This document shows positions 1 to 64,000 of a DNA stretch of 64,000 bases, piece by piece. Source of the DNA: Marsupella aquatica (lineage: Eukaryota > Plantae > Marchantiophyta); the NCBI GenBank assembly GCA_973895155.1, contig OZ316894.1, forward strand, positions 8,890,234 to 8,954,233. The letters run 5' to 3'. Each line of letters opens with the position of its first letter. Positions within the stretch are counted from its first letter, which is position 1. The notes beneath the pieces were generated by a model. That model ran no database searches. It was given only the letters and a program-made list of their open reading frames with translations, and was not told the origin of the DNA. The position numbers were made by a program, and so were the translations under genes.

Positions 1-1580
1 CTCCCAAGAACCTAATAATGATCTGTGGATGTTACTGTATAACATCCTACTGTTCGCCCTCTGGACAGTTACCGAGACTCTGGGGAACGGAGAGTTGAAA
101 AAGATAAAAATCAATTCAAGGACAATTCAGTACGAAATGAAAGTTGGTTATGTCCATTCATGCTGGAACAAGGAATGTGAGACAGGCAAAACAACTTGCA
201 GAATGTACCCGCGGATGGAGTGAGTTGCTACACACAGTAGTCGAAATATTGGGTAAGAACTTACGAACTAAGCGCTCAAGGTCATAGAAAGGATTTGTTC
301 AATGTCCTGTGGGGTCCTGGATGCAAGCCCGGTGAAACCCTGTAAACTTAACGAATTGACCAGCAAACCAAAATGCATCCGCGTTAAGACGATCTAGAAT
401 GTCTGAGTTTGAAGCAGGAGAACGGCTCAATTGTACACAGTCAAAATGGATAAACCTCTGAAATTGTAAAAAACCTCCATCCCACAGCCCAATCAAAATA
501 AGGAACACAGGATTGCTCAATATTTGATTTGCGGTCCCATACATAGTGGGAGGAAAGATCATACCCTCCTAGGTCCTGAAGGTAGTTAAAACATTTTAAA
601 CCATCCCCGATGTCAAGTAAAGAATCCTCTGTATGACCTAAAACAAAGAAAGGAGGAAATTCCCTGTTTGGCGTAGGAAAGGTTGCCTCCAGTGTTGGTA
701 CTACCAACACACAACGTATATTTTCTCATCATATATTTGGCATTTGTGAAACCACAGGATTAGAACCTTGCGGAATGACACATCTGCAGGCAAATGCACG
801 ATAGGCACACCAAGGAAACAGGGCCCATAGAATGTTTCTAATCTTTTAGTACCAGAACCGTTTAGAAAAACCCACATTCATGAAGCCATTTGACATACTA
901 CGAAGCATGAGACTTGCAATGGAATGCGACCAGCAATACTGTAGTGAGACGGTCTGGAAATCAAGAGTGATTTGAATCTCATGGATCCAAAATTCCGTTG
1001 GACAAAAGAATGGAAATCTGAACAAGTCAGCCAGTTGGAACAGTCAACATTTGTCCACCTTGACCTGAGCAATCAATCTGATCAGTGCACTTAACTTCTG
1101 TAGCCCGCTCCATGGATAGGATAACAACAAACCCACAAACCCGCATGGTCTGTAAGGAGCAGCTTCAGCTTTGCATTCTAAAACTCTTGCTTGGGAAGAC
1201 CGTACACCAACTTGAACAGCACTGATCTCAACTAAACAATTTAAGGTACCTATGCCTAAATGTACAGGTCAAACTGGACTCAGTCAGTGCTCCAGGTTTC
1301 TTTCTGTTGACTCTTAATTATATAACGCTAAAGTTTAATCTGTGGACGGATGAATGAATAAATTGACTCCCCTCTGACGTTAATCTGCGGGAGCACATCC
1401 CGATCGTTTTGGTAGGCTCCCAGAGGACATTGTTTTCTCGCAAAACTTTGAGATATTATTCTGAATTCATCTGAAAACATGAGCTTACAAAGCCACATTT
1501 AGATGAAGCAGACTTTGCTAGGAGATAAGCAATGGTCACCAGATGCTAGCAAATAATATCAAGTTGACATCTCCTTTTCT

Positions 1581-3062
1581 CTAGGGTGAAGGAAGGAGGA
1601 CAGAGGAAGCGAACAGAGATGAGCCATTGTTGGGTGCCGAAACTTTCAGACCTAAAATTGATGTGAACACGTTGTAAAGCTCCACGTTTATGAAAGAAGG
1701 GACTTTTCGTCCTTGAGCAAACTGTGGCCCATGAGCAATAAAAACCGTTCTCATCGACAGCAATGAGTTGTCATACCCATGTGCTCCCCCGCATTGAGAC
1801 GTACTTAACCTCTCGTACTCAACCTTGAATCCCTCAGCTGGAATTCCAATGATGGGTTGCACGCGGTCGCTTGAAGAGTATAAAAACCTCTCAGGTATCT
1901 CCTCCTTCAAGTAGAGCTCTAAAAATTCACTGTTTTCCACTTTACCTGATGACAAAGCCTCTTTCAACTTCGTGTACACGTTTTTTACGTCCACATCTGC
2001 TGGAGGCCTCAGTGCAAAAATGGCTCCTGTAGAGTCAACCCATTGCGAGTCGATCTCAACCCAGGGCTTGAAGTCCTCGACATAGATCACTTTGGCATCA
2101 CAATTAGCCACCATACCATGATCCCCAAGCAAGATAATCGTCACATCTTCAAAGACTCCTCGCTCCTCGAGCCCCGTGATCAACCTCCCGATCAAAGAGT
2201 CAATCTTTGCAACAGCCTGGGATATCTCTGGTGCATCCGGTCCCACAAGATGTCCCTCTTCATCAGGAGATTCAAAGTACAGAGACATGTAACTGGGCAT
2301 TTCTTCAGAAGGAAGGTCAAAGTATGTCAAAACTGTGTCAACTCTTTGTTCATAAGGGACTGAGCCATTGTAAGCCATGCAGAACTTGGGAGGGCAAGCC
2401 CAAGGATCCTTCTTCACCTCAGAACCAGGCCAGAAATAGGTCGCAGCTTGCAATCCACTTTTGGTGACTGTGACCCAGATGGGCTCCCCCAGCCACCACT
2501 TAGGGTTCAAATTCCCCTGATAAAACGGCTCTGCCAGAGGATCATAGGGGTCACTAAAATGGTTCTCAATGATTCCATGCCAGGCAGGGTACAGACCAGT
2601 GGCTATGGAGTAGTGATTCGGAAACGTGAGAGAAGGGTAGACAGGAATCAGCCCAGACTCCGCTTCAGTGCCATTCAAGCGTAACCTGTCAATATTTGGG
2701 GTGGGCACTTTGTAATTATAACCCCAGCGAAATCCGTCCGAGGAAATAAGAATCAAAACAGGCTTATCCAGCTTTTGCCGCGCTCGAGCTGTGCCCCAAT
2801 TCTGCGTCTGTACACCGGAGGGCCCCCCATCCGAGGCCCCCTCCAGCCCTCCTCCGATGACATAGACGGCTACCACGATGATGACAGCAACGCAGATCAC
2901 AAGACCCAGACTCAAAGTTGCTCTTCCCTCATTAACTGTTGGTGCTGTTTCGATTTCTGGTGGGACTGCTGCATTGTACTGCGCTCTACTGTCGCCATTT
3001 GAGGTCGAGGGCTTTGGCCCCGAATCGTCAAGTAGGGCCTTGCCCTCCTCTTTCATCACCAT
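1581..3062 (-). CDS. Ectonucleotide pyrophosphatase/phosphodiesterase (NPP/ENPP, alkaline-phosphatase superfamily), type II membrane anchored, intronless CDS
   Basis: Motifs LILISSDGFR, SLTFPNHYSIATG (catalytic Thr), PDEEGH, LGDHGM and GAHGYDN are present, with an N-terminal TM helix (LGLVICVAVIIVVAVYVIGG). The listed ORF start at 3152 is TTG; the first in-frame ATG is at 3062. Confidence 0.93.
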   Translation of the reverse strand: MVMKEEGKALLDDSGPKPSTSNGDSRAQYNAAVPPEIETAPTVNEGRATLSLGLVICVAVIIVVAVYVIGGGLEGASDGGPSGVQTQNWGTARARQKLDKPVLILISSDGFRWGYNYKVPTPNIDRLRLNGTEAESGLIPVYPSLTFPNHYSIATGLYPAWHGIIENHFSDPYDPLAEPFYQGNLNPKWWLGEPIWVTVTKSGLQAATYFWPGSEVKKDPWACPPKFCMAYNGSVPYEQRVDTVLTYFDLPSEEMPSYMSLYFESPDEEGHLVGPDAPEISQAVAKIDSLIGRLITGLEERGVFEDVTIILLGDHGMVANCDAKVIYVEDFKPWVEIDSQWVDSTGAIFALRPPADVDVKNVYTKLKEALSSGKVENSEFLELYLKEEIPERFLYSSSDRVQPIIGIPAEGFKVEYERLSTSQCGGAHGYDNSLLSMRTVFIAHGPQFAQGRKVPSFINVELYNVFTSILGLKVSAPNNGSSLFASSVLLPSP

Positions 3063-5279
3063 ACTTAGTAGCTCAATCTCCCCGGCTGCACTTCCTCCTG
3101 CCACCTTGCTGCCTCCTTCCCACCTACTTACTATCTGTTGCCCTTCCAGCAAGCCCTGTCCTTAACCCCCACTCTTGATATCACTCTGAAAATTCCTCTA
3201 TCCACAGACTTGCCACAACTGCATCAGAGCCAAACAATTTGATCATTTAGATTCAGATCAACCCACCAGCTTTCAGTTGCATCAGTATCTCTGTGCTTCC
3301 TGGGAGTGATTTGCGAGGTCGTAGCAGAATGGATCTCTGTGCAGCAAACAGCTCCTGAGGCAAATCTTTAGTGTCGGTCTCTCTGTTTTTTGCTCTGTTA
3401 GTGGTCTGTTCTCCTTCTCGTAAGCTCGTATCGACGCAGGAGTGACTCTACTAGTGAAGCCCACCGACAAAGGATTGAGAGTTTCTCAGGAGCTCGATGA
3501 TAAAGCATGAGAACATCCCGCGCAATGGAGACGAATTCAGACACTCAGAGCAAAAGCCTGACAACTCAGAGTACCGGTAAGTTGAACAGAAAAGGGTTTA
3601 ATACAGACCTCTATTACCTTTCTTTTTCAAATACTCCATACTTACCCTTTCGTTGGGTATAACTTTCTTCACCAAACGAAACGAAGTGAAGTTAGTCGTG
3701 GTTACTAATTGTGGTGAGATCTAAAAACTGGACCTGTAAGGTCCTTCAAAATATTATTATTAGACAAGCCAAATTCTCATGCTTTGAGATTACCAAGGGT
3801 AAGGGTGAGGTGGCACTGACGACGAGGCTAGGCAAGGCACAGAGGGCAAGGGTGACACACTGATGGTGAAGCAGATGGCACGAGGGGAGGTGTTTTTGGC
3901 CGATCAAACGGTGACAACAATACAAATTCAGTAAATTGTTAGGATTTCTTCCTGCCCAATAGACAATTGGCCAGAATGGGTGGGATTAGATATTATAGTG
4001 TCTGGAGTAATGAGAGCTACCAATCAATAGCAGCACTTGGTTTAAAGCATGAGCAAGGCATGATAGGTAGGAGGAGGGAGAGAAAGAAATTCAGTTGTCT
4101 AGCCACTAAGGCACTCTTTGGTCAGAGGCCTGGTCACAATTGTAAGAGTGAAACAAATACTATTCTTTCTACATTCCGCAGTGCATAAATGTACCATGTA
4201 TAACGCATAGCATGAATAAGCGCAAGCTGATCATTTTAGTCCTGCATAAAAGTGCAAGCTGATAAGTTTAGAGCTGTGTACTTAAATAAGTGTGAAACCA
4301 ACTATTTTAGCACTGCCTAATGTGACCAAATACAAGCCGACCATTTTCCCCAAAACTCTCCGGCAGTTTTCTTTGTAATTGCACCAAAAAATACAGTTTT
4401 CTAGTGCATGAGTGCCGTTCGTAAGCGACAACCATAAAAGCCCAGACCAAGGATAAGTGTATACCTTAGTATATGAACTGAAAAATGCCTTGTTTTTTAA
4501 AGTACATGAATGCTGTCCCTAAGCAACAAGTATAAAAGTGGGTATAAAAGTAAAGACCATGGATAATTGTATATATGCATTTACCTACATGCCCATAACA
4601 TACACAATGGCCATTTATTAAGAAGTGCAGGGGACAATTACACAAGGAGTTTCATACACTTATCCAGTTTCAATTGTGCAATATGAGGGCTAGCCAGGGG
4701 TATTAGGAGTCCGATATGTGTGACCGGACAACACATATTGGGAACTGCTTAAATGATTTTCCATGCCAACTAGGGTTCTCAACCTTCCAAGATAAATGAC
4801 CAAACTGAGCTGTTTTGTATATATGTGATGGGAGAATGAACATAAGTGTTGCCAATGCTGTGGGAAAAGAACCCGAGAAGATACAGAGAACAGAGGTAGA
4901 AAGAAAGGGTTGTCCACCTTAGTTAGGCATTTAAACAGTTGTTCATTTATTGTTTGTCCCACTGAAAGCCTTTGTCAAGAATACTACAATAACAAGCGCA
5001 AATGGGAAAGAATAGAGGAAACACCCAGTAAATTTAATTGATTTTAAAGGGTTACCATGGCTTCACTTCCACAAAAAATGGCCAAGGATAGGGTTTCTTT
5101 ATTGGTTTGAAGGGAAGACTTAAGGATTTTTGTAGAAAAACAATAGGGTCTTTTAAATTTAATTTTGAGACTTATAAGAACATTAGGGTCTTTCTAACCA
5201 ATTTTTAGAATATTCCAAGAATATTCCAACTTTAAAGGGGTTGAAATTTGTTTTAAAAATCTTACATTTTAGGGGGTCC

Positions 5280-6834
5280 AAGGCCTAAAAACGTCGAAGG
5301 GGGTGGGGAGGAGTGGTGGACCTAGCCACCCAGCGCCCTCACCAATCCCAGCACTCACGCCGAAGTGCCCCTGGTGCCCGAACGCCTCCACGGAATACCT
5401 CAAGCAAGCACCCTAGTGCCCCTTGCACCTCCAACGGCCCCTCCCATACAAAGCCGCACTTGCTCTCCTACACGACCGCTACTCAACGGTCCTCACTGTC
5501 TGCACAAGCCACCACGTACCTCGGTAAGTAACCCTTCAGGATCTAGAACTCGCCAAGTCTAGCATCCTAACTCAAGCTCAACAGACGTTGGTAAATAGGT
5601 CAACGATAGGTCCTCCCGATGCCATAAACCGGAACCAGAACCCACGCCCATTGTCCGTCCAGGACAACTCTTTCCTTGGGCGCAGCCCGGGTTCCCCCTC
5701 GTACCTATCCATCACCAACTGACCGCCCTGACCTCAGGACATGCTCATGGCCCAAATAGCGTAGCTTGTCCTAAAGCTTGTCCCAAACTTGTCTCAACAC
5801 GCCGGGATCAGAATGGCCCCGACTCTAACACCAACTCCCGGTTCGCCCCACTGATGGTCCAGGGACCTAGCGCCCTGGGGTCTCAGCCTCCATGCCTACT
5901 TGGCCTTGCCTCCCCAACGCAAGCTCACTTGGGAGGCTGAACGCGGCTTGGCTGTTGTTCGGCAGGATTTGGCAAATGGGCGAGCTAACACCCGTAAACC
6001 ACGAGAACCCATGGCACCCCCAGACCCAGCTGAGCTCAGGAGGGCGTAGCCCTTCACAAGAGCTTTCCAACGCACCTAAGAAGTCTTCCAACGGACTTCC
6101 TGTTGGGAAGATATCGCCGTTTCCGTTTGGTGGTTTCCCTTAGTGTCGCGACCGTCGCGGCTCACGACTTCGGCTCGCCTTTAGCCCCCAGGGAGACACC
6201 ATTCCCCTCATATATGCTTCTGGAGACCTGCCACCCCCGGACCAGCTTTGGTCCCTAAACATTTGGCCCCCAACCCGGATCCCATCGCGCATAATGGGCG
6301 CGCCACCAACTGGCAACGCCCATAACTTTCTTGACAGGCATCCGCAAGCGGAGTGCCTTAGCCCGTTGTGACCGGGCCGACCCAGTGCTCATGCCTAGGC
6401 CCTCAGGTCTGATCGCCGCTCGGGGCCCCCGACCGGCCCAACCCGGCTCGGGCCACAACTTGCGCCCCAAGCATCCGTTGCCAATGGCGTCAACTCCATT
6501 GGCCTTGGGCCCAAGAGGAGCTCACTTCCAAGCCCTCAGAACTCAAAGCCCATCCGACGGTCCGGACGGCCATCCATGAGCCCGGCCCATTTCCCCTTGA
6601 CCCAACCAGCCATAGGCTAGTCCAAGTCCTTAGTTTGTGTCCCCAGCTTGGCCGCTTGCCTCGCCAGTGCCACGTCTCATTGCCCACAAGTCTCCCCATG
6701 CTAAGTCCTCCCCGGATGGCCTATCCGGGCCTGGACCATAAGGGAGCTCGGCGTCGGAGTCAGCGACGCCGGAGCTAAGTGTTAAGGTAGTCGAGTTCCG
6801 CGACTGGAGGCATACATATAGTGAGACCCCCGAG
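5280..6834 (-). mobile_element. Orphan terminus and GC-rich subterminal region of a P-like DNA transposon
   Basis: 6815-6834 is the exact reverse complement of CTCGGGGGTCTCACTATATG, which also starts the transposase-bearing insertion at 54065. A GC/CpG-rich block lies inside it. The left boundary is approximate and no partner end was found. Confidence 0.6.
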
Positions 6835-9647
6835 CATGGATTCAGCTGAACGCGTTGGTTATGACCATTACAAGTGAAGTGTTAGCTTCAAAGGCAACAC
6901 TTGATGGTCTCCCTCACCAAGCACTCCTATTCATTCAGGTCGAAGGACAATATTGAGGTTCATTAGTGAGCCTGGCATACTTATTGCCCGGCCCCTCTCA
7001 GCTGCCTGCAAAAAGTGGATGATCACACTTTACTAAGTGTCAAAAGTTCTGAATGAACCCCATTTTTGGGTGCGGTTTGTGTCAAAAGTGGACACCTCAA
7101 ACAGGATTCAGACTCTCCACCTACCCTGCCCCACTTAGCTGGTCTGCCAGTGCACCTCCTAAACATTCATATCCTTTCAAAACTAGCATTGGTATCTAAC
7201 TAAAAAAGATGAAAACATTAAAATTAGCGCAGGCCACTCTAAGTACTGTAGTAAGCATAGTGGAGTGTGAAGTGGCACCCATTGGTTTTTAATTTCAATT
7301 TGGAAGAGCAAGTTTGTAGTGAAGGATATGAAAACAGCAGAGAAGGACTCTCCTTGGTGACTTCAGGGGCGTGTGGCTGCTTGACACGGCTGTGGCCCCT
7401 GTGTGTTGTCTGTCTGGCCCCTTGGGTTTCCTGTTTTCTTTGCTCCTTCATGTAGTACTGCTGGATTTTGCTCCAAGTGTCTTTGAATACCTTGGGCGCA
7501 CTGTGGCCTTTGTCTAGAAAACAAAATTCACACTTTAATTCAAGGTATGATTGCCTCCAGGACACTCCAACAACTCATTTGTTATGAAATGACTTTATGG
7601 ACTGCCCAAATATGTCCTTGGTGGACTAGCAGCCCAATTGTGGAGAGGGATGAAGTTGAGACCACTGACATTCCTGTTTATGATTCAGTAATAGCATGTT
7701 TGGAGACCACAGAGGAGCTGAGCAATGAGGGGATTGATGGCAACATGGTGTATCTGGTGATTGCTTTAATATGCCCCGATAAAGAAAACTTACAGCCATA
7801 AGACCTAGCTAAAGGCAGTGCTGTGACACCCCATATTGGACTTCCATCTTCCCCCAAATACAAAAACCATGGCCTTCTATTTGAATATTGCACCCTGGTG
7901 GTTAATTCAAATTTTTGCATGGATCACCTAGGGCCTTGTGTATGGGTGGACAACATGACTATTCAGGCTTGTCCAAATAGTAGTGGGAGCATGGGAAACC
8001 TCTGCAGATGCTCTTTAAGAGAAGGAAAGAGTATTCTTGTTATTTATTCAATGCCAAATGTTGACTGCCACCTAAATGAAAAGCATGTGAATGTAAAGTA
8101 CAGCACAGGATTTACTTTGATGTCAAAGTTTGGCATAGTGTGTGTGGGTGTGGGGAAAAGTGGAAGACCTTAACAGCAAAGCTGGCAAAGCTCGACATCA
8201 AATTAGCAATTTACATTCACGGTCGTGTACAGTAAGAGAAAAGCCAAGAAATTGGACACCTGCGGGGGACATCGGATTGGCTTTATCAACACAATTTGTC
8301 AGCAAGTTGAGTGTCACTCGTTACACCCTTGACTACAAACATATGGCCATGTTTGAACCGATATTCCATCCTTTCCACCGACAAAGTTGGAACAGAGTCC
8401 TTGACTCCTGTCTGCAACGAGCAGAGGAACCTGAGTGGCAAGATTTAGAGACCACGTGGTTCCCTGCTATCCACAATTGAGTAACAGTGAACAGCAAGCG
8501 TGAAGAAAGCTGCACAGTCGTGTCCAAAGCAAGTCTGTGTGACCAGAAACAAACACCTTCAATCTAGCACCAAGAAAAAAAAGGACGCCATTTCATCAGC
8601 ACAGATCCAGACACACAACCATCAGCAAGTCTTAGATGGTGAGAATTTCAACTCACAATTGTGTTCTGAAACTAATGTTCACAATCTCACAATGGTGAGG
8701 ATTTCAGCTCACAGATTCAAGAACATCTGTGTCTCGATGTCAATCGCGTGTACTTACACAATCACTAAAATCAGCACTGCAGTCCGACTGAAACATGAAC
8801 CAGTCATCAGCAAATATTTGCAGCTAAGTAAGGGGTCCGAACTCTCATGACAGGAATCCAGATGATGCCACGTCCGTGGGAGCATAAGAACATTGTACTT
8901 CGAATCAAGAAGATGGAATGAAATCGTGGAGCTCTTAGGATTGTATCTCCGAATAATCTGTTCCTACCAAAACAGCTGTGGTGAATCCAAGTAACTTCTA
9001 ATAGAAGCTGGCTTGCGTTCAAGCTTGCCTCCCCATTTCAAAAATGGAGTGAGTGGTCTACTCACTGCCAATTGGGGTAAGGCACTCTCGCTACCACTGA
9101 CCTATACCTACGAGACAAACTATTAACATCTCCAAGTGTTATGAACATTTCCCTCACCCTCCATGAAGGAGCCATTCTATACAGTTTACAGGCTATAATA
9201 CACACGGGAAGACTTCATTATCCTACACATTGTCAGGATTTTGCTAAACCGAAATAAAACACTGCTCAACCAAATCTGGAGATCAAGCACCCCTTCTGCT
9301 TATGTCGTAAATGACGAGGGCATTGCACCCATGAAGCTTTCAGTCTCTAATTTTCAGTTACTCCGTCTTACACGCCAGATTACCAAGCTTAATTATTGGG
9401 TTGACGGGGCAGTCACGTGAGATATCTTTCATGACCGTCGAAGACATGGGGACAGTTGAGAAGATGCAGACCATCAGCGTTCTACCAGCAGCCAATTGCG
9501 TGCATCTACAGATTGAGCAGATGGATCTCTGTTGATTCTCTGGTAAATTTGCCTTGATGTCTACTTCCAGGGTCGTAGTGTAGGAGCAAAGAAATCCAGA
9601 TCGACAGATGACATCATGAAGATACAGAGAAGCTTAGTATCTTTCTA

Positions 9648-11389
9648 TCATTGATACTCGATATGATCAGTACTTCTGTCAATGACAGGTGTATCTGTGA
9701 TTTCAGTGGTCAAGGAGTTCGCCGTGGGCCCACTTAAGAATTCACCAAATGAAATCGTCAACAACCTTGCTCCATTGCACACATCATATACCATTAGTCC
9801 CACTTCCCCTCCAAGCCAACTTCCAATGTGGCTTCCCAAGAGGAACCCAATCCGGGGTGATGGCCAGCCTAGTCTTTGCTCTCCCAGATCCCCTCCGGCA
9901 TAGGTGCCGATTAAAGTCCCTACCCCTTTCAGACTCCCCTCAACAAATGTGCCTCCGTAGTATAGAACCTCGAAAAAGTCCCAAGCCCCTGAAATGAGAG
10001 GTCCTGTTATGCGCTTGTGCTTCCGAGAGGCTAGTCGGCCAGCTTCTTTCCCCAATCTGGCGGCCTTCTCCCGGGCTGCGTTGATGGCCATACCATCAAC
10101 GATACCCTTGTTCAACGCAATGTCGTATGCCCGTTGTCTGGCTTTCTCCACGTAGGATCCCTTTATATTGAATGTGTAAAGTTTTACCAACTGCTTGCCA
10201 GCACAAGCCAGGGATCCAGTCCCCATGTCGAGGCAATCTTGCCAAGACAGGTCCTCTGTCCCGGACAAGTTATCTGCTCCAAGTGCTTCCCTAGACATTT
10301 GTGCTGCACAGAAGAAAACGCAGAGTGGGTTAGGTCACCTACAGAAACATGCAAGTAGGAGTTTTTGTTATACTAAACAATCCTCACACTTGTGGCCAAA
10401 GCAAGTCCAGATTGAGGATGATTCTCGAGAGACGAACGGTCTCAATCACGAGGGTCTTATTTATATATTGAAGCCTAACGTAGTTCGAATTTTTTTGAGA
10501 TCGAATTCCCAGTTGGAAGAACTCAATATACGTGATTGACATCTTGAAATCGGGGAAGAGGAAGGCTTTCCCGACCCAGTACCCTGGAACTGTGACTCCA
10601 GGCGACCGGGGACCACAGGGATCAACGGATTTCAAGGCCCAATGCGAGAAAACAAACAAAGGTGACTCGCAGGTCCATAAAGTTAATAAACATTCGAGAA
10701 AAAGAAAAGGGTGGGAGCGAAATTAGAAACTTTGGCAAAGGAATGGGACACCCATGAAGGAACGTACAGAGCGACTCCTCAACCCCTCAACAGCACTCGT
10801 GACACCCAATATCTACAATTAGGCCCCTTTAATGTTCATTTAAGGATATGCTGGTACCATTGTCGATCTTCAATGCAGAAACACAATTGAATTGCACAAA
10901 GTAGGTCCTACCCAAATTGAACAATCGAGTCCTAACTTCACTAGAATTAGCAGCCATGCAAAAAGTCAGAATTCGGTCACTACAGATCAAGCCATAAGCT
11001 TTTCAAAGGATGACAGCGCAGAGATTTAGACCCAAGACCGCTCACGGGGAACCCACGCGTGTTCCACAACGATAGACATAAGAGAAATATTAGTGCCGAG
11101 GACTGACAATTCGTGCGACAAGTGGATCGACGGTCCAGACAAATTCCAAACAGACAACGGAGTGACAAAAAAGGACCAACGACGAACCAAAGCCTAATGA
11201 AGAGTGAGCCCCTAATCAAATACAGACCGCCCGAGACAGACGACTTCCTTCTCACCAGAGAGAAGACAGTAATTAATTGTGCAGTTCAAAGAAAGAACTG
11301 GTCGCGAAGTTTCTACCTGACATGTAAAGAAGGGCCACAACAAGCCCAGTGAGCATGAGCTTGATTGAAACCAGAGTTGCCCCTGCCAT
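9648..11389 (-). CDS. Plant protein of unknown function with signal peptide and C-terminal glycine zippers (2 coding exons, ~242 aa)
   Basis: Exon 1 (11389-11317) encodes MAGATLVSIKLMLTGLVVALLYMS followed by G|GTAG. The acceptor ttttcttctgtgcag precedes exon 2 (10303-9648) and joins in phase (G+CA = Ala). Body contains GPLISGAWDFFEVLYYGG...GTLIGTYAGG...GSHIGSWLGGEVG. Confidence 0.8.
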
Positions 11390-14300
11390 GTTTCGTTGAA
11401 TTCGGACCCACGAGGCTAGCATCCAAAATGAGTGCGGCAATCGCCCCCAGTGAGAAATCCAACTTCAACTTGTGAGCAGCCGAAGCAACCCCGGAAACAT
11501 GCATTGGCCTTCTTCCACCTAGTGATGCTCGAGTTGCTTCTCCGCGAGATGAGAATTACCGAGACCTCCACTCCATCCCAAACTGGAAACGGAAAGAAAT
11601 TGTTGTTCAGATTAGTTTGCCAGAACCGTATTCTCTAGGCGGCATGCGCTGTCCTGCCCTGCTGTCTTCTTCTCCTTCAGATCCTTACCTGGAAGCCACT
11701 TCTCCGACGGTAGACTACCAGCATGCGCGAGGTCCTGCGTACGGAGTGCCCAGGCAGAGTCTCTAATCGAGAGAGAGCGAGAGGAGCGGAAGAGACGCGG
11801 GTTGCTACATCTGCGTGAATCATACACGAGAGAGTAGCACTCGCAGAATGCGATTGGCAAATATTTACTCTGTGAGATCAAATAGAGGGGAAGCAACGAG
11901 AAGCAAGGTGGAGGGAGATCGGAGCTAAACAATGTACGTGTACTACCCTACAGGTGTGCAGTGTGGGCAAAGGCGAAGTAAAATGTACGCTTTAGTTAAA
12001 GGAAAGAAAGGAAAGGAAAGGCAACAACAGGGAGTTACAATGGATATAGATGTGTTTGTTTAGCAAAGTGGCGTGTACCCATTGGATCTCAACAAGAATG
12101 ACTCCCAACTCGCATGTGAGCCTCCAACAAGATTCAATGAAACATAGAATCGGAAGACCATACAGCAACCTATGATAACGGGTGCAAAGCCCCCCTTTTA
12201 CACTACAGTAGCTATTCTATAGATCTGATCCCGAGAATCCTAGACGTGGGTCCACCATCCCTCAGAGTACCACGCCGTCCCCACACAGCGCCTTTCCTCC
12301 TGCTTTTCCGGAACAGTCGGGAAAGGCGTCTTTCAGTAGGAAAGCTTTTCGGAGAAGTGGCGCTCTGATGTGATACGAGAGTTAAACTAGGACGGTCACA
12401 GCCGAAAACCCTCGTCAGGTGTCAAAACGCATGGGCCAATGCCATTTGGGAAGAGTTTGAAGTCGCCCAGACAGAATGAAGGCCCTACCTAATGCATCAG
12501 AACAGCAAAAATACGCGGATAAAGCAATGACCACCCCAAGTGACAGTATGTCCAGGCTGCGGATTGTGTGCTACTTTCTTCTTAATGAAGGGAAGTCAGA
12601 ATAGATTCTGGTCGGCTGGTCGGTCACCCTCAAAGTCGAGGACCTTCTCTCTACTTTACATAGCCTGAGTAATAAGTTCTCTTCATAGCTGCGTTGGTCA
12701 AGAGGGAAGGACGCTCGGTGGGAGAAGGCTAAGTTTTCAATTACCAGAATGTCGGAGAAGTGAATTTTGTGGCTCACCAGAACATTAAGTTTTCTCGCTC
12801 GGTGTAATTGGGGCTTCTCGGCAAAGGCACCTGATCCTGTCTTCTTTTCTACGCCGCTGCGAACCCTCCAACGGTTCAGATGCTCAGAGAGCTGCCGGTC
12901 AAAGATGGAGGGCCCGCCCTTTAACAACTCTATAATATGGGCTTGAATCGGAATTTTTCCAAAAGAAGCTTGACTGATGATGGACCAGGTTGGTACCAAA
13001 CGACTTCTATCATGACACATCCGTTTCCCAAGGAGAGTGCATGAGAGCTCAAGATGCTTGGCGAGGTGTTTACATCTCGCCATTCATCTGAATGTAACAT
13101 GAAAACCCGCCCCGCATTTTTGGGGCTCATTAGCGAAAGGGCCCGGTACGAGTGGCAGCCGCTAGCCGTCTTCTGCGGGATGTTTTCTCTACAGTGCTCC
13201 AAAGTAGTCACGCCTTCTACTGTTTCTTACCATCGCCACCATACACGGTGCTTCACTTTCTCCACCTCGCTCGGTACTACTGTCGGGTGTCGCGAGCAGC
13301 AGCAGCGGGGTTGCTCGACACCAGCTTTCACGGACATAAACGAGTTATTGTTAGCTCATCCGCTTTCCCAAGAAAGAATATAATTATGATGCAACGCTGA
13401 AACGTTGTCGAGAAATATCCTTAGTTGAGGAACTTTTAGGTCAACTAAAATGACAGACAAATTTGAATGAAGTCATGCCTCACGAGATTTAAAGGAGCAC
13501 AAGATGATGATGTTAGTGTATTGTTGACGCCCCACCGTTGAGGCAAACTGTGATGAAATATTCTTCGAGATCTTGAATGAGGGTAGGATGGGTGTCATGG
13601 TTATGAGTATGCCTTTCTGCACTCGAGTTCCACATTGAACGGAGCATGATGGAACCTAAGGGTGACGCTAAAATGGTGGAACCCAAATTCCGCGAAATAT
13701 TGAAGGATAAAAGACAACTCAAAATGCCGCATTCTGGCTTGTCTGACCTGAGCAATTTCAAGAAGGCCGACGAGGAATTTATGCTTGAAACTTTTCTAGA
13801 TCTTCGTCGGTGGTGGTACCTCGAATGGGAGACGGTAGTTTGGCGTCTACATTGAAGCCTCCTCGCCGAGAGTCCCTCTTAGCCTTAAGGCCAATTATTT
13901 CTAAATCACCCGGAATCCAACTCGTCTGAGCACCACGGATTCACAAAGGTAGTCACGTCGAGAATCCAACTCTTCGGTTGCTACACATCTCTGCTGTATT
14001 CTGAAGTTATGCAGTCTGAACTGCTATAAACCATCCTTCGAAACTCATAGACGCAGGAGGAGAAGCAGTGCTGCTGAAGTAGTTGAAAACCATTGCTGTG
14101 GGGATTTTGCTGGTGGAATGGCCGATGGAGAAAGCCCGGTCTAGATATCTTCAGTGCGATCAATTCAAAGGTTGCATAAGAACTGTGCGGGTCCAGTCAC
14201 AAGATAGTCGATCCCTCACCAACGGTATTTTAACGGTCCCTAGACTTGTCAGAGTCAATTCCCTGAACTAAAGCATCAATAATACGAAGATTCAGCCGTC

Positions 14301-16093
14301 CGAGCCATGGATTTACCTTCAAATATGCTAAGCTGGAAGAGTGAGCTCACCGTCTCCCGCTGGGAAACGCATCCCTAATCACTAACTGCTCTGCACGCAC
14401 TCATCACCCAAATGTAAACCAAAAGTCTTACAGGGGGATCGATTCTCGGTAGCATTTATGCCAATTGCGAGAGCATACAGCATCCTCGAAGAATGTTCAA
14501 ACATTGACTTCCTCTGCCACGCTTGTAGTAGCACACATCCTGGTACTGAGCTCCGCTTCTGCACAATCGTCGCATTCCTATGAAGCTCATTGCAATGATG
14601 GTCTTGAGACGAATAGCAGCTGGAGGATAAAATAGCTTTCATCATGTTCATTTCTTGCAAGAATTATTGACGAGTATAAGTTTTCATCGTAAGGACGTTT
14701 GCAGCATCGCAGTCTTCTGCACACATCATGAAAACTTGGGTTGAGGCTTTCCTAGGGAATTCGGCTTGACCCCATTCCCGCGGCACGAAGGAAATAAAAC
14801 TTGAGAATTCCATATCTAACGTGAGACTGATGCATTTTATAGAGAGGACGGATGGGAGGTCGATGACAGAAGATTGCCCGCACTAAAAAATCTGGGAAAG
14901 TACATCAGTAGCTTGGTGACGAGCCTCCTTAACTTTCATCAGGAAGGTAATTGACAAAGCAGGCTTACAGTCAGCGTATGGTGTTCATTGAGTTTCAATG
15001 AGATAACGCTGCCTATAAAGAGCATCAGAGCCAACGACAGATACAAAAGGATAGAATTACTCAGCAAACCGCACGAGTCTCTGTAGTGATTAACTACGTT
15101 GAAATATTTATGGTTTCACCTCACGATGAGCGAAAATTTATATCAATCGGGTCCAGCATGAGCTTGTTAACACAAACGATCCGGAACATTGAGGAAGCAC
15201 GTGTGCGATATACGGTACATTGACGTGGAAACTCACCAAATAGATGACAAACATAGTAGAAAAAATTCTCCATCAATCATTCTATCCTGACAGCAGTTCA
15301 CGCTACTAAGAAATTGTGAACTGCTCTCAATAGTGTAAAGTCACTTGATTAAACAATATGTTGTAAGCGCAGAACCCTTCCCAGATTCATACTCGTACTA
15401 TGTCTCCAGGTGCAAAAGATATTACCAGAAGGTTGTCTGAACTCCATGCTTACGTCCAGGAAAGAAATCCTAAACAATCCACAACGGAAAGGCCGGTTTG
15501 AATCCGGCGTTCCTTTACAAAACAAACGTCCTATATTGCAGGATCAAAATAATTATTTCCAACTGTTTTGACCCGGGAAAGCATCTTTGACATGAAATTC
15601 TACAATGAAGAATCAGACTAGGATAGAGCTCATCCACATGCCGCTTTAGATTCATGAGGCAATTCGTACATGCACACTGCAATGAAACATCTCACGATGT
15701 ACTGAAAGTCTTGGTCTAGAGCCAGTTGAGGCGTCTTGCCAAGTACTCTATACAACAAAATGATCAACGATCCACTGGAATCTGAAATCCTGCACCTCAT
15801 GAATAAGGCTAGAAACATCTCTAATTCCTCATCCCTCATACGAGATAAGTTGCACCATAAATTACGGGTGCAAGGATCACACCCGCGTGGAGATTCCTTT
15901 GACTTTTAGCCTCCATACCAACCTGTTAGTCCTAGGGAGGCCGCTGTAGCTTCATGTCAGCAATCTAATCAACGAGTTCAAAACGGACGACATCCAAAAT
16001 ATGGCATCTTTCACTCTTCACGAAAGAATGAAGTCCCGTGAGCATAATAATACAAAATGCGTGCGGCAAAAGGGAGTTGTGCTTTGCCATGGT

Positions 16094-17965
<1,872 letters not shown>

Positions 17966-19171
17966 TGTGGCGACACTCTATCTCGATTCTCCAGATATAG
18001 CTCGCCCGTCACTTCGACAAACCCGCGGGAGAGCTCCACGCAGCTTCCATAATGGCCACAACCTCCACCTACGCGATCACAAAATGAAAACCGATAGATT
18101 TGGCCTTAACAAAGGAGGCGCTCTGAAAACTGACCACAAACCTCGTGTTACCAACCAGGTCTGCCAAATTACTAAAAAAGGCACGGTTCACGTTGCCATC
18201 CTGTTCGTCCCTTAGGGTTCTCAATCAGCACGCCAACTTGAACTTTATCCACCCTCCTAAAGCACCTGCCTCCTCAGAAATACTGTATAGCAATCGTTGT
18301 CGTACAAAGCAGAAGAAACACTACGGAAGCACTAGGACATGTTTACAGGAAAGTAGGTAATCGGCATTCCCAGGAATAACTAACTGCGTCTGCAACCTGT
18401 GTCGTCGAACCATTTAAGTACCTTCGGTACATAAACAGAAAATGGCACAATCCCGCAAAAATCAAACACTCTGCCCACCCACTCGCTCTCTTCGCGCCTC
18501 TCTCATAATTTCTTCAATTTGCCGCCGTAATGGATCGTTCGTCGCACGGAACTCTTCGACAGCCTTAAACAGGTTCAAGACCCTCTTCAGGGGACAGCTG
18601 ACTGGAAAGATTCAAATCTCAAATTCACAATGCCCTAACTATTACGAAATCTCTGGCAGTAACAAAAATACATTTCGACACTCCCCCTAAAAGCTCGTAA
18701 ACCAGGTTCAGAGAGAATCTCTCCGGTTTCGGGGCTGAGACCTCACGGCCTTGAATAAAACAAAAAGGCGCTCCCCCTTTTTCGAATTCTTTAGCTTACA
18801 TTCGACTTCCCAATCTCATACAGGCAATTCTGCAGAAAGGTACACTGCTCCAGGATTGGCGTACTCTCACCACATACAGACAACTAAATCCAAGAAACTG
18901 TGTTTTTAAATAGATACCGCCACGGTAATACTTTGTTTGGAAGATATTCTGCAAGTCTGTAACACCAGAAGCACTCACAGAGTACAGGGGCTTTGGACGA
19001 TCCGTCTCTTCTCTCAAGAACGAGACCCCCGCATGCGCTCCCTCCGCATCTGTGGATGGTCGGTTGAATCACCAACTTACTTGCTGTCCTGAGAAATGTG
19101 GAGCGTTCCACCTCAGAAGCAATTCCATTGAACAAACGTACCAGGCTATAAATCCACCCATCCATCCATCA

Positions 19172-19518
19172 TATCATAAATAACAGTAGGGTACCAACAT
19201 TACAGGCAAGGGAAGGAGCGACAGCAACTCCGACCCGAGTCTTCACAGAGTGCACGAGAATTGCCAATATCAAAACCAACAGAAGGGTACCAACATTATA
19301 TGCAAGGGAAGGAGCAATAGCAAAGTGCACGAGAATTGCCAATATCATAACCAACAGAGTACCTACAGTATACGCACGGGATGCAGCAACAGCACAGTGC
19401 ACGAGAATTGTCAATATCATAAAAGACAACAGTAGGGTACCGACATTGCACGTAAGGGCGGAAGCGATAGCAACTCCTACCCAAGTCTACTTCACAGAGC
19501 GCACGAGAATTGCCAATT
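19172..19518. repeat. Degenerate tandem repeat (about 4 units, ~70-100 bp)
   Basis: Recurring GTGCACGAGAATTGCCAATATC and CAACAGTAGGGTACC blocks. Confidence 0.8.
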
Positions 19519-20137
19519 CGGCATTCTGGAAATCAGTCACTAGTCGAGTAAAGCGTAGGCTCGAGACAGAGTGAGCTCTCGAAATCGTTCATTCTTCTTG
19601 TCTGTCGCTTTGCCGAGTCCCAAACCTATTCCCTCTCATCAGTTTCAAAAGACGGCCTGTCCCTTTCGTACTCGCTGTCCCCGCCCATACCACCCGTGCC
19701 GGGTCGGACCGGGCCGAAGCGTTGGCCGGACCGCCGGAGGGACTTCCGTCGACGAGGCTTGTAATAATTAATTACAGTAGACGGCCAAGTTCAGGCCTAT
19801 CTATTAAGCAGAGGCTTTGACGGCCGTCGGTATAAATGAACTCCGACATGATTTTGTGTTGATTTGAGTACACTAATTGTAATGTGTAAGCAAATAATAA
19901 AAATAAAAATAAAAATTAATAAAAAAAAATCTTGCATTACCTCTATTTTTCTAAGTGCAACAACAAATCTTGCATTACCCCTATTTTCCTACGTGCAACT
20001 GCCTGGCTATCAACAACTACCTGGTTAATAACATCCCTTTTGGGGACTCCCTTTTAGCTAGTGAGCTCGCTAGCCATAAGGAGCCTTTCAAAAAACACAA
20101 AAGATGTAAAAGGCACCAAAAAGCAACTGAAATTTGA

Positions 20138-20223
20138 AACCATTATTGTCTCGTTATCAAAATCTCCTCACTATCAACCATTATTGTCTCGTTATCAAAA
20201 TCTCCTCACTATCAAAATCTCCT
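20138..20223. repeat. Short tandem duplication (~38 bp x2)
   Basis: aaccattattgtctcgttatcaaaatctcctcactatc is repeated directly. Confidence 0.85.
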
Positions 20224-21029
20224 GTTTGATCGCAACATAGAATACCTCATTTGAGTATGGTGTTAAACCGCAACTCCCGGTATTGCCCTGTAGTGCAATC
20301 GGGGGTCCTTTCATTCTGTACTCTGCTGCCCGGGCCCACCCACTACTGCTGCCTGAGCCCACCGTCCTGCAATGCTCCGGGCCTCACCTTCCTGACGTGC
20401 GACATTTGCTCGTGATCGTATGCTAGTCCCGGGCTCCCTCTCCTGTGCTTATCCTGTGAAAGACTCGACGATTTCACAAAGAGATTTAAATTTTTGCACT
20501 AATGTTAAATAGGAATTGCATTCTGCCAGTTGTGTTGTCCCTTCGTCTTCCATGGCGGATGCATCAAGGTTGTCGTCCTCCCGTCCGCCTCCATGTCCAG
20601 TGCTCAATAGGTAAGGAGACGTTGTAGCATAAAGCCTGCAGCTCGATGCAGGTTCTCACCATGTCTCCGTTCCACTTTCTTGACGTCTGAAGTTTGTGTA
20701 ATTGAAGTGACAAAGGTCTCATCTATCTTGTAGCTATCCAAAGTTGTCGTGTTTCTGTGAAGGGCGATTTACAATCTAGACTCCAAGGGGATCAGCAGCT
20801 GACAATTCTTGAAGCTATTTCTCTTCCTTGGTTGCTTTGTGTCGATGCATCGTTGCTTTTATGACGTTCTTGCATTCAAGAGTGGGATGATATATAAGGA
20901 CAATGAGTTACGCTGTGAGAAGGAAGAGTGAGGAATTTGAGATTGTCGATTTTCCCATGGTCTCTCAAGTGGGTTTGACAGGAGAGCAGAGGAAACGGCT
21001 CGTGATTTCTCTTTTTTAGTTACATACAC

Positions 21030-23640
21030 CATAATACGGGGATGAAGCTCTTGGAGTTAATTATCTCCCACACAACTCCTGAAATCAAGACTTCATTACA
21101 TCCAAGATGCCTCTGGTACCTGACTAGAGGCGAATAAGTCATTGCTTGAGAGCCTAGAGGCAAGGATTGATGAGGGCGTGGCGATCCTCACAACTCATAT
21201 AGATTCCCATTTCGCAGTCATTCAAAGCCACTGTACAACAATGGCTTCCTTTTCTTACATCTCTCATGAAAAAATCTGTCATACTATGATTTGTTTTTTT
21301 CTGATATGTCTCCTGAGAAACCAGTGACAGTATGATTCATTACTTTTCTTAGGTACCTTGAGAGATATAAGGAAAGTCTCTCGATGCAGGTTCTCACCAT
21401 GAGACAGGACTTTCCTGATATTGAGTTGCAGAGATATAATGAAAGTATCAAGCTCCAGGGTCTCACCATGAGAGAGATATAAGACAGGTAGGTTCTCATC
21501 ATTCTGCCGTTTCAAACGAGACGAGACTTTTCTTACATCTCTGCTCAGTAACTCAATCAGTACGTGAGACAAGACTTTTGTTAGATCTCTCCTGAGAAAT
21601 CGTAGCAAAATTATCTCTTTGTAGCCCAAATTGGTTATCATCCAGTCCAAGCCAATGTCGCCAGCTTATGCCAAGAGCAATGTTGTGAGAATGCAGGTTT
21701 TCCTTCAGATTTATCATTATCCAATTCTACTAACATTCACAGCCATTTGTAATGCCTTCTTGGCTATGGCCGCCGACCTCGGAGTAGTAGTCGTGTTCAT
21801 CGCGCAGACTCTTTTGAGTACTCCTGCGCAAGGTGAATGTCAACGTTCTTGCATCCATAAGTGGCTTTTGGTTTTTTCCCATTCATCCTTGATTGCTTGA
21901 ATCCATCCAACTCTCTGTCCATGTGTAGGTAGGGAATCCCCAGTCTGAAAAGCATACCAATGGCGTGAAGTAAGGACCCAAGTGGGATGTGATACCCACA
22001 AGTGCAGTATATGTCAATCTTGCACATAATGTGGAATGATAGAGTTGAGAAGTAACTAGAGGTGATCCCCTAAACTCACCTGTAATAAAAGGCCAATCAT
22101 GACCCTTCTCCCCACAACCAACCCGGATGGACCAAAGTTGATGGAACTCTTTAATATGCTCCACTCTAGGAGTCAAAGAGCAGCTAGGGATGTGACATCT
22201 AGGAAGGAGTTCATCGACGAAGTCGGACACCGAGTGTCGTTCTATGAAACCCACTTTGGTAGGGTTGTGTGGACGGGCTCTAGATGTGGGTTGGGAGTCT
22301 AGTGTGACATCCGTTTGGGAATCCAACACCTCAGTGACACTAGGTTGAGAATCCAATACAATCTATGGGTCATGTTCATCTACTCTACAACCAGCCCGAG
22401 CAGTCTACAAATAATGGATAGGCAAGAAACATAAGACAACATACGACCAAACCAATATGCACCTTCATGTGAGAGTAGGCACAAAGTATACCAAACTGTG
22501 TACAAAATAAAGCTTGTAGAATACCTCCAACCCTAGAGCCCCCAAAGCATCACGATCATCATCTCCAAATATGTTCTCGTTCTCACGCGCAAAGGATCCA
22601 TAATCATCCTCATGCACGTCGTACTGTGGAGTATATGTCACCTAACAAAATAGTTCAGACACAACATGACCTTATGAGGATTCCTCAGACCTTGATTGTA
22701 CAAATGAAATCAAAAGTAAACATAGAAATGACAATTAGCTGCACTTTTCTAGAATTGGATTGTCACAACCTCAGAGAAGAGACCTCCCGAGAATAGACCA
22801 TCTGCAAATAGTGGCTCTAAAACCTGGGGCGGTTGCTGCTCCTCAATATGAATATGCCTATGAGTGTCGGGAATGCTCATGTCCTCCGTCTGATTTGTGC
22901 CACCAAATACGTTGAGGTAACTTTTTTTTGAGATATTGATAAGGAGTTACATTAATGATGTGTGTGGTTGTGATGATTTGTGACCTTTCACATGGTATAT
23001 GAAAAACTAATTTTCTTTATCATTTGTCTGTTTATGTAGTGAAGGCATACACTCCTAAAGGGCAACCAAATATCCACATCCCTAAAATTTATTTCCCATA
23101 TAATAAGAACTTTCATACAATAATGGCTCTTGGAGATGACCTCAAACCACCTCATGAGGTCTATGGTGTGATGAGTTGGGTCTGGATCCAAGGTTTGTGC
23201 TATGGCTACATCGGATGGACCTCCCTGGTCAACAGGTGCCTCATGCACAAAAGCCTCTTGCATGATAAATGATGCCTCCGCTGCACGCCACCTCCTCAAG
23301 TGCTCGATGCGCTCACGTGACATGTCAAGTAACCAGACAGTGTATAATTGTAGCATGTTGTGTTAGGATCATCGCCCAATAAGAGCCTCAACTCCTCCCA
23401 CTCATCCCATCGCTCAAGTGGGACCCGGATCGCAGGCTTGGCATCATTCTGGTCTCCTTCTCTTTTTGTAATCTATGACATCACTAGGATACTTTGGTCT
23501 TGGAGGACCACCACCCTGAGGAGGACGTCTACGACGGGCAGTAGGAAGGTCAGGTGGCTCACCCCCGGGCTCACCAGGAGTACTCATAGTGTCACTACCT
23601 AAAAAGAAAGAAATAGCAAAATGAAGACCAAATGCCAAGC
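21030..23640 (-). pseudogene. Decayed DNA-transposon transposase (Kolobok / 'Mutator-like' DDE type), fragmented
   Basis: Minus-strand fragments: PRCHIPSC...IRVGCGEKGHDWPF (C/H Zn motif), LYHSTLCARLTYTALVGITSHLG, WYAFQTG...GWIQAIKDEWEKTK, then SHCCTVALNDCEMG and GDNNSKSF. Stops, frameshifts and an internal repeat block (21250-21600) interrupt them. Confidence 0.45.
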
Positions 23641-25090
23641 CCCTCGAGTGACTAAGGAAACAAAGAGCAAAAAAAATGTATGAAATGGTCCCTAACTAAT
23701 CCAATGTGCAACCTATCTCATTGCACAAATGAACTAATGGTCTCGAAATTATTCATTTATGATCCATACCCCCCCTCACCACTGGACACTAGTCTCCCAT
23801 TGGATATCATAAAACGCCTTAGATCATTGGAAGGCATTGGATTTCAGATCCAAGGGCCCTAGTAATGTACCATACCCAACCACAACACATGATTTATTTT
23901 TCACGATCACCTTATGGTGTGCACAAGGCATTTTAGGGCCGTTCTATTGATCATTGGACGGCCCAAATCTCGCACTATGGTCAAGACCCTGTGGAACTCC
24001 GCAAGTGCAGGTATGGTCATGATCATCACCATAAAAGTGGTGAAAGGCAAGGCTCGAGCTCAAGGCCTCCCCTATACTAGCCAGATACACCAACCACCAG
24101 GCCATCGAGGCTGATGTACTAAGCCAAATTATAAATTATACAAGAATATAAAATAAGAGTTTGGTGGGGTCGTGCTGGAACTGCTGCCCGGAATGCTGCC
24201 CAACTAATTCAAAATTCAAAAATTTAGCTTGGACGAATCAGAATTCAGGGAAATTGAATTGGTCCTTCCGGGCTCGCTTTCGGGCTTATTTTGGCTCAAT
24301 ACTTTCTGCAATTTTTCCCAGTCGTAGATCTCCTCAAGATCTTTCAGCCGATCCCAAGGTCTCATCGAATGGTGCAGTATCGGCGTCAAGGCGAGTCAAA
24401 ATTGCTCGGCCTGAAAAAGGCGCACTGTCCCAGAAAGAGGCGCGACACTTGATTCAGTTCATTAATGTTGGGTCTGGGTTACCCGGAGTTCTTTATACTA
24501 GGATTTGCGGTTTAACTCACTTTAATGAAACTTTTTTTTGGCCTGCCCCAACCTATGTGAAGTTACAAGCACTTGCTGCAATGAGTTCCCTTGCCCGGTC
24601 TAAATAACGATAAATGAACAGCCGAGTATAGGGCTTTATTCTGGACGAGGACCAGCTATAAGGGTAGTTATGACAGTAGTATGGAAACATGGTCATGGTG
24701 AGATAAAGATGTTAATATATATGATACCCACAAATTAAAAATTAGTTCAAATGTCCTGTGGTTATTACTAGGGTAACCCCCAAACTAATTACAAACCTTA
24801 CCCCAAACTATTTTTGTTATTACATTGCATCACAAATAGTATATGAGTCTAAGTAACCTATGTTCCTGCCCATAGGAATGCTTGATTGGTCCAAAGCCTG
24901 AAGGCCCCAACAATACACAGAGGTATGCACACTAATGTGATTTGAGTTTCCCCAGGACTGCAGCATATCACTTTCTTGACAGTTTTTGAAGAAGGAAAAC
25001 AAACCAGAAGGAATTGCATGATTGGTGGGCACCGGGCAGGTGTTCACAGATGGCAAGTGAGTAGGGGTGACTAGAGGAGAGTGGATGGGT

Positions 25091-25378
25091 CTCGGGGGGT
25101 TGACTATAAGAAATCTTAGGAACCACGTGCGATCCAAAATATGTATTTTTGATAGAAATTAACTAAATTTTTAAAAAGCATAGGAGGCAAAAGAAGGTAT
25201 TATAAACTCATGTTTATAGAATATACTCTAATATATACTTTTTATAAAATAAAATAAGTTATTAATATTGAAAAATGGAGAATATTCTTAGAATATTGTC
25301 TTTATAAAATAGGTCTATTTATATTAGGCTAGGATCGCACGTGGTGCCCCAAAATATATACTTAGTTAACCCCTCGAG
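25091..25378. mobile_element. MITE, copy 1 (288 bp), TIR CTCGGGGGGTTGACTA, 8-bp TSD GGATGGGT
   Basis: TSD at 25083-25090 and 25379-25386. Right end reads TAGTTAACCCCTCGAG. Internal inverted motif CCACGTGCGATCC/GGATCGCACGTGG. Full-length homolog at 52511-52797. Confidence 0.93.
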
Positions 25379-27530
25379 GGATGGGTTAGGCTAATCCAGT
25401 TGGAGTAACAATCAAGCGCTCTCATGAGCAGGAATATGGATTACTTAGACTTGCATACTATTTGAGGGGCATGATAGTAATAAAAATAGTTTGGGGTTCA
25501 CATCGGCAATAACACTCAATTTGGGAGTTAACCTAGTAAAAAGTTTTTCACCTAATTTCTTGAACTTGCAAGTGTTTTTCAACATATTTTTATTGGAAAG
25601 ATGACACTGTAAAAATGAGGCATTTGGTTGATAGAGTCCAACCCAAACTTTTCTCCACAACCAACCCCATTAGGTTTTGAGTACGGTGATTCAAGGTTTA
25701 TCAAGGTCTATCAAGGTGTTCATGCCAAACTAGCCCGATGCCTGTGTGTTGCAGAGAAGGAAAGATGTCAAGGGTTAGAAAAGAATGTGGAGCAAAGAAA
25801 AAGATCTTTAGGTGAGGAAAATATGTGAAGGCAAGCAAAAGATATCAAGGTGAAGAAAAGATGATGATGCAAAAACATAGGTGAATTTGAGGCAAAGATG
25901 TCCTGGTGAAATGCTTGGGAGTATGTGTCACAGAGGTGTTCCCAACACTTGCAAATTCCCCAAGAAACCAAGTTACAGGGTTCTTAATATAGGTGTGCCC
26001 AGGATTTCAAGAATAAACTTCAAAAGGCATCACTGCTTGTCTTCAACTGTTGGTTAATCTTGAACCATTACCTGGAAAACTAAATCAATCTTTTATAAAT
26101 GAACCAAGGGTACTTGTGTTCAATCTGTACTTCTCAATGTAAAAGGCATCTTAACAGTGCGTAAAACTCTCCCTTCCTGGAATTGTCCTAGGTGACGGCC
26201 AGAGGGCTTTTTGTTTTGGACATCCTCTGCAAGAAGTTCATTTACATACTTTGATTCCTGCCCTGAAATTTCCTATTAATGCCAAGACAAAGCCATAAAT
26301 AATGCATGCCCACGCCCATGATGACATGTCTTTTGCCCGTGACTAAATGCTATCCTAGCTCCTTAGTGCTTTGTTATGCCAGGTCAGGTTCATGTAATTT
26401 ACAAATAAAAATTTGAATAGGAATTAAGATGGGCATGGGTGTTCCTTGGGCACGATTTGCTCTATATGTATCTACTCGTTGGTTGCTATGTGGATTGAAA
26501 TCCAGATCATCTATGTTTGCATTCTTCTCCTTGTGAGAACCTTCCAGGACAGGGGAAATGACCAATTGACAAGCAAAATGGCCAGGCAAAGCAAGATGTC
26601 CAATTCAAAAGGATGTAAATATATTGTGCATGATAAATAATAAGTACAGCTTTCACTAGCCTTGCTAGGAGTACTATTGGTCAATGAGAAAATATTATTC
26701 TATTCCTTTTCCTCCACGAGCACCCCTTTTTCCTAGGCTCAACTAACATTGTCCACCGCGCCAACCAAAAAGGTAAAGGTACGATTCTAGCACACCAGGT
26801 GCATGGCATGCAGATTGGGTATGGCTCCCAAAGGTGGCACTCCCAAGTCAATAATGAAGCCTACTGTAGCTCTCCCAAGGGAATGGGTCTTGAGACAAAA
26901 TTTGCTACATTCCATACTCTCGAAAGACCTTTTGTTGCATTTGCTGAAAAGTAGCAATGTTTTGTTCCATTAGCCAGTTTTCCATCTAGCCATAGATGCC
27001 ATTAACCAGAATCTAACCAGGTTTGTGATCAAAGGGGGTTTGTTCACAGAAGGCTGAAGTTCTTAGTCTGAATACCTAATGTACATCATGGATAGCAACA
27101 ATGAACTGATTATCTCTTGGTAGAGGACGAGAGGTCTTATGAAAATGAGCAAGGTTGAGAAAAATCATGATTGGATGGTATACATGGTACAGAATATATT
27201 CAAAGCTCACACTAAAAACACTTCACGACTCCTTGGCCTTACAAAGCGGGTTGGTGTCAATTAAAGCCTACCATAATGGACAAAACCATGCCAACCAAAC
27301 CATGTGCGCCATGTATACATTGTGCAGTTAGTATCCATCGCTTACTTTCCAAAAAATTGATAACACAAAGTTGATCAGAATGGAGCAGGCCACAAAATGT
27401 GAATGATGCCGGAACATAAACTCAAAATCAATGACAGAAAGTTGATTGGGCCAAAAGGGTGACAAAATGATAGAATATTGATTTATGTTTTGACAAACTT
27501 GGGCAGAAAGGGACTGGGATAGGTGGGATA

Positions 27531-27610
27531 GGGACTAGGATAGGCACTGGACAGGGGTAAGGAAACTGGGGAAGGGACTAGGATAGGCACTCGACAGGGG
27601 GAAGGAAACA
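27531..27610. repeat. Short tandem duplication (~42 bp x2)
   Basis: gggactaggataggcact(g/c)gacagggg(t/g)aaggaaac occurs twice. Confidence 0.8.
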
Positions 27611-29115
27611 AAGGGGGATCAGGAAAATGGGGGAACATTAACTTCATGAAATTTCCCCTGCAAAGTACAAAAGAAACCTGCCGCCACCGTTACATCCCAG
27701 GCGATGACCTACGGTGAAATCACGTCGGAGACGGCGACCGTCATTGGTCCCTCTACTACAGAGTTCGTTTGAGAGAAATCGACGGCGACGGTGCTCCGCC
27801 GACGTCCCTTTTGGGACGGTGGCGATCAGTTGAAAGGATTGGACTTCTAGAGGTGAAGGATTGTCGTCAATTTCTCATTCTGCACTCCGAAGGAATCCGG
27901 AGTGGATGATGGTGGAGGATCTATTGAACGACGCATCTTGTCCTACCAGTAGCTTTGAGTATTAGATTAGATTAGATGAAATGAGATGAGAACGCACTGC
28001 GGTTTGAGGCAGAATAGGGATCCGCTCGACCTCGTGATTGATTTGCAACTTTCGGTGTCATGTCCACTTGTTCCTACACTGTTCTGAGGACGATTATGTG
28101 CGCTCTCCGAAGCGCACCCGCATGTGCCGGGCGTAGAGAGGAAGCTTGAAGAATTTCCCCTCTACTGTGTCACATTTTTACCAATTGTGGAATCGAAATC
28201 GAAATCGCAAATGAGATCATGAGAATGGTCAGGCGGGTGGTCAGAGTGGATTGATTTCGCTCCTAAATTCATTCCGGTAACTTGTCTCGCTAGGACTGCC
28301 GGGAATGATAACGCCATCGCCTATCACCACGAGCAGATCGTTTCGATTGAGATTTTTCTTCTGCACTGCAGGCTCTATGCTCCATTCCTGATTGACGACG
28401 TCCAGAGCAGTCGCCAAGGTACTCCTGTGTAATCGAGCTTCTTTGAAGTTTTTTGCTCCGTTGTTCCTTCCGAAGTCCGCATTGTTTGGATAAGAGGTTT
28501 GCAATTTCTCGCCGGAAGTGGACATGGCTGATGGCATTCGAATTGAAGTCGTTGTTAGAAGAGGAAATTGAGATTTGGATTCAGAATTTCAAGAAGATTA
28601 CGGAACCTGACCGCATCATCTCAGAAATTGAACTCTAAGTTGCTCCGAATCCCTCAGAATTGCGAAATGAAAGCTACACTAAGTGCATCAGCAGAGGGTG
28701 TGGATAGGACTATTCTCCGATGGCTTCGATCTTACATTCAGGCGCTAGATGCCGGAGATTTGATTAACGTAGCACAGGTTGTCGGCTGCCCTCTGCTCTG
28801 CCCTTGAACTTGAGGCGTCCGCTGGGACAACTTCTTAGTGGTCGAATTCCCCTGGGAGAGCTTTCACTTTCGGGATCCTTCCAAATTGGGAAATTCCTCA
28901 CTATTTCCTCCGTATCTTCCACCGAGCCGCGCCTGTATGAAGCGGTAGACACGGAAAATAGAGTTGCTGGAAGGGAAATGGCAAACAAATTCCATTAGCA
29001 TACAATTTCAGCTCGGAATGTCTGCAAGTGCTTCTTCTAAGCTCGGCTTGCAAGGTGAGGAATCGCTTCATCTTTCCCATTAGCCCTGGAGCAAACGAAA
29101 TTCTCAACGGTCTCA

Positions 29116-31699
29116 ATGCCTTTGGTAAGGTCGTATGAAGCCTCCGATAGCTCCAGTCCAAAAGCAGAGAACGACAATGACCCTGATGATTCCAGCATGG
29201 AGAAGTTCGAACAGAGAACTAAAGCTTCGATAGACAAACTTAAGAACATTCTCTGTAATGTCAAGACCCGACCTGGTGATGGCTCACTGTACTCCATCAT
29301 GTATGTATGGGATTCCAGACTCTGCTTCTAATAATGGCATCGCACTTTAAGCCACAAATGTAAAGAATATGAATACCCAGACATATCTCTTCGAAGCCAC
29401 TCATCTCACCTGAAAGAACCTCATTTCAGTCTAGGGTTTCTTCCCAAGCTGGTTCGACGACCATCTGATGCAAACCTGAACTGCCGAGAGTCTGCAAGGA
29501 AAAACAATCTGTTTGTTTTGGGTCTATTATCCCAAAACAGTTTTCTGTAAAAACATGCACACATTGTAGACACGAATTGCATGAATTTCTACATTCTCCA
29601 ACTACGACTTGATGTCTGTCTAGGTGCATGAAACAAGCACTCAGGGGTCGACCAGTGACCAGCTCACTGCAGACATTTATCTCTTCCACTCACGTGATGA
29701 AATTTTCTGGCTTCCTGTATGGCCTTGTGGATGGCGTTATCTCTCTTCATGTAATTTTACTGAAAGGTGTGGTCTTTATCATGTTTCAGGAAGTTTGGTG
29801 AGGACGAGTTGCTTGATCGTCGGATTGCTAGCACAGGACATCATCCACAGCGGCTTCGAGACATGGGGGCTGGAGATATGACCGAGGAGGAGCTGCCTTT
29901 TTCCGAGCCTTTGGTACAGCATGATGGATTCACCTCCACCACCACAACTGTAACGCTGGATCAATACTCTAAGAAAACCACTGTGACTATGATTGCCTCA
30001 GTGAGAGATCCTGGAGATGAAAGCTCCCTGGAACCAATCGAGAGATCTGTCATCTTGGCAGCACGAGCATTAGCACGAAGTGCTGCAGCCCTAGAGGAAA
30101 AAGCAAATGCTTTGACTTTGTCTTCCAAGCTGAAAAGGGGTCCTTTCGAAGACAAAACAGATATCACTGCCCCTCAGCACGAGAGGCTTGTTTCTGAATT
30201 GGAGATATCAAAGATAATAGAGTTAGCGCAGGTGCGAAAAGGCTACTATGCAGGAACGCCGTTCCGCCCTGTTTACAAGGTGAAGTTGGAACAGTCGGAT
30301 GGTTCTACCACAGAGGCATTACTTAAACCAGCAACACCAGGAGATGTGCATTGCCGCTGGGGCAATGCCTCGTCTGACTGGGTTGCATATCAGGTTTGGT
30401 TCCAGTCCTTTCATCTGTGCAAGTGTGGACGAAAGATGATAGCTGCTGTTATTGCTGATCGGATGCTCAGGAGTCCATTATCTTTCAGAGAAGCTGGACC
30501 CACAACCTACTTCCAATTTTCTGGGTGTTATGTCTTCCTCTGCGGGAGGTTTATTGTTACTGCGGCCTAATAAGTTACTAACTACTCTAACCTTGGACCG
30601 GTTAAGAGTATGCTTTATCTGGCCCTCGCTCGAAACTTTCTTCGAAAGCACTGGAACATGATTGTAAGTGATACGAGTGATGAAATTTGCTGCAAACTCT
30701 AATGAGACATTGGGTTAAGCAGGTGGGGCGACTTCTTGGAACAGATATGGTTCCTCCGGCGGCAATGCGCACGGACGTCAAAGTTGGCGAAAAAACTTTT
30801 CCATTAGCGACCTTGCTGCATATTGTGCCTCAAGTGAAACCATTGACACGTCTTTCTCTTCAGGTTAGATTTGGCCCAAAATTGTTATGAAATGCTTTTG
30901 AAAATAATGGAGATTTTCTTGTCTTGCATTCTCGAATACTTAGATAGCCTTTTGGGTGAACACATTATACAGGAATGGGGAGGAGAACTGCCTGCTGTGT
31001 TTGTAAGCAATGCACACATTCTAGATGCGTTGCTGGGGAGTTGCCCACGTGCTCGTAATATGTTCATGGAAGGGCCTTCTTGGAGTCAACCTGGAGCAAG
31101 ACAAGCCATGTTGCTCGATCATCCTATGGGACCAGGGCATGGAAAGCTTCATCCTATGTGGACACAAAGAGGTCAAATTTCTGGTATTAAGGTATGCCAA
31201 GCGTCTCCCTGTCGTCTACTTAGCTAATCGGACAGGTGCAATTTCGCTTATGCCATAGCATCTATGAACATGGCTTTCATGCCAACCCTTTCGATGGAAA
31301 GAATCCTCAGGTCCTCACTTCAGTGCGCAGGGGTTCTGGCATAGTTGCCTCCAAATTATAGAGAAAGGGAAGTAATGTTGCAAGTTGCTTTCTTAGTTGC
31401 TTTAACGAGGCCTTGAAATTGGAACTTCCCTCTTAAGGAAATTCCTGTTATGTGAGTTCGAGAGAGACTAGAATTGATGGCTGCAAATGAAAAGCTATGT
31501 AACTTCAAATTTTGTGCAGTGTGTTTCAGGGAGTACATTGACACGCTTGAGAAGTATTAACAAATCATCTTTGACGGGGGCATTGGGAACGTGGGTCTCT
31601 TCATCAGAGATCGATCATATTTTGGAGCGGTTGCAGCAGGTGCTGGGATACTTTGACGCAATGGCACAGAATGGTAGCCGGTCATTGACAGTTGTTTAA
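29116..31699 (+). CDS. Atypical kinase-fold protein (PI3/PI4K-FAM20-HipA-like), probable pseudokinase, 5 exons, ~442 aa
   Basis: Exons 29116-29300, 29790-30393, 30723-30863, 30973-31191 and 31520-31699 are all GT-AG and in phase. Motifs: ALLKP, DWVAYQVGRLLGTDMVPP, ILDALLGSCPRARN, MLLDH, TLTRLR. The start codon is the least certain part. Confidence 0.75.
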
Positions 31700-34284
31700 T
31701 TGATTGCGTAAAGTAGGGCGTCAGTTTGCATCCTGTTGGACCATCCAGCTAAAAGAGTGAACAGCTCCAGATCATTGTAGAAATGATAGGGGAGTAGGAG
31801 TTTTGAAATACAAGTACATGTATGTAAATTACCATCCTGATACCTCAATGCGCCAGGCTTTGGTCTGTCAAGCCAAAGTGGCAATAGTGCGGAGTGAACC
31901 GATTTTTCGTTGTGGTGAAGTTTGCTGATTTTCGAGTGCGGTTTCTGAAAATTCTCTCACTTCTTAGTATTTACTTCTACAAGTCTACTAGATCCAATTG
32001 TTTCCAGCGGAATTTCTGAAGAATCTTGCATTGAGGACTGGCCTACAGTAGTTCCAATTTTGCTTTCTCCAAATTGAGTGGATAGAAATGTACCTGACAA
32101 ATGAAAAATGAAAAATGAAAAATCTTCATCCAGAAGTTGCGATCATTGAGGCATCCGGTATTTTGACGATATTCTGCAATATGGCATCTTGTTAGTTCAT
32201 CTGTGTTTATTCCAGCAACCTATCCGGGCTGGAGAAAGGAAATTATCGTATTTCCTGAAGTAATGTTGTGCTTTATAATCAACATTGTTTGCATAATGAG
32301 AAGGGCGATTAGTAAGATTCTGCTTGAGTGGTTTGTTCACAGAATTCAAATGGTGTCCACGCAAATCGGATGGAATTGTTCTCGGAACAGGGAGGCAAGT
32401 TTGTACCTGGTCAGGAGTCTTTACAAATAACGTGCTATTTTTTCCAGCCTTTCTATGTCAGTGAAACTACCACTGGCCATATAAAAGTGGGAAATGCCCA
32501 CCATTTCTCCTTTTTCTTACATTCCACTCATTCTTCTTCTCTAGGGTGCCGTTTTGGTTTTTTCTCCACAATTTCAGATGGTACTGTATATGGTGAAAGG
32601 GGTGGATCTAGATTTTGTCATGGTTAGTGGTGGTTTAACCATTCTACACAAATAATTGGATGCTAGTTTTGCAAACGAGTTTTGTCACTATAATTAATTG
32701 TGTCACACTAGCTCCAGGCTATAAGCCAAATATGTCCTTGAGTGAAAGATATCATTGTGAAAAGATGTTGTTATCTAAGAGAAGTTGTTTTCACAAAAGA
32801 TATCACAGAAACTAAAGTTTTCACTTTTCTCATCCAAGCACAGGAGCAAAGGGCCCAGGATCAAGCTTCCCCTCCCCCTTTTCTCAGCAATGTTCCTCCC
32901 CTCTCCCCCTCTTTCTTGTTTTGTTGGGTTTCCCTTCCCCACTTTATTTCCCAACTTTTTGCATGACAAAAATTAAAATTTGTAAGACAAACATGGTTAA
33001 ATATCATGAGAGTGTTTATCTCAATTCATGGATGCAAAAGGTATGTCATTTAGGCTGGGTTGTTGTTGCAAAAAATGTTATGAGCTTGGTCACTTTTGAT
33101 ATTATGAAATGTAATTGTTGGGGAGGGCAAAGGTAAGAGCACAGTGACCCCACGCTGGTTGACGGTCACCACCATGTTATGGAATCCTAGCATGGTCGCA
33201 TAAAAATAGTTTTTCTTGAGTGCTTTTGTTTCTTTTGGTTCTATATTTTAAGTGAGTAAATAATGTTTTTTTGGTTTTCATATGGATTCAAGTTTTTTGT
33301 AATGTTTTCAAATTTAATCTTCATTTAAGGCAGGCGCAGCAAGTGTAGGGCAGGCAAACATTTGAGATGGGCGAGTGTCTGGGTGGTTTGAGATGGGCGA
33401 GTGTCCGGGTGGGTTTGAGAGTGAAAAATTATTGTTTGATGAAAAACCAAGATTCCTTCCTGCTTGTGCATTTATGCTTGTGAAATTAAGAGTGAAACAA
33501 CTTATTTTTTTATGAAAGTCCAAGATTCCTTCCAGCTTTTCTTCTCATTTTGTAGCCAGAGTACATAACTTGTGGGCAGAGTAAGTCTACACAACGAATG
33601 AGTTTTCATAACTTGTTGGCGGAATAAGATTTTTTCTCATTTTGTAGCCAGATTAACTGATTGGCGGATAGGACTACATAACGTGTTGGCAGAATAAGAT
33701 ATTATATAGTGACTTTTTGGCAAGATGCAGTATTTTAGTGGTTTATTGCTACTCTTTTATCTTCTTCTGTGGAGGAAAGGACTTAATCTTAGCAGTTTGT
33801 GGACTTGATTGACCACAGAGATGGATTGAGTACTTGATCAGGCCCCAGCCTTGGACGGTAGGCAGTCCAAAATCCAAAACTACCATTAGTTTGTAGTAAT
33901 CCAAAAGATACAATAATCTGTAGTAGTGGCCATCGGGTTTACCTCCGCTGCACAGGGCGACACTACATACCTGAAAATTGTTTTTGGTGTGATTTCTAAA
34001 GTCCAACTACCTACTGAACAAAGTTGGGACCTTTTGGACATGATCTGTTGGACATAACACTCAATCTCATGTCCTCAAAAATCTGTGCTTGGGAAGTTTC
34101 CTTAAGTCATAGGTTTTGCAAAAGCATAATTACTCTTACACTTCCCTTCAAATCTCTTAACTTATTCGAAGAAGGTACCTTCTTCAAAGAAAGTACCTTA
34201 CACTATTCACCATAAGAGTGATGGTTTAGGTACCCTACACTATTCACCATAACCAGTGTTATTCACACTAATTTGAGACCCGAT

Positions 34285-34628
34285 TGTTGAGCATAGACGA
34301 CATTCGTAATGGCAAGCCCATGAATCATCCAACGCACAATAGTCGACACAGAGAGATATGTGGTTCACCTCCACATGAGGCTACGTCCACGGGAACACAC
34401 AAGAGCTTTACTGCACTCTAGGCCGACCGGCCATACCAAGCATCCACAGCACAAGCTCTCCCTATCTCTCAACTAGCTCCGTAACAATGAGCCTTTGTTC
34501 CACCAGGGTCTGGCATCAGCCCTGGCTATATGCACAACAACACTACCGCTAACCTTAGCTAGGTCCTAACCCGAGTTAGCCTAACTGTGGTTAGCACAAG
34601 AGTCACAAGACTAGAGTAATATCTAACA
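34285..34628 (-). repeat. 3' LTR of copia 1
   Basis: Near-identical to 39723-40066 and adjacent to the PPT. Confidence 0.96.
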
Positions 34629-34835
34629 AACTCCCCCTTGACTCTTGTCTTGGGGACTGGACTAAATGCTACCATATGGAATCCTCAGCGGGAAGTTCTA
34701 GACAATCACCAAACCAGGTCTCCCCCTAAAAACCACAAGGGTTAACTAAGGGTTAACTAGAACTAAGCCGTAGCCTAACAGGAATGAGTAATCCATATAC
34801 AAATAGTCACACATTGTTAAATAACTCTACTTGCA

Positions 34836-37800
34836 CTACAACTGCAAAACCTGCAAAATAGCACGGTGTCTTGAGAAACTCTCCAAAGGAATCACTTTGG
34901 TAAAGGCATCAGCGGGATTGAGCTTTCCATCAATCTTGACTAGCTCAAAAGTTTTATCAGACACTGCTTGCCTGATAAAATGGTACTTGATATCAATGTG
35001 CTTCACCCTGCTATCCATCACCTGGTTAGCAGCCAAGTGAAGAGCACTCTGACTATCACAGTTTAGAGTCATTTTTCCATGCTCTAAACCCATCTCCGCG
35101 ATCAACTTATCCAACCAAATTGCTTCCTTTGCTGCTTCTATTGCTGCAACATACTCTGCTTCTGTAGTAGACTGAGATATGCACTTCTGCAAGGTAGATT
35201 TCCAACTGATACATCCTCCTCCAAGAGTGTATACAAACCCAGTTGTAGATCTCCTTGTATCCAGACAGCCTCCATAGTCAGAATCTACATAGCCAACTAA
35301 TGTTCTATCTGATCTGTTATCAAATAGTAATCCATAGTCCTGTGTTCCCTTGAGATACCTGAGAATCCACTTCACAGCTTCCCAATGTATCTTCCCTGGA
35401 TTTGACATGAATCTGCTAACCTTGCCCATCGCTAGGGCCAAGTCAGGCCTAGTACAAGTCATCAAATACATCAGATTGCCTACTGCCTTCTCATAAGGAA
35501 TCTTAGCCATCAGACCTTTCTCCACAGCATCCGTATGAGAGAAAGCCGATGATAACTTGAAATGTGAAGCTAAAGGAATACTCACTGGCTTACAGTTCTC
35601 CATGTTGAATCGTGCAAGTACTTTCCTTGCATATTGGTCTTGACTCAAGCACAACTGTCCAATATCAGAGTTCCTAAAAATCTCCATCCCTAAGATCCTC
35701 TTGGCCTTACCAAGATCCTTCATCCTGAATTCAGCACTCAATTTCGTTTTGAGACTGTCAACCTCAAATTGATCTTTAGCCACAATTAGCATGTCATCCA
35801 CATAGATCACCAGAATGATGAAACCAAATACATCATTCTTGACTGATTTCGTATACACACAAGGATCATACACCATCCTTATAAAACCTTGAGCAAGCAT
35901 GAAATCATCAAACCGTTTGTTCCACTGTCTGGGAGATTGCTTCAATCCATACAAGGACTTGAGCAATCTGCAAACTAAGTTCTCTTGGCCCTTCTTCATA
36001 AAGCCTAGTGGCTGTCTCATGAAGATCATCTCTTCCAAGTTGCCATAACATCCATCTGATCCATCACCAGACCAAAAAACACAACAAGCTGACACAAGAT
36101 CCGAATTGTGGAATACTTAGCAACCGGTGAAAAGACCTCATTGTAATCCACTCCTTTCTCCTGAGTGAATCCCTTGGCAACAAGCCTTGCCTTGTAGATC
36201 TTGTCTCCACCCTCTGAAGGACTATCCTTCAACTTGTAAATCCACTTGCTGTCCACCACTTGCTGACCTCTTGGAAGCTCCACTAGCTCCCATGTCTTGT
36301 TGTCACTCAAAGATTGCAACTCCCTCTGCATTGCTGCATTCCACTCATGCTTCTGCTCTAAAGCACAAGCCTCACTGTACAAAGAAGGCTCTCCTTCTTC
36401 CAAGATCAAAGCCATGTCATCATCATCAGGTGCAATGTCAATATCATCTAGCTTAGATGAGTCTGCCCATTGACCATACCTGGTAGGAGCTCTAGTAGAA
36501 CGACTGGAAGTTCTTCTAGTAGATGACCCAGGCTGATCTGCTGCTGCTACTGGTTGAATGTGAGGTACCCCAGCAACAATCTGCTCCTCTTGTTCCATCA
36601 CAGGAACCAGCTCCAAGCCCGGAGCTTCTCCATCTCTCCTGTCATGAACTGCATCATGACTAATCTCCCCCTCAACCCCGTCCGGGATGGGAGATTTCCC
36701 CTTGTCAGTATGGGAGTCCTGAGAACTCTCCCCCTCCTTTGATGATCTGGATTCATTAAATGACACATCTCTACTGACAATTAGTTTACAGGTTACTAGA
36801 TCCCATAACTTATAACCCTTCACACCTTTCTGATAGCCAAGGAAAATGCACTTCTTTGACTTGGACTCCAGCTTGGATCGAAGCTGGGAAGGTGTAAGCA
36901 CATAAGCATCACATCCAAAAATCCTCAGATGTGAGTAATCTGCTGGACGCCCGTACCTCATTTCAAATGGCGTCTTGAATCCAATAGAACTGGATGGAGA
37001 AAAATTTACCAAATAAGCTGCAGTGTTGACAACTTCAGCCCAAAACTCATGTGATAAGCATGATTGACTCAACATAGTCCTCGAGCGGTCCAATAGTGTT
37101 TGGTTGAGTCTCTCAGAAACACCATTCTGCTGAGGAGTATAACTTGTTGTGAGATGGCGGGTAATCCCCTGCTCCTTACAATACGTTCCAAATTCCGCGG
37201 AACTATATTCACCGCCGTTATCCGATCGAAGATATCTCACCTTATTACCAGTCTGATTCTCAACTTGGGCTTTCCACTCCTTAAAAGTGGCAAAAACATC
37301 AGACTTATTGTGTAGAAAGTATATCCACACATACCTTGAGTAATCGTCTATGAACGTGACATAGTATAACCGTCCAGAATGTGAGGGAGTAGGGGCTGGA
37401 CCCCACACATCACTATATACATACTCAAGTACCTCCTTGCTGGTGTGAGTTCCAACTCCGAAGGGTTTCCTGTGCTGCTTCCCTAGCACACAGTGCTCAC
37501 AAAATTCCAACTTACAAGATTGCAAATTAGAAAGTAATCCTTTCTTCTGAAGAATAACCAAACCTTTTTCACTCATGTGGCCCAAACGGAAGTGCCACAG
37601 TCGGGCCGTCTCCTCATGAGATAAGGTTACATTGGCTTCATCACAAACTACACTGCCCTCCAAAACGTATAGATTGCTATGTCTCTTTCCCTTCAATACA
37701 ACTTTAGTACCAGTTGAAACCTGAAGGACACCATTAGCAGAGCTCCACTGATGGCCATTTGCTTCTAAAATTCCAAGTGAAATGAGATTTTTCATCATGC

Positions 37801-38899
37801 TGGGAATATGTCTCACATTTCTCAACGTTCTCACGACCCCATCAAACATCTAAAATCTTACAGATCCAAGTCCAACAACTTGACATGGGATTCCATTTCC
37901 CATCAACACTGACCCGTTGGAAACCGTGTAAGAACTGAAATAATCTCTTCTAGAGCAAATGTGAAAAGTACATGCACTATCTAGAATCCAGTCATCTTTA
38001 CCTGGATTTGACACTACATTGAGAGCATAACCTTGACATCACAATATGTCATCATCATCGAGTAAATCTACCTCATGTGAGCTCGATGCCGCATTAGCAG
38101 AGACAGTAGGGACCTTTACTCGATAATCCCTTTTCATGTGGCCAGGCTTGCCACAATTCCAGCATGCAAGAGGCTTCCTCTCTTGCGATTTCCCTCTGGA
38201 TTTAGATCTCCCTCGTGATGTAGATCTAAACCTGTTCTGTCCATTCGTGCGCTGCGCTGCTCTTCCCATATTCACATTGAGCGCAGTGCCAGAAGAAGAT
38301 GCTGTCTGTGATTGACCCAGCTTCTTCTGAGCATCATCAGACAATAATGAGCTCACCACCTCATTATACAAAATGGACTTCAGATCTCTGTACAAGAGAA
38401 CCTGTTTCAAGCCCTGATAAGACAACGGTAAGGAGCTTAGCAGAAGCAAGGCCTTATCCTCATCTTCAACTCCTTTTCCCAGGTTTGACAGATCCACCGC
38501 TAGACTGTCAAATTCATCCAGGTGATCCTGCATCTTGCTCCCTTCCTTGAGCCTGAGGCTCATCAAGAGAGACTTCTTGTAAAGTCGGTCTGACGCATCT
38601 TCCCGGTAGTACTTCTCTCTAAGAGCCTTGAACAGTGATGCGCAATCCGCATAATCATCCAGCTGCTTGATGATGTGCGGCTTGAGATATAGCATCACTG
38701 CATTGACAGCAATCACCTGTTCCTATCTCCACTGTCTCACAGAAATCTCCTCCTCTCCATCATACTGCTCTCGTGAAGAGAGCAGATGAGCTAAGCCCAT
38801 GGCCCGAAGGACACCCTTCACTTGCTTCTCCCAGAGCAAGTAATCAGTACGACCATCGTACTTCTCCACCTCAAACTTTACTCCTCCAAATCTAGCCAT
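34836..38899 (-). pseudogene. Copia gag-pol (UBN2 gag, zinc knuckle, protease, integrase, RT, RNase H), disrupted
   Basis: Motifs CWNCGKPGH, WILDSACTFH, LRSDNGGEY, PQQNGVSER, YKARLVAKG, YVDDML, YVDSDYG. Premature stops near 38723 and 37850, and a small frameshifting deletion in the MDV(KTAFL)xG motif near 36045. Confidence 0.95.
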
Positions 38900-39722
38900 C
38901 TCCCTCTTCTTCCCTACTACCGACAGCTCTGGTAGTAACACTGCTTCCTCCACTGCACGCCACACCGGTGATCGTACCGGTGTCACTAGTTCTTCCTCAA
39001 ACAGTAGCAACTCCTCCTCAGACTCACCGTCTGACCGTTGCGATCCTTAATCGCCGCTGTTTGAAACGAGAAAAATGAATGCCGCCGACGGAAAATGTTG
39101 CCGAATTGCACCGGCACAATCTGCAGCTCCAGCAGAGAAAAAAAATTCCGCCGCGTCGTCTTCACTCCACATCAAGTGCCAATCCCGGACTCAAAATGAC
39201 CGCCTCGCCGAGATCAAACAGTTGAGCCGTAGCACTTCGAGTTTCTTCCACCGAGTTGGACGTCACGAAGAGAAACCCGGTTCAAATGGAAACAAGCTCC
39301 ATAGCTTGTGAAAAAACCTGAACACCTCCTTCACTCGTCACGTCTCACTCGGTAATAACTCGGTAGCATATCAGCTACCGAAACGACCAGCTCGCTTCAA
39401 CCTTCAACTTGAGCTACAACATGCGACACCTCCCGCACCGCACAGCTCACACTATTGAAAAATGCGAATTCTGGTCTCTCCCCCGAAATCCCGTCGAACA
39501 CGAATAAACCCTGAACGACGCAGACTTTGATTCCTCCGCACCACGGATACCGATCAGCGAGTTCTAACCACCGTTAGAAAGCCCTCTCACTAACCTATCC
39601 GCACAGCCACATACATTCAAGTTTCATGCGATGAAACTCCGAATGCCCCATCGACAATGAACGCTGGAAAAAACCTATCACGAACAAACCTCGTCACCTC
39701 CCAGGCATGCTCTGATACCACT

Positions 39723-40066
39723 TGTTGAGCATAGACGACATTCGTAACGGCAAGCCCATGAATCATCCAACGCACAATAGTCGACACAGAGAGATACATG
39801 GTTCACCTCCACATGAGGCTACGTGCACGGGAACACACAAGAACTTTACTGCACTCTAGGCCGACCGGCCATACTAAGCATCCACAACACAAGCTCTCCC
39901 TATCTCTCAACTAGCTCCGTAACAATGAGCCTTTGTTTCACCAGGGTCTGGCATCAGCCCTAGCTATATGCACAACAACACTACCGCTAACCTTAGCTAG
40001 GTCCTAACCCGAGTTAGCCTAACTGTGGTTAGCACAAGAGTCACAAGACTAGAGCAATATCTAACA
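39723..40066 (-). repeat. 5' LTR of copia 1
   Basis: Followed on the minus strand by the tRNA-iMet PBS. Confidence 0.96.
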
Positions 40067-41314
40067 CCGATTTGAGACCGCCAATTTTCAGGGTCCACTC
40101 ATGAATTATTGTAGTCACACTAATTTTGTCATGACACTATTTCCATGCGCATGAAAGAGTGTTATTGTGGTCTCAAGAGTGGAAAAACAGAGTAAAAATA
40201 CTGTTTTGAAAGTACAAAAAAATATTGTTACTTTGGACTCAAAATCGCCCTGTTTTTACTAGCAATTTAAACAAGAGTGGAAAGAAACTATTCTGAAAAT
40301 CTGGCAAAAATTAGTGTTACTTGGACACACAATCACTTTACCAAAATTAGTATTAGTGACACTAATGTTTTAATGAAGCTAATTCTTGCATAACACTGGC
40401 TAATTATGGTGAATAGTGTAGCTTAGTATTGGCTCTAACTTTGTTCTAGGTACCAAAGAAAAGTGCAGAATTGTAAATTACAATTTGTAAAATAGTGATA
40501 TTTGAGGAGATAGGATTGAGTGTTGGAGGTGTCCAGAACATCCCAGCATTTTTTAGTAGGTAGCTTAAATGTCAAAGATCACAGCTCAAATAGAATTACT
40601 TTAGTCATCCAATAGTTGGGGTTCATCAAGATTAATATTTCAGTGTAGGTTTGTGACACCCCAAGATGTAGTGGCGCCCCTTTAATCATTCAATAAAATG
40701 TTGCTGTTTATCAAACTTAATATTTTGTAGATTTGTGACACCCCAAGCATGTAGTGGCACCCTGTGTAGCAGGGGTAAACCCGAGGGCCACTACTGGGGG
40801 AATGGGGAATTACTGTAATTTTTGGATTACTATGGAGTTAGTATATATTTTGGATTTTAGACTGTCTACAATCCAAGGGGCCTATCAAGTACTCAATGTC
40901 TTTGTGTGCTCATCAAGTACACAAGATGCTAGAGGGGGCCAGTTAATTAAGTCCTTTCCCTGTCTTCAATGACTTCTTCAGCTAAGACCACCATGTAAGC
41001 ACAAGCGAGCAAGCAGCCTTCCAGACACGCAGAAATGAAACAACGGGATGAAGATAAACATCTGTCAACACAACATAAAGAGAGGAAAGACGAAGAAGAA
41101 GTTGTGCTAATAGTTTCTTCTCTATACAAAATGGAATGCAATAGAGTACTGAGAAGAACTCCAGCAAATCGAGGGTGAATGGAAATCCTAGCAGCCATCC
41201 CTTCTCTGCTTTGATAACTTCCTCCAACTCCCTTGCACAAACTGTTTCGGTAGAACTTCCTCCCAACGACGTTCCGAATGCTGATCCCATATTAGGTGTT
41301 AATTAAAGGCGAGA

Positions 41315-41770
41315 GCAACTTTACCTACAAGGAGCCAACGATTCCAACCGAAAACGCATGTGATTCGCCTGTTCCAAACAAATCCTTCATGGCGGTTTTC
41401 AACTTTACCCAGAAGGAGCCGATACAAAAACCGGAGATAAAGCTCCAGAGACAACCCATGTAAATCCTCCGTTCCAAAAAACCCTCCTTGAGTATCGCAA
41501 CTTTACCCAGAAGGAGCGGAACAAAAGGGTCTGGCGTATGTAATTCCTCTGTTTCAAAAAAACTCCATTGCGGATCACAACGTTACCTGAAGCAGCCAAC
41601 ACAAAAAGCACAGACAAAGGTCCAGAGACGGTTGATGTGATTCCCCTGTTCCAATAAACCTTCATTGCATATCACCGAAGACGAGGCAACGACAAAAGCT
41701 GGAGAAAAACGGTCCAGAGATGACCCACCTAATTTCTCTGTTCCAAGGAACCTTGATTGCGGATCACGTT
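41315..41770. repeat. Degenerate minisatellite, ~80-100 bp units, about 5 copies
   Basis: Recurring caactttacc(c)agaaggagc, ccagagac and ctgttccaa blocks; one measured period is 97 bp. Confidence 0.7.
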
Positions 41771-41921
41771 GACTGATACAGAAGAAAACTGCACGCTTAT
41801 AAGTGGGCGACAGCTAGAACTTCCCATATAAAAAACCCATGCCACGAACGAGGGGGGGGGGGGGGGAGGGTATGTGTCTATGAGGACAGAAAAAGCTTTT
41901 TGCAACCTTACAGTGCAACAT

Positions 41922-42038
41922 CATTGGCTCGGTGGGGATCGAATTCGACACCTCACCAAAGTGACAGAAACTGCTTTTCAACGTTCCCCTGCAAACTCAT
42001 TGGCTCGGTGGGGATCAAATTCGACACCTCACCAAAGA
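41922..42038. repeat. 40-bp direct repeat pair with internal hairpin
   Basis: cattggctcggtggggatc(g/a)aattcgacacctcaccaaag occurs twice, about 36 bp apart. Confidence 0.85.
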
Positions 42039-42150
42039 ATGACAGCTTCCAACGAAAGCAGCCAAGATTTGCTCTGCTTCCCAGCCGTAGGCACAGTCCA
42101 CCATCGCCATGACTGAGGAGCTAGTCCAGGCTGGCCAACTGCCTTCAATG

Positions 42151-42412
42151 CATGCATGTCAAGCTACAGCAGAATCCTCGAGACTGGGGAAGTGAGGATT
42201 GTGCTCTGTTCAAGCATTTGACTTGGGAACGACAGCCGGGGGACCAAACAGCTGTCGATTGCAGCTGATGCCACGGCGATGCTGCCTACATTTTGTACGT
42301 CAGGTGTTGCCACGTCATCTGACGGATTACAAAAAAACAAAATAATAGATTTCTCATGATTATCAAGGGTATGGTAATGACCGGGAAAGAAAAGCTGTTC
42401 GTGACACGTGTC
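42151..42412. promoter_or_regulatory. Putative ABA-responsive promoter module (RY + two ABRE/G-box) upstream of RCI2
   Basis: CATGCATG at 42151-42158, GCCACGTCA (reverse complement TGACGTGGC) at 42309-42317, palindromic GACACGTGTC at 42403-42412. Confidence 0.5.
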
Positions 42413-42691
42413 CCTTGAAGCACTTCTGCATAGGAGCCGGGCAGGCTGACAACACAACATGCAAAATTGCATGAAGGTCGTACTTATAACTCCCCATTAC
42501 TCTGCACAGCTCGATCAGTTCTATAGCGCTCTCCTACTCTCTTTCTTCGACACCAGTGCAGGAGTCAATCGTCGTGCGCTCAGACAAAGTGACTGTCTCT
42601 CAATTCCTGCTGTTTTCGTTGAGCTGCTCGTTTGTGGGTTGATCGATCAAGCTCGGTCTCGTTCTGTGTAGCTCAAGAGAAGCTCGTGAAA

Positions 42692-43668
42692 ATGGGTACC
42701 GCTACCTTCGTGGATGTGATCCTCGCCATCTTGTTACCTCCTTTGGGAGTGTTCTTTCGGTATGGGTGTGCGGTACGTTCTCTTTCCTCTCCCTCTATCT
42801 GTGACTGGCAGTCTCCAATTGTGCTTAGAGTTACATCAGCTCAGTCTTGAGGGTTTGGCAATACGCTTTGGGTTCTGTTATGACTTGGTAGCCTTTCATG
42901 GACTGGTCACGTAGCACCTCTCGAAAGGAACTGTGCAGCTGTTGGGTTCGCAGGCTAGGTCTTGATTTGATTCGCAGTTCTTGCTTTGAACCTCTTTCCG
43001 TTGAGGACATCTGATATTGTTCGAGACGTAGAACCTCGGCTTGTAGCTGTACCTGTTTGTAGTTGTCAGGAGTGTGTTGTCAGTTTCCTAATTAGTCTTG
43101 AAGGTGTCCAGATTACACGAGTTTAGTGCATAGAGCACCTGGGAGTAGTGAGTGGGTAATAAGTTTGGCAAATTAGTTCCTGTATTTCCGGGAGCGGTAT
43201 ATGGGTGACAAAGTTGGAAAATTAGTTCCTGTCTGAGTAAGACCAGTACAACCCTGTAAACCTACGGGATGCGTAAATCTGTGCAAGTGACGACTAGGAA
43301 GATCCTTCACCCTTGGGCAAGCCGTGACTTATGATTGTGTAGTCTACCCCAAATATTGTTGTAGGCAAAGATGCAGAGTAATAATCTGTATCAGATGCGT
43401 CACATCCTTCGTGATTAAGTGCTGTTACCAAAGCTGCTTTCATAGCTACAGAGTTTGATATGACGGAAGGATAGGGAAGAACGCTGCCCCTTGTTTAACG
43501 TTTCTTTTGAGAGCTTCGGATGTTCAGAACTGCAGTCTTTGTTCGTCAGTTCTCTAACTTCTTTTAACTTGGCCTGTCAATGTGCAGATCGAGTTTTGGA
43601 TCAGTGTACTGCTGACCATCTTGGGATATATTCCAGGGATCCTGTACGCCTTGTATGTAATCTTGTAG
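42692..43668 (+). CDS. RCI2: RCI2/PMP3/LTI6 small hydrophobic plasma-membrane proteolipid (53 aa), 2 exons
   Basis: Exons 42692-42772 and 43588-43668 give MGTATFVDVILAILLPPLGVFFRYGCA|IEFWISVLLTILGYIPGILYALYVIL*. Confidence 0.95.
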
Positions 43669-45407
43669 AATGATGCGGATGATGTCTCCGTGACTAGGTG
43701 AAATGGACTTGGAAATTCGCTATGCGGAACTTGTACATCTTAACTCGTCCATACAATGATGTGGATCAACAGCGTTCCGCTGTGCCGGACGGCGGAATCA
43801 CGAAGGACCCCATTCTGCAGGGGATACTCACATCGAGTAGATTTCATGTGTAATAACACTCTGGTTTCGCAATTATAATTTTCACACAGCCCAGTTGCAC
43901 ATACCTACGTTTAGGTGCAGCTGCTTTGGCTATACATGTACACTCGACACAGTTTATCTGGCTAGATATACATTTGCACATGATTCTCATTTTAAGTCAA
44001 TAAACGACAGTGGTATTTGCCGTTTCTACGTTCATTGTTCAAACAGATTTGCTTAGTTGGGAAGCTTTCCCGTTGCCGACTGGTTAAATTGCTTTTCAAC
44101 ATATGCCGGTCGTTTTGATAAAATCTTTGAGGCGAAAAACATGTGTCCGCATGAGGCAGAACCTGCGTTTGCTTACGTAGGATTGAAGATGTGTGACAAT
44201 TTGGGTGTAGTTGAAGAGTGCGAATAAAATTAGAGGGAAGAGCAGTGGTTAATACGGAAAAGTGTGGTCTTGAAAGTAATGGAGCGAAAATTTAAAGTAG
44301 ACGCGGTTGTGTGAATTGGAATCTGTGTGTGACGATCGTTCTCCAAGGGCAGAGCAATCCGAAAAGTAATATACAGGAAATTTGGATGAATTATATCGAT
44401 GTGTGACGGTCGTTCTCCCAAGGGTAGAGAAGAGCGAAATGTAACGTATATGGATGTGTGGATTGTATCATTGCGACAACTTTCTCCAAGAGCAGAGTGC
44501 CGAGCAGAGCAAAAGTGCCGTGTACAACATCGGCGAGTGGAATCTCGTACAGGTGTGTTGAGAAGATATTTGTCTGTTGAAGCTGGACCATTCAATACGC
44601 ACACCGTATAAAATAATGAGCTTATTGTTTTTGGCTATAGAAGAGAACTTTTTAAAGGAACTGAAACGTTGCTGTATCGAAGACCAACCATTTAATGCGA
44701 ATATGGTATAGAACAATGAGATCATTGTGTTTCTCTAAAAGAAAATTATTTTAATGGAACTGAAACCGCGAGACTACCGTGTCACACTGTCACCACTCGA
44801 ATAATTTGTACGTAAGCCGAAGGTGAACTGAGGAGGTCGTTCACCAATACCTGGTTAAAAGGATAGACATGGCCGTACAGGCCCCACTTTGCATCAGGAA
44901 ATTGCAGCACAAGTTACCAAAGAATATATTAGATTGAGGCTCTAACCTACTTCAGTTCTTTGCCAATTTATGATGCCTTTTCAACCTTGAAAGTTGTTCT
45001 CCTACTATCTAGACCTCTGTAAGCAACGAGTCGAGATCTGCGCTCAAGATTGTGTGCCTAGTTCCTCTGTCGCCAACAGTTGAAGTTTGTAGGCATATTC
45101 CATTCCTAGGAGTTGGGGCTTTAACATAGCCTCTGAACACGTTCTACCATTCAGCACAGCTCATCAGTGTCTGAACCTTTTGCTAGCGGGTAATGTAGAG
45201 CTGATATCTCAGTGCTGCCTAACTGCAAACTCCCATTAGCAACCTTGGTGCGATTGTGGGTGTCCCATTCGCCAGCAAATAGGATTGAGCTGCAATATTC
45301 TGACTGCCCACCTGTACACTTCCTTTAGCAACCTCGCATGCATCATACGACTGTCCCACCTTTCGCTGAAGTAGTCTGACTTGAAAAACTTCCTTTAGCA
45401 CCACCTT

Positions 45408-45547
45408 GTACGACGAGAAACGTCAGTAACCTCCACACCAAAGACTCAGAAAGACTAGTCCCCAGTAGGCCATTATCTTCCTTTAGGAAAGTGTAGGACG
45501 AGAAACGTTAGTAACCTCCACACTTGAGAGTCAGAAAAACTAGTCCC
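45408..45547. repeat. Direct repeat pair (~55 bp)
   Basis: gacgagaaacgt(c/t)agtaacctccacac...tcagaaa.actagtccc occurs twice. Confidence 0.75.
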
Positions 45548-45979
45548 TGGAAAGCAAGGTGCGAGTACACGGCATCCCAAAATCAACATCCAAAAACAAC
45601 ATTGTTTTCTAGAAGCGACAAACTTGTCTAAACTTCACCTTTGGCTGGGGTTTATGTAGTGCTGTGCATCTGCAGGAAGATTTGAACCTACCAATTAGTA
45701 TGCCAGAGCCTGTCTACAACTATGGCAGCATTTTCAGTACTTAAGCTCTTTTTGTTGCAGATACTTTGGGCAGCAGCTGTGGCAGTGCATGCTTAAAGTC
45801 ATTAATGACTTTCTCAAAACCCGTAGCTTTGAATCATAAAAGGAGGGTGAGTTATGGACTTTACACTCAACAGAAACGATAATATGTTGGACCACATGTA
45901 AAGACTGGGAGGTGAGGATAACAACTCTACACTCTACGAGCCATTGCACATTGTTGTCTAAATGAAGTTTAGGAGTGGT

Positions 45980-46335
45980 AACTGGATTTCAAAGACTGCA
46001 ACACAAAGAATTGTTGTCAATATGATAATTTCAAAGACTGCAACACAAAGAATTGATGTTGGTCACAAGTTAGCAGTGGCAACTGAATTTCAGAGAGTGC
46101 AAGTTGCACAATGTTATCCAAGAAGATGTTGGTCACAAGGTAACACTGGATTTCAAAGAGCATAAGGTGTGGGAGAGTACAGACCTTGAGAGCCAAGGCA
46201 ACTAGATTTCAAATTGTGTGCATGCTGTGGGAGAGTACAGACGTCAAGGGCCAAGGCAACTGTTTCAAAGAGTGTGCAAGTTGTGGGACAGTGGGCCTAA
46301 GGCAACTGAATTTCAAAGAGTGTGCAAGTTGTGAG
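45980..46335. repeat. Degenerate short tandem repeats
   Basis: Multiple atttcaaaga..., ggcaactg(a)atttc and gtgggagagtacagac units. Confidence 0.7.
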
Positions 46336-48876
46336 ATAATACAAGGAGGAGTCGCACAATGACACCTGACCTTTAGAAACATCTATGACTACAAAAAATG
46401 TCACCTAGAGGTTCCCCACCAAAATGACATCTAAAAGTAAATCAGATTTTCTTAAAAACTCACTAAAATATAAGACACTCGACTGTTCACTTAGGCAAAT
46501 GAACAGGTAACCTGTGAGGGACATGCCCTCTTTATTGAGGGTGTGCAAGGGTGGTTCTTATTCTACCTTGTAAAACATGACTGAGAAATTTAATAACGCA
46601 AAAGTATGTTAGGGTGACTGTTTGATAATGAATCCTAGGAAACACATATGGGAGTGTTTTAGCAAGCTTAGATCACTGGCTGTTCCTACATTCTATTCTG
46701 ACAAGCACCAATGAGAGTGTTCTAGTAAACTTACATCACGTGCTTCATGAACTTTTGTCCTCAAGTTTCCATTGTTGCCTATTGGATTATACAATCATTG
46801 TGATTGTGACCTTATGTCTAATCAATCTAATAGCTGTACGTCCAACTTCCTTTATAATTGCACAACATATTATTCTGTGACCATGAAAGATACGAATAGT
46901 GATTCTGTCCGAGCTGAGTACTGGGTGACAGTAACTCGTTGATAGTCAACTCCCCATAGCTTATACAATGATTATGGCTATCTACAAAAGAATAAGAAAC
47001 CACAAGCTCACATTGTGGTTTGATAGTTTTGTATCAAGTGTTGTTGCACAGATCACACCGGGGATCACACCAAGTTCTGGCATCTTCCTCCATCATTTTT
47101 GGAAACTTCTGTTGCTATGATTGGGATGGCCTTTTGCAATGCAAAAATGCCTCCTCAGGTGCATGCTCGTTCATATAAAGCCAATCTCAACCAACCAGCT
47201 AGCAAAAGAAAATTTCCTGAGTTTATTTTGTAGAATAGATCTAGCTCCCGTCAAAAGCAAAGCAGTTGGTGTGGGTTCCTTTGGAGCCCACCTAAGGGTA
47301 ATAATTTTTTTTGTTTGCCTTGAAACCAAAGGAAGTTGGACCCATGAAGAGATAGTCATCTTTGGAGCATGCAACACTGTAGGGTGGCCCACAAACCAGG
47401 AGTGATTAAAGAACCCTGCTAGGATGGTTAAATCAGGGTCCCACAAGTGCCTAACCAAGGGCTGATGAGATACCTAGAATTTAGGGTTGATGGCTTTGAG
47501 TTGATTTCCATTGATGCCTTGCCACACCTGGCCCTTGTTCCCTCCTGGTCCAATACTTTTCACTATCTACTCAGGACCCCGGTTTGTCACAATGGGGGTG
47601 GGGTGAATGGAAGTCAAGGCTTACTCAGGCTCTCTTTCCATTCACTCCTAACCCATTGTGGCAAAGAGTGACACACAGGAAGTGTATTGCGCTACTAACA
47701 AAAGATTTCTTGTTGGTGCTCCACAAACTGGGTAAGGGGTGGCAAATGGGAGAAGTTTGAAGTTGCTCTGACCCAACAGTTTAAGACTTACCAAGACCAT
47801 GTCCATGAGAACACCCTATATAGTTTATAGTCTACTGTAAGTGACAGTGATGGTCAATGAAACAGACCCAACAGTCAATTGGATGATTCTCCTTGAAACT
47901 AGAAATCAACTACAGACCGTCCACCTTACTTTATATTGTTGAACTCGGTAGAAAATCAAAACTGTACATTATCTTCCCAACACATATCCGATAAATAATA
48001 GACTTTAAAACCAATGCCTCATCGCGTCAATTGGTTGGACATGGCTTTTAATCTGATGACTTTCCTTAAATCTAGGGAGATTTAACAGGGTTGGACATGA
48101 CTTTCAATCTGATGGTTATTCTTAAATCTAGGGAGATCTAAAAGTAAAAATGAGTTTAGGAAAATTGAAATAAGGAATAGTCTTAGTATCTTCACCATCT
48201 GGCTAAAAAGGAATGGCCTTTAGAATTACCCTGGTGGCATGCTCCTTTGCCTCAAGGGCCCGCTCAAGGGGATGGGTTACCTGCACTTCAAGCCCTTTGT
48301 GATTTTCAAAGTTTGTTTCTTGTGTTTTTTAAACTAGCCTCTAAGAGTGTCTTATGGTCATGGCATATGATCGATAATCTCTATGGCAACAAGTTATGGA
48401 CTATCAAATGAATGGATTTGGTATTAAGTCATGTCAGAGTACTGCCATAAGCAAGGTCTTATGGATTTGACTTTTTGGACGTCTGATCCTTGCACATGTA
48501 TATAGGTAGCCCATAATATTTTTGTCCCAACCATAAATCCATTTTATGTCCTTGGCTCTACCTCACTTAATACCCTATTTTGACTTTCTATTCCATACTT
48601 TTCTCTGTTAGTAACCTTTACTACTAAGTTAAGGTCCATCAATTGTTGAGGCTTGAGACCCCTAGTATTCTATAACTTTTTCTGCCAGTAACCTTAACTA
48701 CTAAGTTAGAACTACTAAGTTAAGCTCCATCTTGACTACTAAATTAAGGTCCATTCTGTCAATGAGTTTTAAAAACCCCACTGACAAGAAGGTCTAAGGA
48801 GCAAGCATTGAGAACTGCTGAGAAGCAAGGCTGCAATCTCCACAAGCAACTCCTGAAGAAGTGCCGTGGAACGATG

Positions 48877-49100
48877 ATGAAGGAGCTAGGAAGAACATAT
48901 TGATTGATTGGTTGATGGTTGGAAGACTAGTTGAAGGGGTTCCGAGAACATGGGTGTTAAACACTCATTATATAACTTCAGGCAAATCGGGATGAAGGAG
49001 CCAGGAAGAACATATTGATTGATTGGTTGATGGTTGGAAGACTAGTTAAAGCGGTTCAGAAATTGGGTGTTAAACACTCTTTAACTTCAGGCAAATAGGA
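48877..49100. repeat. Tandem duplication (~110 bp x2)
   Basis: gatgaaggagc.aggaagaacatattgattgattggttgatggttggaagactagtt...aacttcaggcaaat occurs twice. Confidence 0.85.
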
Positions 49101-49304
49101 TATCAATGTAGGTCAAAATGATACACTATCTCAAATTCTTTGTGATCTGCTACCCAACAATAGTGCCTTGAGCTCTGCTGGAGAGTTTAATAGGGGAAAA
49201 AAACCTAAATTAGGGTTCATCAATCTTAAGATTTAGACCCATAGTATTCCATGAATTTGATGTGTTAGTACCCATAACATAGTAGTTAAGGTCCATCATA
49301 ATTA

Positions 49305-49647
49305 TGTTAGGTATTTACTCAAGGTCTAGGGTTACGACATGTAACCGTACTTAGACTAACCGTAGTCGGAGACGTGGTTAGATTAACTAGGATGCACACT
49401 ATATGCCAAGAAGTGTTTGCTTGGATAAGTGGAACTTAGGCTCATTGCTATGGAGCCACTTGAGAGATGAGGAGAGCTTACACTGTGGAGACTTGGTATG
49501 GCCGACGGGCTTAGAGTTTAGTAAAGCTCTCTTGTGTGTTCCCGTGGACGTAGCCTCGAGGAGGTGAACCACATATCTCTTGTGTTGACTACTTGCGTGT
49601 TGGATGTGTCATGTGCTTACCATTACGAGTATCGTCTATGCTCAACA
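49305..49647 (+). repeat. 5' LTR of copia 2
   Basis: TGTTAG...CAACA followed by CT + TGGTATCAGAGC. Confidence 0.95.
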
Positions 49648-50289
49648 CTTGGTATCAGAGCATGTCTGGGAGGTGATGTGTGTTCGTGATGGGATTTTGT
49701 GACGGTTTTATCCAACGTTGAGTGTCGGTGGATTTTCCAGAGTTCCATCACATGGAACTTGGAGTTTATGGGCTCAACGGATAGATCGGGGCAAGGGCGT
49801 TCTAACGGTCTAAATAAATCGTTGAACGGAGCTCGTGGTGTGGAGAGATCTAAATTTTTGTCATTCTGGATTTTGTGAAGAAAGTCGGCAACATTCGTGT
49901 TCGACGGTTTTTTGGAGGAGGAACCAGAGTTTGTTTACTCGACGGTGTGAGCTCTACGGTGAAGGAGACGTCACATACTATAGCTCCGCTTGTAGATCGG
50001 GACGAGCTGGTCGTTTTGGTAGCTGATTTGTTACCAAGTGAGCACCGTGTGTGACGGGATGAGAAAAAGAAACTTCTGATTTTCTGACCGGCTATGGAGT
50101 CTTCTTTTGCCTGAGCGGGGTTTCTCGTCGTTGCGCTCAACTCGGAGGGAGAGACGTGAAGTACTTGGGCTGAACGGAGAGATCACGAAGAGGCGATCGT
50201 TTTGAGTCCAAGATTGACGGTTTTGCCCACGGGAGGAAGGAGTTCTGAGTTTTTGCCACTGATTGACCGGTGCGGGTGCGCAAATCTTT

Positions 50290-52240
50290 CCACCCACCGA
50301 CATCGGTTTCTAATTCCTCACCATAATCCGACTTTTACAAGGTGCAAGCTCTTTTTGTTTGATTTCCACAAGCATTTTTGGATTTCTTACGGGCCAATTT
50401 TTTGTTCGAAAATACTCTCCCTCTCTCTCTCTAATAAGTAAAGCCAAAGATAAGCTACCAGCTTCCATCATTAGACTCCTTATACGTACTACAAGGGGGC
50501 AACAAGAATCATACGGTATAAGTGAAAAACACTACACAAACAGTATTTTCATTATAAATACTTATCACTGCACACATTATGGAGCCCACTAAGGGCACTA
50601 GATATTCCAATCCAAAAGACTCAGCTTCCCGCTACATTGCCATGGCCCATAGAGCCATTGATTTAATCACCTTATATCTAGACCGTCTATGGATCAGCCA
50701 CCTAAAGCTGTTGCCCTAAAACAGGGCCTAAGGTAGCGGCGCTGCCAGGAGCAACCCAACAGCCAACTTGGCTCTACTATCACTTGACATTGGGCACATC
50801 CAAGAAAGCCATGAGGATCTAGCAAAGCAGAACACATGACACTGACATGACAGAGTGAGCATTGGACACCCTGAGATAAGCAGCTCGTGAGAAGCACACC
50901 TCGTAAGGAGTGGGAGCTACAGCAGACATTCGTGGACAGCTGAGATTCCTCAGCAATACGACACTCGAACCAACATGGGATCAAATCAGGCTCAGGTTTT
51001 ATGCAGTACATTCACTGTTCTTGATATTTATGTTTCCGTCTATTCATGTTGTTACAAGCAATGCTGAAAGCTGGAGAATGTAATGTTTGAATAAAGCTGA
51101 TGTGACTACTCTATCTCCGGCCCATGTCTCCCCGCAACCGTCTAGACAATGCTGCAGAAACATGGGACCAGATATTATGTTTCCTAAGACTAATGTCGAT
51201 CCAGTGGCGGGGGCTGAACGAAGACACTGGATAAGTGTATGGATATAGTCCGTCCATTCCCGGGAATAGATTACGGCCTATGCTTGATGCTGTGGACACA
51301 ACATTGAAGTAACGCCGTCAACCAGCATACACCCAGTATGGTGCTAAGCAGTGCTGCGTGGTAATATAAAACTGTCTATAGGTTCTATACTTAATAAAAA
51401 CATAGTCCAACAGGAGTCGACATGATCAACATGGATGGGAAATATATTGATGATAAACAATAGCATTTGGTTTCTACTAAATCGAGCTGTCTCTGACATG
51501 CATATGGCGCATCTGTACCCTTAATGTATGAAACAAAACAGTGGATGCTATGTACGTTATGATGAACTATGAATCAATGTGCAGCGTTTAATTGACAATA
51601 CGACCTGAAATATCTCAGGATGTGATACATCTATGTATGTATAAAACCAATCTCTCTAGAGACCTCCATCGCACATTGGAAAGAAATTTCTTTGGGGCCC
51701 TTGCCGGTGACGAGTGTGAATTCCACTTCTCTGGTGGTTATTTCCTTTGTATTGTTGGGGGCATTTTTTTGGTTTTTTAGGGGGTATTTGGCACCCTCAA
51801 CCCCCCCTCGTCGAATCGACCCCCCCCGCACGCGGCCGCCCCTACCCTGAAACGTGCATCTTTCCCGGCAGCCACAACCGCTGCCTGTAGCTCCGACAGG
51901 CCCGCGCCCTCATTTTTCCCCCTCCGGCTGGCCTTGGGTCCCCGCATACACCCCGCCCTAGCCCATTTGTTTCTTTTTGCCTTTGGCCGGCTGCCTCCAA
52001 CGCCGACTGCCGCTCCCGCCGGCCCCGACACTCCCCGGTTGCATCACGGCTCGGCCATACGCGTACCCCAGCCCCGACCTTGTATGCCAACCGGTACCCT
52101 GCCCCGCATACGCCTGATTTAATAAAGGGGCTTTAAACCCTTTTTAGCCCCTACTTTTATTCATTTTCCCCGATTTTTGATTGGTAGCCACATCCCGGGA
52201 CCCGCCGCCCTCCACTTTAATTGCTTGGACAGGGGGAACG
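50290..52240. mobile_element. Unclassified ~2-kb insertion in the 5' leader of copia 2
   Basis: Absent from the equivalent leader of copia 1. Contains a GC-rich block (51780-52230) and decayed minus-strand ORF-like pieces. Boundaries are approximate; no TIR or TSD was resolved. Confidence 0.55.
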
Positions 52241-52450
52241 GCATTTTTTGGAGGAGTTTTGAGTTTTGAGTTTTGAGTTTTTTTGCATTCTCACATGAGT
52301 GATTTGGAGGAGATTTTTGAAGAAGTGGATCTTGAAGCACAAGGATCACCATGACGGTTTGAGGAGGAAAGAGAGGAGCAAGAGGAAGCGCATGTGACAC
52401 CGGTATGATCATCGGTGCAGCGAGTAGAGGGGGTTGTGAAGGAAAAAGAG

Positions 52451-54064
52451 ATGGCATCCAGGTTTGGAGGTGTCAAGTTTGAGGTGAAAAAGTATGATGG
52501 GCGTACGGACCTCGGGGGGTTGACTATCAAAAATCTTAGGAACCATGTGCGATCCAAAATAGGTATTTTTGCTAAAAATCAACTAAATTTTTTTAAAGCG
52601 TAGGAGGCAAAAGAAGGTATTATAAACTTATGTTTATAGAATATTCTCTAATATATACCTTTTATAAAGTAAAATAGGTTATTAATATTGAAAATGAAGA
52701 ATATTTTTGGAATATTTTCTTTATAAAATAGGTCTATTTATATTATGCTAGGATCGCATGTGGTACCCCAAAATATACACTTAGTTAACCCCCCGAGGTA
52801 CGGACTACTTGCTCTGGGAGAAGCAAGTGAAAGGAGTTCTTTGTGCTATGGGCCTAGATCATCTTCTCTCTACACGAGAGATGTACAATGATAAGCAGGA
52901 GATTCCACTTAAGAGGTGGAGGCAAGAACAAGTAATTGTAGTGAATGCGGTGATGCTTTATCTGAAGCCGCATGTCATCAAGAAATTGGATGACTACGCG
53001 GATTGTGCATCTCTATTCAAAGCCCTAAGGGAGAAGTACTATCGGGAGGATGCATCAGACCGATTGTACAAGAAGTCTCTCTTGATGAGCCTTAGGCTCA
53101 AAGAGGGGAACAAGCTTCATGATCACTTGGATGAATTTGACAGTCTAGCTGTTGATTTGTCTAATCTTGGTAAGGGCGTTGAAGAAGAGGACAAGGCCTT
53201 GCTTCTTCTCAGCTCCTTACCCTCATCTTATCAGGGTTTGAAGCATGTTCTCTTATATAGAGACCTGAAGTCTATTTCATATGATGAGGTGGTAAGCTCT
53301 TTGCTGTCAGATGATGCACAGAAGAAGTTGGGTCAAGCCCAGACAACCTCGTCATCTGGTGTTGCCTTGAATGTGAATCGTGGAAGGTCACAACGGCGTC
53401 TCGAGTAGCGCACGAATGGCAAGGGATGAAGTAAATCTAGGATGAGATTTGCTTCAAGGGGGAAGTCCCAGGAGAGAAAGCCAGTAGTTTGCTAAAAGTG
53501 TCACAAGGTTGGTCACGTTAAGAGGGATTGTAAGGGTAAGGCAGCTGAATCTTTATCAGCCAATGTGACTAGTGCTGATGGAGAAGTTGATTTACTCAAT
53601 GATGAGTATGTTTTATGAAGTCAAGAGTATGCCCTATGCACATCATCTAGGAGAGAAAATGATGTATGGATTCTTGATTGTGCTTGCTCCTTTCATATTT
53701 GTTACATTCGCGAGTATTTCAATTCTTATTCTGTGTCAAACGGTTCAGTTTTGATGGGAAATGATCACTCCTATCGAGTTGAGAGTATTGGGTCTATAAA
53801 GATTCAAATGTTTGATGACATTGTGCGCACAGTGTCCGGAGTCAGGTTTGTACCTGGCATGCATAAGAATTTGATTTCACTCGGTGTGTTGGATACAAAT
53901 GGTCATCAATGGCGAGTAATTAATGGTGAACTTCAAGTCATGTCGGGAGAGACAATGATTTTGAAGGGGAGCAGACATAAGAATTTGTATGTGCTGTAGG
54001 GCAATACAGTATGTGGAGAGGCCAATGTAACCAAGTCTCACGAGGAAATGACTCAACTATGGCA
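52451..54064 (+). pseudogene. Copia 2 gag-protease-pre-integrase, interrupted by a MITE and stop codons
   Basis: MASRFGGVKFEVKKYDGRTD[MITE]YLLWEKQ..., WILDCACSFH, KNLISLG, ending at TQLW(H). Confidence 0.9.
52511..52797. mobile_element. MITE, copy 2 (287 bp), 8-bp TSD GTACGGAC, inserted in copia gag
   Basis: TSD at 52503-52510 and 52798-52805. Removing the MITE and one TSD restores YDGRTDYLLWEKQ as in copia 1. Confidence 0.95.
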
Positions 54065-54524
54065 CTCGGGGGTCTCACTATATGGAGGACCCCCCCATCA
54101 CCTGCGATGTTTTCATGCCTAGACCCCCATACTTATTAAGTTGAAATTTTTTTTCCTCCCCCTTTCTTTCTTCTAAGAGTCTAAAATCCAATTTATATTG
54201 CCCCTATAATTTGTGAAGTAAAGTGTCACATATCAATAAAAAATGCCTAGAAAGAAAAGATAAGTCTATGCCAGTACCTTGTGAAGTTGTATGTCAAACG
54301 TGGCACGCCCTGCAACAGTTCTTGCACCTTTTTCGACCTCAAACTTTCATCATTTCAATGCATCATTTATATTGTGTACCTAAAGGTCATCCCAATATTG
54401 TGTACATAAGTGGGATGGCCTTTAAGGTCACAACATGAATAATCCATTCCATCAACAATCAATTTGAAACCAATCACATACTCCATCCATACTCCATTGA
54501 AAACTTCTGCTGAGAGATGTAACA

Positions 54525-54610
54525 TGTGACGGAGGGGAATTGAACCCCTAATTGAGAAAGGATCTCAAGTTGCCAATCCGTCACCCCCTATCCTATCCCA
54601 CTACACCCAC
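54525..54610 (-). ncRNA. tRNA-like structure (D-arm-deficient core 54584-54525) with upstream A-box-like sequence
   Basis: GTGACGG/CCGTCAC 7-bp acceptor stem, TTGAGA/TCTCAA stem, AGGGG-TTCAATT-CCCCT T-arm (B-box GGTTCAATTCC), discriminator A. Expression is unknown. Confidence 0.5.
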
Positions 54611-54666
54611 TAATATAAACAAAACAAAATATATATACTCTCAAAAAGTAAACAATAGCATAACAT

Positions 54667-56972
54667 TCATACCATTGTTTGAAGATACTGATCCAATGCA
54701 CGTCTATCTATTGGATCCAAGACATAGATACGATCCATAACCCCTTCTTTCATGGTTAAGCTAACACTAGCAATGACCATTTCAATATCCATCCATTTCA
54801 AATCAGTGGTATCATATCTGAATTCACTTTTGCTCTGACCAATAGGACTATACCAATTTAACAACAGTTCACAAATGCTACCTGATTGCCCTGCAAGTGG
54901 AGTGGGCCTATCCATTAAATCAATTGGTGTCCAACAATTGCCCCACCTACTACCATACTTTTGTCTCATTTGGACAATCCGACCCAACCAAAAATATTTA
55001 TTACCTGCTGAGATTGCCTCCACCGCAGCCTTATTCTTTCCTCCCTTTTTTTTCCAAATCTAGTACTTGGAGCAGGATTATCATTAGACTCAAATGCAAT
55101 TGCACAATCAGTGCCAACATCAACAAAACATGAGTTAGGATTGGCTTCTTGCACTTTTTTCTTGCCAGTACTATAGTATAGCACTTGTTTCACCCTTGTC
55201 AGCCTATCTTTTGACAAATGTGGATTGCCTACCAGCTGGCTTACCAGAGTGGATTTGTAAATCACCTTGCCTTCATAAGTAACAGTAGGCACTACCTTGG
55301 TACAATTTTGCACATTAGTTACAGCATGGACAACTGATCCAAACACATGCCGAACTTCATGGCCTAATGTCTCAAGCTCATCTGTGGGGTCTACATCAAA
55401 CTGTTTATCATCTCTGTGTACATCATCTGAATGCATGTCAGGAATAACAATGGGATCTGGTTCTGTTAACCATGCATCTATTCTATTCAGATCATCCTCA
55501 GGATCTTCCAATTCATGAAATTCTCCAGTTGGGCGAGGGCCTATGTCTGGTGGTTGGTGCTCTACTTGCTCCTCAGAATCATTGCAAACAACTGCTTCCT
55601 TCAGAACCACCTCTAGTGGCCAGGTCTCACTTTCCACAACCCAAGGACATGTCCACCATCTCTTTCTAGCTGCGGGTAAGGAACTTCGTGGAGACATCTG
55701 CAATTGATGCATAAGATCCTTAGCAGCAACAAAACCTTCTTTAAGGGCTGCAACCACTAATTCATTAGTCTCAATGAAAGAATAGTCAAGTATATTTGGT
55801 GCTTCCTCCCCTTCCCCTATAGGATGAATCTTCCCCCATACATGATCTTGCTTCTTATGTGAACGACCTATCTTCAAGCCTTCTGGTCCATATTCCAGGG
55901 CAGCAAGCCGGTTCAGTCCAACAGCACTATCCAACAGAGAGCTAAAATCATAATTTCGCTCATGGCCACTCATGCCTCCTACCTTGCTGAAGAAAATCTC
56001 ACAACAATCCGAACCTAACAAGTGAAAGGGAACACCTAGATGTGGGAACTTATCTTGAAAGGCACAAATTAACAGCACAATGAAATGACATGACATGTTA
56101 ACATCATGAAAGGCCTGAATAGACATCATGTCTTTCTTAGTGTGTGCTGCAAAGTTCCCACCCACTGAATGGTCACCAAACCTCAACCACAATCTCCACA
56201 AACGTAGAAAGAACAAAACCTTGGATGCTAACACAATACGGGACCTCAAGTCACGAATTGGAGAAAAGAAAATATCTAAGTAATCTGCACAAATCTCCAA
56301 GTACAACTGAGTTCCTAAACTTCGTTCATGTCGTACATCTCTCCTCTCATACATATCTTTCAGACATTGTTGCACTCTTCTTGCTGCTATTCGTTGTGGA
56401 CCTGCCCAATTCTACCGGTCAGTCCTATTCACATCATCCCAAGCCATGCCATGTTCATGAATTGGATAATGATTATAGACATTAGCTACATAAGATAAAG
56501 ATGCATGTTGATCTCCTAGCACCAGTAAAGAAGACACTCTGTCTAAGGGGTTTATCATCTTTTTCCCATTATGAGGTTGGTGTTGGTCACCAAAGCTATA
56601 CAAATCCCCATTTGGTAGAATTGAAACAGAGTAAGCCCACCCTTCCCACCCAACTCCGTACCTTGGGTATGATCCATTCTGCCCTCTGTAATCTTCCAGC
56701 ATCAACTTTCGGCGATGTGCATCACCATCACTAGCATGTCCAAGCAAAGGGCCTACCATAGCTCTACAATATTCAGCCTTTAACTGGACCCAATGCTCTC
56801 GTACCCAAGACGTTGTGAACTTATTACAAGTTGGAAGTGCACACACAGCCAATTTAGGTAAGGACTCATGAAGAGGATTCACAATCATAACTCGAGCATA
56901 CATGCACTTGGGGCATTGTTCAAATGTACTTACAATTTTATCATACCCCTTATCACCTTCACCAACTAGAAT
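54667..56972 (-). pseudogene. P-like transposase, catalytic core and C-terminus
   Basis: One frame runs from ILVGEGDKGYDKIV through ARVMIVNPLH, GHASDGD, DQHQPHNGKKMINPL, DR*NWAG (premature TAG at 56412-56414), GTQLYLEICADYLDIF and LGSDCCEIFFSKVGGMSG. A frameshift near 55050 leads into the 54667-55023 ORF. Confidence 0.78.
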
Positions 56973-57683
56973 TTGGGGGGAACACCACCTTATGAAAATC
57001 TAACTTGTAGTGAATGTGATTCTATAACACTAGAAGATGATTTTCGTGGACGGGTGCACAGGGAAGCGGAAGTAGTAGTCCACAGAGGGAGCCGAACCAC
57101 TGCTGGTGGTATACGATTGGATTATTTGACCAACCCAGAGTTAAGAGATCAAGTGCACAAGCTGAACTCTGTGCGACGAAAAGAGCGTTGGTTGTTAGCT
57201 TTGCAGGCTCAGAAAGTATGTGCCTTGAGCACCAGAAAAAGAAAACTAGAGGAGTTGTTAGGAGTTGCAACAGACAGGAAGGATTTGAGATTGTTTCTTA
57301 GGAGTATTTTGAATGGACACAGGAATGGTGCATTTGGTGGTAAGGAGGTTTTGTGGGATTTCTTGAAGGATGTAGCTCGCAATTTAGGCAGGAAGCCAAA
57401 AGGTAATCGTTACAGTAATAGGACTCGAGCTATTGCTCACGCTATGTTCCAATTTGGGGGCCGTCAAGTTGCTCATTGTTTTGCACGAAACTTGACAGCC
57501 CCTAGCCTTGTGACCCTAAAACGTGATAGAGCAAAACTCACACCTTTTCTAACTGGGTTACGGAAGGAAACCTTTCAGGAGATTGCTAGAGTGTTGTCTG
57601 CTGCAAAGCACTCATTGGGCATTGAGGGGGATGTGCCTGTTATCTTTGCTGAGGATGAAACAAGGATCAAAGAACGGGTTTGG
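56973..57683 (+). pseudogene. P-like transposase N-terminal part (inverted), up to the first catalytic Asp
   Basis: CSEC motif, coiled region, GNRYS...NLTAPSLVTLKR helical motif, then VIFAEDETRIKERVW. Confidence 0.72.
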
Positions 57684-57720
57684 AAGGTGAAGGTGATGAG
57701 GGGTATGATAAAATTGTAAG

Positions 57721-58388
57721 GAAGTCTCATGTATTTGATGACTTGCACTAGACCTGATCTTGCCATGGCTATGGGCAAGGTGAGCAGATACATGTCGAAT
57801 CTAGGGGAGGTACACTGGGAAGTAGTGAAGTGGATTATCAGGTACTTGAAGAGTACCGTGGATCATGGTCGTTTATTTGATGCAAATGCAAAGAATGCAA
57901 GATCATTGATTGACTATGTAGATTCTGACTATGGACAAGATCTGGACCGAAAGAGATCAACAACAGGGTACGTATTCACACTTGGTGGTGGATGCATAAG
58001 TTGGAGGTCTACTTTGCAGAAGTGTATTGCTCAGTCTACTACAAAAGCAGAGTATGTTGCAGCAGCAGAAGCAGCGAAGGAAGCCATTTGGTTGGATAGA
58101 CTTATCACTGAAATGAGATTGCCACAGGGGAATATGAAGCTCCATTGTGATAGTCAAAGTGCGCTCCACCTTGCTGTGAACCAGGTGATGGACAATAGAG
58201 TGAAGCACATAGACGTCAGATATCATTTTATCAGGCAAACTATGTCTGATAATTTGTTTGAGCTAGTCAAGATAGAAGGTAAACTCAACCCAGCTGACGC
58301 ATTTACCAAAGTGATTCATTCAAAAAGTTTCTCTAGACATCGTGACATGCTGCAGGTTTTGCAATTGCGTCACAAGGGTTTTTCTTAA
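57721..58388 (+). pseudogene. Copia 2 RT C-terminus / RNase H remnant
   Basis: GSLMYLMTCTRPDL, YVDSDYG, STTKAEY, KHIDVRYHF, NPADAFTK. Confidence 0.93.
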
Positions 58389-58566
58389 CATTCGCTGTAA
58401 TTACTGATATATGCTATTCTTCACTCCTAGTAATAGGCTACGGCTTAGTTCTGGTTTGCTCTAGTTAGAGAGGGGAAACCATGTTGATTTTTGTCCAGAA
58501 CTTTCTGCGAGGAATCATATAGGATAGCAGTATTACCCTCCCCTAGACCAGAGTCAAAGGGGAGAT

Positions 58567-58908
58567 TGCTAGGTATTTACTCAAGGTCTAGAGTTACGAC
58601 ATGTAACCGTACTTAGACTAACCGTGATCGGAGACGTGGTTAGGTTAACTAGGATGCACACTATATGCCAAACGGTGTTTGCTTGGATAAGTGGAACTTA
58701 GGCTCATTGTTATGGAGCCACTTGAGAGATGAGGAGAACTTACACTGTGGAGATTTGGTATGACCGACGAGCTTAGAGTTCAGTAAAGCTCTCTTGTGTG
58801 TTCCCGTGGACGTAACCTCGAGGCGGTGAACCACGTATCTCTTGTGTCGACTACTTGCGTGTTGGATGTGTCATGTGCTTACATTACGAGTGTTGTCTAT
58901 GCTCAACA
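58567..58908 (+). repeat. 3' LTR of copia 2
   Basis: Matches 49305-49647 and is followed by TSD AATTA. Confidence 0.95.
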
Positions 58909-58913
58909 AATTA

Positions 58914-59191
58914 TAGTTAAAAACATACTAGTTAAGGTCCATCAAAATAGTCAAGGTCCATAAAATCTTGAGATTTGGGACCCCCTATTACCTCCTCTAG
59001 GGAGGCTCAGCTGGAGAGTTTAATAGGGGAAAAAGAAACTAAATCAAGGTTCATCAATCTTGAGATTTAGACCCAGACTATTCCATCAATTTTATGTGTA
59101 AATAACCATAACATAGTAGTTAAGGTCCATTAAAATAGTTAAAGGTCCATACAAATTTTGAGATTTGGGGCCCACTATTACCTCCTCTAGG
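58914..59191. repeat. Tandem ~180-210 bp units; the first unit begins at ~49178 and is split by copia 2
   Basis: Units run ctggagagtttaatagggga...tagttaaggtccat...ctattacctcctctag. Confidence 0.7.
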
Positions 59192-59369
59192 GGTGACTAC
59201 CCTACATAGTTAACTGCACAGTTGCAGCCCCACTCTACAGTCTACTCTACAGTCTACTACTGTGCCCCCGCCGAGTCTAACCCCGGACCACAAAAATTGG
59301 GCGCAGCACACAAGTGTGCTCAGAGCAACGGATCTCGCTCGAGAGAAACAACACTCCATCGCTTCGATT

Positions 59370-59383
59370 TCTCTCTCTGTCTC

Positions 59384-59417
<34 letters not shown>

Positions 59418-59823
59418 CACGAGAGCCTTTTAACGGTACAGTAGTGTTCCTCACTTTTTCTGCGTGCGTATCAATCGGTTTCAACGAACTGTGCTTTTGC
59501 CCTGGTTCTTTTGGCCTTTTGGCCCTTTGCTTTTTCTCCCTTGGTTGGGTTTCTTGCCTGAGGGATTTTGTCTCCCGGTTGGGTGCTGTTTGTGTTTTGG
59601 CAGTTTGATATATACTTATACTGTGGGATCCTTGTTACTAGAAGTTTGATTTCGGTTGTCTTTTTTAGCACGAGAGCTCTCGGCTAGATTTTTGGCCAAT
59701 GCGTTGCGTTGCGTTGAGTTCGTTGCTGCTGTTGAATCAGGTCGTTTTCGTGTCTTTCGAGGTGGACCGTGGAGATTCAGGAGAACTGCTACTACTACTA
59801 CTACTACTATTGCTACTACTACT
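59370..59823. repeat. (CT)n and (CTA)n microsatellites in the 5' region of the RPAP3-like gene
   Basis: CT run ~59387-59414; CTA run ~59789-59824. Confidence 0.9.
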
Positions 59824-59910
59824 GTGAAGCAGAGTGTGTTTGTGGATTGGATTAGTTTGTGGAGAGAGAGGCCTCTGCCTGCCTGATTTCTTCCTCAGTT
59901 TCGCTGCATC

Positions 59911-62900
59911 ATGTCTATGGATGTGCAGAGGCAAATTCGGGAGAACACTCTTGTACCGTCCCGCTCTTCTTGTCCCTGTTGAAATGCAAATCCGGCCATG
60001 CCATGTCATGAGATAAAAATCTCCCCTTCGGTCGTTTACGAGAGTCTCTGGTAGTCGGTTTCGGAATCTTGTGTGTTTTGGAATCGCTTTTCACGCATTT
60101 TTCTTGAGGAGGTAGACTAGGAATTGCCTGCTTCGCTCGCCTACCTCGTTGTTGTTTGAATATGAAGTGAGCCCTGCCATTGCGTGTTTTCTCTCTCCAT
60201 TTTAGGGCTCGGACAAACGCCTACGTTGTGAAAATTCATTACCAAGTTCTGTAATTTTTAGAAGAAGCTCATCAATTTCGCTGTAAAGCCACACTTTTTG
60301 ACCATTTGATGCCTTGACAAATGACATTGTTTGCTTTGAACTGATTGGAGAAGCATTTACACGTTTGTTGGGAAATTCTCCAGGAATTAAATGAGTTTCT
60401 GAAGGATCTGAAAGGCTGGGAGCATACAGTCAAGGAGAAGGAGAAGAAACTTCAGAGCCAAGGTCCTGCGAAGGACAATAAGGTTTTGGTATGCTCTCCA
60501 TCGGCGCTGAACGCAATGTGAAATCATCTAGTGATTGTATTTCATATTTTCTCAATCCTCGATTTCAATGTGGACAGTAAGTTGTGCAGTGATAAGAAGT
60601 TCACGGATTGCACGTAACATTTGATGTTGGACTGAAGGGGACTAGCGCTCCACTTCGAAAGCTGCCGACTAGCTCTACGCCTGATGGAAAAGACGTCCAA
60701 CAGACATCTCATAACCAAGTTGAAGTAAAGAAGACACCTGCAAAAGACTCCGAGGGCCGAATCGAGTCAAAGAAGCAGGTTGGATTGCCCAAAAATTCCG
60801 ATAAAGCACCTGCGGGCCACACTTACGATCATGTTCGGGACAAATGGGACAAATTCGATGTGGTATGGACCGTTTCTCCCTTGGCCCCGTCCTTCAATTG
60901 CTTGCCTCTCTTGATATGAAAAGTACTACTCAATGTTGATTATGAACTATGACTCCATTGTCGTTGTCATATAAAGACGCTTGAGATGGTGTACCAATGT
61001 TTACATCAACTAAGTACTTGGGTTGTCGAAGTATCTTGTGTCTCAATGTTATTTTGTTCTGTGTCGTCGCCATTCAGTAGGATGCAGCTCTAAAAGAGTT
61101 AGACAATGAAGATGAAGATGTTCAACCAGTGAAGAAAGTGACAAAGAGGGAGATCCGTCCACCCCGTGGATCGCAGTCCACAAAGAGCGTCGATAAAGTG
61201 AGCGAGGGCCGTCGCAAGGCTTCTGCTGCGTCTCCTTCTTTGCCACCTGGGAAAATACTCGGCGGGGAAACGCAATCGATGGCGGCTACAGGCAAAATTT
61301 CTGACTCTTATGGGTTTGACGATGCACCTCCCGACGCAGCTTCTGAGAAAGACCTCGTGAGTGTTTGTTCTCAACTGAGGAAATCGCTTCAACCCGTTTT
61401 CATGCCAACCTTTCTTTCCATGGCATCAGAGATATGGTGCATCTTTCTGTGCTCGTCTTGCAAGATCGATCTACCTCTTGTTGTGAACAAAGAGCGGTTC
61501 TGGCGCATTGTACGTTCGTGACTCTTGACTTTGTGTCCAGGGCAACGATTATTTCAAGGAAGGAAAATATGTGCGGGCAATCGACTGCTACTCGCGTAGT
61601 ATAGCATTGCAACCAACAGCAGTTGCCTATGCAAACAGGGCCATGGCTGCAATCAAAATTAGAAGGTAGGTGGTGATCTATTAACACTTTCAAGTGAGTG
61701 GAGCATTATGAAAGACATTTCGTTCTGTGCCTACCAGTGCGGGATTTTCTGGTTGCTCTTGTCTCTAAATGAGCTTATACTGGACTGCCCACTCTGTGTT
61801 ACATTTGATAAAGGCAGGTTCGAGGATGCTGAGCTGGACTGTACAGAGGCTATTGCTCTTGATGATCGCTACACGAAGGCATATGCGAGACGTGGCACTG
61901 CAAGAAGGGAGCTTAAAAAATATCCTTCTGCTGCTGAAGGTCCGTGCCAATTTGGAGAACTTATGTCTTGGAAAGTGCTTGATCTGTAGTATTTTGTGAA
62001 GGCTAGAACAAGTAGTTGACTTACTTCTACACATCAATCCAGTCGTCCCGTGAACAAGAGATCCTTGGTTTTGTGATGCAAATCTCACCATTATATGTCA
62101 CTTCAAATTTTATTGCTGTAGATTTTGAATTTGCGCTACGATTGGAGCCTGACAACAAAGAATTGAAAAAGCAATATACAGAAGTAGAGGAGCTTTACCA
62201 AAAGGTTGTTCACCAACTCTATTGAAGACTTTTAAATTTGATGCAGTCTATCTTCTAGAGATGCAAGGGACGTTCATGGTGCCTGTCACCTCTTTGTTCA
62301 ATTTTTGACCTGATTTCGTTGTCGCAATCGCAACTTTGTGAAACGTGACTACCCTATTCTAGTGTGGTTTGGCTATTTCAGTTCAAGATCTTAGTGCGTG
62401 CCGCTCTTTTGATATTTGCAGGAAAGAGGAGGAAAATCGCCCCAGCAGAGAAGCCCTTTTGCTGTTAAAGAAATGGGGGAAAACTTTCCTCCGAAACAGA
62501 AACTAAATCCTGAAAAGCCTACAGTTGGTTTTGTTGATCAGCCTAAAAGTCCATCAACACCTGTTGAAGTAGTCACAGATGCTGTCACAGAAATTATTCC
62601 TAAGGAACAAGCACACTTACTGAGCACTGAAAACAAACCAAGGGAACCTCTAAATGAACTTCCGAAGGAACCTCCGGAGACTAGAGACTTGACCATTGGA
62701 AGAGATGCAGTCCCTGCTACAGTCCCCATCGTCCCGGTTGCCCAGAGGCAGGCAAGTGACATGTCTAGTGTTCATCAGTCATTTCAAAAACGCTGCTTGT
62801 CGGTCTTGATATTTGCGGTGTTAGTTTTGCTGTAATTGTCTTGAATTCATTAGGGCGTCGGAATTCAATTGAGCTGTGGCTTCTTTTCTCAGGGACTTTT

Positions 62901-63843
62901 TGTATCACTTTCTCCAAGGTAATGGATAACGCTTATGATGCAGGCAAGAGTCAGAGACAGGAAAATGGCAGAAGTGGTTGCGGCGACACAGGCTGCTGCT
63001 GCACGCGCAGCGGCGAGTGCTATGGCAGCTGTGTCACGCAACATTGTTGCTCCTAGGTCATCCTACGAATTTGAGTTGACGTGGAAAGGGTTTGAGGGGA
63101 ACAAAGGCTCACAAGTCCGACTTCTTAAGGTGCGCAGCGTTGTAAAGTCCAGTCAAATAGCTGTCACATACACCAGACAGATTTCGCGAATAGGGTTATA
63201 AGAATTTTGAAGAAGCATTTCTGCCTGGCAAGATCTCTGGTAGAAATGTGTTACTAATCTTCTTTATCTTGGATTGTTCTCCAATTGTAGATCATGGATC
63301 CTGTGTCCTTGCCGAAAGTGTTCAAAGATTCCCTAGGTGCTCCTCTGCTTTTGGAAATCATTCAAAGCCTCGAGCTTCTATTTCCGTAAGTCTTGCCGGA
63401 GTGCCCAGCGTTATGCTGTAGTTTGTGGTCACTTTCCTTCAGCTTTGTGTGAATGCTAAAACACTTCTTAATACTGTGTTTCATATTGTAAGCCTGCAAT
63501 ATGTATGCTCTCATTGGAGTTCGTATAATCATGCAGAGAGGATGCAGAGTTAGCCGTACAGATCCTTGAGAACCTTACAAAGGTTGGCAGGTTCAATATG
63601 ACAGTCATGTTCCTGACATCGAAAGACAAGATAGGTATTTTTGACATCCCTCTCTTGTGAATGTTCCCAGATTGATTGGCACTTCAGCTTTCTGTTTTAT
63701 AGCCTCTCCATTGGGTCGGCTAAGTTCTATTGCTACCCTGTCTAACAGGTATGGTACATCTATGGGACGAAGTTTTTACAAAGTCACCTCAGGAACTCCA
63801 GACACGACTACAAGATTTGCGCTCTGCGTATCGGCTTCTGTAA
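59911..63843 (+). CDS. RPAP3: RPAP3/Spaghetti-like TPR co-chaperone (R2TP), 12 exons
   Basis: Exons 59911-59952, 60384-60482, 60638-60862, 61081-61356, 61541-61665, 61818-61939, 62122-62204, 62422-62751, 62944-63129, 63291-63385, 63537-63634 and 63749-63843 are in phase. Motifs: N-terminal QIRENTLELNEFLKDLKGWE, WDKFDVDAAL, TPRs (EKDLGNDYFK, AYANRAMA, KAYARRGTAR), C-terminal RPAP3_C (SSYEFELTW, LPKVFKDSL, VGRFNMTVMFL). Confidence 0.92.
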
Positions 63844-64000
63844 AATTTATATCAGTTGTGTAATCGTTGGAAGTTGGCACCAGTGTAAAGTGTGACGAAA
63901 TACTGGGTTGTGATGTCTAGTGAATATGAAAGTCATTTGAATGCAAGCTGGCCTCGGTTTCCTGCCCACGTGCGCTGAGCTCAGGATGGCCACAAATAGC

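Follow-up and report, generated by a model that had tools for sequence, protein, structure and literature searches.

A dead, rearranged transposon copy with a predicted P-type transposase in the liverwort Marsupella aquatica

The transposon copy and its copia host

The window, that is, the whole 64-kb stretch of Marsupella aquatica DNA that was analysed (64,000 nt), holds at positions 54065–57720 a dead transposon copy, which lies within a copia element designated copia 2. The features of this copy, of its host and of related sequences in the window are as follows.

49305–58908, + strand: copia 2 (LTR pair K2P 0.062; 5-bp duplication AATTA)
52511–52797, unstranded: MITE with ends CTCGGGGG, inside the copia 2 gag (8-bp duplication GTACGGAC)
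25091–25378, unstranded: second MITE copy (8-bp duplication GGATGGGT; K2P 0.090 to the first copy)
6806–6834, − strand: end of a high-copy non-coding repeat that shares the 20-nt terminus (joints of 5311 to 6815 in 3/4 runs)
54065–54084, − strand: right (3′) terminal inverted repeat, CTCGGGGGTCTCACTATATG as read on the + strand (identical 20-mer at 6815–6834)
54085–54666, − strand: 3′ non-coding subterminal region (multi-copy contigs in 4/4 runs; no long ORF)
54667–55045, − strand: transposase C-terminal domain behind a 1-nt frameshift (tblastn to residues 1419–1528 of P0361)
55046–56975, − strand: transposase core (ORFs, tblastn, conservation, predicted fold)
55998–56000, − strand: codon of the catalytic Glu (SDCCE)
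56412–56414, − strand: premature stop (Gln in contigs of 4/4 runs)
56727–56729, − strand: codon of the second catalytic Asp (SDGD)
56774: 9-bp deletion in the core
56976–57676, + strand: 5′ part of the transposase gene, inverted (tblastn to residues 502–731 of P0361)
57677–57720, + strand: candidate repair patch, a bit of the missing segment followed by a 35-bp copy (97%) of 56929–56963, joined to the copia RT (inverted repeat I16)

Copia 2 has Pfam matches to gag and to the Pol beta-barrel and is without integrase and most of the RT, 2109 nt of copia 1 (~2.1 kb) being unmatched. The right terminus of the transposon sits in the copia 2 frame directly past the codons for ...QLW; the copia alignment stops at 54066, and copia continues there in 13 contigs of run X2. 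The original prediction that the element inserted after copia 2 is supported. The terminus is of the same end type as that of a complete relative described below. The prediction that it bounds the element held for the right end at 54065 only, as no left end and no target duplication remain. A neighbouring gene has its best match in Calypogeia fissa (87%), and the next named match is at 69%.

Every transposase motif that had been named beforehand was located in the sequence. EDETRIK lies on the + strand within 56970–57719, SDGD, DQHQPHNGKK..NPLD and DRTDR-stop-N lie on the − strand within 56412–56999, SDCCEIFFSKVGG was found within 54966–56411, and the transposase C-terminus is shifted out of frame at 54667–55059. 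The core also holds the DxxH motif (HQPH in this copy), the predicted helical insertion domain and an acidic linker, and in the inverted 5′ fragment AEDET supplies the first catalytic Asp (codon 57654–57656), alongside a CxxC motif, a coiled coil and a predicted HTH. The copy is decayed as stated, and to a greater extent than originally described: in addition to the stop and the frameshift, it has the 9-bp deletion and a His at the first position of DxxH, which is nearly always Asp (137/142 aligned rows), and ~25 codons at the inversion as well as the first ~500 codons are gone.

In contigs of related organisms the family appears more intact, with the stop open in 4/4 runs, the frameshift open in 3/4 (an extra base at 55045–55048) and the normal order found in 2/4. 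Position 57676/57674 is connected to 56974, with the strands opposite, by a contig of 3525 nt in run X5 and by one contig in run X6, and therefore the family has the normal gene order; loose contig ends were found at 56974 and 57719. These contigs bear out the expectation that intact copies are likely. No RNA data set was listed as carrying the element, which speaks neither for nor against its expression. The element would have jumped into copia 2 once copia 2 was in place, and a later break may have been mended by template switching, through which 0.7 kb would have been inverted, 35 bp copied, and the left arm plus 2.1 kb of copia deleted.

The two MITEs are 91% identical and both flanked by perfect 8-bp duplications, in agreement with the claim of related MITEs that had been made for this region. 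Their left terminus equals that of the element at 16/20 nt and nothing internal aligns, so they represent a sister family, not deletion derivatives. The 20-nt terminus itself occurs twice in the window (54065 on the + strand, 6815–6834 on the − strand; 0.01 matches expected from shuffles), and within these 64 kb neither occurrence has a partner end or a duplication. The 6834 terminus was considered as the partner of the 54065 end and rejected, as it belongs to a small, interrupted non-coding repeat, the body of which resumes at ~5086–5311 past a nested, unrelated 1.5-kb repeat; in X1, 13 contigs show the terminus at the loose end behind 5311. Since 5312–6805 is a separate nested repeat, 6834 was likewise rejected as a left end of the family with a GC-rich promoter. 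The likeness of 5060–5311 to the subterminal region of the element (score 53, shuffle maximum 48) was too weak to be retained.

Fold and domains of the transposase

Structure prediction was carried out on a full-length relative, P0008, the core of which is 48% identical to that of the window copy. With this model, Foldseek gave an E of 2.8e-10 to the Drosophila P transposase structure 6p5a, versus 1.3e-3 to RAG1 and 2.4e-3 to Hermes. Direct superposition on 6p5a aligned 348 residues at a VIA Z of 23.1 and an rmsd of 3.4, compared with Z values of 10.2 for Transib, 9.0 for RAG and 8.5 for Hermes, and 6p5a ranked first among 48,161 chains, the next having a Z of 8.5. Sequence identity to the P transposase is 14–15%. 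Searches of PDB with a single sequence and with a 28-sequence profile found no match; a 64-sequence family profile had 6p5a as its top match (E 3.5e-4), with designed helical repeats close behind (E 1.2e-3). In this alignment the HTH is matched, as are aeDET with AFDEM (D230), DyiHngKKliN with DTPHLIKLVRN, and drqn..aqRlas with AKQKVKLATQLFS. The P transposase was the best match in the PDB profile search as well as in the structure comparison, in the latter far above hAT, Transib and RAG, as the original prediction of a divergent P-superfamily lineage had it.

In the atlas, a Riccia homolog scored 0.95 to P-transposase clusters, with 10/10 of the best family matches in one clan, and the C-terminal part as query reached 0.76 at best, which was uninformative. 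Pfam was less responsive: none of 28 family proteins matched a P family, no P cut-off was reached by another 20 (1/20 weakly, PF12017, E 0.0063), nor by seven window frames (1/7 weakly, PF21789, E 0.13). Conservation was scored across 142 core rows, with D1 in 115/115 covering rows, D2 in 140/142, E in 139/142 and the His of DxxH, which aligns with DTPH of 6p5a, in 142/142; the catalytic residues of the P transposase include D303 and E531. What the sequence gives directly is, besides short inverted ends with C(T/C)CGGG at their start, 8-bp target duplications and MITEs of this end type, one long frame, ~1500 codons in intact relatives. The product of this frame would have an RNase H core whose D-D-E triad is interrupted by a helical insertion domain of the P type, and by analogy with P (excerpts of PMC7776569) it would pair two ends, excise the element and join it to target strands 8 bp apart. 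Family ends finish in 3′ G, as P ends do, and an 8-bp duplication was found at the complete relative and at both MITEs; it is absent at the window copy.

No THAP match was obtained with Pfam in the 28 + 20 family proteins, a full-length one (L001) included. A loose C2CH pattern occurs in 2/59 N-termini, and the N-terminal model, for which Foldseek gave nothing at E≤1e-3, shows a ubiquitin-like fold with Z values reaching 7.2; THAP is absent from its fold list, by itself not a decisive result. Besides this ubiquitin-like domain, the plant proteins are predicted to contain a pair of C2H2-type fingers and, at the C-terminus, a BAH-like domain. For the latter, residues ~913–1063 of P0008 resembled 10 BAH-bearing chains (Z 5.8–6.8) and three MRG/Eaf3 chromo barrels (Z 5.9–6.5) at a middling level, and the C-terminal domain in the window is by extension from this relative predicted to have a BAH-like or chromo-barrel fold. 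The ends may be recognised by the HTH and the C2H2-type zinc fingers instead of a THAP domain. Among the eight GTP-contact positions given for P in the excerpts of PMC7776569, D528 is retained in 126/142 rows, D444 as D or E in 87/142 and S409 partly, in 52/142 (Ala in the window), and K385, K400, V401, F443 and N447 are mostly other residues. GTP could serve as a putative cofactor, at somewhat less than even odds, and still more tentatively the putative BAH-like domain may set target choice.

Relatives, distribution and alternative readings

Among 33 relative loci checked, many of which are too short, two have paired ends (L001 and L004) and one of these, L001, has a duplication too. L001 is a complete relative of 6.1 kb, with CTCGGG inverted ends matching at 28/30, an open 1520-codon frame without an intron, and a perfect flanking 8-bp duplication, GTTTTCAT; L004 has paired ends without a duplication. 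Terminal inverted repeats bracket the transposase gene in these two relatives, whereas the window copy keeps one end, and the anticipated pairing of such termini and 8-bp duplication around an intact ORF is realised in L001; among the sequences covered, no copy of the window's exact family had both ends. A second intact plant frame is that of Calypogeia P0361. Canonical P ends begin 5′-CA; here the ends start CTC or CCC in 17/17 aligned termini, which were chosen by that motif except for those of L001, L004 and the MITEs, where pairing or duplication sets the ends. Since similar C(T/C)CGGG ends occur clade-wide, the termini are not family-specific, which amends the original description of CTCGGG ends as unusual.

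The clade is large, with 744 protein representatives at E≤1e-30; 4608 match at E≤1e-3. The named plant members, from Riccia sorocarpa, R. fluitans, Calypogeia fissa and Adiantum nelumboides, all lie on one side of a branch of length 0.43 (support 100/100), apart from the coral member Desmophyllum pertusum, in trees drawn at the midpoint without a canonical P outgroup and with mostly unnamed rows. The literature searched contained no description of a P transposase from any land plant, liverworts, mosses or ferns included; PMC12477816 and PMC12730594 make no mention of P elements, and PMC12477314 does so in a reference only. The original prediction had left retention and horizontal transfer side by side. 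Transfer from animals finds little favour, since the members named from land plants make up a single deep clade, and from these sequences old retention fits better than recent transfer. Acquisition of the plant lineage from animals, fungi or protists, which we consider unlikely, would draw on the patchy occurrence in those proteins that carry names (from Riccia, Calypogeia and Adiantum; seed plants absent from the best 120 of 164), on the coral protein in the same clade and on a Basidiomycota cluster at the head of the atlas list. The leafy-liverwort copy groups with Riccia and not with the Calypogeia protein, which allows for transfer between liverworts. The long branch that sets off all named plants speaks against such acquisition, as does the drop of core identity with host distance (Riccia 55–59%, fern 43%, coral 35%; host gene 60–64% and 55–63%); a recent transfer does not fit; one before the liverwort–fern split may have taken place.

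As regards the enzyme, it is highly improbable that the element belongs to hAT, Transib/RAG, Kolobok or another known group with 8-bp duplications and has its P-like motifs by convergence. Plant hAT elements typically make 8-bp duplications, and Hermes and Transib do appear in the fold lists, yet with Z values of 8.5 and 10.2 against 23.1 for P; no hAT Pfam family was found in the 28 + 20 proteins or the window frames, and hAT was not assigned because P is a far better match. Kolobok is in no fold list, and its TTAA target does not match. Also rather improbable is that the inversion and deletions at the locus arose as a chimera in assembly or amplification, in which case the family would be real regardless. 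Fold-back joins accompanied by a short inverted duplication are known to arise as artefacts, and none of the contigs listed bridges the window's own junctions; against this, one base distinguishes the two 35-bp copies, three separate joins are present in the patch, the copia 2 5-bp duplications match around the whole locus, and the copy carries several independent lesions. It is likewise unlikely, as far as the evidence goes, that the clade is a superfamily-level sister of P, having the same fold but its own C(T/C)CGGG ends, no THAP and no GTP requirement. The low identity, the Pfam P cut-offs left unreached, the replacement of five of the eight GTP-contact residues in most rows, its own motifs AEDET, GHASDGD and GSDxCE, a D1–D2 spacing of 119 residues in P0004 versus 73 in D. 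buzzatii P (PMC3698922, in part) and the 744 representatives point that way, but the P motif order, DxxH and HTH align by sequence, the duplication is 8 bp as in P, and the atlas neighbours are Pfam-labelled P clusters. Whether the clade is a P member or a sister superfamily is largely a question of naming. Our main reading, with a probability of about 0.88, is that the locus holds the dead and rearranged remains of a cut-and-paste transposon present in many copies, the transposase of which is predicted to share the Drosophila P fold and is likely a member of an old P branch that lacks THAP and was retained in non-seed land plants.

Implications and comparison with known systems

A wider reading, doubtful in its entirety, would have an undescribed, eukaryote-wide P-like branch with C(T/C)CGGG ends that Pfam models have missed, that has been in land plants since before the liverwort–fern split and is still multiplying in liverworts, and in which zinc fingers replace THAP and a fused BAH-like reader steers insertion. 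The P-type family itself would add one superfamily to the DNA transposons of land plants and would make the apparent rarity of P outside animals partly a detection gap (4608 and 744 representatives at the two thresholds; 0/48 scanned proteins reach a Pfam P cut-off). The intact plant frames (L001, P0361) make it testable whether GTP use is ancestral to all P-type enzymes and whether insertion is guided by a fused BAH-like domain, and a native, recently mobile element could become a bryophyte tagging tool. The window copy is dead, and its value is that of a pointer.

The closest known system is the P element of Drosophila melanogaster (6p5a, 6pe2; PMC7776569, excerpts), with which the family shares a predicted HTH, a split RNase H core and helical insertion, a D..D..E triad with DxxH, short inverted ends, an 8-bp duplication and 5′ C/3′ G ends. 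The P transposase has 751 residues, compared with ~1500 here, where no THAP was found, and cleaves its ends with a 17-nt stagger (PMC7776569). The family further differs in the domains predicted for it (ubiquitin-like, BAH-like and a pair of C2H2-type fingers), in its C(T/C)CGGG ends, in most GTP-contact positions and in the intronless frame of L001. Galileo, 1360/Hoppel, THAP9 and protist P elements share the DDE + D(2)H signature, MITE partners and the 8-bp duplication (PMC3698922, in part), and fungal P elements are described from Pucciniales and Allomyces (PMC5751038, in part); in contrast to this known P superfamily, the present clade lies below the cut-off of those Pfam models by which P elements are detected. 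A helical insertion domain in an RNase H core is found in Hermes (hAT), Transib and RAG1 as well, at Z 8–10 versus 23 for P, with rmsd 5–9 and no sequence-profile match. Among plants, P-MITE lists P-type MITEs of "lower plants", a category that includes algae, Physcomitrella and Selaginella (PMC3964958, in the part available), and the available part of PMC6839031 lists seven plant superfamilies, P not among them. The latter source describes GingerRoot of Selaginella, which has an integrase-type transposase and is unrelated to the window family, as a type of plant DNA transposon that was missed until non-seed genomes were read.

The element and its surroundings

Sequence inspection bore out the transposase motifs, the terminus and the MITEs at all positions named in the original prediction. 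The 20-nt terminus occurs twice in the window against 0.01 expected occurrences, and the MITE ends match it at 16 of 20 nt. The element sits within copia 2 and is thus the younger insertion, as had been proposed.

Features of the window and their coordinates
1581-3161, nucleotide pyrophosphatase/phosphodiesterase gene (PF01663), single frame
5312-6805, GC-rich, non-coding 1.5-kb repeat of very high copy
19171-19517, 41461-42045, 45407-45547 and 48033-48144, short tandem arrays of 56-100 nt units
25091-25378 and 52511-52797, MITEs, each flanked by a perfect 8-bp duplication
34284-40066, - strand, copia 1, pol frames nearly intact, LTR distance 0.030
49305-58908, copia 2, host of the element, duplication AATTA, LTR distance 0.062
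54065-57720, the element, a broken and rearranged P-like DNA transposon

The two copia elements share 72-74% identity. Copia 2 has, in its 5′ region (50216-52380), about 2 kb that copia 1 lacks; this stretch contains no long ORF and is an insertion of unexplained origin, with a 16-nt direct repeat at 50238 and 52252. Copia 1 is flanked by an inverted repeat (33790-33973 / 40744-40931, 74% over 189 nt), which probably marks the two ends of the DNA element that it entered, and the MITE at 25091 lies between 89-nt inverted arms (24800-25497, 79%) that likely belong to another small element, entered by the MITE. The repeat at 5312-6805 has the ends AGTGGTGGA.. and ..TCCGCGACT with GGAGG on either side, and many differing flanks in all four runs compared; it may be a solo LTR, or else a DNA element that has unusual ends (AGT..ACT) and makes a 5-bp duplication. 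The best match to the product of the gene at 1581-3161, at 87% identity, is from Calypogeia fissa; other named plants reach no more than 69%, which puts the host close to the leafy liverworts.

Assignment to the P superfamily

The AlphaFold2 model of P0008, a relative's protein (mean pLDDT 69.8, about 90 in the transposase core), matched the Drosophila P transposase (Foldseek E 2.8e-10; Z 23.1, rmsd 3.4, 348 residues) ahead of Transib (Z 10.2), RAG1 (9.0) and the hAT transposase Hermes (8.5), which upholds the divergent P-superfamily lineage originally predicted. In a separate comparison with 48,161 chains, the P transposase again ranked first. The P transposase chain was also the top sequence match of a 64-sequence profile (E 3.5e-4), in an alignment taking in the HTH, the first catalytic Asp and the DxxH motif; designed helical repeats came next (E 1.2e-3), and a smaller 28-sequence profile had no PDB match. 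In the atlas, a Riccia homolog stood at 0.95 to P-transposase clusters, with a Basidiomycota cluster ahead at 0.97. The catalytic triad and DxxH were near-invariant across 142 core rows. When window frames and family proteins were scanned with Pfam, no member reached the P cut-off, which likely explains why the clade has gone unannotated.

With a probability of nearly nine in ten, 54065-57720 is a genuine though dead cut-and-paste transposon of the P type. It has the testable features of the broad P superfamily and lies outside the THAP-bearing clade; judged from models and sequence, its fold, its triad and its joining of ends 8 bp apart would work as those of P do.

Relatives, origin and damage

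With the read-through core as query, 53 proteins were matched (top identity 74%), and of 1.84 billion representatives, 4608 matched the 28-sequence profile at E<=1e-3, with 744 of them passing E<=1e-30. Named members among the best 120 of 164 were Riccia sorocarpa, R. fluitans, Calypogeia fissa, the fern Adiantum nelumboides and the coral Desmophyllum pertusum. Eighty metagenome loci were collected and paired ends examined in 33. One locus (L001) holds a complete 6096-bp element with an open 1520-codon frame, CTCGGGGGGGTCACTCCTCATAAAAA ends (28/30) and the duplication GTTTTCAT; at another (L004), the paired CCCGGGGGGAGCACT ends lack a duplication. Of 28 loci listed, 11 have a similar lone right end 3′ of the gene; these ends were picked by eye, without a chance control, and some of the loci are near-duplicates. 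Right ends CTCGGG or CCCGGG were also seen behind remoter relatives (L022:7315, L046:5389; 32-37% identity to P0008), so this end type may extend beyond the plant clade. Other remote relatives (P0080, P0087, P0108) carry SAP (E 6e-10), C1_2 (E 5e-6) and a weak ubiquitin-hydrolase match, and domain capture therefore looks common in the clade.

Trees were built without a canonical P outgroup, by FastTree from the 142 of 276 proteins covering the core and by IQ-TREE from 50 of these, hand-chosen. A long branch (100/100) separated the coral sequence from the window copy and its relatives in Riccia, Calypogeia and Adiantum; the plant grouping is tested by its named members only, because the other rows were placed in it from the FastTree tree. 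In the core, the window copy shares 55-59% identity with Riccia, 48% with Calypogeia, 43% with the fern and 35% with the coral, compared with 60-64%, 87% and 55-63% in Riccia, Calypogeia and the fern for a host gene. Between the retention and horizontal transfer originally envisaged, this grouping and the identity pattern relative to the host gene fit old retention, with several lineages within liverworts. Less probably, the lineage came by an ancient transfer; the family may also have passed between liverworts.

Relative to the full-length Calypogeia homolog P0361 (1529 residues), the window copy carries residues 502-731 (+ strand) and 757-1528 (- strand), and has no counterpart of residues 1-501 and 732-756. 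Parts of the stretch were found in six runs from four studies, and contigs of four runs were compared. The stop at 56412-56414 reads Gln in all four, the frameshift site has one extra base in three, and 57676 or 57674 is joined to 56974, on opposite strands, in two. These joins indicate that the family's two gene halves stand in normal order and that the inversion is, on sequence comparison, private to the window copy. At the join in one run (X5), about 183 nt intervene where the missing codons need 75 nt, and an intron is likely there. The contig with this join, 3525 nt long, is 2-3% diverged from the window; its depth of 114.8, against about 3-6 in other X5 contigs, suggests tens of near-identical copies, although depth does not equal copy number. 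The + strand piece terminates in a patch that contains a second, 35-bp version of 56929-56963; the patch adjoins the copia RT, where 2109 nt of copia are absent. Break repair with template switching would be the likeliest cause of the patch, the 35-bp copy and the copia loss.

Comparison with known P elements

A literature search, with Repbase and Dfam outside its reach, turned up no publication on land-plant P transposases. In the parts of the sources available, seven plant DNA transposon superfamilies are named without P (PMC6839031), P-element hosts are given as protozoans and animals (PMC3698922), and fungal P is confined to Pucciniales and Allomyces (PMC5751038). A review names P among angiosperm MITE superfamilies (PMC10004981), and P-MITE, which classes MITEs solely by their ends and duplications, records P-type ones in its 'lower plants', a group that takes in algae, Physcomitrella and Selaginella (PMC3964958). 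The P-MITE record counts against novelty, and its supplementary species names bear on the claim.

In contrast to canonical P, no THAP domain was detected in the family proteins by Pfam scans or by a pattern search of N-termini. In the modelled N-terminus of L001, residues 1-84 resemble ubiquitin-like folds (many chains, Z up to 7.2); two CxxC..H..H fingers come next, and the C-terminal ~150 residues of the P0008 model resemble ten BAH-bearing chains (Z 5.8-6.8) and three chromo barrels; a Z under 8 possibly reflects just a common arrangement, and fold likeness says nothing of function. Of eight GTP-contact positions taken from PMC7776569, the family retains one fully and two in part, whereas the other five are mostly replaced. 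In the P element, according to the same source, GTP contacts the terminal G, and the terminal C and G of the element ends are kept here, as in P.
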